This document shows positions 1 to 64,000 of a stretch of 64,000 nt of DNA, one piece after another. Position 1 is the first letter of the stretch. Each line of letters opens with the position of its first letter. Origin of the DNA: Phoronis australis. Its lineage: Eukaryota; Animalia; Phoronida. The notes under the pieces were generated by a model. That model saw only the letters and a program-made list of their open reading frames with translations, was not told where the DNA came from and searched no databases. The stretch is from assembly GCA_002633005.1 (NCBI GenBank), contig NMRA01000017.1:858157-922156 (forward strand), in the 5' to 3' direction. Position numbers and translations under genes: made by a program.

Positions 1-2
1 CA

Positions 3-527
3 TACGCGCCAATCTGTTACAAATTTAAAAACGAATCGGATGGATACTGGGTAAACACTGGCTACGGAATGATATCTATGTGTCTCAAGGACTATCACCT
101 GGCAGGTGGTTATGACGATAGATGGGGTTACAAGTGGGGAGCTGAAGACGTCGACTTGTGCAATAGACTGAAGTCTGTCGCCATGGTGCCCTACATTTCG
201 CGGCCGCAACAAGAAGGATTTTACCACAAGCACAGTGGTAGCACACGAAAGACTTACAAAGGATACTATACAAAGAAGAACATGTACGACAAACCACTTC
301 CGGTAACTCCGCTGACGACAGCTATACCGGAAGATGGACTTGAGGAACGAGTCGCTGTGTTTGCGAAGTCTCGTCTGGAAGAAAAAACGCGTGACCTTAA
401 GTTGAAATTTCTAAGCGCTCAACAGACGCCCGTGAACGAAGGAGAGCTAATATGGTATGATGTCCGCTTTTTGAATATCAACGACGGTCGCAAATACTTT
501 GCAATTATTGAGAGCGTGTTATCATGA
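3..527 (+). CDS. 3' terminal exon of a GT7/CHGN-type glycosyltransferase (beta-1,4-N-acetylgalactosaminyltransferase 3/4-like or chondroitin GalNAc-transferase-like); 5' part lies outside the window
   Basis: Frame is open from base 3: YAPICYKFKNESDGYWVNTGYGMISMCLKDYHLAGGYDDRWGYKWGAEDVDLCNRL. The G-Y-W-x-x-x-G-Y-G ... GG ... WGxED signature is typical of the GT7 C-terminal region. Stop TGA at 525-527. Confidence 0.75.
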   Translation, partial: YAPICYKFKNESDGYWVNTGYGMISMCLKDYHLAGGYDDRWGYKWGAEDVDLCNRLKSVAMVPYISRPQQEGFYHKHSGSTRKTYKGYYTKKNMYDKPLPVTPLTTAIPEDGLEERVAVFAKSRLEEKTRDLKLKFLSAQQTPVNEGELIWYDVRFLNINDGRKYFAIIESVLS

Positions 528-2758
528 AGCAGGATATTTGCTCGCGTCCCACCGTTGAAAATATTTTTATTATGTAGATTACTTACCGCTGTAAAGATGT
601 TGGTCGCAACTCTTTATTTACTCTGAGAATAGGTTTTTGTACTTGGAAAGACGGAACTGAAAGCTCGTTATTTCCCACTCCATGTTCGATACATAAACGA
701 TTCCTCGTGACAAGTCAACTTGTTTGGCCTTATCTCAAACAACAGCAAGTGTAAGTCGATCCTTCCCAAGGCCAGAAATCGTGTTTAATGTAAGAAACAA
801 GTAGGGCCCAATTTCATAACTTTAGATGGTAAAAATGAAACGTTAGTGTCTTGGCAGAAGTGGGTCGAGTATACAACAGATTTAAACATTAGGCGAACAT
901 AGCAAATTTGAAAATCCGTCCAGTGGACGTAGCTGCCCTGGTTTCTTTGATCTCGCGCAGATTTCTGTTGTGAAAGTGGTTTCATCATCATGCTGAGCTT
1001 CGACTCCCTCTCTGGGTTTGATTGGCTCAAGCTACAGATCACTGAGCATTGCTTGGCTTCACTGAAACATTGTTCCTACGTATTGTTTGTGTTACCGTTG
1101 GGTGAATCTGTCTTTTACCCACAATTCGTTTTTGTAGTGTCAAAATTAGCCCAGCGGAAATAGTAAAGTTGCGACTAGAGCTAGCTGTAAATCGGAGTAT
1201 TCCAGCACATTGTTCAAAAACACGTGGCTAACAAAGAATAACACGATTGTGCTATTAGTGTATTTCGTACCGCCTGAGGCGAATTATTTGATGACAAATT
1301 TACGTAACCTGTCTGGCGATGTCTCAGTTTCATGCACAATTCGAGCCCCACTATTTTTGTCTAATGAATGAAGACATTGCTGTATATATGTATTTAAGCC
1401 TATGTGCCTATATTCAAAATAATGTGCTTATTCAATTTTTGCTCAGTTTTTCTTATTTAGGTGCACAGGTCAATTCATTACGGATATGAATACGTCTTGC
1501 CGTACAGGCAACTGCATCCGGGTATTTACGATAACGCTTGCACTAAACACCTAAAGATGCTCAATTGTTTTGCTTCAATAAGCCAACATTCTAGCGGCTT
1601 AGCATGATCGGGGGTTTTGGACTGACGCATTTTCTACGTCCAATTATATTTTGTTTTTGTCAACGGAGGTTTTTCCGAAATTTAATTTTTAGTAACCAAG
1701 CGATGAGATTCTTTCATGCTTGGTTCGTTTAGTAATTATTTAAATTATATTCGGTTATTTATCATATCACTTCACGCAAATAAATCGTATTTAAAAGTAA
1801 ACAAGCTTTCTTTTGTTTCTGCCAATCACACGATGACACGCTACAAAAGGCTTCGTGAAATACAGATGGACATCACACAGAATGCAGTTAGAAGACAATG
1901 CCTGTTGCAAGTTTTCTCTCCGTACAGTCAACACACGAACAATGTTTACACGCGTAAGGTTCCTAGATCGGAAGCCGGTCTGATGCCCAGGGGTCCATTT
2001 CATGAAAAGTGATTTCCGGTCAATACGTGATTAAAATCTAATTGTTTATCTAGGAAAATTTCATGTTTATCGCCAACTTCTTAAAAGCACTACTTCCACT
2101 TTGACATACTTTAAAAGGGAAGTCTTCGAGTACTTCAAAATTGAAAAATACTTATTTTACAATAATCTAAAATTCGAAAATTTTAATAACAGATGGGCCC
2201 CTATGGTACTTTTATTTTGAGGCAGTTTTATTTTTAGTCGTAAATAACCCCCACCACGAGTGTGCATGTACGTATGTATGTGGGTATCGATGTTTTCTCT
2301 TCATTTTACATGTTTAATAAAAAGTTTCTGAGACTATAAACATAACTGCTAAATACTGAGATACATTTTATAAAATATCCCAAGACTCACTGTTGCTTAT
2401 TACTTGCCTAAACCTTGATTCAGCATTTGTGAAGCGGGGTGTAAGACAAAATTTACGTCTTACGTCAACTTTTATGAAGCATATCTAGGAAAACATAAAT
2501 TGAACTGTTTAATGCCGTTGTCGAAAACCTGTGCAAGCACTGAGATTACCTGTTAGCTACTATGAAACCTGTTTACATGTAAAGACTTTGATAGTTGATT
2601 TGTGCGTAGAGATTTTACCACCTGTCATGCAGAGAGGCCAGAGAGAAAAGGACACTTGCTTGTGAGGGTATAGACTATAGACTATAGATTCCTCGGAAAA
2701 GGGGTATAATATGCGGCAGTTTGTACGCGATAAACGGAAACAAGTCTGGGATGGACGA

Positions 2759-2759
<1 letters not shown>

Positions 2760-2798
<39 letters not shown>
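2760..2798. repeat. (GT)n microsatellite
   Basis: Pure GT dinucleotide run of about 19 units. Confidence 0.95.
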
Positions 2799-2799
<1 letters not shown>

Positions 2800-3506
2800 G
2801 CGCTGGTAGAAAAGCGTAGAGCAGTTATTTCTGACATGGACTGTGAATAACACGACTGTTCTACCATTGTAATTCACACCTCCTGAGGCGAATTATTGGA
2901 GGGCANGGGGGGGGCAATGGAGCCATGCCTAAAATTCTCCCAGGTACCATCTGGCAGTTCGGTGTGCGAATTGCTGACTAGCATATGCGCGTACTCAGGG
3001 GGACTCGGCTCGGGGGGGGGGGCGAATGCACAATGCATAGGCCTTGAACAAACCCCGTTTGCCGTTTTGTTTTTTGGTAAAAAGGTCCACAAACCCAAAG
3101 ATTAGAGACCCCTGCATCCCTACATTTTAGGCTAAGCGCGCATGTGGCGAAATTCTGGTTATTTCTGTGCTCTGCCCCCAACTCAAAATCCTGGATCCTC
3201 CCCTGGGTCTGAGCGGAATGTCGACGTAAACAGCGCAGTTAATTGAACCGTTCATACTGGCTTCGATAATTAATGAACATCGAAGTAAACGGCAAGTGAG
3301 GCTGTCGTCAGCGCTGCACGCTAAAATTTTTTTCAATGTTACCATTTGGGAACATTTACATGTGCTAATTGACATTAAACTTATTTTTAAATCCATTGGT
3401 TATTATTAGAGCATGATATGAGCAGCTATTAGTGACGCCACTACCCTGTAATTGTTGACGATAACAGTGGAACCATCGACGCGTCGACGTTAGTATGAAA
3501 GGCTCT

Positions 3507-3815
3507 AATGTGACAACTTCAAAGAGCATTTATTAGATTTTAGCTTAAACATTTTTTACGAAAGCTAGCCTAAATGCAATTTACAATTGCTAAATTTTAA
3601 CTAAAATTATTGACAAAAAGTAACTGGGTTTACTATTACGCAAGTGCGTTATTGTATCCGCCATGTGGTTGAAAGTTTTAGACGCGTGGAGTTTTTCGGC
3701 AAAAACAAATCCTGCTATCGTCTCAGGTTAATGATATGGGCAAAACCTCTTGGAATTTTTGTCAAAATTCCGAGGATTAATTTCCAGGAGAGTTCGCCCA
3801 TGTCATAAACATGAC
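3507..3815 (+). repeat. Diverged dispersed repeat, copy 1 (copy 2 at about 5327-5630)
   Basis: Collinear shared blocks: aatgt(g/t)acaacttc, tacgaaagcta, tgcaatttaca, actaaaattatt(g/a)acaaaaagtaactg, gaaagttttagac, aaaacaaatcct, gtctcagg, gcccatgtcataaac. Confidence 0.7.
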
Positions 3816-3967
3816 TGAGACGAGTGCAGGTATTTCTATTTCTCACATGAACTGGAACGATTGGTTAATAACACCAATTTTACCTCAGTATAAGCCTCGA
3901 ATGGCCAATGCAACCGTGTAATAACCCATTTAGTTATTTCACTAGAGAAATATCATTTTTGCGGGAA

Positions 3968-4042
3968 GCGATGCCGGTTTCGAACCCGGTCCGCAAGAGT
4001 TTCGAGTCGTCGACTTTACCACTGCACCACTCAGCGGCTGAC
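3968..4042 (-). mobile_element. tRNA-derived SINE head or tRNA-like Pol III promoter remnant
   Basis: Minus strand reads ...gagTGGTGCAGTGGtaaagtcgacgactcgaaactcttgcggaccgGGTTCGAAACCggc: A box at 4019-4029 and B box at 3976-3986 with tRNA spacing. The acceptor and T stems do not pair well enough for a functional tRNA. Confidence 0.55.
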
Positions 4043-5326
4043 GTCATCGAACTTGAAAATACTTTGAGCATGTGCAACAATCGCATGTTCAACAAAGGGT
4101 ATTCGGTACTGATGATTTATACGCTGTGAAAAATAAGACGCATAATTTCCATAAAAACGATATTTAAATTCAGTGAAATTTTGCTCTCATGTTCTCTCAC
4201 TTGTAAATCACCGATCTCTAATTTGAATGCGGATATTGTGTCGTCAGGATCCTTTGGCTTGAGCATTATACTCAGTTACCAGTGGTAACCTACTTTAGCA
4301 TACGAAATTTTCCCGGTCGTAGCTTAGCGTGATAAAATGTGTAGTAAGCTATAATAGTTGCTAAACCTTAATTTATTTATTCACTTTATTTTTAATTTGT
4401 TTAAATTTTCAATTGGTTTTGAGTAAAAGCATTATTTGATAAAAATAGCTCGGCTTTTCTTAAAAGGTCACGACCTCCGACTCCGGGCCTCTGACATAGA
4501 AAGTAGTTACAAAGCCGAGGCGAGTCGAGAAAGGTAGATCGATTCATTGCAATGTTTAACAGTGTTGGAAAAAATGGCGTTCTACCGTTATTCTGCTGCT
4601 AAAGTTGTGGAGCGATCTCTAGCGACGGCTTTCGGGACCATGAAATATTGCGCCACCTATTGGCCAGTTTCTTTTTTCGCCGATTCTTCAATCAACGGTA
4701 CTTCTTCCACGAGGTTGCGTAGATGCCACAACAAATTATCGAAACTTGTTTCATTTAGTTACAAGCGTTTAGAACTTTGATACCGAAAAACCGAATTTCA
4801 GAGCAAATTTTGCTGCTGCGAAGTTGTCGCAAAAATTTAAGTTAGGAAATGGAGCGTGCGCGTGACACGAGCGTACCGTTTTCAAAACCACAACATACTT
4901 TTCATTGCTACAAAAGGTCCAGAATAACTTTGTTGCATTGTTTTTCACTTAAACGGTTGTAACGGGCAGGGTGATTGTCGGTTGATTCCCAGATTTTGCA
5001 TGCACCCTGTCCGGTCTTTAGCTTTACATGTTGAAACAAGTTTCACGGCAAGGTGACGAGCAAAACTACCCTGGCTGTGTGCAATTTCGGGGTCTATGAA
5101 AGAAAAACATGACAGTGGTACCTAGCTGTATTTTGACGACAGTTTTCATACAGCTAGTTTGCTGGCTAATCGTCATTGCAATGTTTCTCGTTCACGTATG
5201 TGGTACAAATAGATTATTACATGTTCTCAGTCGTGCCCCCTTATCTAAAGCCCTCGTGGTTTTTGGAGAATTATCGCCCGAGGGGCGTCAACCCTGCTGA
5301 CTTATTTATAAACATTTGCAAGTTTT

Positions 5327-5630
5327 AATGTTACAACTTCAGAGTTTCAATTAAATTCTAACTTGAACGTTGGTTACGAAAGCTAACTGCAATTTACACT
5401 GTTAAGTTCAAACTAAAATTATTAACAAAAAGTAACTGTGTTTACATTGCCCAAGTATGCTTTTACAAAATTTGCGTCATGTCACTGAAAGTTTTAGACA
5501 CGTCAAGTTTTTTGGCCAAGAGGTCGTTTTTAGGGTTCATGTGAGAAAACAAATCCTACACTTGTCTCAGGCAAGCCTCGGGATTTTGACAAAATTTCCA
5601 ACAGGTTGTGCCCATGTCATAAACCTGGAA
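5327..5630 (+). repeat. Diverged dispersed repeat, copy 2 (copy 1 at about 3507-3815)
   Basis: Same collinear blocks as copy 1, in the same orientation, about 1.8 kb downstream. Confidence 0.7.
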
Positions 5631-6546
5631 CTCGTGTAGGATTCTCTTAAGGCTAAATGGTACAGTAGGCGCGTCATTTCAAAGTGAGTTACAACCTATT
5701 GATCTACAACTGGGTGACTCAAAACACCCATTCATAGATACAGTTGTACCTTTATAATTAAAATTGACTTCACTAAACACTGACAGAAACCATTTTACAT
5801 GAGTAAGAATTAAATTAGACCAGTTCCCAGTTAAGTTTTTGTAGTTTGTAATATCACATGGCATTTTAAGTTTAGGTTTAGATTAAATGCTGACTTCACA
5901 GTTTTTCAGAAAACCATTAAGCGCTTCTGGAAAAAAGTCTTCATAAATTCACAGTACCTAGCACGCAACCGTGGTTATCATTCTTAATTTAACTTGCGCC
6001 AACATCTGTCTTTCTAGGCCATAATATGATCTTTCAAAATATGCAAAACATATAAAAAAACACTTACAGCTACATTCGAGCGCTTTCCGATTAATTTCTG
6101 AAAGACTGTTTTACTGTTTAAAGGGCGAAAACGCATTTTTGGAATTGCAGTTGGATGGGATATCGGATTTCATAAATTTATTAGCTTTCACCAGAGCAAA
6201 AAAAGAACAAAATCCTTTCATTTTTTGTGATGTTATTATATCGCCAATTCTCGCTTTCTCTTAAATCAAGTAAGGTGACGTTACCAGTTAAAACACGGGG
6301 ATTGGTTGAAATCATCAAAACAGGGTTAACTATCCTTTTAACAAACCGACTATTTTTGTTATTGAAAACTTATGATACCTGATATCAAAAGTAATTTTGC
6401 TGGCTTCAGTAAGTCTTTTAAGCTCGTTGTTATACCAGACGAAAGACTGCACGTACTTTGAGCAGTTAACAAAGGAGCCAGATGTACTATCAAGAAGGTT
6501 AAATAATTGAGCTGGAGAAGACTCAGTCTAATTATGGGGTGTTGTG

Positions 6547-6755
6547 GTACACGTTGTACCAGACGTGCGCATTGCATTGATCACTGACCTGGAACCATTT
6601 TTATGCTTGATTAATATATAAATAAAACCGAGCTGAGGAGCTAGACGGACCTGACTCAAGGGGCTAGCAGTGTGCCCCAGTGGGACTCGAACCCACGACC
6701 TTGAGTAGGCTAAAGGAAGCGGACACCTATCACACTATGCTACACTGCCTGCTCT
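6547..6755 (-). mobile_element. tRNA-derived SINE with CORE-like central domain, copy 1
   Basis: Minus strand: A-box-like TAGCATAGTG, B box GGTTCGAGTCC (6683-6693), then cccttgagtcagg...ctcctcagctcggtttt...taaaaatgg, resembling the CORE-SINE domain. A homologous copy lies at about 35733-35950 (+). Confidence 0.75.
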
Positions 6756-7442
6756 AAACAAAAAGAAAATGAACATGTTGTTTTGGATCGTTGATTTTGC
6801 CGTGTTGAACGATCCAAGTTTAATTTTTTAACGCGCGTGAAAAGTTAATTTGTGAAATAAAGTTGATATATCAACAGGCCAAGATACACCCATTATCTGA
6901 ATTCCAAAAGAGACCGCTTGTAATGCACGCAGACCTTTGCCTTCAAATATGTGTGGTTGGACCATCTTTCTCCGACATCCAAGATCCACCACTGCAGACT
7001 TTATGTAAATACCCACTCATGAGTAAAAAAAGATAGGCCTCATGTTTGTGAGTCAGGTTTTCCGAGTTCACGGCGATACGATGGGCTTTGGACGCCTACT
7101 TACCTCTATTGAATTTTACCACTACAGCACTGTGATCGGGAGTAGGCCGTAGTAGGCCTAACCGTTCAGTGGCTCATTGTCAACCAACACTAGGCTGGCC
7201 ATACGAATAATTCATGGATTAGTTAAGCTCCGAAGGCGCAAGAAGCTTGAGATCACGCGATGCGTATGTAATACATAGAGAAATGCTGCAAAGTCAAGGC
7301 AAGCGTGATTTTTTCGTTTTCGCGAGCTTCTTGTCTTGCGTGTTCATTGCACAATAGTCTCAATGGGAGTAGGCCTACCTATTCCACTAGGTGTCGGTAG
7401 CATAGCTACAGCTATTGCAGAGGTACACCAGTGTCGCGCAAG

Positions 7443-10400
7443 ATGCCTGCGAGAGTACCTATCTTCGAAAGTCTTTTAAATTACCTGGTGGAAAATCCAG
7501 TGTATATTGTGTTGGGCTTCGCTTTGTATGTGCTTGTCTGGGGCATATCAGTGTTGTTTTCAAAGCCTAATCCTGGAAAAAACCCGTTCCTGTTTGATAC
7601 AGCTCGTAAACCTGCTCCACTTGTTACGGATCATGGCGCGAGGGACAAAGTCCTTAAACAAGGTGAATAGCCTGTAACCGGGGCTCAGAAAGTGATGTCA
7701 GTGGAACATAAGATGTAGTTACCCATCAGATAGTTACTGTCCCCTATAAATTCATATCTGGCTTGTCCTTTTACAGCATTAGTTGTAACCTTGGTGCAAA
7801 GCATAGAAAATGTAGTTGACGTTTGCCTTCACTCAGAAGTTCAGCTAGCTGCATCTCTGTCGTAATTTTTTAATTCAGTGTTTGTTATGAAATATTCAGT
7901 ACAATGAATATACACATCCAGAAAGCACCAAGAGCCAATGTATCTGGCTTCATTAATTCATTAGTTTGTAAAAGCTTGGTATTAAGCCTAGCCAGATCAG
8001 GTCACAGGCGTCCTCAGCTTCTGATCGTCTCCAATCCAATACACTATATATACTACAAGACTCGGGACTATAGGAATTCCATGGGTGTGTAGTGAGAGCC
8101 AAGATTACCCGACCTCAGAAATCGAACCAGCGACCCCCATAAAACCGCCAAGCGTGCTAACCATTCAGTTAATAGGCAATTGCCCGTCTCAGCGAGTGGC
8201 TAACAGAGGCTCATATGATTCACCGGAAGCACTTTCACAACATTCCCCTAGGCATGCCACCAGGAAGTTGAACACCAGGATGTCTCCCATACGTAGGTCA
8301 TCAACGGCCCTTGGTACTTTTACCACCACAACACTGGTGAACACAAGGTAGTCTCTGATACTCAGCTGGTCCTTGACTCCTGCAACCTTCCATGCGTGCC
8401 GTCCCAAGGTCCGCGGGTACTAGTTGGCAGTGCTTCATCGGTAGATCATCCATCCTGCCGACTACGCCATTTGTAGTAATAGCCGAGATTACCCGACCTC
8501 GGGAATCGAACCAGCGACCCCCATAAAACTGGCAAGCGTGCTAACTATTCAGCTAATAGGCAATTGCCCGTTAGCGAGTGGCAAACAGAGGCTCATGTGA
8601 TTCACCGGAAGCACTTTTACAACAGGTGCTTCACTTCAGCCGTCCATATCAAACCCATAACTTAATAAATTTACACAAGCCAGGGGTTCTACAAACCGTG
8701 AGCAATTGTTCTTTCTTCTGATGGCATTTACGGTGTCCTGCTCGGACAGCAAGTTCGCAACAAATTCGCGGTCAAAGCACCCGAGTGTCATACCTTGTAG
8801 TACACATAAAGTGTATTGGGGAAATTCAAAAGCTGAGGATGCCTGTGGACTAGGTAAGAAAATGAGTCCAGAAATTTTAATATTGTCACAATTTTTGTCT
8901 CTGAGTTGACCTCACACAATTGCCTATTAGTTTAATTTCAAAACAGGAAAGGCGTGCTTTCAAAGTGGAAACTACATGATAATTTTGAGTCATGCTGGCC
9001 ATTGCATCTGAACTGTAAAGTAATATCACGTCCCATAGGGACTCCCAGTTTTCACAGCAACATTTCTGGAAACACAAGACATTGGTTTATCACAACAAGT
9101 TTATTTTCTGCAGTTTTGAGAACCTACCATTCCAAAGTTACATACATGCATATGGGTCATGAAGTGCTGTGCAAATGACCTGTTTTTTCCAATTATGGCA
9201 TATGTAGGTCAGATTGCTATATTATAGATCAATGTGGACCTTACCTGTGGCAACCAATACTATGACCAGATAGTTGGGAAACCAAGGCAGAGTGCAATGT
9301 AAATGCTTCTGTCTGATGCTTGCGAATGGAAAGAAAGTCAGCGCGACACAATTTTTAGTACTGGACGATGATCTTATTTATTTTTAATCTTAACTTATAC
9401 AAAAAGACTTGTAAGAAGCTTTAGCTCATTATTCTGAGTTATTTAATACTTTGTGATTAAATGTAAATCTTTTCCCACAAATTTTAAGTATGACGTGTAG
9501 AGTTACCCCAGGATTGTTATTCGGGTTTTTGTTCAGAAGATGTAAATTAATCGATTTCTAAACCATGCTAATCACATGTTCACCATTCAGGTTTTAGCAT
9601 GAAGAAAATTCCTGATAACCTCGATGTCATAGTTATCGGTAGTGGTATGGGAGGTTTGACTGTGGCAGCCATCTTGGCCAAAGCTGGAAAGAAAGTGTTA
9701 GTGCTGGAACAGCATGACCAGGCTGGAGGATGTTGCCATACGTTTTTAGACAAGGGATATGAGTTTGACGTGGGTGAGTACGTGAAACATCTAGCCAATT
9801 GGGTGTGTTGTCTAACCTATTGACAGGTTTTTACGAGCACGGGGGAAGAAATTGTATGGCATCTATGTGTCCCTGGATGTTTGGCTAAAATAATAAAACA
9901 AAACGATCATAGTTGATTGAATTCTTATTAATTATTATTTAAGTGCCGTCAATGTGCGAAACCACTTACTGCCGGCAAAGCACTTTGGCCACTTACAGAA
10001 ATGTGCTTCATTTCTGTGGCTATAGGATGAAATTATTCATCATTATGCTTTTAAAGCTCACACACATGACCTTGCAAAGTGATGTTTAAATGTTCTTTCC
10101 ATGTTTTCTAGTTTGTATCTAAAATATAGTGTACAGTAAAATGATTGGAAGGTTTTTATCTAAGTAGATTCTGGGAATTTGACATTATGAAATCAGCCTT
10201 TTACCATGTTCCTGAGTCATGAAACTCAAAATAAATTTATGCAAAAAGAAAGGCCAACTTGCTGGGTTTTCTCTGTGTGTTCTGAGATGGGATGTTCCCC
10301 ATAATTTTGGGAAATTGTACACGATGTCCCTGGAAAAGGTGTGTGATGTGCAGCTACAATCATTTGATGATAGCCATTTTGTGCTTGCTAAACTTTACCT

Positions 10401-13400
10401 GAAGTGGCGCATTTCTTTTTCTTGTAGGAATTCATTACATAGGCCAAATGACTGGCAACCAGTTCTCACATGTTTTTCTGAAGCAGATATCCGATGGTCA
10501 GATAGAATGGGTCAAACTGGAGGATGAGATTGACACGGTAGGTTGGCCAACCTTCATGACAGAATTATCAGGAAACATTGGATAAAATATTAACGACGAC
10601 ACTTCCGCTTTGATTCAGCCAGCTGTTGTGTTACGCATCAGTGACTTCTTCGTTGACCTCTTCATTCCATTTGGACATTGGAAAATGACTAAACCTTGTC
10701 TATGCAACTCTGAAATGGCCCAAATCAGTGCCCTAAAATGAAGGTACCCAGCGATCTGTAAAAATCTTTCAAGGTCTAAAATACACACCAGAAGTAATCT
10801 GATGACGTTCTGTTTCACCATGATGATGAGTTTTGACTGGTCATTCTAGGTATCCTTCTGCCCGGTCACCACCAACAGCACCCCCTGTTGTCACCTCATC
10901 GCCTGCCTCATGTAGCTAAAGCTAACATTGCTTTATACACTGCTTAGAGCAGATCACTTTTTTTTTCTTGGAAACGGATTGGCTTAAGTAGTAGGGGTGT
11001 CGCGTAGTGAATCTTGGACTCCCTGTATGATTTTCTTTGCTCAAAACTATGTGCTATACTGATCCAAATTCTGTTCACCACATTGAGGCTGTAAACACTG
11101 GAAAGGCATGACTGTGAAGTGACGGATTTCAAAATCAATAACACTTTCTGAAGATGAGGATTTGTGGGAGATAACAGAGATTCTAACCTTAAGGCACATT
11201 TTTAATCATTGGAGGGAATTTTTGGGGCTGATGAATTCATTGGAAGTTTCAAAGACGAGATTGATAGACAGTGTTGGTTTGAATTTCAATTAGACGATGT
11301 TACCTGCAGGTTAGTCTTGGCGAGCCAGGCAAGGCGAGGAAGTACCCGATTATGACAGGAAGTCGCGATGCACTCCGAGACGGGATTATTGACAAGTTTC
11401 CAGAGGAGAAGGAAGCTATTGAAAAATTTTTTAGATATGTCAGGGTAACGTAGTCTTGACATTATTCTGGAAATTCTTCTTTCATTCTTTAACTGAATTT
11501 ATTATAAATTCTGACAGAAGTTCACATATTAATATTCATCTGCAAAGGTCCAATCAATGTTATGAGCAATGCTCTTTCAACAACTTTGCTATTAGACTAA
11601 GCAGAAACAACGAGCTGAAAATTCATGAGGCTCTACATGTCACTTGGTGTAAGCCCAAACTCAATAGGCAACTGTCACTCCACAGGTGTTCATTGTTAGT
11701 CTAGTCTACTGTTATGCTTCCCTATAACAGACTATATCTGTGTATCACTACTTGTTGGGCCTAGCAAGTTGGGCGCTGTTTTTGCTTCTGAGGACAGTGT
11801 TTTAAGAAACACCAAAACAAGTCAAGCCAATTTAAATTAATCGTTTTTATGAACAGGGACAGTTTTTCATCTGGATCATTTTCATTGTAGACTTATATGA
11901 TAATTTATTTTAATTTTAGGCAGCTAACAAGTCATTCATTGGTTTGACCATTGTAAAAGCACTCTCAAAGAAGCTTGTCACATTCCTCATCAAGACGGGT
12001 CTTATCCGATTTGTCACGAGTTTCTTCAACTATGCTAGCCGTACAACTCAAGAAGTGCTCGATGAAGTCACCACTAATGAAGAGCTAAAAGCTGTTCTGG
12101 CTTACAGCTATGGCGATTATGGTGAATTTCACTCTAATCATTCACTTTTGTTGTATAACTGTCATATCAAGGTTTTGTAAAGATGTCGGAAATAAAGTTC
12201 ATGGTAATGCTTTTCCTGTTAAACGTATCATATAGTAGAACTGTGGAATTTCATTTTGTCTGCAACTATAAAGTGTAAGAACATTTTTGTAGCACGAGCA
12301 TGAATCGTACTGCACCTCTGTGTGAAACAACACCTGGTAAAAATTCTGTCACTTATATCAATGTAGTCGACTGCAGAAAAAAATAGAAAAAATGTCAATT
12401 TTAATTTTGGTTATTAATGAGAATGGAACTTGGTTCAATTCTATAACAATACTTGGAGTTCTATGTTTGTTTACTGTAAAAGTACCTTAATTTCTTTTGT
12501 CAGGTACTGAGCCAAGGTCTGGCAGTTTTGCCCAACATGCCGTGTTACTTTGTCACTACAGCCACGGAGGGTATTATCCACGCGGTGGCGCTAGTGAGAT
12601 CGCCTTTCACATGATTCCAGTCATAGAGAGGGCTGGTGGTCGTGTGTTCGTGCGAGCCCCTGTCAGTGAAATCCTGTTTAACGAGAAGGGCAAGGCTAAT
12701 GGTAGGTTGTGTTTGTGCATTGGTGGCTATGGTGATACTCCCACGTATTATTCACTAATGATTTAATTAATAGGAACGATTGCTTTCATTTCAAAGTTCT
12801 TTAAACATGTGGGTTTAAGGCCCGTGCTCTTGTAAGTGCTCACTCCTTATTTTTCAAAATTTCCGTATTAAGCACTAACTGCTCAGCTAAGCACCCACGC
12901 TCTACTTTTGTGAAATTTCAGTTCGGCACCCAGTGCTCTGACAAGCACTCACCTGACTGTAATTTTGTTCCTGGGATTGATTTTTAAAAGAAGTAAGGGA
13001 GTAATTCAAGTGTCTCCTTATGCACACAACAAATATGTCAAAAGAACCGCTCTTTTTTCGCAGTTTTAAGAGCCGAATCTTGGCCTTGTGAACCCCTAAG
13101 CTGAAGTGACATGCATTTTGCCATCACATTACAGCCTTACTGATTTTGTCCATGTGTGGCACATATTCAGTGCCAAGGAAGCAAACTCAAATCACCCAAT
13201 TTTAATGTAAATCTGCACAAAGTCGAAACAAATTAAGTATCGAATCTGTGAACAACATTAGACACGTTTTTTTCTTTTGAAATTGACACTGAATCGTTCC
13301 TGTGAATCATCTCGTAATTGATTGCAACCTTGTGGAAGTTTTTGCCAAGAATTTTTTCAAGAATTATTTTAGTTGAAAAATTTTAACTGCACTTAGATTT

Positions 13401-16400
13401 ATTCTAATTTTTGGTTTTAAAGACTTTGGTAACATTTATATGGCAGGCCAGTTTCTGACAGTGAGATTTTTTACACTTCATTTCCTACGGTGTTCCTTGT
13501 CACAAAATCTTTTTGAAAATCTGAGAAAATGAAGAAAATTCAGGTAAAAATGAGGTAGATAGCACGGACACTGAATTAAGTGAAATTTAATTTTTTTCTA
13601 TTTTACAGGTGTCCGTGTTCATAAGACAAGTGGTGACATCGATGTGTTTGCCCCTCTGATCATCTCTGATGCTGGCGTCGTTAACACGCTGACAAGTCTT
13701 GTGCCCAAAGATATTGCAGTCAAGTCTCGTAAGTAAAGTGATACTGACAGTTGTTGTGGGGAATATTTTCTTATTAAGTGAATCACTGTCTTGTTATTTG
13801 TATACTTAGGTGAAACACTAGTTATTTGCATAGTTTACTTAATATATGGATAACTTGTTATTTCCATAACTTGGGTGAATCTCTAGTTATATGTCTAATG
13901 CATTAAATATCTAGTTTTTTGGATACTCATTTGAATCACTTGTCGTGGGTAAAAATAGCTTTGTTGGTTATGGTTTTGTTATGGTTTGCACCCAACTCAT
14001 TTTGAAACCTGCATCTCAAAACTGCCATCAGATGGCACTGGCATGCAAATGACAAGGGGCTTTAGAAACCGACTCTTTGTTATCCAAAGATAAAGGACAT
14101 GTGCGTGCTTGGGAGGTAAAATTCTCATGATACACTGGCACTTTTAAGGACGAAGTTCTTATTGAGTATACTGGATGTGTGTATTTAAAAGTGAAAAATT
14201 GGACATTCTGGAATGGCCGTAAAGCCGGACATGAGCATCAAGAAGATTACTGTTACATATGGTATTTGTTCCGGTTTGTTTTTCTGTTTTGCTTCATCAT
14301 CACACAGACCAGTGTTGTTTCATGAAAGCTTTGGTTTCAAAATTCAGTTGCAATTGAGAGATAACCTTCTATTGACGGTCATAAATGCTCCAGATGTTCA
14401 TTTTTGCGAGCCTTTTTGACATGAAACTTAATTTGACTCGTTTTTCTGACAGTTGAACTGAGGGAGAAGCAGTTTTATGGAATTATTCGTCTTGCCTTTA
14501 GAATTATTCATCTTACCTTTAGAATTATTTGTCTTACATTTAGAATCATTTGTCTTACCTTTAGAATCATTTGTCTTACCTTTAGAATCAGCTGTCTTAC
14601 CTTTAGAATCATTTGTCTTACCTTTAGAATCATCTGTCTTACCTTAAGAATCATCTGTCTTACCTTAAGAATCATTTGTCTTACCTTTAGAAGCATTTGT
14701 CTAACCTTTAGAATCATTTGTCTTACCTTTAGAATCATTTGTCTTACCTTTAGAATCATTTGTCTAACCTTTAGAATCATTTGTCTTACCTTTAGAATCA
14801 TTTGTCTTACCTTTAGAATCATCTGTCTTACCTTTAGAATCATCTGTCTTACCTTTAGAATCATCTGTCTTACCTTTTACCTTTAGAATCATTTGTCTTA
14901 CCTTTAGAAGCATTTGTCTAACCTTTAGTGTCATTTGTCATTTGTCTTACCTTTAGAATCATTTGTCTAACCTTTAGAATCATTTGTCTTACCTTTAGAA
15001 TCGTTTGTCTTACCTTAAGAGTCATTTGTCTTACCTTTAGAATCATTTGTCTTACCTTTAGAATTAGTTGTCTTACCTTTAGAATTACTTGTCTTATCTT
15101 TACAATCATTTGAAGAAATGTGATAAACATGGAATATTACTAGATATTTATCTATAAAACTGATTGTTTGAAATTTTTCCATCATGATAACATTCTCTGA
15201 AGTTGTTGAGATATGTTGTACGCATATAACAATATAATTCATCCATGAACTTTCAGCCATGTACAAATTGTTAACGACTAAGACAGTGCAGTCTGGTGTG
15301 GGTGCATTCTCTCTGTTCGTCGGCCTCAAAGGAACCACAGAGGAGTTGGGACTAAAAGCTAACAACGTCTGGGCATTCACTGGGTTAGTATTTTATTTCA
15401 GTCTTCATCTGTCTTGTAAGTAGACTGTATTAAAAGGATAACAAACCTAGTTTTTTGCCTATTAGCATTGAAAACGCCTTTCCAATTCAGTTCTCTGAAA
15501 CAAAATGATGCTCTGTAACCTTCGACAACCCTCAAAAGTAAAAGTTGAAAACTTACAAAATCTGCTAAATAGGCAAACGTCACCTACGTTTTAGACGAGT
15601 TACACGACAACGGTAGGGACAGATCACACACGAAGAACTATAATATCCAATCTAAGTGACACAGAAGGTATGAGTTTTTAGTTGAATCTGAAGTTAGCCA
15701 AATTTTGGACATTTTTAGTGCCCTACGCTGCCTAAATGTTATACAGTCACGAGTATTGCTGTATGTATTTTGTTGTAGTCTATATGAGTAAAAGGAAACC
15801 TTTTAGTAACTTGAAGTTGATCTGTATTGTCTTAACGCCTTCACATTAATGGGTTTAAACGTCTCTCAAACTTAATGAAACTGTCACTTACTCAAATTTA
15901 ACTTAATTTTGTCAAACAACTTTCTGATCACATTGTCTGTTCTTCCTCACTAAAAAAATCTCTAGTTTGCAGTCCAGTAAGTCACTTGCAAGAATCGCCG
16001 TAAGGTGGCAGCACGTTACTGAGTAATAACTTTAGTGGCAGAAAGATCTCTACACCCACCACCTTAAACCAATTTTAAACATTTAACTTCATCGCTAAAG
16101 TATGTTGGTCCAAATAACACATGTCAGCACAGCAATCCACGTACACAGAACCTTCCAACTGTATACACTTAGATACAGGTCTGTCAAGCTCCGAAAACTG
16201 TGTTTTCTCTTTGACCTTGGGAACAAGACCATCGCTGCCTGGGTATGTTTCAACGACGCGAGCCAATGGCCAGGTATTTCTAGGAGCAGTTTTGTCGACA
16301 ACATCATTGATTTGAAGATTTTTTTCTGCTTCAACCATTTTTGATCACATAAATATTGAACTTGACGCCATCTACGCTTCAGATAGATGACGATTGTCCT

Positions 16401-19400
16401 TCCTGTCAAAGGTTCCAGGTGGGTAGTTGGAGTTAGCTCGCAACAAGGGCATCAGGGGCTGAAGGTCTCTTGGATGATTGACATGCATGTGATTGGCCTT
16501 CCATTCAGTATGGATTCAGTCTCGCACATCGAGGTACTCAAACTTTCAGTTGTCAGCGTCTGATCTTGCAGTAGAATCCCGAGCACCTTCCTCACACTGC
16601 GAATTTTGCACCTTTCCTTTATGCCTCCCCAATGAGATCCGGAGGGCGGATTAAATATCTACCTAATATTCTTCTGTGAGGCAAATCGTGAGATCACTTC
16701 TTGACTGAACTTGCTGAGTGACTCTCTGAGTTCCCTTTCTCCACCCACTAGATTGGTTCCATTGTAGCAACACTCGTCTGGCAAGCACTTGTATTTATAA
16801 CCCAAAACTTCGTGAAGTTTGGCTTTGGTGTAATTTCTGCCCATATGTCCGCAGACTTGGTAAAATGGCGGATAATCAATGCTGTCCCATAGTCGTACTT
16901 TGGTGGAATAATCTATTGCTTTACGCCTTCAGGAAATTTGTCTACCACCGACATTCAACAGACCATCTACCAAGACTGGGTCTAAGTTACGGATACTTCT
17001 GCACTTCTTGACCAGTGTCTTACCACCATCACTTGACTGGTAAAAGTCTGCCAGTTTGTCTGGGAAATGATGTCACTGAACAATTCTTAAAATGAGAATT
17101 TCCGCATCCAATTCCTCTGGCACCAAAAGACCAATTTCACCTGTCTTGCCTGTGATTTGGTTTATGAATATCTTCACCCAGGAAATCACTCTCATAGCCT
17201 TTGTCCACAAAGACCAGCAGTGAATAACCTCAAGAACCGGATGAGAGTCTGCAACTTTCTGTGAAAACACCTTGGTTGCTGTCTTTACTTCGGGATCGTC
17301 TTCAGAGAGTATAATTTCAGTGACTTTGTTGCATGGCCACTGGTCAGCTGGTTTTCTCAAGAAATTGGTTTCTGTCAACCACTTACTGTTGGACAGGAGT
17401 CTGTCAGCTGATAAACCTCTTGAGGCATCGTCTCCAGGGTTCACCTTCCCTTCTATGTGCTTCCATTGTTGGACAGTTGTTCCTTGATGGATAACAGTCA
17501 GTCGATTTGCGGCAAATATTTTGGATCTTTTGTCTGTGTTGCGTATGTACTTTGAGACGGCCTCACTATCGGTCCAAAACATCGACTCTTCAGTTACGTC
17601 CATCTCTCTTTGTATTGCTGCTTCAATTCTGACAGCTAAGGTAGCTGCTGACAATTCGAGTCAAGGTATTGCCATAATCTTTAAGGGACTCGCAGGAGAC
17701 TGATGAGGCTTGTGTTAACTTGACCCGTCGCCATAGTGGGTTTTCAGCAGTTTCAACCCCATGTCATATCCCTTCTTTGGGTTACCTATTAATATACTTT
17801 CTACCTTTGGTTCTTTGCCAAGGAACTGGTGCAAATAGTATAACCTTTGGCTTTCTGAGGTGATGCGTGAAGTGATATTTTCGAACGCCAGTCGGGTCGC
17901 CATCAAATCAAGGCATATTGGATTTTGGTAATGTCGTGCTTCCAAAAATTTTCGTCATTCTCTGTTCTTCTTTGTCGCTCTCATTTTTTACAGCTTTTTT
18001 GCGGGGTACATTTATATCAGCTGAAGATTCACTTTCAGAATCATCTCGGACTAGCTGCTTCACAAGCCAGGTTTCTGCTCTTTTCTTAAGAGTCACGACA
18101 TAAGTCTCTTTTTCTTCTAAATCTTCGAAGAGAACTTCAACATCTGACTGCTTCTGGCATACTTTAATTATTTCTTTGTAACAATCTTTATGCGTGTGCC
18201 AAATATGCTTTAAAGCATGGTGTTTTTGCTTAACTTCAGTCACAGACATTTCATCTAACATCAAGGAGCAAAATGTAGTAGATTTTTATCAGTTTTAACA
18301 TTAGTTTTGAGAGAATTCTGTACTGCCAACAGTCTTCCGTCCAACAACAATTTTATACAGAATGCCCTTAGCAATCATGGGAAAACAGCATTTCTGAGGA
18401 GTTGAATTATCCAAAGTTCCTAAAAGCTCTCAAATATTTCACATTCTACAAATCCCCATTGCAAACGGCCATCTTAAATACAAATCTTTTACATGAGAAA
18501 ACACAATGTCGGGTTATTAAAGAGATTATGAACATTTTCATTGACATGCCAAAATAAAGAAACAGTTACCATGTCCGCACTGTCTTTCATTTTACACTCT
18601 TGATATGTTCAACTTCTACAAATTACATTAAAGGCCAAAGAAAAATGTTTAGCCATATTTCATGTTAAGACTAGGAGTGTAATGACACTCATGCAATTTT
18701 AAGTCAAAACACCCTTTGATTGACTGGCACTGTAGTAATCACCTGCCAAATGAATGCCATCTTGACAGAGCACTCACACCTTAAAACATGGAAAAAGATT
18801 TTGTGCACACTATGTATCACCCAGGGGGAGAGGCACGTCTAATGGGTAGCCCAGTATGAATCCGTGAACACAAATAAACAATGTTATTTCAAAGCTCATA
18901 ACACCATTCATGGTATTCCAGAAATAAGGGTCACATTCAACAAACACAAACCTGTCACATTTGATATACACAGCTTCCAAGTTTTCACTCCCGCCGACTA
19001 GTTGTTGTTAACTCCAAATTACGGCATCCGAGATTTCAACGGTAAAGCACAATCTGGTAATATGAAGCAAAAGTGCGTCATATTACGAAAAAAAAACTCA
19101 TGATATGACGCATATTTGCGTGATATTACGCATCTTTGCGTTACGTTACGCACCAGTGTGTTACGTGACGCATTTTTGCGTAATATCACGCACGCAAATT
19201 TGCGTTACCGTTACACACAAATTTTTAATTGCCAATTACCAAAATCTCGTTAATTGATTTTTCAAAGCAAAATCAGGAATGTGTTTAAAAAGTGATAGTC
19301 TTTCGTACCAAGTCATTTTTGTTGAAAATATCTGGATATTTTTCATTTGCGTCACGTTACGTTCCAGTTCGGGACAAAATGAGATTTTCCCTATTTAAAT

Positions 19401-22400
19401 AAGATCGACTTCATGGCAGACGTAGTTCATTTCTACTCGCCAACAACGCTTCTTTAGCTCCTTCAGCTTCTGTCGTGTCATTGTCACTTCATCGTCTTGG
19501 TGCATCTTGGAGGCTAGTCGCGCATGTCTAAACTGTTGTAGTCGGCATGAGTAAAAATAAACCTTTTTAGTCACTTGAAGTTGATCTATATTTCTAAACG
19601 CTTTCACAACAATGGGTATTGTAAAACGCCTTCACAACAATGGGTTTAGACGTGTCTCAGACTTGAAAAAACTGTATCTTGATCAAACATAACTTATTTT
19701 GTCAAACAATTTTCTGATCACATTTTGTCTGTTCCTCCTCACTAAAACACTCCTCCAGATGGCAGTCCAGTTAGTCACTTGCAAGAATTGTCACAAGGTG
19801 GCAGCACTTTACAGTGTAATAACTTATTAAGTGGCAAAAAGGCCTCTGCATATATATTAGAGCATAAGCACTATATTTTGTATGCTCTCATTACCTGCGG
19901 CTAAAATATTCAACATGTAACTCTGTCTGGCCGCTAATGCTTTGTGTGTAAAGAATCGTGATATTGAGAAAATAGAAACTAACCACCTGGTATGGATGTT
20001 TGAAATGCAACAAAAATTCTTGATCTAATTTATTGTGTTACAGAACTAACCTGTCTGAGTTACAAGAGCGCTACATGTCCCTGTCAGCAGAAGAGGCAGC
20101 CAGTAGAGATATTCCATTGCTGTTCATATCCTTCCCATCCACGAAGGACCCCACTTGGGAAGAACGCTACCCAGGTTGGTTAATCGGTCCACAAGGGTAT
20201 GGCTGTCATTGACATTGTGTGGCGTGCCCATCAGATGCTAAGGATCATAGTCTCGTGTTACTTTGTTTAGTTTTAAGAATGTTTTGTAATAAAATCTAGT
20301 GTTAGTTTGACAGTGTGTTTTTAACTAATTCTCTGCGTTTCCTAATTTGAAACCCAATCCACATGGGCACTAGATGATATTAAGTTTTTTATTTGCTAAT
20401 GGTTTTATTTGATTGAATGAGATGATGTATGATATGCAGTCGGTACTTAGTAATTATTCCCAAACCCCCTTGATGGCTTGTTTATCAATTCTGTTTGAGA
20501 ACACTTCTTTTTGTTTGTTATATTTGCTGTTAAGGAGAAAAACAAAAATAGAGACCCACCAGTCAATTGGAAATGAGCTCTTGTCTTTTCGGAGAAGTTT
20601 TTACAGTTGGTTGTTGCTTTACACGATTCTGTTCAAGTTGACTGTCATTGTAGTGTAGCTTCAGCCACTGAGCGACTGTGGTTGTTGGGGGAATTCTAGA
20701 CATTGTACCAAATTCCAGTTCGCTGAAATGATAAGCCTTTGGAAGAGCAAATGTGTGTCAAGAAGGTTATTTTTAACGCTAGACCTTGTTCATTGTGGTT
20801 TTGAGTTCACAAGTCCTGTTGAACACTTGGTTTTTTTGTTACAACCTTTGTTCGACAGGTCGATCTGTGTGTACTGTTGTGACTCTGGCTAAATGGGATT
20901 GGTTCAAAGAATGGAAGGACAAGCAGGTATTGAAGAGGGGAGATGATTATGAGAGTCTCAAGGGGTCCTTTGCCAGCAAGATGTGGGACCAGGTCTGTGG
21001 ACACTTCCCCCAACTGAAGGACAAGGTGAGGGTCAAAGGTTATTCCATAGGCCAGACCACCAAATTTTACCAGAAACTTGACTTCAAAATTTATTCTTTG
21101 CGTTCCGTGAAATTTTGAAAGACTACTTGAAGTGTGCCCCGCGATGGATTTATTTTTTAGTCTAGTCATGGGTAAAGTTTGGTGGTTACAGACAAAGTGT
21201 TTGTTTTTAGTCAATAAAATGGAAACAAAACTGGGCTGCATTGTGTAGACTGAAAACATTAGCCATGTACTTGTGCCGAGAAATCCTCACCAGTGTAATG
21301 GAAACAATGCATTCCATCCCATAATTTATGAATTTCCTCCCATAATTCAACATTCCAACCTCACCGGACAATCATTTTATTAGCTGCCATTTTGCTCGGT
21401 CTTTCATGGTAAGGTCTTGACCATGTGATTTTGCACAGTGTTGCATGATCTTGCCTTTTTTCTAGAAACTTAAGTCTGTGGAACACGCCTTCAGTGAAGA
21501 AAGGACACCAGTTAATGTTGCATTTCAGTTTGTAGGTCAAAGGATGTCATGTAAGTTTTGAATAAGTTAACCAAGTTGTGCTCATACTGTAAGACGGGAC
21601 AATATCTTGTGGAACGCAAGGCAGTGCAAAATATTTCCGAGGGAATGAAAAAAATTTAAAAGAGAATGCAAAAGTTTTGCAAGGGAACGCAAAATATTTG
21701 TGAGGGAACACAAAATTTTTGTGAGGGAATGCAAAAATCTTGAATTTTTTTCGCATCATGTCCTTTTAGATGCTCTGTATGATAATTATATTTTAGCATT
21801 CTTTGTACTTCACAAAAATGTTGAACATTTGTCCAAAGGCAAAAGCCATTGGCTAAAAGTAATTCATATTCATTACTTTACGACATATTGAAAGATCTGT
21901 TTTATATCATGACAGGATGACTACATGAGCCTGGGCACTCCAGTGAGCAACACACACTACATCGGATCACCCAAAGGTGAGATCTATGGCATTGATCACA
22001 CTGTGAAGCGGTTTTCACCTGATGCTGCGATGACGATGAGACCTGACACAGGTATTCGTGGCCTAAAGCTGACAGGTAGGAATCGGTCAATTTATACTCT
22101 TGTCTGATGCTTTCGTATTCAGTCACTTAAAGAAGATTTCAATAGACTATGCATAATTTATGGTTAAGTTGGACCTTATTGACATGTTTGTAGATTGAGC
22201 CAAATATTAACAAGACTGTATATTTTAAGTCGGTAAATGTTTATTGTCTGACTGAAAATTTTATTATTTTGTTCTAGTCAAGGTCAGTCAAGGTCAGAGC
22301 TTAGTCAAGGTTGGGACTTGTACCAAATTTTAGAAAGAGGCAATACCAATGATTACCTCACAAAAGATTATTCACCTCTATCAGTCGATGTTTTACACTA

Positions 22401-23696
22401 TTGAGCAACACGAAAACATTACATCAGTGTTTCTTTTCTACAATGAACTTCCTATTTTCAGGCTGTTCATATGAAATCCGGTGTCCGATATTTCTGAGAG
22501 AAATATAATGAACGCCAAAATTGCCCATGTCCCAGTCTTCAAAACCACGAAAATTCAATTTTAGCTTGTTTTTGTGTTCCAAAAGGTAGAGACCGTTTCA
22601 AAATAGACAACTTTTATCGCAAAACATTAACCTCTTCATTAAATGCAGTGCCAGTAGTCTATGTTTAGTATGGTGAACTCTACCAAAAGGTCACAAGGTC
22701 AATTCATGGCTGAGCACTAGTTATGCAGCTGCGGTGCTCCAGTTGACATAGTTGTATGAATGAGTAGCAGGCATAGATGGGAACTAACCTGCAATGGACT
22801 GCTGTCCCATTCAGTGTTAATGGAAATGTTAACACACATCACATCTAATCACATACTGGGTTTTTCACAACGTAAAACTGTTCCCCTGTGCCACCCACTT
22901 TGAAGCCAAGGCAACTCTTGGTACAGGTAGGTTGCGTTACAAGTCATCGGCAGACTTTTATGCAGCGTTTGTCCAAATGGACGCCCTAGCACTAATATGG
23001 ATGCCCTGACAAGGACGCCCAATGTATCATTCGGAAGCCCACTGTCAATAGGAACCTTTCAAGTTTGGACTCGCACATTGTAATGAATACTAGGAAGCCT
23101 CTGAAGTCTCACAGTGGGGTCTCTTTTTTCAAAGCAGGAAGAAATATACAATGTACATACAAAGTATATACAATGTTGCTGTGCTCACACTTAGTTGATA
23201 GCATTGTAGAAGTCTTAGTCTACAGTTTTTTTAGTGAAAATGCTCACTACAGAAGGCTGTGTCGTAAACTTAGATTTACAAACCTTGGTCTATGCATTTT
23301 TTGTAAAAAAATCTGTGTGTTTGGGGGGATTGCTGGGGGTGGGGGGTTACGCGTCGGAATCATGGACGTCCTGGAATATTGGGAACCCCATTTTGGACAC
23401 CCTATTTTCGAAATCCTGGATATATAAAGGCCTGGTCATCGGTCCCACGTATTCTGCCCCCATTCCTTCCTGAAAATTCCATTGTTTGTACTGTAATGTG
23501 CTTGCTGATTTAGAATAACCTTTTAGACAGTATTGATTCAAAAATGCTTACAGGTCAGGATGTGTTGTGCTGTGGTTTCTCTGGTGCCATGTATGGGGGC
23601 TTATTGTGTGCAGCCGATGTCCTGCACAGGAATCTACTGAAAGACCTTATGTCACTGAAGAAACAAATTGACAAGCGCAGCAAAAAGAACAACTAG
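7443..23696 (+). CDS. RETSAT: All-trans-retinol 13,14-reductase (retinol saturase), 12 exons, 631 aa
   Basis: Exons 7443-7662, 9591-9773, 10428-10537, 11310-11444, 11920-12121, 12504-12701, 13609-13728, 15257-15383, 20044-20174, 20859-21025, 21916-22075, 23554-23696. All introns are GT-AG with matching phases; total 1896 nt. N-terminal membrane anchor followed by [17 protein letters not shown]; FAD-binding [12 protein letters not shown]...[26 protein letters not shown]; also [67 protein letters not shown]; C-terminal KKNN* dilysine ending. Confidence 0.95.
8088..8624 (-). mobile_element. Non-autonomous miniature LTR retrotransposon (TRIM) with a tRNA-like Pol III promoter in both LTRs (Helenus/Cassandra-like), in RETSAT intron 1
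   Basis: LTRs at 8088-8242 and 8472-8624 with TG...CA ends. 4-bp TSD GGTG at 8084-8087 and 8625-8628. PBS TGGCGTAGTCGGCAGGAT (8469-8452), 2 nt after the 5' LTR, is complementary to the tRNA-Ser 3' end. PPT AGGGGAA (8249-8243) abuts the 3' LTR. The interior is 229 bp and non-coding. Confidence 0.93.
14481..15112. repeat. 21-bp minisatellite (TTTAGAATCATTTGTCTTACC)n, about 30 copies, in RETSAT intron 7
   Basis: Directly visible tandem array; it produces the spurious MILKVRQ repeat ORFs on the minus strand. Confidence 0.95.
15771..19850 (-). mobile_element. Degenerate, internally deleted BEL/Pao LTR retrotransposon in RETSAT intron 8
   Basis: Diverged LTRs at 15771-16054 and 19534-19850 (tgttgtagtc...ct(a/g)ca). 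PPT aaggtggtggg next to the 3' LTR. Near-TSD tattt/tatat. Gag-like fragment RLYYLHQF...GY...LKTHYG (17715-17945). Pao RNase H region ELSAATLAV...FWTDS...FAANR...[17 protein letters not shown] (17073-17660). Integrase [11 protein letters not shown]...[10 protein letters not shown] (about 16490-16656) and C-terminal [22 protein letters not shown] (16075-16338). Many frameshifts. Confidence 0.9.
19061..19215. repeat. Array of about 20-bp palindromic units, consensus TAT(G/T)ACGCA-N4-TGCGT(G/T/A)A
   Basis: Units tatgaagcaaaagtgcgtca, tatgacgcatatttgcgtga, tattacgcatctttgcgtta, cgttacgcaccagtgtgtta, cgtgacgcatttttgcgtaa, tatcacgcacgcaaatttgcgtta. Confidence 0.75.
21610..21745. repeat. Degenerate 21-bp repeat (gagggaa(c/t)gcaaaa...), probably the interior of a small DNA-transposon remnant
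   Basis: About six imperfect copies of gggaacgcaaaa / gggaatgcaaaa at roughly 21-bp spacing. Confidence 0.55.
22951..23434 (-). mobile_element. Non-autonomous hAT-like element (MITE), same family as 45221-45976, in RETSAT intron 11
   Basis: Termini CAGACTTTTAT...ATAAAGGCCTG. Perfect 8-bp TSD GTCATCGG at 22943-22950 and 23435-23442. Both subterminal regions are homologous, in inverted orientation, to 45221-45976. Confidence 0.85.
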
Positions 23697-23853
23697 CTCG
23701 CATACAAAGTTTTATGGTACCGATGATCTTCATCAAGTCATATAATTTGGAATGAGAATTTGGATTGATAAGGGTAGTGTAAATTATCTATGATGTGAAC
23801 AACGATAGTACATGACATCCAAGGTATTTAGAAGTGGGTTTGAGTGAGAGATC

Positions 23854-23859
23854 AATAAA
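23854..23859 (+). terminator. Candidate polyadenylation signal for RETSAT
   Basis: First AATAAA after the stop codon (about 160 nt downstream). Further AATAAA motifs occur near 23936 and 24824, so the site actually used is unknown. Confidence 0.35.
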
Positions 23860-26800
23860 GAGCAACAAAAATAGCATCCTAAATAATGTTTAGCAGTACC
23901 GTGGATCATTACACTGCATGGTGTAATTTGCCTGCAATAAAGCAGTTAAGTTAGCTTGGATATGCAACAATAATGTATGAAGGCATTCACTTAGTTTTGG
24001 GGGCTAAAGTGACAGTTGGCCATTTAAGAGAACAAAGTTTGTGTTGCTTTACATGTTAATAAGCTTATTATAAGTTATTGTACATTTCAATTATGATGAC
24101 AAATACAATGTCGAGAACAAAAAGTATGTGCGATTCGAGAGTCTTTCACTGCTCTCTGATAATAATGCTCAAATCTAGTGTGAGGGTGGAAGTGTCTCGT
24201 GTTCTGAAAAACGTAATATCTTCATTACATTGCGTGTAAATTTTGTGACAAGTTGTTGCAGTCATTGCGTAGTGGTGCGTAAGAAGGTGATTTTGTAAAT
24301 TTTTACTTGTTGTGCACTGTAAATAACGGAGACGTGGAGTAATATGTTGACAAACCTTTGAGAATTAAATGCTAAGAAAATACCATTGGTTTTTAATATA
24401 ATGGTTTATACTTCGTAACTTAATGTGTAAAGTAGCAATGGTGATAGTCTTAAGGAGTGGATATTGTAAAATTTTCCAGAATTGTTTAATCGGAAAACTT
24501 TCAATGATGGCCAATGATCATTTAATTGTAAAGGTAAAAACAGTTACAAGTAATATTACCTCAGGTCACTTCAAAGTTTGGTTTCTGCTCAAGGATGCAA
24601 AGTGTACATATAATCTCCTTGTAGAGTTTCAACTCCAGACCAAAGCAGTTTCCAAGATCATATAACCTACTGTTTAGAAGCATTCTGGTGATATTTTGTT
24701 TCAACTTGCAAGTCATAACTAAATTAATGTGCCCTGGTTACGAAAGCCCAGTGGAACTACTTTCATCAACAGGTAGTTTTAAACTAAATTGCCTTTGTCT
24801 AATATTTATGGTAGTTTTTTGCTAATAAAACCAAACAACTATTCCAACATAAATTTTTATAGAAATTGAATTTCAGAAGTCAAACGGATAAAAAAATCAC
24901 CCGTTTTAGTCCACCAAAGTTTAAAAAATTCTTTCAGCCAGTATTTTATTGCCCTGATATCTTCTCCAATGTGGCAATTGCCCTGCTCCTCACAAAACAA
25001 GCTTGATCAGTAGTCCTAACATCAAGGGATTCAGTCAACTTTGATCTGTGTACAAATGTTTTTTCTGCCAAGTTTCTTAAAGTTTATTCCATTTTGTGCA
25101 CGCACAGTCTGGGTTATGCCATCTTCCTCGTCTACTGGATTCGGTGTTGTAACTTCAAACCCCCTGGATGAGCATTCATGAAATTTTGCAGACGTGTTAC
25201 AATCGTAGATTGGGCAGTACAAGCGAATTTTTGGACATGTCCAAGTACCGTGTGTTCCCTGGTGGCAACTTTACTTTTTACCATTGCCTTTGTCTTTGCA
25301 GTTCCTCAACAGATTTCCGTGAAATTTGGCAAACGGGTATCTATTTAAGAAATGCTGCCTTATCATGTTCAGAATGTATTTGACCTATTCTGTACCACCT
25401 CAAGGACGAGTATGGAAATTGGTGTATATCTTCTGCTGAGAAGAGGATTTTTGGACACCTCAGACTACTGTAGTGCCACTGTATTTCACGAACCCCGTGC
25501 AAGAACTTCGTTAAATTTGACAAGTATATTTCTAAGAAAGTGGCAACGGATGGTGTTCAATATGCCCCCTATTGACAATTTTATTTTTTATGACTGTCTT
25601 CGTAGTTTCTTGTCGGATTTCGCAAATAGGTTTCTCATAAAGGCGGGATGGCATGTTCCCATTTTCGGACAGATGATGTGCATTATGCACCACCTAATGG
25701 TCATTTTTGTTATTTTCGGTTCTGCTTTTCGTCTTCTTTCTCATTACCCAACAAACCACTATAAGGATCATTGTGAATGTCTTCTTACTGTAAAGAGCTG
25801 ACAATAATTTTCAGTTGATTCCGACTACTGTACCACAGTAGCAGTTTTGTTTTGTTTCTCATCTGTAGCGATATACGTTGAACCTCTTGCTAAATTTGAC
25901 TGAACGTGGCAACAGATGGTGACTTTCGCACAGATGCGATTACCATTGTGCCCCAAAGTGACAATTTAATTTTTTTACGTTTTCCTCCGTTCAGAGTTCT
26001 TGATGGATTTTCATGAAACATGGCACTTAGGTCTTGGTCATATCGTGCCCACGACATTTTTCTCAGATCAGTCAATAGCCATCTGTGATTTTGACGCAGA
26101 CATGGGTTCTCCAACTATTATTCAGATGAACAACGAGCTATACCAAAGTTCTTATGACTGACTATATTATGACATAATTCAACAAGAAAATTTATCCACC
26201 AGCTGTCAATCACAAAAGTATACATTTCTCATTAGAGCAACAGACAAAAAATCTTATAAATAAACAATTAGGTAAGAGGGTTAAGCTCGTCCTACACAGG
26301 CACTAACCTAACAATATTATGCAAAAATTTTCACTTATTAACACATTAGGGAAATTGTTTACAATCAACAAAAACGTGCTACTTAAAAGCATATTAAAAC
26401 ACCATTGACACCTGCTTGGGTGCTGAATCTATAAATCTGAAATCGGACTAGGTCGGATTTAAAAGATAACCAATTAACACAAGATGCACAATTGGCACAC
26501 TAATTTGCACCAGTTTACCGGAACAGTGCCATGTAATTTATCAAATTTCAAGTCAGACTTAGGGTACAAAGAACACACCGTCAGGCCATGGCAGAGTCTT
26601 GAACTGCTTTTCATTGACTAACTACACTACAACTAAAACACCAATAGATGGCACCATTGCATGCCTACAACTTGTAGAGCTTGAAAAGCTTGTACTTTTT
26701 CTTGAAAATACAGGGCAACTAAGAAACTTCTTTTACAATGAGGAAGACTTTTTGAGTGTTACATGCAATAATGAACCGTGTAGAAATCAGGTCACCTGCA

Positions 26801-28325
26801 CTGCCTTGTCTTTGCTAATGAAAGTCGCATTTTTCCCTAATGTATTTAGCTGGCTAAAACTCTAATTGGGCCTTTAACTCTCATAAAACCAGTCTTAAAA
26901 TTCCCATTACAATGTAAGGTTTAATTTGTTTTCTGTTACCAACAACACAAAATCTTCAACAGGTCAAAAAACTAGGCAGAAAATTGTTGAATTAGGTCCA
27001 GTTGCCCAACCTTGAAATTCAAAAATGGCCCGCAGGGACTTCTATTCAAAAGTAAGTCACATCCTGCGACACAACCATGGCTATTTCATGCAAGATCACC
27101 AGTTGGTTGAGGCTCTTCAGTTAAGAATGTGATGGCTACGCAAAGGGAAATTAAGCAGAGGTCAAAATCTTTTGGAAGTATTTAAAACAAAACAATACTG
27201 AGTTATCCTCATTGGCTATCAAAAGGTTGTAACAAGTTCGATAACACATTGCAGTCAGCTAAACAGCAAGGGTTGGGTAATCCACAACGGCTATGGGGAA
27301 AGAACACCCGCCTCATACCATATGAACCACTGAGTGACACAGTGAGGAAGACGTAATGGTTTCACCTCTCAGTTTTAGCTAAAATTGCCAGGCAGGAACA
27401 GGCGTTAAGGACCTTCTCCATACACGTAAAACAAAATAAAAGACAACCTTTTAAATTAATATCACATACTTAAAAACATTATGACGGAAAAGAATAGTCC
27501 GACCTATAAAATCCCACAGTTATTGTCTATTACTTAAACCGAGTGAACATTAACTTTTGTTTTCCCTAACATGATCTACTATGCAATAATAACTACATAA
27601 TTCAAAACACTAAGTTGCACTGACGCAAGCATTTTTCTAACATTGTAACACAAATATTTTTGGAACACAAAACTGTGCGTGGCCACAAATAGCTGCCTAT
27701 CCACCTACCTATCAACCGACACATCCCACAGGAGAGATGGCAGGGTGAGGGAAATGAGACATTAATTTCAAACCTGCATTCCACCCTGTTTAGCGTGCCA
27801 AAAAACAAATGACAATTTAGGCCTTTTACACTCATAAAATCAGTCTTGCAATATTCCTTCCATGACGGGATTCTATTTTCGTTACCAACAACTAGAGAAC
27901 ACAACTATTTCAGAAGAACAAGGAAATCTCAGATGCGCAAAAGTGTCCGAGAATTTATATACACAAGACTGCTCGTTACTAAAGATAATTTCTATTAAAT
28001 TATTTCTAGAATACGATGCACTCATCATAACTTGGATAAACCAGCAATTGTGAAGTTGCAGTGTATGACCAAATTTCGGTCTTAAAATCACTTTCATGAA
28101 GATAGAATCACGTAAGAATATGAACATAGAAAAATGAATTCACACACAAATGACAAAAACATGTTTAACTTAATAAATCAGTGTTAAAACCAATAACTTA
28201 AGACATAATTGCCTGGTCATGGATGTTAACGTTCAAATGCAACCACTAGTGTTCAAGAGCATTAGACCTTCTGACCTCTTTGTACTTCTGTGGTCATGTG
28301 ACCAATATTTCTGTGGTCATGTTAC

Positions 28326-31300
28326 CTAGTAACCACCATAGACAACGTTTGACTTATGACTCTGACTGTGACTGCTAAGTAACGCTTCACTTGCACTTGT
28401 ATTTTTGCGCTCCTCAGCTCGTCTGTAGCACTTTCTCAGGTTCCAGCCGGAGATGATTACCAGAAGGACAAAGGCTAAAGCAACACAAATACCATCCGAT
28501 TGTTATTATGCAGGAAAATATAATCACTGTTAACCAAAAACTACCAAAACTTCCCGAGCAATATTGAGCTTACTCTCTAAATTTAGCACCACATTAAAGG
28601 TCTTTTCTGACCTGGTGGCTCATACATAAGTTATAGTATTCCATCAAATAATAGCAATAGAATAATAAAATACATATAGTCCATTATGTTGAATTATTTG
28701 TTGAAGAGCTGACCATACATTGAAAGGAGTATGAACCTGTTGAACAACAGCGTTTGAACTAGTTATCGAAAACCGAAACACCGTATATGTTTTTCTGTAA
28801 TTACAGAAAGTATCCTTCAGAACTGAAATCCCAAAAATCTACGGTGTTTGCCATTTTGAACTTCGTAACACTCAGTGTTTTGTTTAATGAAATGCACTTG
28901 CCTAGTAACCAATGTTCCATTAACAAAATTTTGATAACTTATCATCATGATCATGTACAAACTGGCAGAACACAATGTCATGCAAAAAAATAACGAATGG
29001 CCTACACCCACAGAAATAGCCTATAATAATTATACAAATAAAAGGCCATGCTTAGGGCTGTTCCAGCAAAATCTGTGTGGGAGGGGGGAAGGCAACTGAA
29101 ATAAAAATTTATGGGTGGTTGCGTTTGATTTAAATTCAAAATGGCTGGTGGCCGTACTTCAAAAAAATAAAAATTTACAGGTCGTTGTTGTTTCATTGGA
29201 CCATAAATGTTTGATGGTGGGTAATTTTAGTAAATTTTATAAACAATCTGCACAGAATCAAAAACTGAAACAAAAATGCAACTTGCAAAAATCTCCGACT
29301 TTTTCACTCCCTCCGATCTCCTCATCGGCATGCCCATAACACCATTTAACCACAGGTGCTCGAATTTCTTGATGGCTAATAACAATATATAAGAAACATA
29401 TGTTTTCTTAGTAATGAATGACGTTAGTGGCGATGGAGGAACAGATAAACTCAAGCGCCTGTGCAGTCAACCACAAGAACAAAAAAAAATTATGGGTGGT
29501 TGCATTTCAAACTTATAAAAAATTACGGGTGGTAGGCTGAAGAAATAAATGAAAATATGGGTGGTGGGTGCGAAAAAAAGGTGCCTTCCCCCCTCCCATA
29601 CAGATTTTACTGGAACAGCCCTTATATCTTCGGGTTTGCTGTCCGAGACTGGCAAGATGTCACTGTACTCTGACTAACTTACCAAATGAACAACCTCCAA
29701 CAAGAACATAGAACACAGTAGTGTAGACACAGTGGTTCCTGATGACAGGGCTGATCTCAGTGAACGTGGGGCAATTAGACGGCCACATGGATCCCTTGGC
29801 ACAGATCTGAGAACGTGGGCATGGGATGGGCGCCTTGTTAGGACTCTGAGGGAGAAGGGGTGAAAGGAAGCTAAGTAATACAACATTACTGTAGCAATCA
29901 CTACTTACCATACACCTAGCCAATATGTCAGCTCAAACAGAATGAAGATGCATTGAAAAAATGTTCACACAGGTTCTGTGAAATGGACATAAATCAGACG
30001 AAATTTCCGATGTGAGGACAAAATACTTATTAAATGCGCTAGTACTAACAAAATCCAATTTCCTCACACTTGATCATATTTCGTTCTTTTCACCTCTTTG
30101 TAGCAAAGACGAAGTTCAGTTAAGGTGGCATACGACTTAAGTCGTCTGCCACCTTACGCTCACAGATTTTGACCTTATGATGTCATGTTATAACTACCGG
30201 TATTAGCAAACCAAATGATGCCAAAGACTTAAAAAGTGAAATTAAAAGTATACCTAGTCATCTGCACTAGGTGAAAAATGCAATTAGTGGAGTGACAAGC
30301 AAAAAGTAAAACGTTGAATCAATTGAATAAACACACTTTTGAAGGACTAGATTTCCATTTAGTTAAATCATGTATAATTTCTGCAGACAAATTTGTTTGT
30401 GTGATTGACACACTTTTGAAGGACTAGATTTCCATTTAGTTAAATCATGTATAATTTCTGCAGACAAATTTGTTTGTGTGATTGCAATTTGAATGTGTAT
30501 GGGTCAATACTTAATGTGCAAAGCAGGTGCAGCATGCACAACACTAAATCCTACACTTTCAATGTAAAGATTATTTTACAACCCTCGTCAGATTCATGAT
30601 TGGTTTACTAACGACACTTAAAGCCTGTATGATTCATGTTACATCATGCTGCAAACATAAAAAAATCTTTCTGGCTCTTCCTAACATTGTACTGCAGCTC
30701 AGGTCACAAATTTTTGTCTGACCGGTTGTCTGGCAGACTCCGACCAGACGAGCACGGGCCTGCAAGTTGTTGTTAGCTTGGTTTGTTTCTACTATGGTCA
30801 TCATTTTCAACTGTTAAAAACAAATTTATCTATGTGTTTTGTTTATAACTGGGCGTTATAATATCATTCATTAAGGTTCACAAGTAATTCCTTGTGAATA
30901 GTAGATGGGCTTAACAAACTGCAAGAAATTTACGATGTTTGTGGTTGAAGTATTCAAGACTTCTATAAAGATGTTCAAAATTAGTCCTTACAACAGTAAA
31001 AGCTTACCACTTATGGAGAAAAATATTCACCAAAATTTTCTATATTGATTTTCAAACTTACAACATTGTAGTGAATGGTTACCATTTCACAAAACATCCA
31101 TTTGTCTTGTGATAGGTTAAGTATTAGAAAATGAAATTAAAACTGAAAGAAAAATGTGTATACTTGGTGTAAGTAATCTATGAAAATGAGAAAATAGAAT
31201 TTTCCAATTGTCCACCACATCAAGTCGTACATTGGTGAGATTTCATTGTTCTCCAAACAATTCAGTTAAAATTGAAAGGGACTTACAGGACAATATTTCC

Positions 31301-34300
31301 CCTCAGGGCACTCTAAGCATCGACTTTGCCCCTTATTTATCTGGTAGTAGCCATTTTTACATGGCTTACACATGACAGGTTTAACAGAGTCTTTGTAATA
31401 TCCTCTGGGGCAAGGTGTGCAGTTGGCCATCCCAGGGGATTTTGCTTCTTCACCAATTCCACATGGAGGGCACTCGATACAGCCGCTGATGCTGAAATCA
31501 CAAATTAAGTAAAAAAGTGACCGTCTTCAAAACATTGCCTGCAATTATATACCTACTAACACATAACCCAATTTTGCTTGAAGTAATGACTTTTAACCAT
31601 TAGCAATTCAAATAGTGATACAATACAAAATCATCACTTTCTTAAAGTGGTTATAACCCATCTTTCGTCACAAAAAACAACTTTTGATTGAGACCATTGA
31701 AAACATTTAATGGTCTCAAAAAGTCAATAATAAGAGTGATCTTTGGGCTTGGAAAGAACAATAGGACACCTCGTTCTGGAACTACAAGTTGTCAAGGTGG
31801 GTCACTTTACATGCTAAACATGGTCTAGAGCAATAACAAACAGTTCTTTGCAAAGTTAACAAGAGCACCACTGACAAAGCATTGATATGCAACCATGACT
31901 GTGCAACAGATCTGGGCCACTATCAAGGAACTTCGAAAAACACAACATTGCAACCAGGCGGCACAGCTGTCATCAGATAAGTCTAAAACTCTGAAGTTGG
32001 CGATTTGTGACCTTGACCTTGTGGCTAAATGTGACATTGCTGTAAATGCGTGTCAAGAGTACCAGAGTTTACATACCTGCAATGTGATCCAATGCTACAC
32101 GGTTCACACTTGGTCTGGTCACTGCTAACGTGACTGCCTTCTTTACAAATTGTGCATGTACTCACGTTGACCCTTACGTAACCTTATGAAGAAACAGAAA
32201 AGTTAATTGATTAAATAACGAATCGGAAAGATTATGCTAATAGAGCTGTTCTCACTAAACTTGCTTTGATCACGATGTTAACCCCAAAACGTCCAATCAT
32301 AGACAGACCAAGACTGAATGATACATATTCGTTGCTGCATGCCCAAGAGTAGCCACAGTTTTTGCAATAGCCGTTCAGCAGAGTTTAACTCCAAACAATG
32401 ATTTCATCATTTTTTACATCAAATTGTGATACACCTGTTGCAACATACAACTGGGCTCACCTGGAAGACAGCTGCAGTTTCTTTGGCCCCGTTTGCTACA
32501 AAAGATGAATAATAATAAGAAATTAAATTCAAAAAGACAAACATCTCTCCCAGTCTAGCATCACCATGTTAATCATCATTGAGTATTTTAAGTACAGTTC
32601 ACCGTCATACAACACAGTCTTGATATCGTTAAGGACGAATGTCTCGTTGAGTCTAATGGGATTGATGACATGATCGCTAACGATTACTCTGTTGAAGAGG
32701 AGACAACTTTTCGCACCAAAGCGAAGTTGCACAACTCCGCATTTTAAACCACCAACTTTGAGAGGAGTTGCGATTGCTAATTAAGTGCTTGAGTTACACT
32801 TTCCATAGACCAGTACTCCGCAAAAGGGGTGTTGATGGGAAGGTGACATCAAAATAATCAGAACCCTGTGACAGCAGTAATAGCTATCTTCCAACCTCAG
32901 GAATGACAAGTTACTATAAAGCTAAGATTTTGCGAAAATAAAGAAGCATTACGTGTCCATTTTTGCTGTAAATGTTACTCACAGTAATAGTATGTACCGT
33001 TAACCATATAGCAGAGCATTTTTAACAATAGATGGCACTGATGAGGCCTAAGAATTATTAACAATTTGGCAACAATAACACCAACACCAGAAGTAATAGC
33101 AACAACAGTGACTTCATTGTTAATTCTTGGAGACAGCCAAGCCAAAACTTACTTGAGCACCGTTCCAAGGCCACATTTATCACAGGTAGTCTGTCCAGCA
33201 CGAGACTGGTATGTACCTGGGTAAAGACAATCGTATCAAGATAAGAACAAAACATTGATCACAAAGTATATTCAATTGAAAAATTGTCGTGTTTCTGTGA
33301 CTGTAAAAACACACACGCCCAGTGATTTGCAGTGAAAAGGATTGGTAACATTCATATGGAGCCTTTTTCACAGTGACTATATCTGTGAGCACACTCAGGC
33401 TTTCATAATTTCTCAATATTTTCTTAACCCAGGTCACAAACACAACTACACCTTTACAAGGCACCCTGATTGCAGGTAATGGTTAGTGTGATAATCATTA
33501 TTATTACAATTATATCCACTCAATCCAAACAAAGTGTTATGCCCCTGATGTCAACTTTCCAAACATGTAAAGTACAAGCTGACACGAGGACGAAATACCC
33601 TTTCCCACTATAGCAGCTTATTGCTTTCTGAGTAAAAATGTCATGGCTCGTCACTTGAAATTACAAATTATTCTAACGGCGTTTCCATCTTGTTAATTAT
33701 CCTCATGATTTTTTGGCCATTCACCAATCATGACAAGGAATTACTAAATTTCATCTCGTAACTTTTAACATGTCTAGGGTGTCACTTTGTGTTACCCACC
33801 ACGATGTTTATCTCTTACCAGGGGAGCAAGGAGAGCAGTTTACTGTCCCTGTTGTATTTGAGATGCTGCCTGGTTCACAGAGTGAGCAGGAGACACAACC
33901 AGTTACACTGAAAAGGAACACAGAACAGCCATATGACAGCATTCAGTAATATGTCAATTTCTTACTGTGAAGCCAAATTTTTCATAACTCGTAGCCAGTA
34001 CAGCAGGTTTTGGCCTCACATTATGGGATACAACTTGAAACTAAGGTCTTTCCTGAAGCTTCATGGAGACCCTTTGTCTTCTATCTTTCAGTGAGTTAGC
34101 GTTCCAAATTATACAGGTAACTGCATGACAGTGTTTTCCTGTTCAGTGACTTTAAGAGATGTAGGGGGTTTTGAGTGTGTGATAACATCTAGCTTCTTTG
34201 TTAACTGCCAAGCACATTCTTTTGCCTGTTATGACAACGAGTAGGCCAATTATCTACCAGGCTTATTACAGACCAGGCATGAACACAGTCAAACTCAGAG

Positions 34301-37300
34301 TGAATTGGTGTATTCCGAAAGAATAGAGTGTCGTAACTTCAGTTGCAGTTGGGCAAATTTGGCGATTCAAAAACTAAACATGATCACCATTTGACAAACA
34401 TTTCAGAAATGCTATATAATTGGTTTATGTTCAAGAATGTTATAACTTAACTTTTATTTTTAACAGCACAGCCCAGTCAGGGTAGATAGGATCTTATTGG
34501 AGATTAGAGCAATTATCGGACAAAAGAGAGCTGGCCCTCAAACCATAAATGCCAGACTGGAGTTAATCAGTCGTGTAAGATATTGGATACAGGGGTAAAC
34601 TTCCCAACTTGTTGCTGGGCTATAGAATCGAACAAGTTGGGAGCAACGAGAAAACACCATAATGGAGAGTCCAATGTAGCTGGGTAATTACCTCAATGTG
34701 AGAATTCACCCCAGCTAACTTGATGTATATCAATTTGAAGTTCACAATTTTGGTTTGACCTAATTAGCCCTGTGTGGGAATTTACTCAATACTTAGGCAA
34801 AGCGGACAAGTACACAGTTAAGGGAACAGTTGGGATATCATGTGACTTAGATAATGACAACAACATTCAGTAATAACAACACAAATATAAAAAAGTTAGA
34901 GCACATTAACGACTATTCCAGTTAAACCAAGTCACTTCCAACTTCAATGACATTATATATAGTTGAGTTAGAGGGTGAAGTTTCATCACCAAAAATCTGT
35001 TACATTAAAGCCAATTAACAATAACATGCTGAGCCAATGAGGAATTTCATCTTGTATATCAACAAGAAGTACAGAGCGACATGTCAGGATTTAGCAAACA
35101 AAAGGAATGTCAAGGAAATTTTGGTACACTACAAATCATTGCTAGTATTAATTGCTTCACTATATTTGGAACATCAAATGAATTTTATGAAGTTTCATTC
35201 CAAAAATCATTCTTGAAGATATCAAGTGTCACTGGCCTCCTAAGTTTTTGGAAACAATTTTAGTATGCATAAGGTCCTAAAAGGACATTTGGGTTATTTT
35301 CAAATGTCATTGACAAAACAAATAGAAGAGTGTAATTCACAAACTGCCCAGACATAGGGGTTTGTGCTTCACGCCGTTTAGGTCTATAACTCTTTCGCTA
35401 CTGATAAAAATATCCAGATACATAGATAGTGACTGAGGTAAGAACAGGTCACACTGTAGTGACCAGTAGAAACTGCAGACTGAAGTGAACTTTGCCTTGA
35501 GTGATATAATCCTTTATATAACTGATTCAGAAAAGGAGTATATGACACAAAGTTAGTTACTGGTCTGGCGACTTTTTAAAATTGTCTGATGCAGAATTGA
35601 AATTTTAGTAGCTATTCCATTGAAAAAGTTTCCATTTTTTAAATGCAGAGTGTTTATTCATTAGGTTTTAAACACTGACTTAGCTTATATCAGCTTGGAC
35701 TTTAAAAACTTTTTGAAAACTTAAAACATAGACTGAGGAATCAGTGCAGCTTAGAGTGATAAGTGTCCGCTTCCTTTATCCAAGGTTGTGGGTTTCAGTC
35801 TCACTGAGGCACACTGATGTACCCTTGAGTCAGGTCTTTAGCTCCTCAGCTCAGTTTTAACTAAATATTAATAGAGCATAAAAATGGGTCCAGGTGATCA
35901 GTGCAGTGGGCCCACGTGAGAGGCCTGCGCACGTCTGGTACATGTACCAGATGAGTCCGCCTGCAATTAGTTTTTATAAAACATCTTATTTAACACCTCC
36001 ACCTAATGATTCATTCCCTAACAAATTAAAATTGACAAAATATTTCTAGTACCCAGCTGAATGTCAAAAGATAAAAATAAATCAGTCAGTCGGTTGATAA
36101 ATATACATATCAGCTGATGGCTAACTGATAAATTTATAGGCCAGAGGAACAGAAACAGATAAAGCAGTGGGGTATACACCTCTGATGTCTTGAATCAGTC
36201 TTAAGATTCAGTAGTAGACCCAGACAACAGTGTGGGGAAAAAATAAACAAGAGTGAGAATGTATTGTGAAACTGGAGTCTAACAAGAAAATGCCCTTACA
36301 TCAAATGAAACCATTCCAGGAAACCTGTTTGGAATAAATTTCAATTTTGATATTTTTTGCTACCGCAAAGACAGTCTTCAATCAACAATCAATCTTACTT
36401 TTTCAATGATATTTTGGTCAAGAGAAACAATGATATATAACCACCTACTTACTTGCAGAAGTGACCACTGCCACACACTGTGCATATGCTCATTCCAAGC
36501 TGGTCAGCAAAGTGACCAGTAGGACAGGGTGCACATTTACTGGAATTTTCCTGGCCAGCTATGGAACCTGCAATTAGCGAGTTAAATTTGAGCAATCATC
36601 CGTGTTTCCTACTTAACTCTGGTATAGTACAAACTATCATAAACAGGGATAATGAAAATATTGTGTGTTGTCTTGTTTCTACGCCTATAACGGCCAAAAC
36701 GGAAACATTATTCTTGCAATACAAGACATTGAACAGAGCCCTTGGTGGAAGTACCGTGCTTTCGTTTCCTTATTACAGCATTTGTTTGACAGTGTATTAA
36801 GGATATCTCAAACCTTAAAAAAGGTGTTTACATAAAAATAATGACGGAACATAAATATAAAGCATATTTTTCTAATATCTGATCTTTCAGAAGATATACA
36901 CGTTTATTAGACACATGTATGAGTTAGAATGAAAGTCACTAAATAAGGTTGAAGGTAACCTTAGAAGCATCTAAAACACCTTGAGAAAATGATAATTACC
37001 TTTGGCACACAATGAACACCTTAGACTTCCACTAACGTTAGTGAACTGTCCTTTATCACAAGGCACACACTGCTTGCTACCAGTGGTGTTGCTATAGTAA
37101 CCGGGGGTACATGGAGTGCATCCTATACTTCCAGTGTCATGGGCAAAAGAACCTGGGTCACATGACTTGCACGTGATGGAAGCAGGCTCATTTGCATAGC
37201 TGCCTGCTGAACAAGGTTTGCACACAGAACTTGCACTCGTGTTTGCGTAAGTCCCAGGGTCACATGACCTGCAAGCAACACTTCCGGGATCCTTAGCGTA

Positions 37301-40285
37301 ATGTCCCTCCTCGCACGGTGTACACTGTGAGCTGCCACTGGCAGCACTGGACTGGCCAGGTTCACATGGCAGGCAGTATGAACTTCCCTTTGAACCTGCA
37401 TAATGCCCAGGCACACATTCCTGACACGTGGTGCCACCTGTGTGATTGACAAAATGTCCTTCGCCACATGCAGTACAAGTGACTGTTCCTGAGATACTGA
37501 AATATAAAACAAGTTAGAATAATGAAATAACTACATACTACACAATTGACAATTTAAGATTCAGTTCCTTCAAAATGAGATATGAAAACCTGTCAAAAGA
37601 TATAAAATGAACATTTGAGTTTCATACAGACGGTACATTCTCTAGAACAGATATTTGAGCATTATTCTAAAGTCAAACACAAATTAATATCTTTTGCAAA
37701 ATTTGAAAATGGATGAGCATAGACATATGAACAACACGTCACAAAATTAAGACATATGAGAAACAAGCATATGGAGAACTATTTCTTCGAATATCAACTT
37801 TGAGGTTGTCAAATTCAAATTTGGACAATCATTAGTCACCACAACATGGCATATGGACTACACCCAACTTGAAACCCGATCATGGCTGATGCATTCTGGG
37901 TACACTTACTTATTTTTTCAAGATTGATGTCCGTATTGGTCTAATACAGAAACTCATAGAAAAAAAAGAATAAATATTACTTAAACAAAAATGGGTCACT
38001 GAAATTTTTGGAAACAGAAACAGAAATAAAGTAAAATCAAACACATATCAGATGTCAATTGTCATATGAGTGTTTGATTTTACTATTATTTCTGTTTCTG
38101 TTGACGAAGGATATTATTATATCCGAACATTTCAGTGATCCATTATTGTTGTTTTATGTATTTTCATTCTACTTTTCGATACACAAGTGTATCCTTTAGA
38201 GGATCTGGATCGCCTCTCTTGTTTCGGATATATTTTCCACGTTATACAAAAAAAAAAACACAAAAGTGACAAAGTCTTTGGAGTGAAAGTGAATAATTTT
38301 ATGTTTACTTTGTGAAGTAGCCAGCTGCACACTCCTTACAGCTTGACTGGCCTGGATTGTCCTGGAAATGACCAGTTGGACAAGGGGTACAAAAGATCAA
38401 GGGTGAGCACGCACCAGACTTGTTTCCCACCCGGTAGCAACAGGCACAGCTCTCCTTGGCTAAAAAAATCGAAACATGAATTACACACCAAACTAATGTG
38501 GTAATGGGGAACCAAAAATTCTTGGCTTTTGTACATCGTTATGCAAAATTAACATCTGTATTTTTGTGCGAGGTAATACACACAGACTTCCAGACTCTTT
38601 CAGCAAAATCAGACTAGTCTTTATAACATTTAAGGACTGGATTGCCAACAAAAATGTGCACACAATCTGAGTCATTCGTCCAACTCTAATCTGGGCTCAG
38701 TGACATCTAGTGGAGAAACATCATGACAGTTGCTTCAGTCATGACACACAACAAGCCGTTCTTATTAGTCAGACCACAAAAAAGGAGTTTTTCACTAACT
38801 CTGACATACTTATGATCAAAGCCTTCTACATCCCAATTACCTGAGTCTGCATAATGACCAACTGTGCAGGTATCACATAACGAAATATTGACCGTTGAAC
38901 AGTTGTCAGATGACAGGTAGCTACCTTGTACCTTGCTTGTGCTTAGAGAGATGGCAAATAGCAAACCTGAAATATGCAAGACAAATGTTAACAAAATGTT
39001 AAAAAGACACCATGCAACTATTAACCATAACTTGACTTTCATTGATTTCACTATAAACCATGTTTTCATTAAAAAATTCAATTTTCTTCACAAACGTATT
39101 AACTAGTACTCTTCCAAAGCGATGTCATTGCATTTTTATCCTTTCCATGAAATGAATAACAGTAGGAATTTGGAATTTCGAGGCACAAAGATGTTGATTC
39201 AAAGTCAGGCAAACTCTAACACCAAACAATAACCAGGTAACAGCCAGGCTAAAAAAGGCAGAGAACGGGCTGACTGTCACAAAAAGTAGTCACCTGCTTC
39301 TTAAAGGAGAATGCCACCCAATTTAATTAGTCTTTTTACCATCTTAATCGGTCTATATCCACATCGCCTCGCATACGATCGACCTTACCTTGCCGAGAGG
39401 TGTCGCGTTAACCTGTGAGAAACGACGCAGTGACGTCAGTGGTCCATTTGCAAAGTGAATGCCGCTATGTTGTGGTGCATCGTTCCCACTTGTCCGAACC
39501 TACGCAGCTGCGAGGAAAGCGGGTACATTGTTTTTTCGACTTGCTCGAGAGTCCGAAATGCTTAGGAAGTGGTTCGGGGTAGTGAAGAATGAAAAGTACG
39601 CTGTTAATCGGGTTCCAAGCCACTGGCTGGGATAACAAGCGTTTTGCGTGTTTAGAACTCAAAAATTCAAGTCTAAACAAGACAGATCTAGGTTCTCCTG
39701 TCTGTATTATACGGAAGAATTCTTTGAATTTATATCCGAACAGACCCCAAACTTCTGCTACGGACCTTGGTAAATTGGCCCGTCGAACTTTTTAGGCTAC
39801 GGTGTGTCCAAATACCAACAAATCCGTAACAGCAAAATAAAACAACACGTTTTTAAAAGAACTTGGTGTATTTTTAAGGGTTTTACATCGAAGTTTGATG
39901 ATTTATTGGTGTTAAACAATGAATTTCAAGTGATAAGCTGACACAAGGAACCCGTGTTGTGAACTGCTCAACAGACTGCGTGTGAAACCAATGATGTAAT
40001 TGGATAACTTCAACACCTCCGTCTGCCGTCAGGTAACGCAACCGAATGTGCCGCTACCGAGTAGAACTACTCGATCTAAATTGATACAAAATAAGGTGTT
40101 TTTTGGGTGGCATGCTCCTTTGAGCCTGGTTACGCCTAAGCTGAAGTCAACTAAATCTAACTTCTAATCTAAGGTCAAAGTCTGACTCTAAGGTTACTAA
40201 GCAGCTAAGGGAATGAAAAGTCACAAAAAGATACTTCACCTGAATGAATGAGAGACAAAAGTAAAAGCTTCTTCTTTAACGTCAT
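28326..40285 (-). CDS. Uncharacterised type I membrane protein with tandem cysteine-rich (GCC2/GCC3, ephrin-receptor-like) repeats, 12 exons, 581 aa
   Basis: Exons (minus strand) 40285-40240, 38966-38841, 38459-38309, 37496-37000, 36567-36453, 33907-33819, 33216-33153, 32495-32461, 32182-32077, 31491-31287, 29845-29683, 28474-28326. All GT-AG with matching phases; total 1746 nt. Signal peptide MTLKKKLLLLSLIHSGLLFAISLS; tandem repeats of about 17 aa, CxxCxxG(Y/F/H)...G; TM segment VFYVLVGGCSFAFVLLVIISGW; tail NLRKCYRRAEERKNTSASEALLSSHSQSHKSNVVYGGY*. Confidence 0.88.
29055..29621. mobile_element. PIF/Harbinger (Tourist-like) MITE
   Basis: 40-bp TIRs GGGCTGTTCCAG(C/T)AAAATCTGT(G/A)TGGGAGGGGGGAAGGCA with 2 mismatches. 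3-bp TSD TTA at 29052-29054 and 29622-29624. Confidence 0.88.
30121..30156. repeat. 36-bp near-perfect palindrome
   Basis: taaggtggcatacgac-ttaa-gtcgtctgccacctta; self-complementary except for one pair. Confidence 0.85.
30331..30484. repeat. Perfect 77-bp tandem duplication
   Basis: 30331-30407 is identical to 30408-30484 (acacacttttgaagg...tttgtgtgattg). Confidence 0.92.
35733..35950 (+). mobile_element. tRNA-derived SINE with CORE-like domain, copy 2 (more degenerate)
   Basis: Aligns with the reverse complement of 6547-6755: gtgataagtgtccgcttccttta, caaggttgtgggt, cccttgagtcagg, agctcctcagctc, gcataaaaatgg, tgcgcacgtctggtaca. Confidence 0.75.
39305..40119. mobile_element. Non-autonomous Kolobok-like DNA transposon in intron 1 of the Cys-rich gene
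   Basis: TIRs AGGAG(A/C)ATGCCACCCAA. Flanked by TTAA (39301-39304) and TTGA (40120-40123, one mismatch). RR termini plus a TTAA target are the Kolobok signature. Confidence 0.75.
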
Positions 40286-40405
40286 GACCTCTGGTATTTA
40301 TCGTCATTCTCAGCAAATACACACGAATACAAATCCGTGAGGTTGATCACATAACAATTATTCAGAAGTCACAAGACGGGACTTGTGAATACAATCTATT
40401 TGTAT

Positions 40406-40429
40406 GTCACATGACAGCAGTCACGTGAC
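40406..40429. promoter_or_regulatory. Tandem CLEAR/E-box motifs GTCACATGAC and GTCACGTGAC in the 433-bp divergent intergenic region
   Basis: GTCACATGAC at 40406-40415 and the perfect palindrome GTCACGTGAC at 40420-40429, about 120-145 bp upstream of the minus-strand ATG at 40285. GTCACGTGAC is the MiT/TFE (TFEB) CLEAR consensus and is also bound by USF. Confidence 0.65.
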
Positions 40430-40718
40430 GCTTTATTTTGAAAATGCAGATATCAAAAATGTGAAAAGAAAGAGTTTTTGCAGTTAGATGATTTCGATAT
40501 TATATTTCATTTGAAAACGAGTTATATTCTTGGTAAAAATGTTTATAATGGAAATTATATTTTTATTGAAATAATTTCTGATATTGGAGGTAGGAAACGT
40601 TTTATCATGCATGCGCACAAGGGTTTCATTGCTCTTTCAAAAGTTTTGTTTTCCTGTAGCTGTGTGCCGTTTGGCACGGGTGTGAGCTGTTTGTAATGTT
40701 TTAGGCCATTCTGCCAAA

Positions 40719-43700
40719 ATGGACGCGACAAACGGACTATTATCGGCCCTGGTGCAGACAAAAACCATTCAACAAATCCTTTCACCTATTGCTGCACAGG
40801 TAAACAATTCTTTCTCCAGTGAAACATTTTTCTGCTGATGCTGATTTCCATACTGTCTTACCTTGTAATAACAATATAGGTGCTCCTAAATCAAGTCTAA
40901 ACCGCTCCAGTCCTTGTGCTAGCCTTTTGTATCGGCCGCAGAAGGGCCGCTGAATATTCATGTAGTGCCCTCATTGGCCATCACCAGCACCGGGACAGCC
41001 AACGTCGGCAGTCTCCAAGACGAACAGCAGTCGTCTCTCGATGCCGACAGAGGGCGCGCGCGGCAGAAGGCCAGCGCAGCAGTGAGACAGGTCAAATAAC
41101 GTCTCACTAAAATGCTATACTGTTGTATTCCTACAGGTTCACTAGTTAGGCACAAGAGTACTTACTTTTGAGAATGGTTAAGTCTGTCGAAGTTGACGCC
41201 AAGCTGCACAAACATGGATGACGTGCCGGTTCTTCGTGAAAAAACCCATCCGAAAGTGGCGCCAACGACTTATATAAGGCACATACAGGGAACACATAAA
41301 ATCAGACCAATCACAAGACGCCACAGGAAAAATAAAGGGCCAAGGATGTTGCCGATTACAACAATACCAATGCAACTTCCAATGTCAAGGACCTAAGGCT
41401 TTGGTTTGTCTACCTTGGCAAGGTAGACAGTGACTAGGCAATTACATCGCCCTGGATGCCGCTTGAGTTTCTCTCACCGGGTGCCAGGCTTGTTAATGAA
41501 CAAAAAGTCCAAGGGACACAAAACTCTTAAATTCCACCTGATATCTTCCAATGCTATTTTGCAAGTGTCACGCGCCAAGTCACGCGCTTCGCTCAGTCTC
41601 GTGCTAGCCTTTGCCTAACTCGCGTGACTCAGTTGAAATATTTTGTGGTTATCGCGCACGTGGTGAAAAAATTAACGGTGGCAGGGCTCGACGCTATTAA
41701 AATCGCCAGGTCACATTTTGCAACCTACCCAAAATCCCAGGTCGCATTTTCAAAATCCAGCTCGCATTTGTAAATGCCAGGTCNNNNNNNNNNNNNNNNN
41801 NNNNNNNNNNNNNNNNNNNNNNNNNNNNNNNNNNNNNNNNNNNNNNNNNNNNNNNNNNNNNNNNNNNNNNNNNNNNNNNNNNNNNNNNNNNNNNNNNNNN
41901 NNNNNNNNNNNNNNNNNNNNNNNNNNNNNNNNNNNNNNNNNNNNNNNNNNNNNNNTTACTGTTCTTCACGATCGCCTTGAAAGGCTCTAGAGCGCAACGA
42001 AAGTTGCTGACGTGAAAGTTGAATCAGTGCTGTCTAACTGACTCGTGCATTCTAGTAGCTAAGTTTGCGATGTGAAAAGGAGAAAATGCCCGTTGAAAAA
42101 GTATCCTGGATTTTGCTGGGTCTGACCTGCTACTGGCTGTCATCAAAGTCGTTGAAGAGTCAAACTAACTCGGAGTGCAAAGTCCCGCCACTTTGCGTTC
42201 GCATCCCAAATTTTGCAATTTAACTCGACATTTGAAAAACATCTGTCGAAAAAAAAATCTGTGAAACGATGCCCTAACCGAATGACCTATTTGGATGCGC
42301 GGGAACAATTCAGTGCAAATTTCCCAATAAAAATGTGATACTTATGCTGTTTACCTACTCAACAATTAGTTTTCCATGAAATGAATAGCCTCGAAATAAT
42401 TCCCGACTCCCTCGGTGCAGGTTTCCATCGAGTAATGGCGAGTTTGCTCCTCAATACCTTCCAAGTACGGGAAAAATAGGTCAGTCACAAAACGACACGC
42501 ATGTCCCTAGTGTTAACTTTCTTTCGGAGGTATAAAACAAAGCCGGGATTGGTTTTTACATATTGAGAAAACACGTTTTTCGAATACTGAATTTGTTGTG
42601 TAAAATGAAAGTGACACACCACATAAGCTGCGTGTCAATTTTAAACCACGCACGGTCGTTTGTAGTGCGCTATGATGGGCGCTAGCCTGAACTGTGGGCG
42701 CTTAATTGGAAATTCTCAAAATTTAAGGGGGAACTCTTAGTAGATCAGTGAGCGCTTATTATGAAACACTTCAAAGGTAGGGAATAGGTTTGTGCGTTAG
42801 CATAGTCGTTAACCTGGGTGTTTGCGGTAAAAAGATATTAAAACACTGCAATCGTAAGAAACGTTATTATACAATTTTGCGAGGCAAACTCCATCTATAG
42901 TAGGGGTGACTTTTTGGATATCGTTACCACCTACACTGTACCCTTTTTTAGCCACCCGGAATAATTTTGTTTTTAATTGCCCGTGTCAGCCGCAACAAGG
43001 TTGTTTCTATTGGAGTCTGAACATTTCACGGCGACGGTGGTTCAGGGAGCGAAATTTGTCGCGGGGGGAGGTGTATGAAGAGAAGAATAAAAAGTTCGCT
43101 AACCACAATTTCGTATCTAGTACCCGTTTTGTTGCAATAGCTGGCTACGGGCATAGAATACAGGGTTTAGAGAACATCGACCACGTGAAACATCGGAACA
43201 GGAAATATATATCGTTTCCGCGGAAAATCGTAAAGCATCGGGTCTGTTATAGCCAAGCCGGTATAATCTTTCATTTAGGAATGTAGCTGTTCTCTTTTGA
43301 TATGCAACTTTGACTAAGTGGTGCGCACGCGTGAGTTCACGCACTTGAATCGCTGGAGTAGGCCTACACTTTACGTTGGCAACAACGTATGAAAGACCAA
43401 TCATATTTCGCGCACGTAGCACCAGAAACAAGTAAAGGGTTATGAGAATTTCTTGCCCCAGTGCGATGTCAGGGATATTGTCGTTGATATTTGGTACATG
43501 TAATAAGGACATGTCGAGCGAAAAATAAACATATTTGTCCACCACAAAGTTTGGTAAGTTGATCGCTTAAGAATTAGTAGAAACAGCGCTGTTTTGTGAC
43601 GTTTTATCACGTGTTATGCAGTGGCCCGAAACTTTCTTAGGCAAATCCGGAAATTTGCAAAAGTGGCCGAAAATGTTAGCCAATGAAACGCGTCAAAGAT

Positions 43701-46700
43701 CGATTCTGCATAACCGATGTTAACGCGACTTGCTTACAAAAGGCAACAACCAAATAACAGTCGGATTAACTAGAGTTGCTTTATTTCCCAGGTATCTGAC
43801 GAGAAGTGTAAAAACTCAGTTCGCATTCCTTGGAAAATGCAGGTCGCATTTTGCGACTTAATACGAGCTGACAAAAATCTCAGCTCGCATTTCCAAATTT
43901 CAGGTCGCAAATGCGACCTGCAGCTCGTTATGTCGAGCCCTGGGTGACCAAAAAATGGAGTTGGAATTCTTCTCCAAAGTCACCTTACTTCTAGTAGATA
44001 TGCTTCATCGAAGATATGTGTAGAAGTAGAAAGGATCACTGAAGAAAGTAAGCTCATTTCTAAGTGAGTTTTGAGTGTAGAATGTATTTTTGACGAGGTG
44101 AAAACTCAAAATTGGTGGCCGGATTTGGCCTACCGCCTGTTTAAAATACATGGAACGAAATGCATACAGAAAGCAGTGTAAGTATTGTAGCCCCTAACTG
44201 GCCAACCAAGGAGCTACGTGTTGTCTAGACAGTGACCACCGTCTCTACTGGCCATAGAGACCGTGAAGCTCCTATAGGTGCGTCATGCGCCGGAAGTTTT
44301 TCGGTGAATTATGCCTCACACTGAGTAAAACATCAAAGTCTCGTTAAATGTAAGTTATAAGTACTTGTTGAGTGTTGCGCATAGAGGGACCCCTTACTAG
44401 TAGGAAGCCCTCGATGTCTTTAATGGCTTCCAACTCAAATAAATATTCCTGTAATCAAACTTTTTTCGAGTAGTTCATTGTTCAGTTGTCGGCTGTATGA
44501 TCTGACAGTGTTTAGATAGATTTAAATGGTTACTAATTGTTATTCCAGGTTTCACAGCTGATTATTATAAACGAAGCGTATGAAAGCGGCCAGTCGTCGG
44601 CTTTCAACAGTGATGTTTTGAAGTCGGCTGAGAATGTAGCTGGGGCTTCGGAGGAGTTGGTCAATGCTGCCTTAAGACTGTGCACATCAACTGAAGACCA
44701 GGTAAGATGAAGTACTGCTGGCTCAGGATTACTTGTCGTTTCGTCTGTTCCCAGCTTCTGTTTTCACAATCAGTCCAGTGGCAGCAGCAGTAACTGCCAC
44801 TGATGTGGTTTAATTGTATATTCTGGACTTAAGCCAATGCTTGTATGACTTTTTAGCGGGAAGAGTCATGTTTTAACACATATCTACGATGAGGATTTGT
44901 CATAAAGCAGCTGTACATGAAAAATCAGTTCAGAGCTGAAAGGAGATTCTGTGCTCTTTGTTCCTGGTTAAAAGTGTTTTGGACCATTTAGGCCTCTTAA
45001 TTTCATAGAGAGATTCTGACTTTATCGAAGAATGTGACTGTGAGGACTTCACGTGTAGTGTTGCAGTCAATGTCAGTATTGTAAATTTGACTGTGGGGGG
45101 TTCAGAATGTACTAGTAGGCATGATAGCTTACAACACTCAAGAATCCTGTTAACAGCACTGCTCCTTAGTGCCACCTGGTGGAATTGGCATCAGAAATGT
45201 AAAACAAAGTTACCACTCTCCAGGGCTTTATCTAGGATTTTGAAAATGGGTGTCCAAAATGGGGTTCCCAATATTCCAGGGCCTCCATGATTCCAATGAC
45301 GCATTACCCCCACTCCCCACTACCATTCACCAGTAACCCCTCCCCCGCACACAGAGAGGTTTTTTTACAAAAAATGCATTGAACAAGGCTTTTACATGTA
45401 AGTTTACAAAAACAGCCCTCTTGTAGTCATCTTTTTACTTCAAAAACTGTGTGGATCAAGACTTTTATGTCCAAATTTACGAAAACAGCCAAATTCAAAG
45501 CTAACCAAACAGGTTACAGATATTACAGATTTTGGTTGAACGATGAGTGCAAATTGTTGTTAAAAAGTTTATCATATCTTAACTAGTTTTATATTATGTA
45601 CAATAAGTCATCAAAACTGCAGTTACCATTTCAAGAAAAATGCACAGTTGATGCCAAGATGTCTATGGCAGAGACACTCTGGCAACCAAATGTGCTTATG
45701 ATTGACAGGTCTACTAAATACTTTGAAAATAGTTTGAACATTGTAACATTTTACATACATTTTATATACATTGTATATTTATTTCTGAGTTGAAAGGCCC
45801 AACTTCTCTCTTTCATTAACTGAGGTGTCCTAGTAATCTTACAATGAGGGTGTCCAAGGGAGAAATTCTGATTGACAGGGCATCCAAATGATACAATGGG
45901 CGTCCTTGCCAAGGCATTCAGATTAGTGCTGTGGCGTCCAAATGGACGCCCAGGACGTACGCTGCATGAAGGCCTGCCACTCTCCAATGCCGCAGCTTTG
46001 TTGTGCTCTGTAGAAAGGACTGTCTATTTCAAGTTCTTCAGTCTGATGGCTTGAAAATGTATCTTAGGAACTGCGGTCTCGGATGCCTGATGCTTGCGAC
46101 CTGCTGAGTGCAGCCGGACAACATCTGGTAATGGCTACTCAGAGAGTGGTGATGGAGCCACACCGAACTGAGGTCAGGCGGAACGTGGTGCGGCGGGCCA
46201 AGGAAGTGCTGGAAGGAACTATGAAGGTACAAACCAACAGCATTTAACGATTGCCAAGGAGGGTTCGGGAATTAAGATTCATAGTTACTGGATCGGATAA
46301 TGTAATCAGAACTGTGTGGTGTGTCCAAATGGAGAAATTGGGATCAGTTTGGATATGGTTAATATTCTAATTCAAAAGTAGTAACTGTTGTAGTTGTACC
46401 TTTTTGGGAGGAGGGTTGGTGTTTGCTGTTGGTTTTAAAAGCTGGACTTCTTTTAGGTTCTATTGGTCACAGATGAAGCAGAGGTGCGCAAGATCGTTCG
46501 AACTGCCCACTTTTTGATTGACAGAGTGACTCTTTTAGAATCTGTGAAGACAATGCAAGCGTTAGTGCCATGTTTTAAGGTAGGTATTATTTTTAATAAA
46601 TCGGTTCAAAAGTTAATTCTTCAAATCATGATACTTTTAAATACTTTTCAGTAAAGATCCATCATATTCTTTTGACGGTTCTAATTTGGCTGCTTGCCAA

Positions 46701-49700
46701 ACTCTAGACCCTTTATGATAAAATGGAGAGTGCTCCTATGTGTGTATTGTGGGTATCTCCCATGACTACGACTAAATAAATTTGTCAACTCATTTGAAAA
46801 ACCACATGGTACCATTTAGTTGGCTAATTTATTGTTGCAAGTTAATGGAGCCTCTAAAATGTGCTTCCAGGGTTTCACTGAAGCGTTAATTTTACTCACC
46901 AAACTAGTGGATAAGCGTCTTAAGGAACTAACACACCCCAAACAAAGAGAGAGGTTGATCACAGCCACGACTCTACTCAAGAAGTCTGTGCCCATGTTGA
47001 ACTCATCTTTACAGACCTACGTCAAGTACTTGAGCAACACTCAGGCCCAGGTTTGTTCATTTTTTACATGGTAATTCACATGATGAAAGGAAAACCAAAA
47101 AAATTATGTTCCCCGTTGCCATTCCAGCTACTATGATTGTGAATGCCATTGTACTTGGCTGCCATGATGGCGAATACTATTTGGGGGGACTTACAGATCA
47201 TTTTGGCATGTACTGTACTGTAGTTGTGTTTTTTTTTATTCCTGATTAAAATTGAACTCAAAAAATCTCTCGGGTCATCTGTTGCAAGAGTTTTTTGTTG
47301 TCAGAGGAGTTAATACAGTAGAAGTTGTATTTGCCTGTGAATTAAAATTGTTTTTCAGTTTGAAGCTGACGTGTTGTTACCGTGACCCTACCACTGTACG
47401 AGGCTTTAAAGCTGAATGTCATTTTTCATTCAATTTAGGCTAGTCGCAACTTTGTCATTACGGAAGTGATCTCGGTGACAAATGACATCATTCATGCTGT
47501 GGAGAACAAGGTCTGTGATGATGATGAAGATGAGGACGCTGACGAGATTGGATACTTTGTATCTAAAACTGATGAGGTGAGTCACTTAGAACAGTGATTT
47601 TTAATTTCTATATTCCTCTGTCTGTCATTTTTCTTGTAGTTTGTTTGGTAGTTTGCAATCTCTACTTAAAGATGATTGTGAAATGTGCATTTGCTAACCC
47701 TATTTATGTCTTGACACCAAACTCAGGAAATGGACTTACATGTATATCTAATTAGCTGGTATAAAAAATTTTCTTGTCATGACATCTGATTCGGGTAGCT
47801 TTTTGAAGCGCGTGATTAAAATAATTATCTTCTTATGTCTTGATGATCTGTGAGTTGGAATCTGTCATGGCATGAAAAGGGTTGAGACAGTTTGTGTGAT
47901 TGAGTTACTCGATTACATTAGGGTGGGGCATGAAGTGTTCACAGTAATTAATATGTATTAGATGAACCATAAATAATAATAATTTTAAAACTTAAGACGA
48001 TTGTAACTTATATGTTGTAATATCATGTGACATTATTTATTAAAAAAATTTGATTTTGTTGTAAGCTGCGTCAAACTAGTGAAGGCGTTTTGCTGTTTGC
48101 GTTGCTCGCTTAGAAATGTCACTTTTCGCTAAGGTCCTTGACAGATTGGCTGACGACAGGAGGTTTGAGCTGAATGACAACTTCGAGGAATTATGGGAGC
48201 CCATCGTTAGACACAGTATGTCTGTAGCTCATCTGGCAGATGACGGGGGCCGAAGCCTCATTGTCAAGAATTGTCAACGGGTAATCAAAAGTACTAAACG
48301 CAAATAATGATATTATGGCTGTGAATTTCTGTGCAAAACAAAAATATGTAATTTCTGTCCATTTGTCTTCTTAGCCAGCGATGATGGCTGTTCATTTTTG
48401 GGGTTCCACATTATGCTCTAATGTGACACTTTTAATTATGCTTGTTCTGCGCAGAATATAGACTCGTGAAACTACCAAATTAATTTAGCTGCCACAACGA
48501 CTGCAATAATCAAGGTTCACAAAATAATGAATACGACAGAAGCTACATTATAAAATAATTGAACTTGTTTTATTTGTATGAAGCCCGTATTTGCTGGGTT
48601 TTTTTTGCCCCGTGTGTCTTAAGTTGACCACCATAGAGCTCTTCATTATGCGTGGCTGAGTTAGACTTGCCAGCCATGTTTTTCCTGGAGCCAACATCAA
48701 ATAGTCCATTAACAACTGTATACTCAGGCAGTGACAGTGTACGGTGAACCAGAGGGGACTAACATCATATTTTTCTTATACAGTTCATTTATTTAGCAGA
48801 TGATTTCTCACTCGGGCACTGATAGTGTCTGGTGGTCAAGGTTGGACTAAAACAGTCCATTCAGATTATGAGTAACCTGGCTAGAAAAATGTCCAAATTT
48901 GGCTAACTTTGAAACATCGGAATTTCAGGAGATGGTTTATCACAGTCATTCAAATGAAACTTTCAAATAATGTACTGTTTTATGTACTTAATGTTCATTT
49001 TTTAATTGTTCTACTTTTGCATGTTAATAAAGAAGAGACTAAATGAAAAGAAAATATCAAACTTGATGTAGTATCACCATCAGGTAATGACACTGACTGC
49101 ACAATCTATTTCATTATTCTCTGTGACTGTAGCCTGGTAGGAGGGCAGGGGTGGCTATGCACTTCTCTGTTTTTAGACTAAAATATTAATCTTGACCAAC
49201 CTCATGTTTTTTTTACTATTTAAAGCTGATTTTCCTTGTTGCTAAATTTACAGATTTTAGCTCAAAAGAAGAGTTTGTTTGACCAGCTGCAAAATGTAGT
49301 CTCGAACCCAGACTTCCAGGAAGTACGCGAGGACTACGAGGCAGCGTGTGAAGAGCTGGTGTTGGAATTCCAGGACTTAGAGCACCATGTGAACACAGCC
49401 ACAGTAGAGCTGTATGTGAACACATTCAAGGAGACCATAGAGCCACTAGAGAGGCTGATGAAGGCTGCTCTGTCTCCAGCTAAGGTATTGGCTGATGGCC
49501 TGGCTCTGTCTTAGTTATGACCTTTTGTGACCTGAGGTCATAGGTGGGCTGGTGCAAGCTTACCAAGTGATAAGTTTGGTGATAGATTTCATCATCACTT
49601 CCAAAAGTTGAAAGATACCTCTGTTGGTAGTTTTCTGATGGCAGAATCAGAATGATGGTCTGCATAATTATTAGCTTGATTAGTTCACCTTTATGGTTTT

Positions 49701-52700
49701 ATGGAGTGTCGGAAGTTTCTATCCTTGCATGACCTTAGTATAAGGTCAAAGTTCATATAAGGTCAAGGGATGATGTCATTTGAATTGACCTTATGCAATG
49801 TGTCATTAGTGAAACATGGACCTCCAACGTCTCTTTTTTGTCATTTCAACTTGTTGTGATTCTAGGAATTCTCAAGAAAGTTGTCTTGCTTACAGTGATA
49901 CTGCATTGACTTTAAGCTGCATTTAAAAGGATGTCTTAAGTAACGAGCACGGGGGGTCTGAGATACCTTTTTCTTGTATAAGACAGCACTCTTAAGTGGC
50001 TGGGTTTATGGATATCTGTGCTCTGCGCAACCATTGTGGTCTTTCCTCATCTAGAACAGAGGTTCAATCACTGAAGAACGTTGCATGGAGATGATGCAGT
50101 CTGCCATTGATGACTTCAACTCACACTCTGACAAGATTTGTCAGGTTGCTTGGTTCATTGTGGCTAGTTCGACGGAGGCAAGACGTAAGTTCTCATGCTT
50201 TGACACAACTTGTTTGTTAAGGGATCCATGATGAATGAAGTTTTAGGCTCTGGGCACTGTCATTTTCATTGATTTTCAATTAGAATATACATTTTACTAA
50301 TAATTTCTTGTGTGTTGTAGTTAGGTGTACCTTACCGTATTATTGCCGAGGCACTTATTTTTTGGAAGACATTTTTTGANNNNNNNNNNNNNNNNNNNNN
50401 NNNNNNNNNNNNNNNNNNNNNNNNNNNNNNNNNNNNNNNNNNNNNNNNNNNNNNNNNNNNNNNNNNNNNNNNNNNNNNNNNNNNNNNNNNNNNNNNNNNN
50501 NNNNNNNNNNNNNNNNNNNNNNNNNNNNNNNNNNNNNNNNNNNNNNNNNNNNNNNNNNNNNNNNNNNNNNNNNNNNNNNNNNNNNNNNNNNNNNNNNNNN
50601 NNNNNNNNNNNNNNNNNNNNNNNNNNNNNNNNNNNNNNNNNNNNNNNNNNNNNNNNNNNNNNNNNNNNNNNNNNNNNNNNNNNNNNNNNNNNNNNNNNNN
50701 NNNNNNNNNNNNNNNNNNNNNNNNNNNNNNNNNNNNNNNNNNNNNNNNNNNNNNNNNNNNNNNNNNNNNNNNNNNNNNNNNNNNNNNNNNNNNNNNNNNN
50801 NNNNNNNNNNNNNNNNNNNNNNNNNNNNNNNNNNNNNNNNNNNNNNNNNNNNNNNNNNNNNNNNNNNNNNNNNNNNNNNNNNNNNNNNNNNNNNNNNNNN
50901 NNNNNNNNNNNNNNNNNNNNNNNNNNNNNNNNNNNNNNNNNNNNNNNNNNNGCTGGTGGTGTCGTTTTTGTTTTGGTGACGACGTTTTTGTTTTTTTTTA
51001 ATTTTGGGTCCTGGCCCAAGGGGGGGGTTTAAACCCCCTGAACCCCCCCCGTAGATCCGCCTCTGCCATGCGCTTATTCAAAATTCAACGCATATTCAAC
51101 AAGGCCAGTTTTGCAGACCAGGTGCTCATTAACTGCAGACTGTTCTTACCAACTGTATAAATGGTATGTTTGATAAATTTTATATCATCATTTTGAATTA
51201 TGTTGATTTCACTTGCAACCATATCTAGACTGGTATGAGACTGGTTTATGGATGTTATATACATTTTCAAAACAACTATTACATCACTCATGATTTTCCT
51301 TGCTTGTAAAGCATCTATTAATTACTTTCCAAGTCAAACTTTCATTTAGTTATCAATAAACCATAGACTATCCAGTAAAATGGTGAACTGCGATCAGATT
51401 TTGTCCTTTCAATTAGTCTTGAATTACCGCCTCAGCCACTTATTTGAGACCCAATGCTTAATATTTAACATTGATGTTTTCAACTGGCTTTAACCTGGTG
51501 CTTATTTGAGATCCGACACTTATTAAAGGACTGGCGGTAATAAGTGACACTACAGTATCTTGTTCTTCCAATTTTGTGCTGAATTATTGAAACTCATGCA
51601 CGCTAGTGGGACAGTCGGCACTAGTGAAATTGTATGTCTTGTATCTCTCACTAGGGGTCAGGTCTATCAAGAGCAGCGTGAAACGACTGGAGAAACTAGA
51701 CCCGGAGATGGTCCCTGCGATGGTGGCGTGTCGAAAAGACCTTCACAACAGGGGTGCAGTGGAACACCTGCGGCTGCTGCGTTCTGAGTGGACCACAGAG
51801 TTGGAGACTTTGGTCAACACAGTGGACCTGCTGTTGGATTCGAGGCATTTTATGGAAATTTCTGGTAATAGCTGTTCGTTTCTTTATCCCATTTGCTATG
51901 TTATTGTTGGAAGTGTATTGTGATATCTTTAGTCTTAACAACATTGATGATTTTAATTTGACATTGTGCAAAAGATGGTGAAATATGCTAATAGATAGTG
52001 AGCTACAATTTTATGACGTTTGTCCTTATTTATCAGCCATTTTGGGATGACTTTAAATTTCAAAGGTTAATACTCTTGTTATTTAAAGACTCCTAAGGCA
52101 GTGGTCGTATGTTGTAGTGGAATGCATCATGTTTTTTCGAATTACGCTGCTTTTATTTTTGCATAATGACTAGTCGTTAGAACATAATTCATTGCCAATC
52201 ATGTTTTAGAAAAACTCTTGAAGGATAAGGTTGAAGTATGCAAAGAATCCTTATACATGACGGAGTCATCACTGTTGTCTGATGTATCACGAGCTGTCAT
52301 TGGCTTATCCAAGAGGGTTCGAAAGCTAGCTAAGGAACAGCTGGAAAACAGCGACGACCCAGTATTCAGAAATGGGCTGCTCGTGTACGTCACGCAGCTG
52401 GGAAAAGGTGAAAAAAACTTTCTTAACACTGAGGCCCTGGTCACATGTTGACATTTGTACGTACATCTGTTTTGCTATTGTGAAGGTTTTGGAGGTATTC
52501 TACTACCCAATAAACAGGCGGTTGATATACGGACTGTTTTCTACCCGTGTGTAAACATACAGTTTATAAAGCTGCCACAGAAATGTGAATGAAACTTCTG
52601 TGAATGGGTTTTAGAGGTTTTTGTACAACCCAATAAGCAGTTGGTTGATACGGTAACGGTTTGTTTTAATCGCACGTAAATGTATGGCTTTATATAAGGT

Positions 52701-55700
52701 GCATGTATTTATTCTTTTATATATTGTCTGAAACAAGTTTTTTTCAGCAGTATCATTTTTAATGTTATTCAGTATTAAATTGAATCCGCATTAACATCTA
52801 CCATTTTGTAACGGACACGTTAAGTTTAGTTTAACATGACATTTTGTAAATTTATTCTTTGGGTTTACTGATAGTGCTTCACACATGGGCATATGCTTTT
52901 AATTGTAGACATTGGCACAATTTCACATAAAAGCACATGGGCTTAAATACCTTGTATATTTGCCCAGGATAGAGATCATACGCTGGATTGAAATCTTGAC
53001 TTCCTAGAATCATTTTGAAAATCATTGTATTTGTCAAGTATTAGCTAACACAGTCGTGCAGATGACAGACTGGCTTTAGTATAAATTTTTACTTTTTGTC
53101 ATCTAATCAACAGTCAATCTTTCCAGCCATCGATGGTGTCAGGTCTGCCTTCCACCAGGTATCACTAGCTGACAGTGATGCCAGTACGCATCACGTCCTG
53201 CACAGGCGCTGTGACGTTCTGTTGAAGTGTGTTGACAAAGTGGTGCTGGGGCTGGAGTCAGAGAATCACCCTGACCTTCTGGATCCAGCACGGAGGGGAC
53301 TCCGACCTTTACAAGGCCTGAAGGGATTGGGTAAGTCAAAGTTCAAAGTTCAACAATGACATCACTCTACTTTGTAACAGGCTTTTTAGTAATACGGCAG
53401 ATTACTGTGGTCACTCATTGGTACTGTCTGCATTGCATTGCATTCAGTGATAGGTAAAAGTGGTGAGACTGAGACTTTACCAGAGTGTTCAGACTACAGT
53501 GTTTAAAGACTGGGATATTACCAGAGTGTTCAGAAAACAGTGTCCAAAGACTGAAATATTTCCAGAGTGTTCAGACTGCAGTGTTCAAAGGCCAGGTGTT
53601 TGCAATAGCACTAAAAAAAACATGTTGCTCTTTCGGGGACTTTTGATCATGGCCAGAGGGAACGGGCTCTGTGGGCTATACCTCTAAATCTTTTTGTAGA
53701 TGAATTCTTTCCTATAATGTCACAGATTATTTTTAACAAAACTTGTCTCCTACAATGACTGGTTTTTCACTTCTCTTTTAATGTTGACTGTTTACTATCA
53801 TGCAAGGGGAAACCATATCATTCGTACAGTATATTGCGAAAGTACTGAAACAGAATGACCCGGAAATCGCTGTCATGACGACTACAAGAAAGCTGAATCC
53901 ATCGTTTGAGTAGCCTTCCCTTATAACCCATAATGAAGGTGAATTAATGGGAAAGAGACAGGTGACTAAGCCATTCTGTAATTAGAATTTTCCTCATATT
54001 CAAGTAATTACCAGTCATTTTTGTTGTTAACGTAATTAGCGGGAAAGCAGTATTTTGTCCAATTACATTTGTCCTCTACTGTGTCTGTGTTTATGGACTA
54101 AATGTTTGTTTCCAGATCTCAGCGATGAAGAGAATGAAGACCTGCCACCTGTTGAGAGTGACGCTAGTCAAAACAAATTTCTCAGTTTCCATATCAAGGA
54201 GAGCAATACAAATGGTGGTTTTACAGACATCAGCCAAATGGAAGCCAAAAAAACACCAGACAATTCAAATCTGTCTATCAATGGTAAATATCAAAATTTT
54301 TTTTTCAATAAAGCATGACCTGTGTGACTAGAATGTTCTTGATTATGTGTTTAAAATTATGAAATGTAGTGGAAATTGCATTCTTCTGTTTCAGAAAATA
54401 GACATCTGTGTCAAATTCAATTATTGTTAGTGTTTTGGTATAAAGGTGCAGGTTATAACATGTCTTGCTCGTCATATAATGCTAAATATTTTATTAATTT
54501 TGAACTTTTTAAAGGATGTCGACTGTCACATACAGTAAATTGAACTGCTACGTTTTTAAAAAGTAATTAGGACAGCGGTACATTCATTTTATTTCAATTA
54601 TTGATTACCATCTGCAGGTGACCTCTCCCCTTTGACCCGTGACCTTGTTCGTGCTGCAATAGCCATGGACCGAACCACTGTAAACTTGCTGTGCAATGAT
54701 GTGATGTCTCGCGCCAACAATATAATGGACTTGGGCAACTTGCTAGTCATCTGTAGTCCAGATCAAAGTGTGAGGGAGTATGTATTCAAGATTATTTTGT
54801 GAGCAGCTACCCCTTGTGGTCAAACTGTTGTCTCCTTGTATTGTACATGAAACCCTGGAAACATACCATTTGTGGTGGATTGTGGGTGCATATCAACGCT
54901 TTACCTTGTTGTTCAAGTTTCTCTAATAAGCTTGAACTCTCAAAATTTCTCATTGTTCTTGGGTCTACGTGGAATTTGATGGAAACAACACCACAAAGTT
55001 TTTTTGTTTCAATTTCAATTTGATCTCCCAAATGGCACTGCATGTTTTGAGTTAGCATAATAGTAACTAATTAAAAATAACTAAAAATTTTTATTGCTAG
55101 TAATGCATGTTTTATTCATTATAAAAACTTTCTTACCTGTTGGATTGATTTTGCAGAGTCATCAGAGATGCAGCATCTGAAATAACTCGATTAACTCCCC
55201 TGTTAGTCACCAGAGTGAAAGAAGCAGCCAATAGCGTGATTGAAGCTGTTGAACCTATGCACCAATTGGCTGACCAGTGGGCATCAGCGGTAACTAGACC
55301 AATAGATTAGTGGTGAATTCTGTTAGAATTTAAAATTATGTCGTTGTATTCCAAAGCCCACCTTCATGTTACAATTTTTTTTAAAAACTTTTAAAATTGA
55401 CATCCCTGTCATTAAAGATTGAAGTCACACTTCATATTGAACATTAAGTTTGATATGATATCTTTTTTCGACTAGTGGGCGAGTCTATTAAAGTGTGAAT
55501 GAAAATTTCCATCCTCTTGTTATAAATATCTTGGCTGTCAATAATTTGTAATATGCTGACAGTGGCTTTTGTTTTGATATTTAGTTTCTGCTTGGAGCTG
55601 GCTGCATTGTGATTTAACCCATGGGTTACAGTTATGCCAAACACTGAGACATTCCAAGTAACTTAAAGTCATTGACAAAAAGTTGTACTGTGGTGAATAT

Positions 55701-58700
55701 CTTCCTTCACCTACCAGTTACGTCATTTTTGCAGCTGTAAAAAGGCAAAATATGAATATAATGATTCACTCTTTTTCTGAAGTACAATGTTGTTGAAAGC
55801 AAGCTTTACAAGATTCGAGTAAAGCCTAAAACTTCAAAGGAAATTGGGTGTTGATCAAAAAGTGTATAGTACAAGACAAACCAGTCGGTAATCAGACAAA
55901 ATGTAGTTTCCCTGTCACAATGACTCATTCTGATAACAGCAAAAATTACTGGTAATAACTGTTACGGTGGCAAGATTTTAGTTACATAACGGCTTAGCCA
56001 CCTGACTAACTTTTCAGTGCGTTTCCCTTCATCCTCGATCATGAGGGAAGACTACTCCTCCAACGTCATGACGGGGAATTGCAGGTCATTTTGTCTGAAT
56101 ACTTTTGACTTGTACTTTATGTGTATGCGTTAGTGTGAAGAGGAGCCTGGAACATGTATTAACTAAGGCCATTTTTATTATTTTGTTTCAGATGTCAGTG
56201 GTACAGTTGAAGATTACAGAGACCACTCGACCTTGGAGTGACCTTGGAAGGAAAATATGTGATGTTGCCAAAATTAAGAACTCCAGACTTCTGACAGACG
56301 AGGTACGTTTGTGTTGTTTTCGTTATTTGGGCATTGTTTTATCGTTTGTAGTGTTCAGGTAGGCATTTCATCAACAAATTTTGGCTCTAGGCTTAGGTTG
56401 AAGCAGTGGTTGCTGGTATTTTCAGAGGTACAGTTAAATTGATGATATTTGAAATGTATGGTTTTCAGAAAATTGCGTGTTGACGTCACGATTACAAGCT
56501 TAACTGTTTCAGTTGTATCTAATATGTACTTGTTGTGCAATAAGTAACCCTAGAACACTGTTAATGTTATGTGGGACTCAAGAAAATTTCCAAATTTGGC
56601 CAATTTCGGAACACCATATCTTGGAGATGGCCGATTGGATTCATGTGAAACTTGGATGGTTCTTGCACTGTTCCCCAAAACGCCCAGAGGAATTGTCTTT
56701 TAAATATTCCAATGTTTCATGACAGGCTGTCAAAAAGTCTTTTATAATTTTTATGAGAAAGCTCAAAAGTTGTATAAAGTGAACATGAAATGACAATTTA
56801 GAAAATAGGAAATCAATAATATTAAACAAAGTTTTGTTGTATTTTTGGTACCATCATTTTGCCATAACTCAGGGCTTGGAATTTTCCGCGGAAACGATGA
56901 TTTCCGCTTTTTTCAAATGTTCTGTCCGCGTATTTTATTATATTTCCGCGTAAAAAAATCGGATTTGATGTAAAATTTCCGCGGCAAAGTTCTTTCTTAC
57001 CGCCGCGTTGCCGACGACTTTCGCCTCGAAAAGCGGAAGTTGCTCTTTATGTTTCGGAGGAACGTAAATTGTCAACATTGCCGGGGCATCTGGGATAGGT
57101 GGATTTCCTCAATGGTGGCTCGTGTGATTGTAAACCGTGGTGACAAATACTACGACTCTGCAGCCAAAAATGTTTGGAGGCGGGAGTGGCGGACGAGCTA
57201 AGACAGACGCAGACGCACGCTTCCGCAGGTAGTACCGTTTTTTTTTAGTCCTCGAATTTTGTTGGCATAACCGACTTTTTCAAGGCTGGCATGCGCGCTT
57301 TCGGGCCGTAAAAATTTCCGCGTTTTTCGCCATTGGTCATTCCAAGCCCTGATAACTTTACCCTGTTACTTTTTTGATCAATTTTATTCGGAACACATGG
57401 CTTAGTCATTTGACCAAATGGCTGATTGGTAAAAAGTCAAAAAATCAAATTCTGCAAGCCTTTCTACTTTCAGAAAATATACATTTACCGAGTTAACATC
57501 TAGATGTTTGGCTAAATACAGATTTGTTACATAATATTGAAAAGTTCTTCATGTACAGTCAATGAGTTACGTATGACTACCAGGTAATCTTTCTGGCTAG
57601 CTATGGGTTCTACAGCCTTTGTCAAACTAATGATGTTGTGAGTGGATTGGACACGTACCATCATCCTTACAAACCGTGGGGACATCTAAGATGTTAGGTC
57701 TTACATAATCTTAACAGAATACTCGTCTGTAATTATAGTTTTAGTTTCATAAAAATATATTTTGTGTCAATTAATACTGTCTTGCTTGACATTTAATGTT
57801 TCCTTTTATGTTTGTTGTAGACACGAGCTTTGATGTCCCACAAACAGATGGCGCTGAAGCTCTTCTCTATGCTCAAGAACATTGACGGAATGATGAGCAC
57901 AGACAATGAGCATTTCCAACGTCTGTGTGAGTACTCCGGGGATGTTGAAGGCCTAACTTTGGCAGTGGCCACTTCAGCTGACATGTCCTCGAAAACTGGT
58001 AAGTGTCATGAACTTGCCCTTATGTTGAAGGTGCTTGCTGTTGAGCCTTGGATTTTGGCGCAAATGATCCTGTATTTGGTGATGAACCTATGTCCAGATT
58101 TAGTTGTATATGCAAAACTTGTCAATGAGTAAAAGGATCGAGCTTTATAGCAGGTGTGTACAAACTACTGGATCTTTCGAGTAGGCCAAGACACGTTTTC
58201 AATTTAAGGTTAATTCATCAAAATTAAGAATGCATATAAACCAAGAAAATATCCAGCTGTGTGTGATTTTGCTAAGAACACGCATGCCTGTTTTGTTAAG
58301 GGATGAAGCTTTCATGCATCCGTCTACACTGTACGTGGAAAGTATTATAAAGAATTACCTGTAATTCCCTATCATGGTGGCTGAGCGTTAGCAGAATTCT
58401 CTGTCNTCTACTGTATGTCTGAATGTGTGATTGTGTCTACTGTATGTCTGAATGAGTGATTGTGTCTACTGTGTGTCTGAATGTATGATTGTATCTACTG
58501 TATGTCTGAATGTGTGATTGTGTCTACTGTATGTCTGAATGAGTGATTGTGTCTACTGTATGTCTGAATGTATGATTGTGTCTACTGTATGTCTGAATGT
58601 GTGATTGTGTCTACTGTATGTCTGAATGAGTGATTGTGTCTACTGTGTGTCTGAATGTATGATTGTGTCTACTGTGTGTCTGAACCACTAGTCAGAGTAA

Positions 58701-61700
58701 AAATAACTTTTGATCGTATCGTTTTGACTACGGGTACAGTACCAAATGCGAGGATGCTCGCTGCAAATGAAATTTACAGGAAAACAACTTTACTTCGTTT
58801 CCATGAGAATTCTTTTCACTTTTACAATGTTCAAGTTACGGTAAAAAAATGCTACGGCAGAATTAGAATTGTGCAACAGTTTCTGAGAAGGGTAAATTAT
58901 TTCATCGCAACATAGCATTTTGGAACCATCTTGCACTCGATTGGAAATAACGATAATGAGCGCATTTTGAATTCTTTAGAATTATGAAGTTTGACATTAC
59001 CAAGATGTAATATGTTGTGAATGGAGAAGAGGACTTGTGCACTGACTCTCTCATAGATAATGCACAGTTTCTGACTCTGAGTTGTCAAAATGGAAACCAT
59101 CTTATGCGAGCAAAGGGGTAACTGTGACAATACCATGCCCTCTTTCAGGAAATGACCAAGACGCTGCCCAGCTGGATGTGTCGTGCCAAGACTGGTCAGT
59201 ACGCATGTATTGTCTGCTGTCAACACTGACCACCATATGTACTCGTGCAGTACAGCAGTACAGGGGCAGCCAGGAAGAGTTTAAGGGTCAGTTCAGTGAC
59301 TTCATGAGGGACACACTGGCCCTGAAGAATATGGCAGAGTGGTCACAAGCCATGTAAGTCATCAGAGCACATTGAAGTCATCAGATCACTTTGAAGTCAT
59401 CAGAGCACTATAAATTAGTTACTAGTACTTGGAATTTAAGGTAACATTGTCCACGAATTAAAAAAATCTAATTGTTTCTGCTGTAAATTTCATATTTTAG
59501 TAGTGCCATTTTTCTGAAACATACGTAATTGGCCAGGGCTGTTTATTATGCCCTTTCTTTGATAATTACCTGAAATGTCGTTAAGATTATCGGCTTTTTG
59601 GTGCCTTTACCCATCTAAGTTGTGTAAATCTAATTAGTCAAGTAGAAAGCTTGTAGAATTTAATTGTTGACCTTACATCAGTCTGCTAGTGATTGGGTCA
59701 CATGATCATGGTTGTTGTGTAAGTTTAAGCTATGAAGAAACTTAAGGTACTTTGATAGCAGCTCACATATTACCAAAATGAAATCGCAAAAATGATTATG
59801 ACTGGTGGTAATGAGCAATTTGTGAGGGTAAATATTTTACATGGTTGCGCCTTTGCGAAGGCCTATCCATTTTTTATCAATTTCAAAAAAATCAGATCTT
59901 TTCCCGTCCCTACAGTTGCAAGGACTCCTCGAAACAGCAGCAGATGGAGACACTTGTCAATGACCTTGACCTTGCCACACGCGACATGGCTAAACAGAAC
60001 GCGTCAGGCAGACTCGGTGGAATCCTGGAGACCTCCATGGAAGCGCTGTATGAACCGTACAGGCATGCAATAGCACAACTCATATGGATCAGAAAAGTAA
60101 GTGCTGGAAATCTTGAGTACTGCTTATTTTACTTGAATGCGTAACTTCACCCTGCAACATGTTCTGGAGACTCAGGACTTGCACTGGCCAATCATACACA
60201 TGAAAGTTGAAAGTGTGCAACACGATTGGTCGGTTTTCGAGTCCAGTCTCAAGTAATGTTAAGTGGTCTTGAGTCCTAATGCTGTTAACAATAGAGCATG
60301 CTTTCACGTAGGGACATTGAGAAGGTCCTATTGTGGAGGGAGAGTCAGCATTCTAAAGTATTGGTTATCATTGAGACCCTCTCTCATCTGAGGGGAGGTG
60401 TACCTGCAGCTTCTCAAAGCTTTTTTGGGTGAGGGGAAAGTAGTTAGAGTAGCATAGTAGGGGTGTCTGGTAGGGAACCCAGGACTCCATGAATGACTTT
60501 CTTTGCATCATGTAATAATCACCCCTGCACTTGTTTTAACTCATCCAAATTCTGTTCTCTACATAGAGGCTGTAAACACTGCTTTCGTGACTTTAGAGTG
60601 AGGATCACTGCAATTAATAAAAAAATAAATCAAGGTCGTGTGTGTTAGAAGTCAATGAATATACTCTTGAGGTGAATTTTTAGGATCTCGTGAGGGCAAT
60701 TTCACACAAATATTGAATATTTGTAGTTGGGGATTACGGTTGAAATTCAATCCCAAAATCAAGGCATTGGAGACCTTGTTAATAAGAAAGTAGTAAATGT
60801 AAGCTTTATTATAATGTGTAAGACTTAAAGCTAACTACATTGAGAACGTTTTCAATTCCCTCTGACAGCTATATTGTGTTCTGAACTGAAGAAGTTAATG
60901 CACAGGGAGGTTGTTATCTGCATTTTAGTTATTCAGTGGTTAAAAAGATACTGAAACCTGTTTTCATGATTTAAGACAATCCTCGCTCTGTCACCTTCTA
61001 ATGCATCAGTGGCGTCACTCTTCCAAGTTAAATGCTCACACTCCCTATGTCAGAGATTGGATATTATGGTTTTTGGTGGTTGGTATTTCCCCACGGTTGC
61101 CATGCAATTCACTAAAGGCGTAGGTCACGATTGTCCATTTAGCAGAGTTTGTAAAGAGTTTTCAAAATGTCCTCCAAACTTTTCAGGGTTGTCGGTGGGT
61201 TACAGGGCATTATAATTTTGTTTCAGAAGACTGGATATATAAGACATTTTTAATACCTGTTAATAGGCCAAAACAGGGTTTCGTATCCTTTTAATGAATA
61301 AGTCACAAGGATGTTTGGCACTCTAAAATCTTGATTGTGACCACCCATTAATGTTGTTTGTAATTTGTAGTCATGCACAGTAAAGACACGACAGTATTAT
61401 GTCAATTTCAATCACTCCGCAGCCAATTTGTCAATAGCCATCTTTACTGTCTAATAACCTAATAACAGTACACTTCAACTCACTATATCTCCCTACCATA
61501 ACTTGTTACAATCATACCTAATAGCATGATGTTGTTATTGTCACGTGTCGTTGCATGCCAGGCTCAGCAGTTGACACGAGTCCAGGACGACGCTACTAAC
61601 AAACTGTCTGAACCACTGTACAGGCTCGCCTACGCTGCGTTCGCTCTTCACGCCGCCACGGGTGAGTACTTCAAGTTCACTGCTCTAGTTTTGTAACTGT

Positions 61701-63937
61701 GAGGTCGTTAGTTTACGTTCTTGTCTTGCCGAGATGCTGTACTGTTTCTCATGTTTGCTATTTCTCATGCCTGTGCTATTTCTCATGCCTGTGCTGTTTC
61801 TCGTTCCTGTGCACCATGTATCAGTGATGCAGTTTTGCACTTGTGTCAATTTTAGTCTATGTTAACAGCATTTTATTCTCAAAATATTCTGCCTCAACCA
61901 TTGCATAGTTTTCGAATTCTCCTTGGAGGTTTTTAGAGAATTTTTTGCAATTTGAACATTTAATCATGAATGTTAAGTCCAAACCTTGCCAATTTTCGCT
62001 AGAAGGAGATTTTTTACTTAATTTTTCCTGAATGTTACTTTTGTGTGTACTTGCTTTCGACCCATATAAGAAAATGGTGGACTAGAATTGGGAATTTCAA
62101 ATTTTATGCCTCTGGTTTTGTAGCCACGACCAGAGCTGACTGTGTCAAGGATTTTAAAAAGCACGCCAGCCAGGTGACTGGATGTTTCAACAAAATTCGA
62201 GACAGGACACTTGCAGCCATTCAAGTGTCGGACGATATTGAACGGAAGTCGGCCATTAGGAGATGTATTGATGTACTAGGAGAAGTCACGCCATCTTTAA
62301 TTAGCACTGCAGAGACCCTGTCTGGTTGGTTTACATGTAGTTGATATGACACATGAGTTTTGTTGCTACAGTATGTTTGGAAAATCACTCTGACCACTGT
62401 AATGCCATAAATCGCCAAATGTAATGAACTGGTAAGGCTATGTTTGTCTGTGTCACTGTGAGAATCCTTAACATGGTGATCTGTTCAGACCCCTACTAAT
62501 TTCGCTGTCTAATCTGGGACGGTTCTATTCAGTGAGTATATATGGTAAAGATTGGCATCATCTCTGAATCATTTAGGAGCGTACATTCGGACCCATTACT
62601 ATTTTTCCTAGACTCAGCTAGTGACGACAACATGACCTTGTTCAACCAATACCGTCGTAAGTGGGTGGCGACCGTCTGCCGGTTGTTGTTGCTTGTTGGA
62701 AGCATGCCAGAAGTTAATGGCGCTGATATTGAAGGTATGTAGGTAGACTTGTTCATGGTTTCACTATGCATTATGCTGTTGATTAACCTAGGAAGTGTAA
62801 AGAAATATAGTACTCAGTGTCTCCAAATTAAGTTACATAGGCAAGAACTACAGTAAAAATTCTCAAATTTGGGACAGTGAAATTTTAATTTTTTCTCAAA
62901 GCCGGAGATTGTCTCAAATTCTAGAAATGAGCAATATTAACCATTCCAAGTTCTAGAATCATTGGAAAGACTACAAAATTACCCACTCCGTAGATTGAAA
63001 ACACATTTTCAGAAATTTGTATAATGATAAATATGTTGAGGGCCAAAATCACCCTTGTCTCAAATTCCAGGATCAAGAAAATTCTCTTTTTGCGGGAGTT
63101 TCCATGTCCCAAAGTCTAAAGACTGTCCCAAATCGAAGGATTTTCACCCTAAGTAGGGTTATCTATAAGCACCCTCATTCATCACACCTTACAGTCAGTT
63201 CAGTTATTAAATCTTCATTAACCAACTATTGAAAGGAATGAAAGTCACAATGGCCATCATCAAACTCTCTCTCGGAGGTTTATGTTTTATTTCTGCGTAA
63301 TTTTGTGCACAATTGTTAAGATATGTCTTTGTAAGATTGTGTTCCAGACTGTTTGCATCCACAACTAACCCCTTGCGGAATCTTTGTGAAATATGACAAG
63401 TGTGTTCCTATAATATGGCAACAGATTTCAACTTCCTTTGGGTGGATTCAACTACTGCTGTACATCCTAGTGGCAATTTTGTTTTCTATGTTTGCCTTTG
63501 TGTTGTTTGAGTTCCTTGGCAGTTTTTCATGAAACTAGGTTTCTGTTAGAAAAACAACAATCTGGCTTTCCATTTTTGATGAGATAAAATTTTTAACCTC
63601 CATTGGCCTTTTTTATGATTACCTTAAAAACACACTTAAAAGTTTTTGGCGCAGTTGTGGGCACTATTTTGATAGTTTTGAAGTTTTGTTTTCTTGTGTA
63701 GGCTTTCAAAACAGTCACTTAGTATCTAGTCAAAGGAGTCTCTCATATTTTCAGATCTGGTGATTCCTGCAGCCCATTCAAGTCAGCTCAGCCCTCCTGC
63801 AGCTCCTACCATCTCACCACACCAAACATCTGTCACTCAACCTAATGTCTCCGCCTCCCAACAGACAGTGGGTACTTCTGTTAAAGTACCCTCAACTCTA
63901 AGCACTCCCGATAAGGCAACTCAGACGGATAACAAAG
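40719..63937 (+). CDS. Large vinculin/alpha-catenin-family (VIN) protein, 23 exons in the window, at least 1232 aa, 3' end outside the window
   Basis: Exons 40719-40799, 44549-44701, 46068-46226, 46457-46579, 46871-47050, 47439-47576, 48134-48280, 49254-49484, 50055-50184, 51655-51864, 52210-52407, 53127-53330, 54116-54283, 54618-54777, 55157-55289, 56192-56302, 57821-57998, 59149-59353, 59916-60096, 61562-61661, 62124-62324, 62612-62734, 63755-63937; GT-AG with consistent phases. Family motifs: QTKTIQQILSPIAAQVSQLIII; AKEVLEGTMKVLLVTDEAEVRKIV; KRLKELTHPKQRERL...LKKSVPML...TYVKY...AQASRNFV; FKETIEPLERL; LEKLDPEMV...HLRLLRSEWTTELETLVNTVDLLLDSRHF. Confidence 0.87.
41682..43942. mobile_element. 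Non-autonomous hAT-like DNA transposon (about 2.26 kb, spans an N gap) in VIN intron 1
   Basis: 11-bp perfect TIRs CAGGGCTCGAC...GTCGAGCCCTG. Multiple subterminal CAG(G/C)TCGCATTT motifs at both ends. Flanks GGTGG / GGTGA suggest a 5-bp TSD with one mismatch. Confidence 0.75.
41784..41955. other. Assembly gap (N run)
   Basis: Run of N. Confidence 1.
45221..45976 (+). mobile_element. Non-autonomous hAT-like element (MITE), same family as 22951-23434, in VIN intron 2
   Basis: Termini CAGGGCTTTAT...ATGAAGGCCTG. Perfect 8-bp TSD CCACTCTC at 45213-45220 and 45977-45984. Confidence 0.88.
50380..50951. other. Assembly gap (N run) in VIN intron 9, followed by a MITE-like end (...cccccccgtagatccgcctctg, about 51030-51066)
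   Basis: Run of N. The flanking exons (50184 and 51655) join in phase, so no exon needs to be hidden in the gap. Confidence 0.9.
53480..53593. repeat. 41-bp tandem repeat, about 2.8 copies
   Basis: ccagagtgttcaga...cagtgt..aaag starts at 53480, 53521 and 53562. Confidence 0.85.
56870..57351 (+). mobile_element. Internally deleted hAT-like element with a 6-bp TSD, in VIN intron 16
   Basis: 13-bp perfect TIRs CAGGGCTTGGAAT...ATTCCAAGCCCTG. Perfect 6-bp TSD ATAACT at 56864-56869 and 57352-57357. Subterminal TTCCGCG motifs. Short ORF stub from 57112: MVARVIVNRGDKYYDSAAKNVWRREW. Confidence 0.85.
58407..58683. repeat. 29-bp minisatellite (TCTACTGT(A/G)TGTCTGAATG(T/A)(G/A)TGATTGTG)n, about 9.5 copies
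   Basis: Directly visible tandem array in VIN intron 17. Confidence 0.95.
59356..59412. repeat. 19-bp tandem repeat, 3 copies, starting within the exon-18 donor site
   Basis: aagtcatcagagcacattg / aagtcatcagatcactttg / aagtcatcagagcactata. Confidence 0.85.
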
Positions 63938-64000
63938 GTTACTTGTCATTTTCTGCACATAATTTTCATAGTATGGAAAAGTTGATGTTTATCTGCCTCA

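What the first reader, a model, noticed from the sequence alone, without database searches (positions are those of the whole stretch)
8088..8624. Intact miniature LTR retroelement whose LTRs carry a tRNA-type RNA polymerase III promoter
Seen: two LTRs of about 154 bp with TG..CA ends, a perfect 4-bp TSD (GGTG), an 18-nt PBS complementary to the tRNA-Ser 3' end (ATCCTGCCGACTACGCCA), a PPT, and only 229 bp of non-coding interior. On the element strand each LTR has an A box (TAGCTGAATAG at 8555-8545; TAACTGAATGG at 8171-8161; consensus TAGCTGAATGG) and a B box (GGTTCGATTCC at 8512-8502; GGTTCGATTTC at 8128-8118) at tRNA-like spacing. Known: LTR elements normally use Pol II; plant Cassandra TRIMs carry 5S-derived Pol III promoters. 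From my recollection, tRNA-bearing TRIMs with 4-bp TSDs in animals were recently named Helenus. Inference: a SINE/LTR hybrid transcribed by Pol III and mobilised in trans by a tRNA-Ser-primed Gypsy-type partner, probably an uncatalogued family in this lineage. Caveat: a T4 run lies between the A and B boxes in both LTRs and could act as a Pol III terminator.
Basis: partly seen in the sequence, partly recalled or inferred. Interest (0 to 1): 0.85.

Follow-up and report, generated by a model that had tools for sequence, protein, structure and literature searches.

The report
Helenus-type tRNA-headed mini LTR retrotransposon
This is an aged copy of a tiny, gene-less, multi-copy jumping element of an animal whose two end-repeats each carry the promoter motifs of a tRNA gene; it fits a kind described in 2024 (Helenus), is likely copied by RNA polymerase III and likely moved by a larger Gypsy element, and a short self-pairing word beside its promoter, shared with many published relatives, may be an overlooked RNA-pairing signal.

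Summary
Observation confirmed: 537-bp non-coding element on the minus strand, LTRs of 153/155 nt (90% identical), TSD GGTG, 18-nt tRNA-Ser PBS, 7-nt PPT, A and B boxes in both LTRs. It is a multi-copy family: LTR ends join many different flanks, empty sites hold one GGTG, and RNA reads suggest two further 4-bp TSDs. It sits in a MITE, antisense in an intron. It meets every testable defining feature of animal Helenus (Kojima 2024); no family in that paper's data has this PBS, so it is probably an uncatalogued family of a known kind. This scan has noted the kind before (32 findings, at least 11 genomes). Pol III use is untested: bulk RNA-seq shows mostly passenger reads and no discrete start or end. 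Two extras: this copy's PBS is a full 18-nt tRNA copy where most copies match 14 nt; and a 10-nt palindrome just before the A box has counterparts in 51 of 76 published non-insect animal Helenus LTRs (by eye), 25 with a G-U pair and none with A-C, hinting at RNA pairing. Host phylum not determined.

The parts
8625..8628 (.). target-site duplication GGTG (element 5' side)
   Evidence: empty paralogous sites hold one GGTG (tables 5c, 7)
8472..8624 (-). 5' LTR, 153 nt, TG..CA
8570..8586 (-). short inverted repeat (6-bp arms, 5-nt loop) upstream of the palindrome; one mismatch in this LTR, 2-nt insertion in the 3' LTR
   Evidence: sequence; stem formed in the 3' LTR fold but not significant (z -0.88); similar hairpins seen by eye in published Helenus LTRs
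8559..8568 (-). perfect 10-nt palindrome GGCAATTGCC, -13 to -4 from the first T of the A box; candidate RNA pairing word at the predicted 5' end
   Evidence: 3 sites in window, 0.05 expected; third at 24973 is unrelated; predicted pairing of the two LTR copies
8545..8555 (-). A box of the 5' LTR (one private change at 8546; 99% of family depth has the canonical letter)
8525..8528 (-). T4 run between the boxes (possible leaky Pol III terminator)
8502..8512 (-). B box GGTTCGATTCC of the 5' LTR, 43 nt from the A-box start
8452..8469 (-). primer-binding site, 18-nt complement of the tRNA-Ser 3' end including CCA; most family copies match only 14 nt
8243..8471 (-). non-coding interior, 229 nt
8243..8249 (-). 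polypurine tract, 7 purines abutting the 3' LTR
8088..8242 (-). 3' LTR, 155 nt, with palindrome 8184-8175, A box 8171-8161, T4 8144-8141, B box 8128-8118
8084..8087 (.). target-site duplication GGTG (element 3' side)
8003..8847 (.). host MITE (about 304 bp without the insert), terminal inverted repeats 8003-8059 / 8794-8847 (78%), flanked by 8-mers alike at 6 of 8 (7995-8002, 8848-8855), which would fit a hAT-type element (recalled rule)
   Evidence: very high depth and many flanks at 8003
7663..9590 (+). inferred intron 1 of a host FAD-oxidoreductase gene (exon 1 7443-7662, exon 2 9591-9773; retinol-saturase-like by recall); the element lies antisense in it
   Evidence: (NAD_binding_8, E 2e-15); GT..AG ends keep the frame; not confirmed with RNA

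Best explanation
This is an aged copy of a multi-copy, non-coding miniature LTR retrotransposon (TRIM) with tRNA-gene A and B boxes in each LTR, a new family of animal Helenus that is likely transcribed by RNA polymerase III and likely copied and integrated by the proteins of a tRNA-Ser-primed Ty3/Gypsy element. Steps: (1, inferred) TFIIIC binds the boxes of the 5' LTR and Pol III starts about 14 nt upstream of the A box (candidate G8569), so the palindrome is the RNA's 5' end; (2, inferred) T4 at 8528 is leaky: some transcripts stop at about 45 nt, the rest read through PBS, interior and PPT and stop at the same T4 in the 3' LTR, giving a roughly 430-nt RNA with a roughly 45-nt repeat at both ends; (3, predicted) the two palindromes pair the RNA's ends or two RNAs, aiding strand transfer or packaging; (4, shown at sequence level) priming is by tRNA-Ser and integration leaves 4-bp duplications; (5, inferred) the enzymes come from a Gypsy helper; (6, inferred from depth) LTR-LTR recombination has left many more solo LTRs than full copies.
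For: Full LTR-retroelement anatomy with no coding frame. Mobility: in DNA contigs of one sample both LTR ends run into many unlike flanks (18-23 contigs per end, agreement 0.37-0.41); paralogous MITE copies lack the element and carry GGTG once; pairing the dominant left and right loose ends of RNA reads gives TSDs CTTC (3 of 3 RNA runs) and GGGC (1 of 3), neither extending to 5 bp (pairing inferred). Summed contig depth relative to single-copy flanks: interior 44-469x, LTR 1,225-5,325x, across U3 as well as the tRNA part (the tool warns that this is no copy number). Boxes: of the 23 LTR rows among the 40 variant rows shown, 3 lie in boxes and all 3 go towards the canonical motif (99%, 99% and 66% of DNA depth); none lies in T4. 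No TATA or AATAAA/ATTAAA word on the element strand. PBS: 82-86% of family depth differs at 8452 and about 85-95% lacks one base at 8454/8455, so most copies match tRNA-Ser over 14 nt while this copy matches over exactly 18, as expected if the primer's 3' end was copied into it (m1A58 stop, recalled). Helper type: 46 of 115 metagenome loci with this 18-mer have ACA 1-4 nt before it (at least 3 of the 46 look bacterial); 11 of 16 chosen ORFs from 10 such loci... all 10 loci tested carry RT, RNase H, integrase, protease or gag-type domains; L049 is a complete integrase-coding element with a 4-bp TSD. Kojima 2024 gives the same anatomy, sizes and TSD length for animal Helenus.
Against: No direct sign of Pol III transcription: in three RNA-seq runs (547, 524, 527 reads laid from 11-13 million records read, 18-19% of each run) no place has piled starts or ends, depth does not step at 8569 or at T4, 68-78% of reads run on into unlike sequence, and only 7, 4 and 2 reads are 99% or more alike to this copy; library selection is unspecified, so this is a weak test. 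144 variant rows were not shown, so box conservation was not measured. A T4 inside the promoter should cut full-length yield, and many published Helenus LTRs have their T-run elsewhere or none, so step 2 is not general. No helper was found in this host (no genome held; none in the window). The PPT is short. Pairing of palindromes is a folding prediction that any element with a palindrome in both LTRs would give; the whole element folds no better than shuffles (z -0.72).
Confidence: 0.78

Rival explanations
1. A TRIM with the same anatomy whose template RNA is made by Pol II (a cryptic LTR promoter or read-through from host genes); the A and B boxes are a relic of a captured tRNA or SINE head, and T4 would stop Pol III anyway.
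For: RNA reads are mostly passengers in longer transcripts, on both strands, with no discrete ends. T4 lies before the B box. Kojima notes that Pol III activity of Helenus has not been validated. Cassandra is also found in multi-unit mRNA-type transcripts (PMC7215508 passages).
Against: Canonical box letters in about 99% of family depth at the two A-box sites tested; no Pol II core or poly(A) word; boxes are kept across phyla; interior reads lean 1.6-2.6:1 to one orientation, element-sense if the libraries are dUTP-stranded, while LTR reads lean the other way.
Confidence: 0.15
2. The LTR is an independently amplified tRNA SINE or short repeat, and the element is two such repeats that happen to flank 229 nt.
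For: LTR depth exceeds interior depth about tenfold; the genome has tRNA-derived repeats (6550-6750).
Against: TG..CA ends, PBS and PPT in their proper places, one TSD around the whole unit, interior itself multi-copy, U3 as deep as the tRNA part, LTR ends sharp at both termini. Solo LTRs explain the excess; published Helenus show LTR:interior ratios of about 1 to 19.
Confidence: 0.03
3. The palindrome and hairpin upstream of the A box act as DNA (a symmetric protein-binding site that positions or regulates the Pol III start) rather than as RNA.
For: Several published versions resemble Rel/NF-kB dyads (recalled); the word lies where the start complex sits; a loopless palindrome cannot fold on itself.
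Against: About 29 different words keep symmetry without keeping sequence; imperfect ones are G-U type on the sense strand in 25 LTRs and A-C type in none (by eye), whereas chance gives both types equally.
Confidence: 0.2

Closest known systems
Animal Helenus (TRIMp3), Kojima 2024, PMC10886601 (main text read whole; supplement parts 1, 5, 6, 7, 10, 11 of 11 read, all 11 searched); nearest by eye the bivalve and nemertean families such as Helenus-1_MoPh, Helenus-5_PeMa, Helenus-1_NGe, Helenus-1_LiLo
   Same: Two LTRs of about 150 nt with A and B boxes, PBS for a tRNA 3' end, PPT, non-coding interior, total 537 bp (range 311-1263), 4-bp TSD, decayed cloverleaf, solo-LTR excess; same order hairpin-palindrome-A box upstream (8 nt before the palindrome are identical to Helenus-1_MoPh).
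   Different: PBS type absent from all listed families (0 hits for its first 12 nt; the listed Ser-primed bivalve families use two other Ser ends); LTR words not found; no T-run behind the B box, T4 between the boxes instead (shared only with Helenus-1_CVi and Helenus-6_SaGl among those read); host lineage unknown.
Cassandra (plant TRIM with 5S promoter; as described in PMC10886601 and passages of PMC7215508; the 2008 paper was not held)
   Same: Pol III-type promoter inside each LTR, start in the 5' LTR and stop in the 3' LTR giving short terminal repeats; predicted pairing of the two LTRs.
   Different: 5S (A/IE/C) not tRNA (A/B) promoter; plants; Pol III transcription reported there, untested here.
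Ty3/Gypsy elements with the same 18-nt PBS (loci L004, L008, L013, L049, L071, L076, L078 and others)
   Same: PBS 1-4 nt behind an ..ACA LTR end; 4-bp TSD in the one complete case (L049).
   Different: They encode gag-pol, lack A/B boxes upstream of the PBS (0 of 115 loci match my pattern), share no interior sequence with the element, and come from other organisms.
Ty1 PAL1/PAL2 dimerisation palindromes (PMC6844567, abstract read)
   Same: Self-complementary words at the RNA 5' end of an LTR retrotransposon.
   Different: Copia-type, Pol II, experimentally shown; here only an analogy.
biv-TRIM of bivalves (PMC6934838, passages read)
   Same: Small non-coding LTR element in invertebrates.
   Different: No canonical PBS and no tRNA head reported in its repeats.

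Membership tests
Helenus (animal) | TRIM: short (<1 kb as screened), two LTRs with TG..CA, no protein | tested here: met
   537 bp
Helenus (animal) | PBS complementary to a tRNA 3' end and PPT at the interior termini | tested here: met
   18-nt tRNA-Ser PBS; PPT only 7 purines
Helenus (animal) | [quoted passage not shown] | tested here: met
   GGTTC in both LTRs; TAGCT in the 5' LTR, TGG in the 3' LTR, both in about 99% of family depth; motif definition
Helenus (animal) | 4-bp target-site duplication | tested here: met
   GGTG with empty-site control; CTTC and GGGC inferred from paired loose ends
Helenus (animal) | interspersed multi-copy family with solo LTRs | tested here: met
   many flanks at both LTR ends, LTR depth about ten times interior; solo status inferred
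Helenus (animal) | not a functional tRNA gene | tested here: met
Helenus (animal) | Gypsy-type partner with the same PBS in the host | tested here: inconclusive
   such elements exist in other organisms; host genome not held
TRIMp3 (functional sense) | transcription by RNA polymerase III from the LTR | tested here: inconclusive
   bulk RNA-seq of unspecified selection shows no discrete start or end; also unvalidated for Helenus itself
A catalogued Helenus family | sequence identity to a listed consensus | tested here: not met
   0 hits for the PBS and two LTR words in the supplement (70-letter line breaks could hide LTR words, not the PBS); none alike by eye in parts 5-7; Repbase and Dfam not searchable
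Cassandra / Ajax | 5S rRNA-derived promoter in the LTR | tested here: not met
   no 5S match in Rfam at E up to 10; A/B-box layout instead
tRNA SINE | head at the 5' end, simple-repeat tail, no LTR pair, PBS or PPT | tested here: not met

The most novel reading that the evidence does not exclude
Most non-insect animal Helenus families, this one included, share an unreported module just ahead of the A box: a short hairpin and a loopless 10-12-nt self-complementary word that changes in sequence but keeps its symmetry, with G-U but not A-C mismatches on the sense strand. Pol III would place it at the very 5' end of the RNA and again in the 3' LTR, where it pairs the RNA's ends or two RNAs for strand transfer and packaging by unrelated Gypsy helpers. 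That would give TRIMp3 elements a defined cis-signal and point to one ancient origin (or one strong shared constraint) for fish, coelacanth, bivalve, nemertean and this host's families, against the proposed many separate origins.
Probability: 0.4. Interest if true: 0.65.

Novelty: new member of a known kind. Interest (0 to 1): 0.4.

Why it matters
As a family it adds one more host and a new primer type to a class described in 2024 and still without any experimental test; such elements scatter thousands of Pol III promoter motifs through a genome, including into introns and transcripts. The covarying palindrome matters more: how non-autonomous LTR elements that share no LTR sequence with their helpers get packaged and complete strand transfer is stated as unknown in the Helenus paper, and this word offers a small, directly testable candidate, plus a character for asking whether animal Helenus arose once.

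Tried and rejected
Host phylum: three homologue searches, one representative search and one cluster look-up (10 of 54 hits) gave no named animal relative; 'animal' rests on a vinculin-family gene, a DUF5641 (BEL/Pao-type by recall) remnant, spliceosomal introns and the human-identical tRNA-Ser end. An 8-mer count as a lineage hint led nowhere. No RNA holder was listed for the stretch; this is no evidence either way. Functional tRNA rejected. The idea that T4 is the anticodon loop of a tRNA-Lys(UUU) ancestor was considered (Kojima aligns molluscan Helenus to that tRNA) but the run seems 2-3 nt out of register by my count against recalled numbering; a literature search for read-through of internal T4 gave nothing usable, so leakiness of T4 is recalled knowledge. 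BLAST of the element against the 115 PBS loci found only the PBS and a few adjacent letters; the apparent likeness to the L073 family was not supported. Of 30 loci checked for a second LTR only L049 had one within the 3 kb held. No absolute age: no host substitution rate. Searches for prior print: 'Helenus TRIM tRNA LTR retrotransposon' (3 papers listed), 'TRIMp3' (1 relevant of 8), words palindrom/hairpin/inverted repeat in the Helenus main text (0 each); its figures are not held. The palindrome tally was not computed, only read by eye.

Full report
Observation. The element lies on the minus strand from 8624 to 8088. Its LTRs are 153 and 155 nt, start TG, end CA and are 90.3% identical; 13 of 153 aligned positions differ (10 transitions, 3 transversions) plus one 2-nt indel, K2P 0.091, so the insertion is not recent. 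GGTG flanks both ends. Two bases behind the 5' LTR is an 18-nt PBS identical to the start of a DNA template for human tRNA-Ser in PMC3299991 (one passage read); the 19th base no longer matches. A 7-purine tract abuts the 3' LTR. The 229-nt interior has no Pfam match. The head is no tRNA gene. The only T4 runs on the element strand lie between the boxes, and there is no TATA or poly(A) word.

Setting. The element is nested in a MITE-like unit, 8003-8847, with 55-bp terminal inverted repeats and near-duplicated 8-mers outside. The whole lies antisense in the inferred first intron of an FAD-oxidoreductase gene. The host is an animal by inference; five attempts to place it by protein relatives failed.

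Family evidence. No assembly was held, so I laid four DNA runs of one sample and three RNA runs of another study plus one DNA run. Flanks have depth about 40 in X1; interior bins reach 44-469 times the flank depth and summed LTR bins 1,225-5,325 times across the four runs. The tool warns that these sums are no copy numbers; I read them only as hundreds of interiors and thousands of LTRs. The U3 part is as deep as the tRNA-like part, which argues against a separate SINE. Contigs leave both LTR ends into unlike flanks. Other MITE copies join the left flank to 8625 with GGTG once, fixing the TSD at 4 bp. In RNA reads the dominant left and right loose ends, if paired, give TSDs CTTC (X5, X6, X7) and GGGC (X7 only); reads are too short to prove the pairing. 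Of 40 variant rows shown (144 hidden), 23 lie in the LTRs, 3 of these in boxes, all towards the canonical motif; none in T4; one in the palindrome at 1.2% of DNA depth. At the PBS most family depth (82-86% at 8452; about 85-95% with a one-base gap at 8454/8455) matches the tRNA over only 14 nt, whereas this copy matches over exactly 18. The simplest reading is that the primer's 3' end was copied into this lineage during plus-strand synthesis (mechanism recalled); an older 18-nt form that decayed in the main subfamily is the alternative.

Expression. 547, 524 and 527 reads were laid from 12.8, 11.3 and 11.0 million records (43-48 per million). Only 7, 4 and 2 are 99% or more alike to this copy; 68-78% continue into unlike sequence; no starts or ends pile up. 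Interior reads lean 1.6-2.6:1 to the orientation that would be element-sense in a dUTP library; LTR reads lean 0.3-0.6 the other way. This shows passenger transcription and perhaps some sense RNA; it neither shows nor excludes Pol III.

Helper. I scanned 16 of 47 downstream ORFs, from 10 loci chosen for length: 13 of 16 hit gag-type (PNMA, zinc knuckle), protease, RT, RNase H or H2C2-integrase domains, covering all 10 loci, in Ty3/Gypsy order where several domains were seen. L049 has both LTRs and a 4-bp TSD. These are other organisms: they show the helper type exists, not which helper serves here.

Comparison. Kojima 2024 (PMC10886601; whole main text; supplement parts 1, 5-7, 10, 11) defines Helenus as TRIMs with tRNA-derived LTRs, 4-bp TSDs in animals and PBSs shared with Gypsy. 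Every feature testable here is met; Pol III use is unvalidated there too. No listed family has this PBS. The scan's own notes list 32 findings of this kind in at least 11 genomes and none alike in sequence; I did not check them.

An extra. A perfect palindrome ends 3 nt before the A box in both LTRs, preceded by a short inverted repeat. Reading the 76 non-insect animal LTR consensuses in the supplement by eye, with the rule 'loopless 10-nt or centred 11-nt self-complementary word, at most one G-U, ending 0-3 nt before the A box', 51 pass: coelacanth 2 of 2, sturgeon and paddlefish 2 of 2, ostariophysan fish 13 of 14, bivalves 30 of 51, nemerteans 3 of 3, Lingula 1 of 3, ctenophore 0 of 1. Chance per site is 2.7-3.8%. 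26 are perfect, 25 have one G-U on the sense strand, and none of the 25 failing LTRs passes with an A-C instead, though chance favours neither. The families are related, so these are not independent events (about 29 distinct words), the rule was set after seeing the data, and the tally was not computed. Insect and fungal LTRs were not tallied. The paper's text has no mention of palindromes or hairpins; its figures are not held. Folding predicts that the two copies of the word pair in a transcript from 8569 to 8141 (mean pair probability 0.99), which follows from the symmetry and is not proof. Ty1 uses 5' palindromes for dimerisation (PMC6844567, abstract), and LTR-LTR pairing is proposed for Cassandra (PMC7215508, passages).

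Verdict. Real, correctly described, and a probably uncatalogued family of a published kind: new member of a known kind, interest 0.4. Shown: anatomy, multi-copy mobility, 4-bp TSD, tRNA-Ser PBS, canonical boxes in most copies at the sites listed. Inferred: Pol III transcription, leaky T4 as 3' end, Gypsy helper. Predicted: RNA pairing through the palindrome, the one point that could be new.

Noticed in passing
window 6550-6750 (-) and 35735-35950 (+): Two copies (80% alike over 181 nt) of a separate tRNA-headed repeat with A and B boxes and a long body; looks like a SINE family unrelated to the TRIM.
   Followed up: partly
window 8003-8847: High-copy MITE hosting the element; most family members continue differently behind 8780, so this copy seems internally deleted.
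   Followed up: partly
run X7, laid on 8472-8624: One strongly expressed LTR copy with private letters and an insertion seen in X7 only (84 reads; 0 in X5, X6 and in X1 contigs): an insertion polymorphism or individual-specific expression.
   Followed up: no
window 16078-17660 (-): Decayed retroelement coding remnants; DUF5641 hit (E 2e-9), BEL/Pao-type by recall.
   Followed up: no
window 46820-52448 (+): Exons of a divergent vinculin/alpha-catenin-family gene; no relative found for one exon in the protein search.
   Followed up: partly
window 31269-38538 (-): Exons with ephrin-receptor-like cysteine-rich repeats; best hits only 30-39% identical, mostly unnamed or protist proteins.
   Followed up: partly
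window 3-524 (+): End of a glycosyltransferase (CHGN / Glyco_transf_7C) gene; best representatives 31-46% identical.
   Followed up: partly
window 14480-15112: Minisatellite array with a 21-nt-based period.
   Followed up: no
L049:whole locus: Complete short Gypsy-type element (identical 216-nt LTRs, 2.55-kb interior) whose integrase domain lies only about 0.8 kb behind the PBS: Gmr1-like order or an internal deletion.
   Followed up: no
Helenus supplement, hymenopteran LTRs: Several wasp families have a long hairpin rather than a loopless palindrome just before the A box; not tallied.
   Followed up: no
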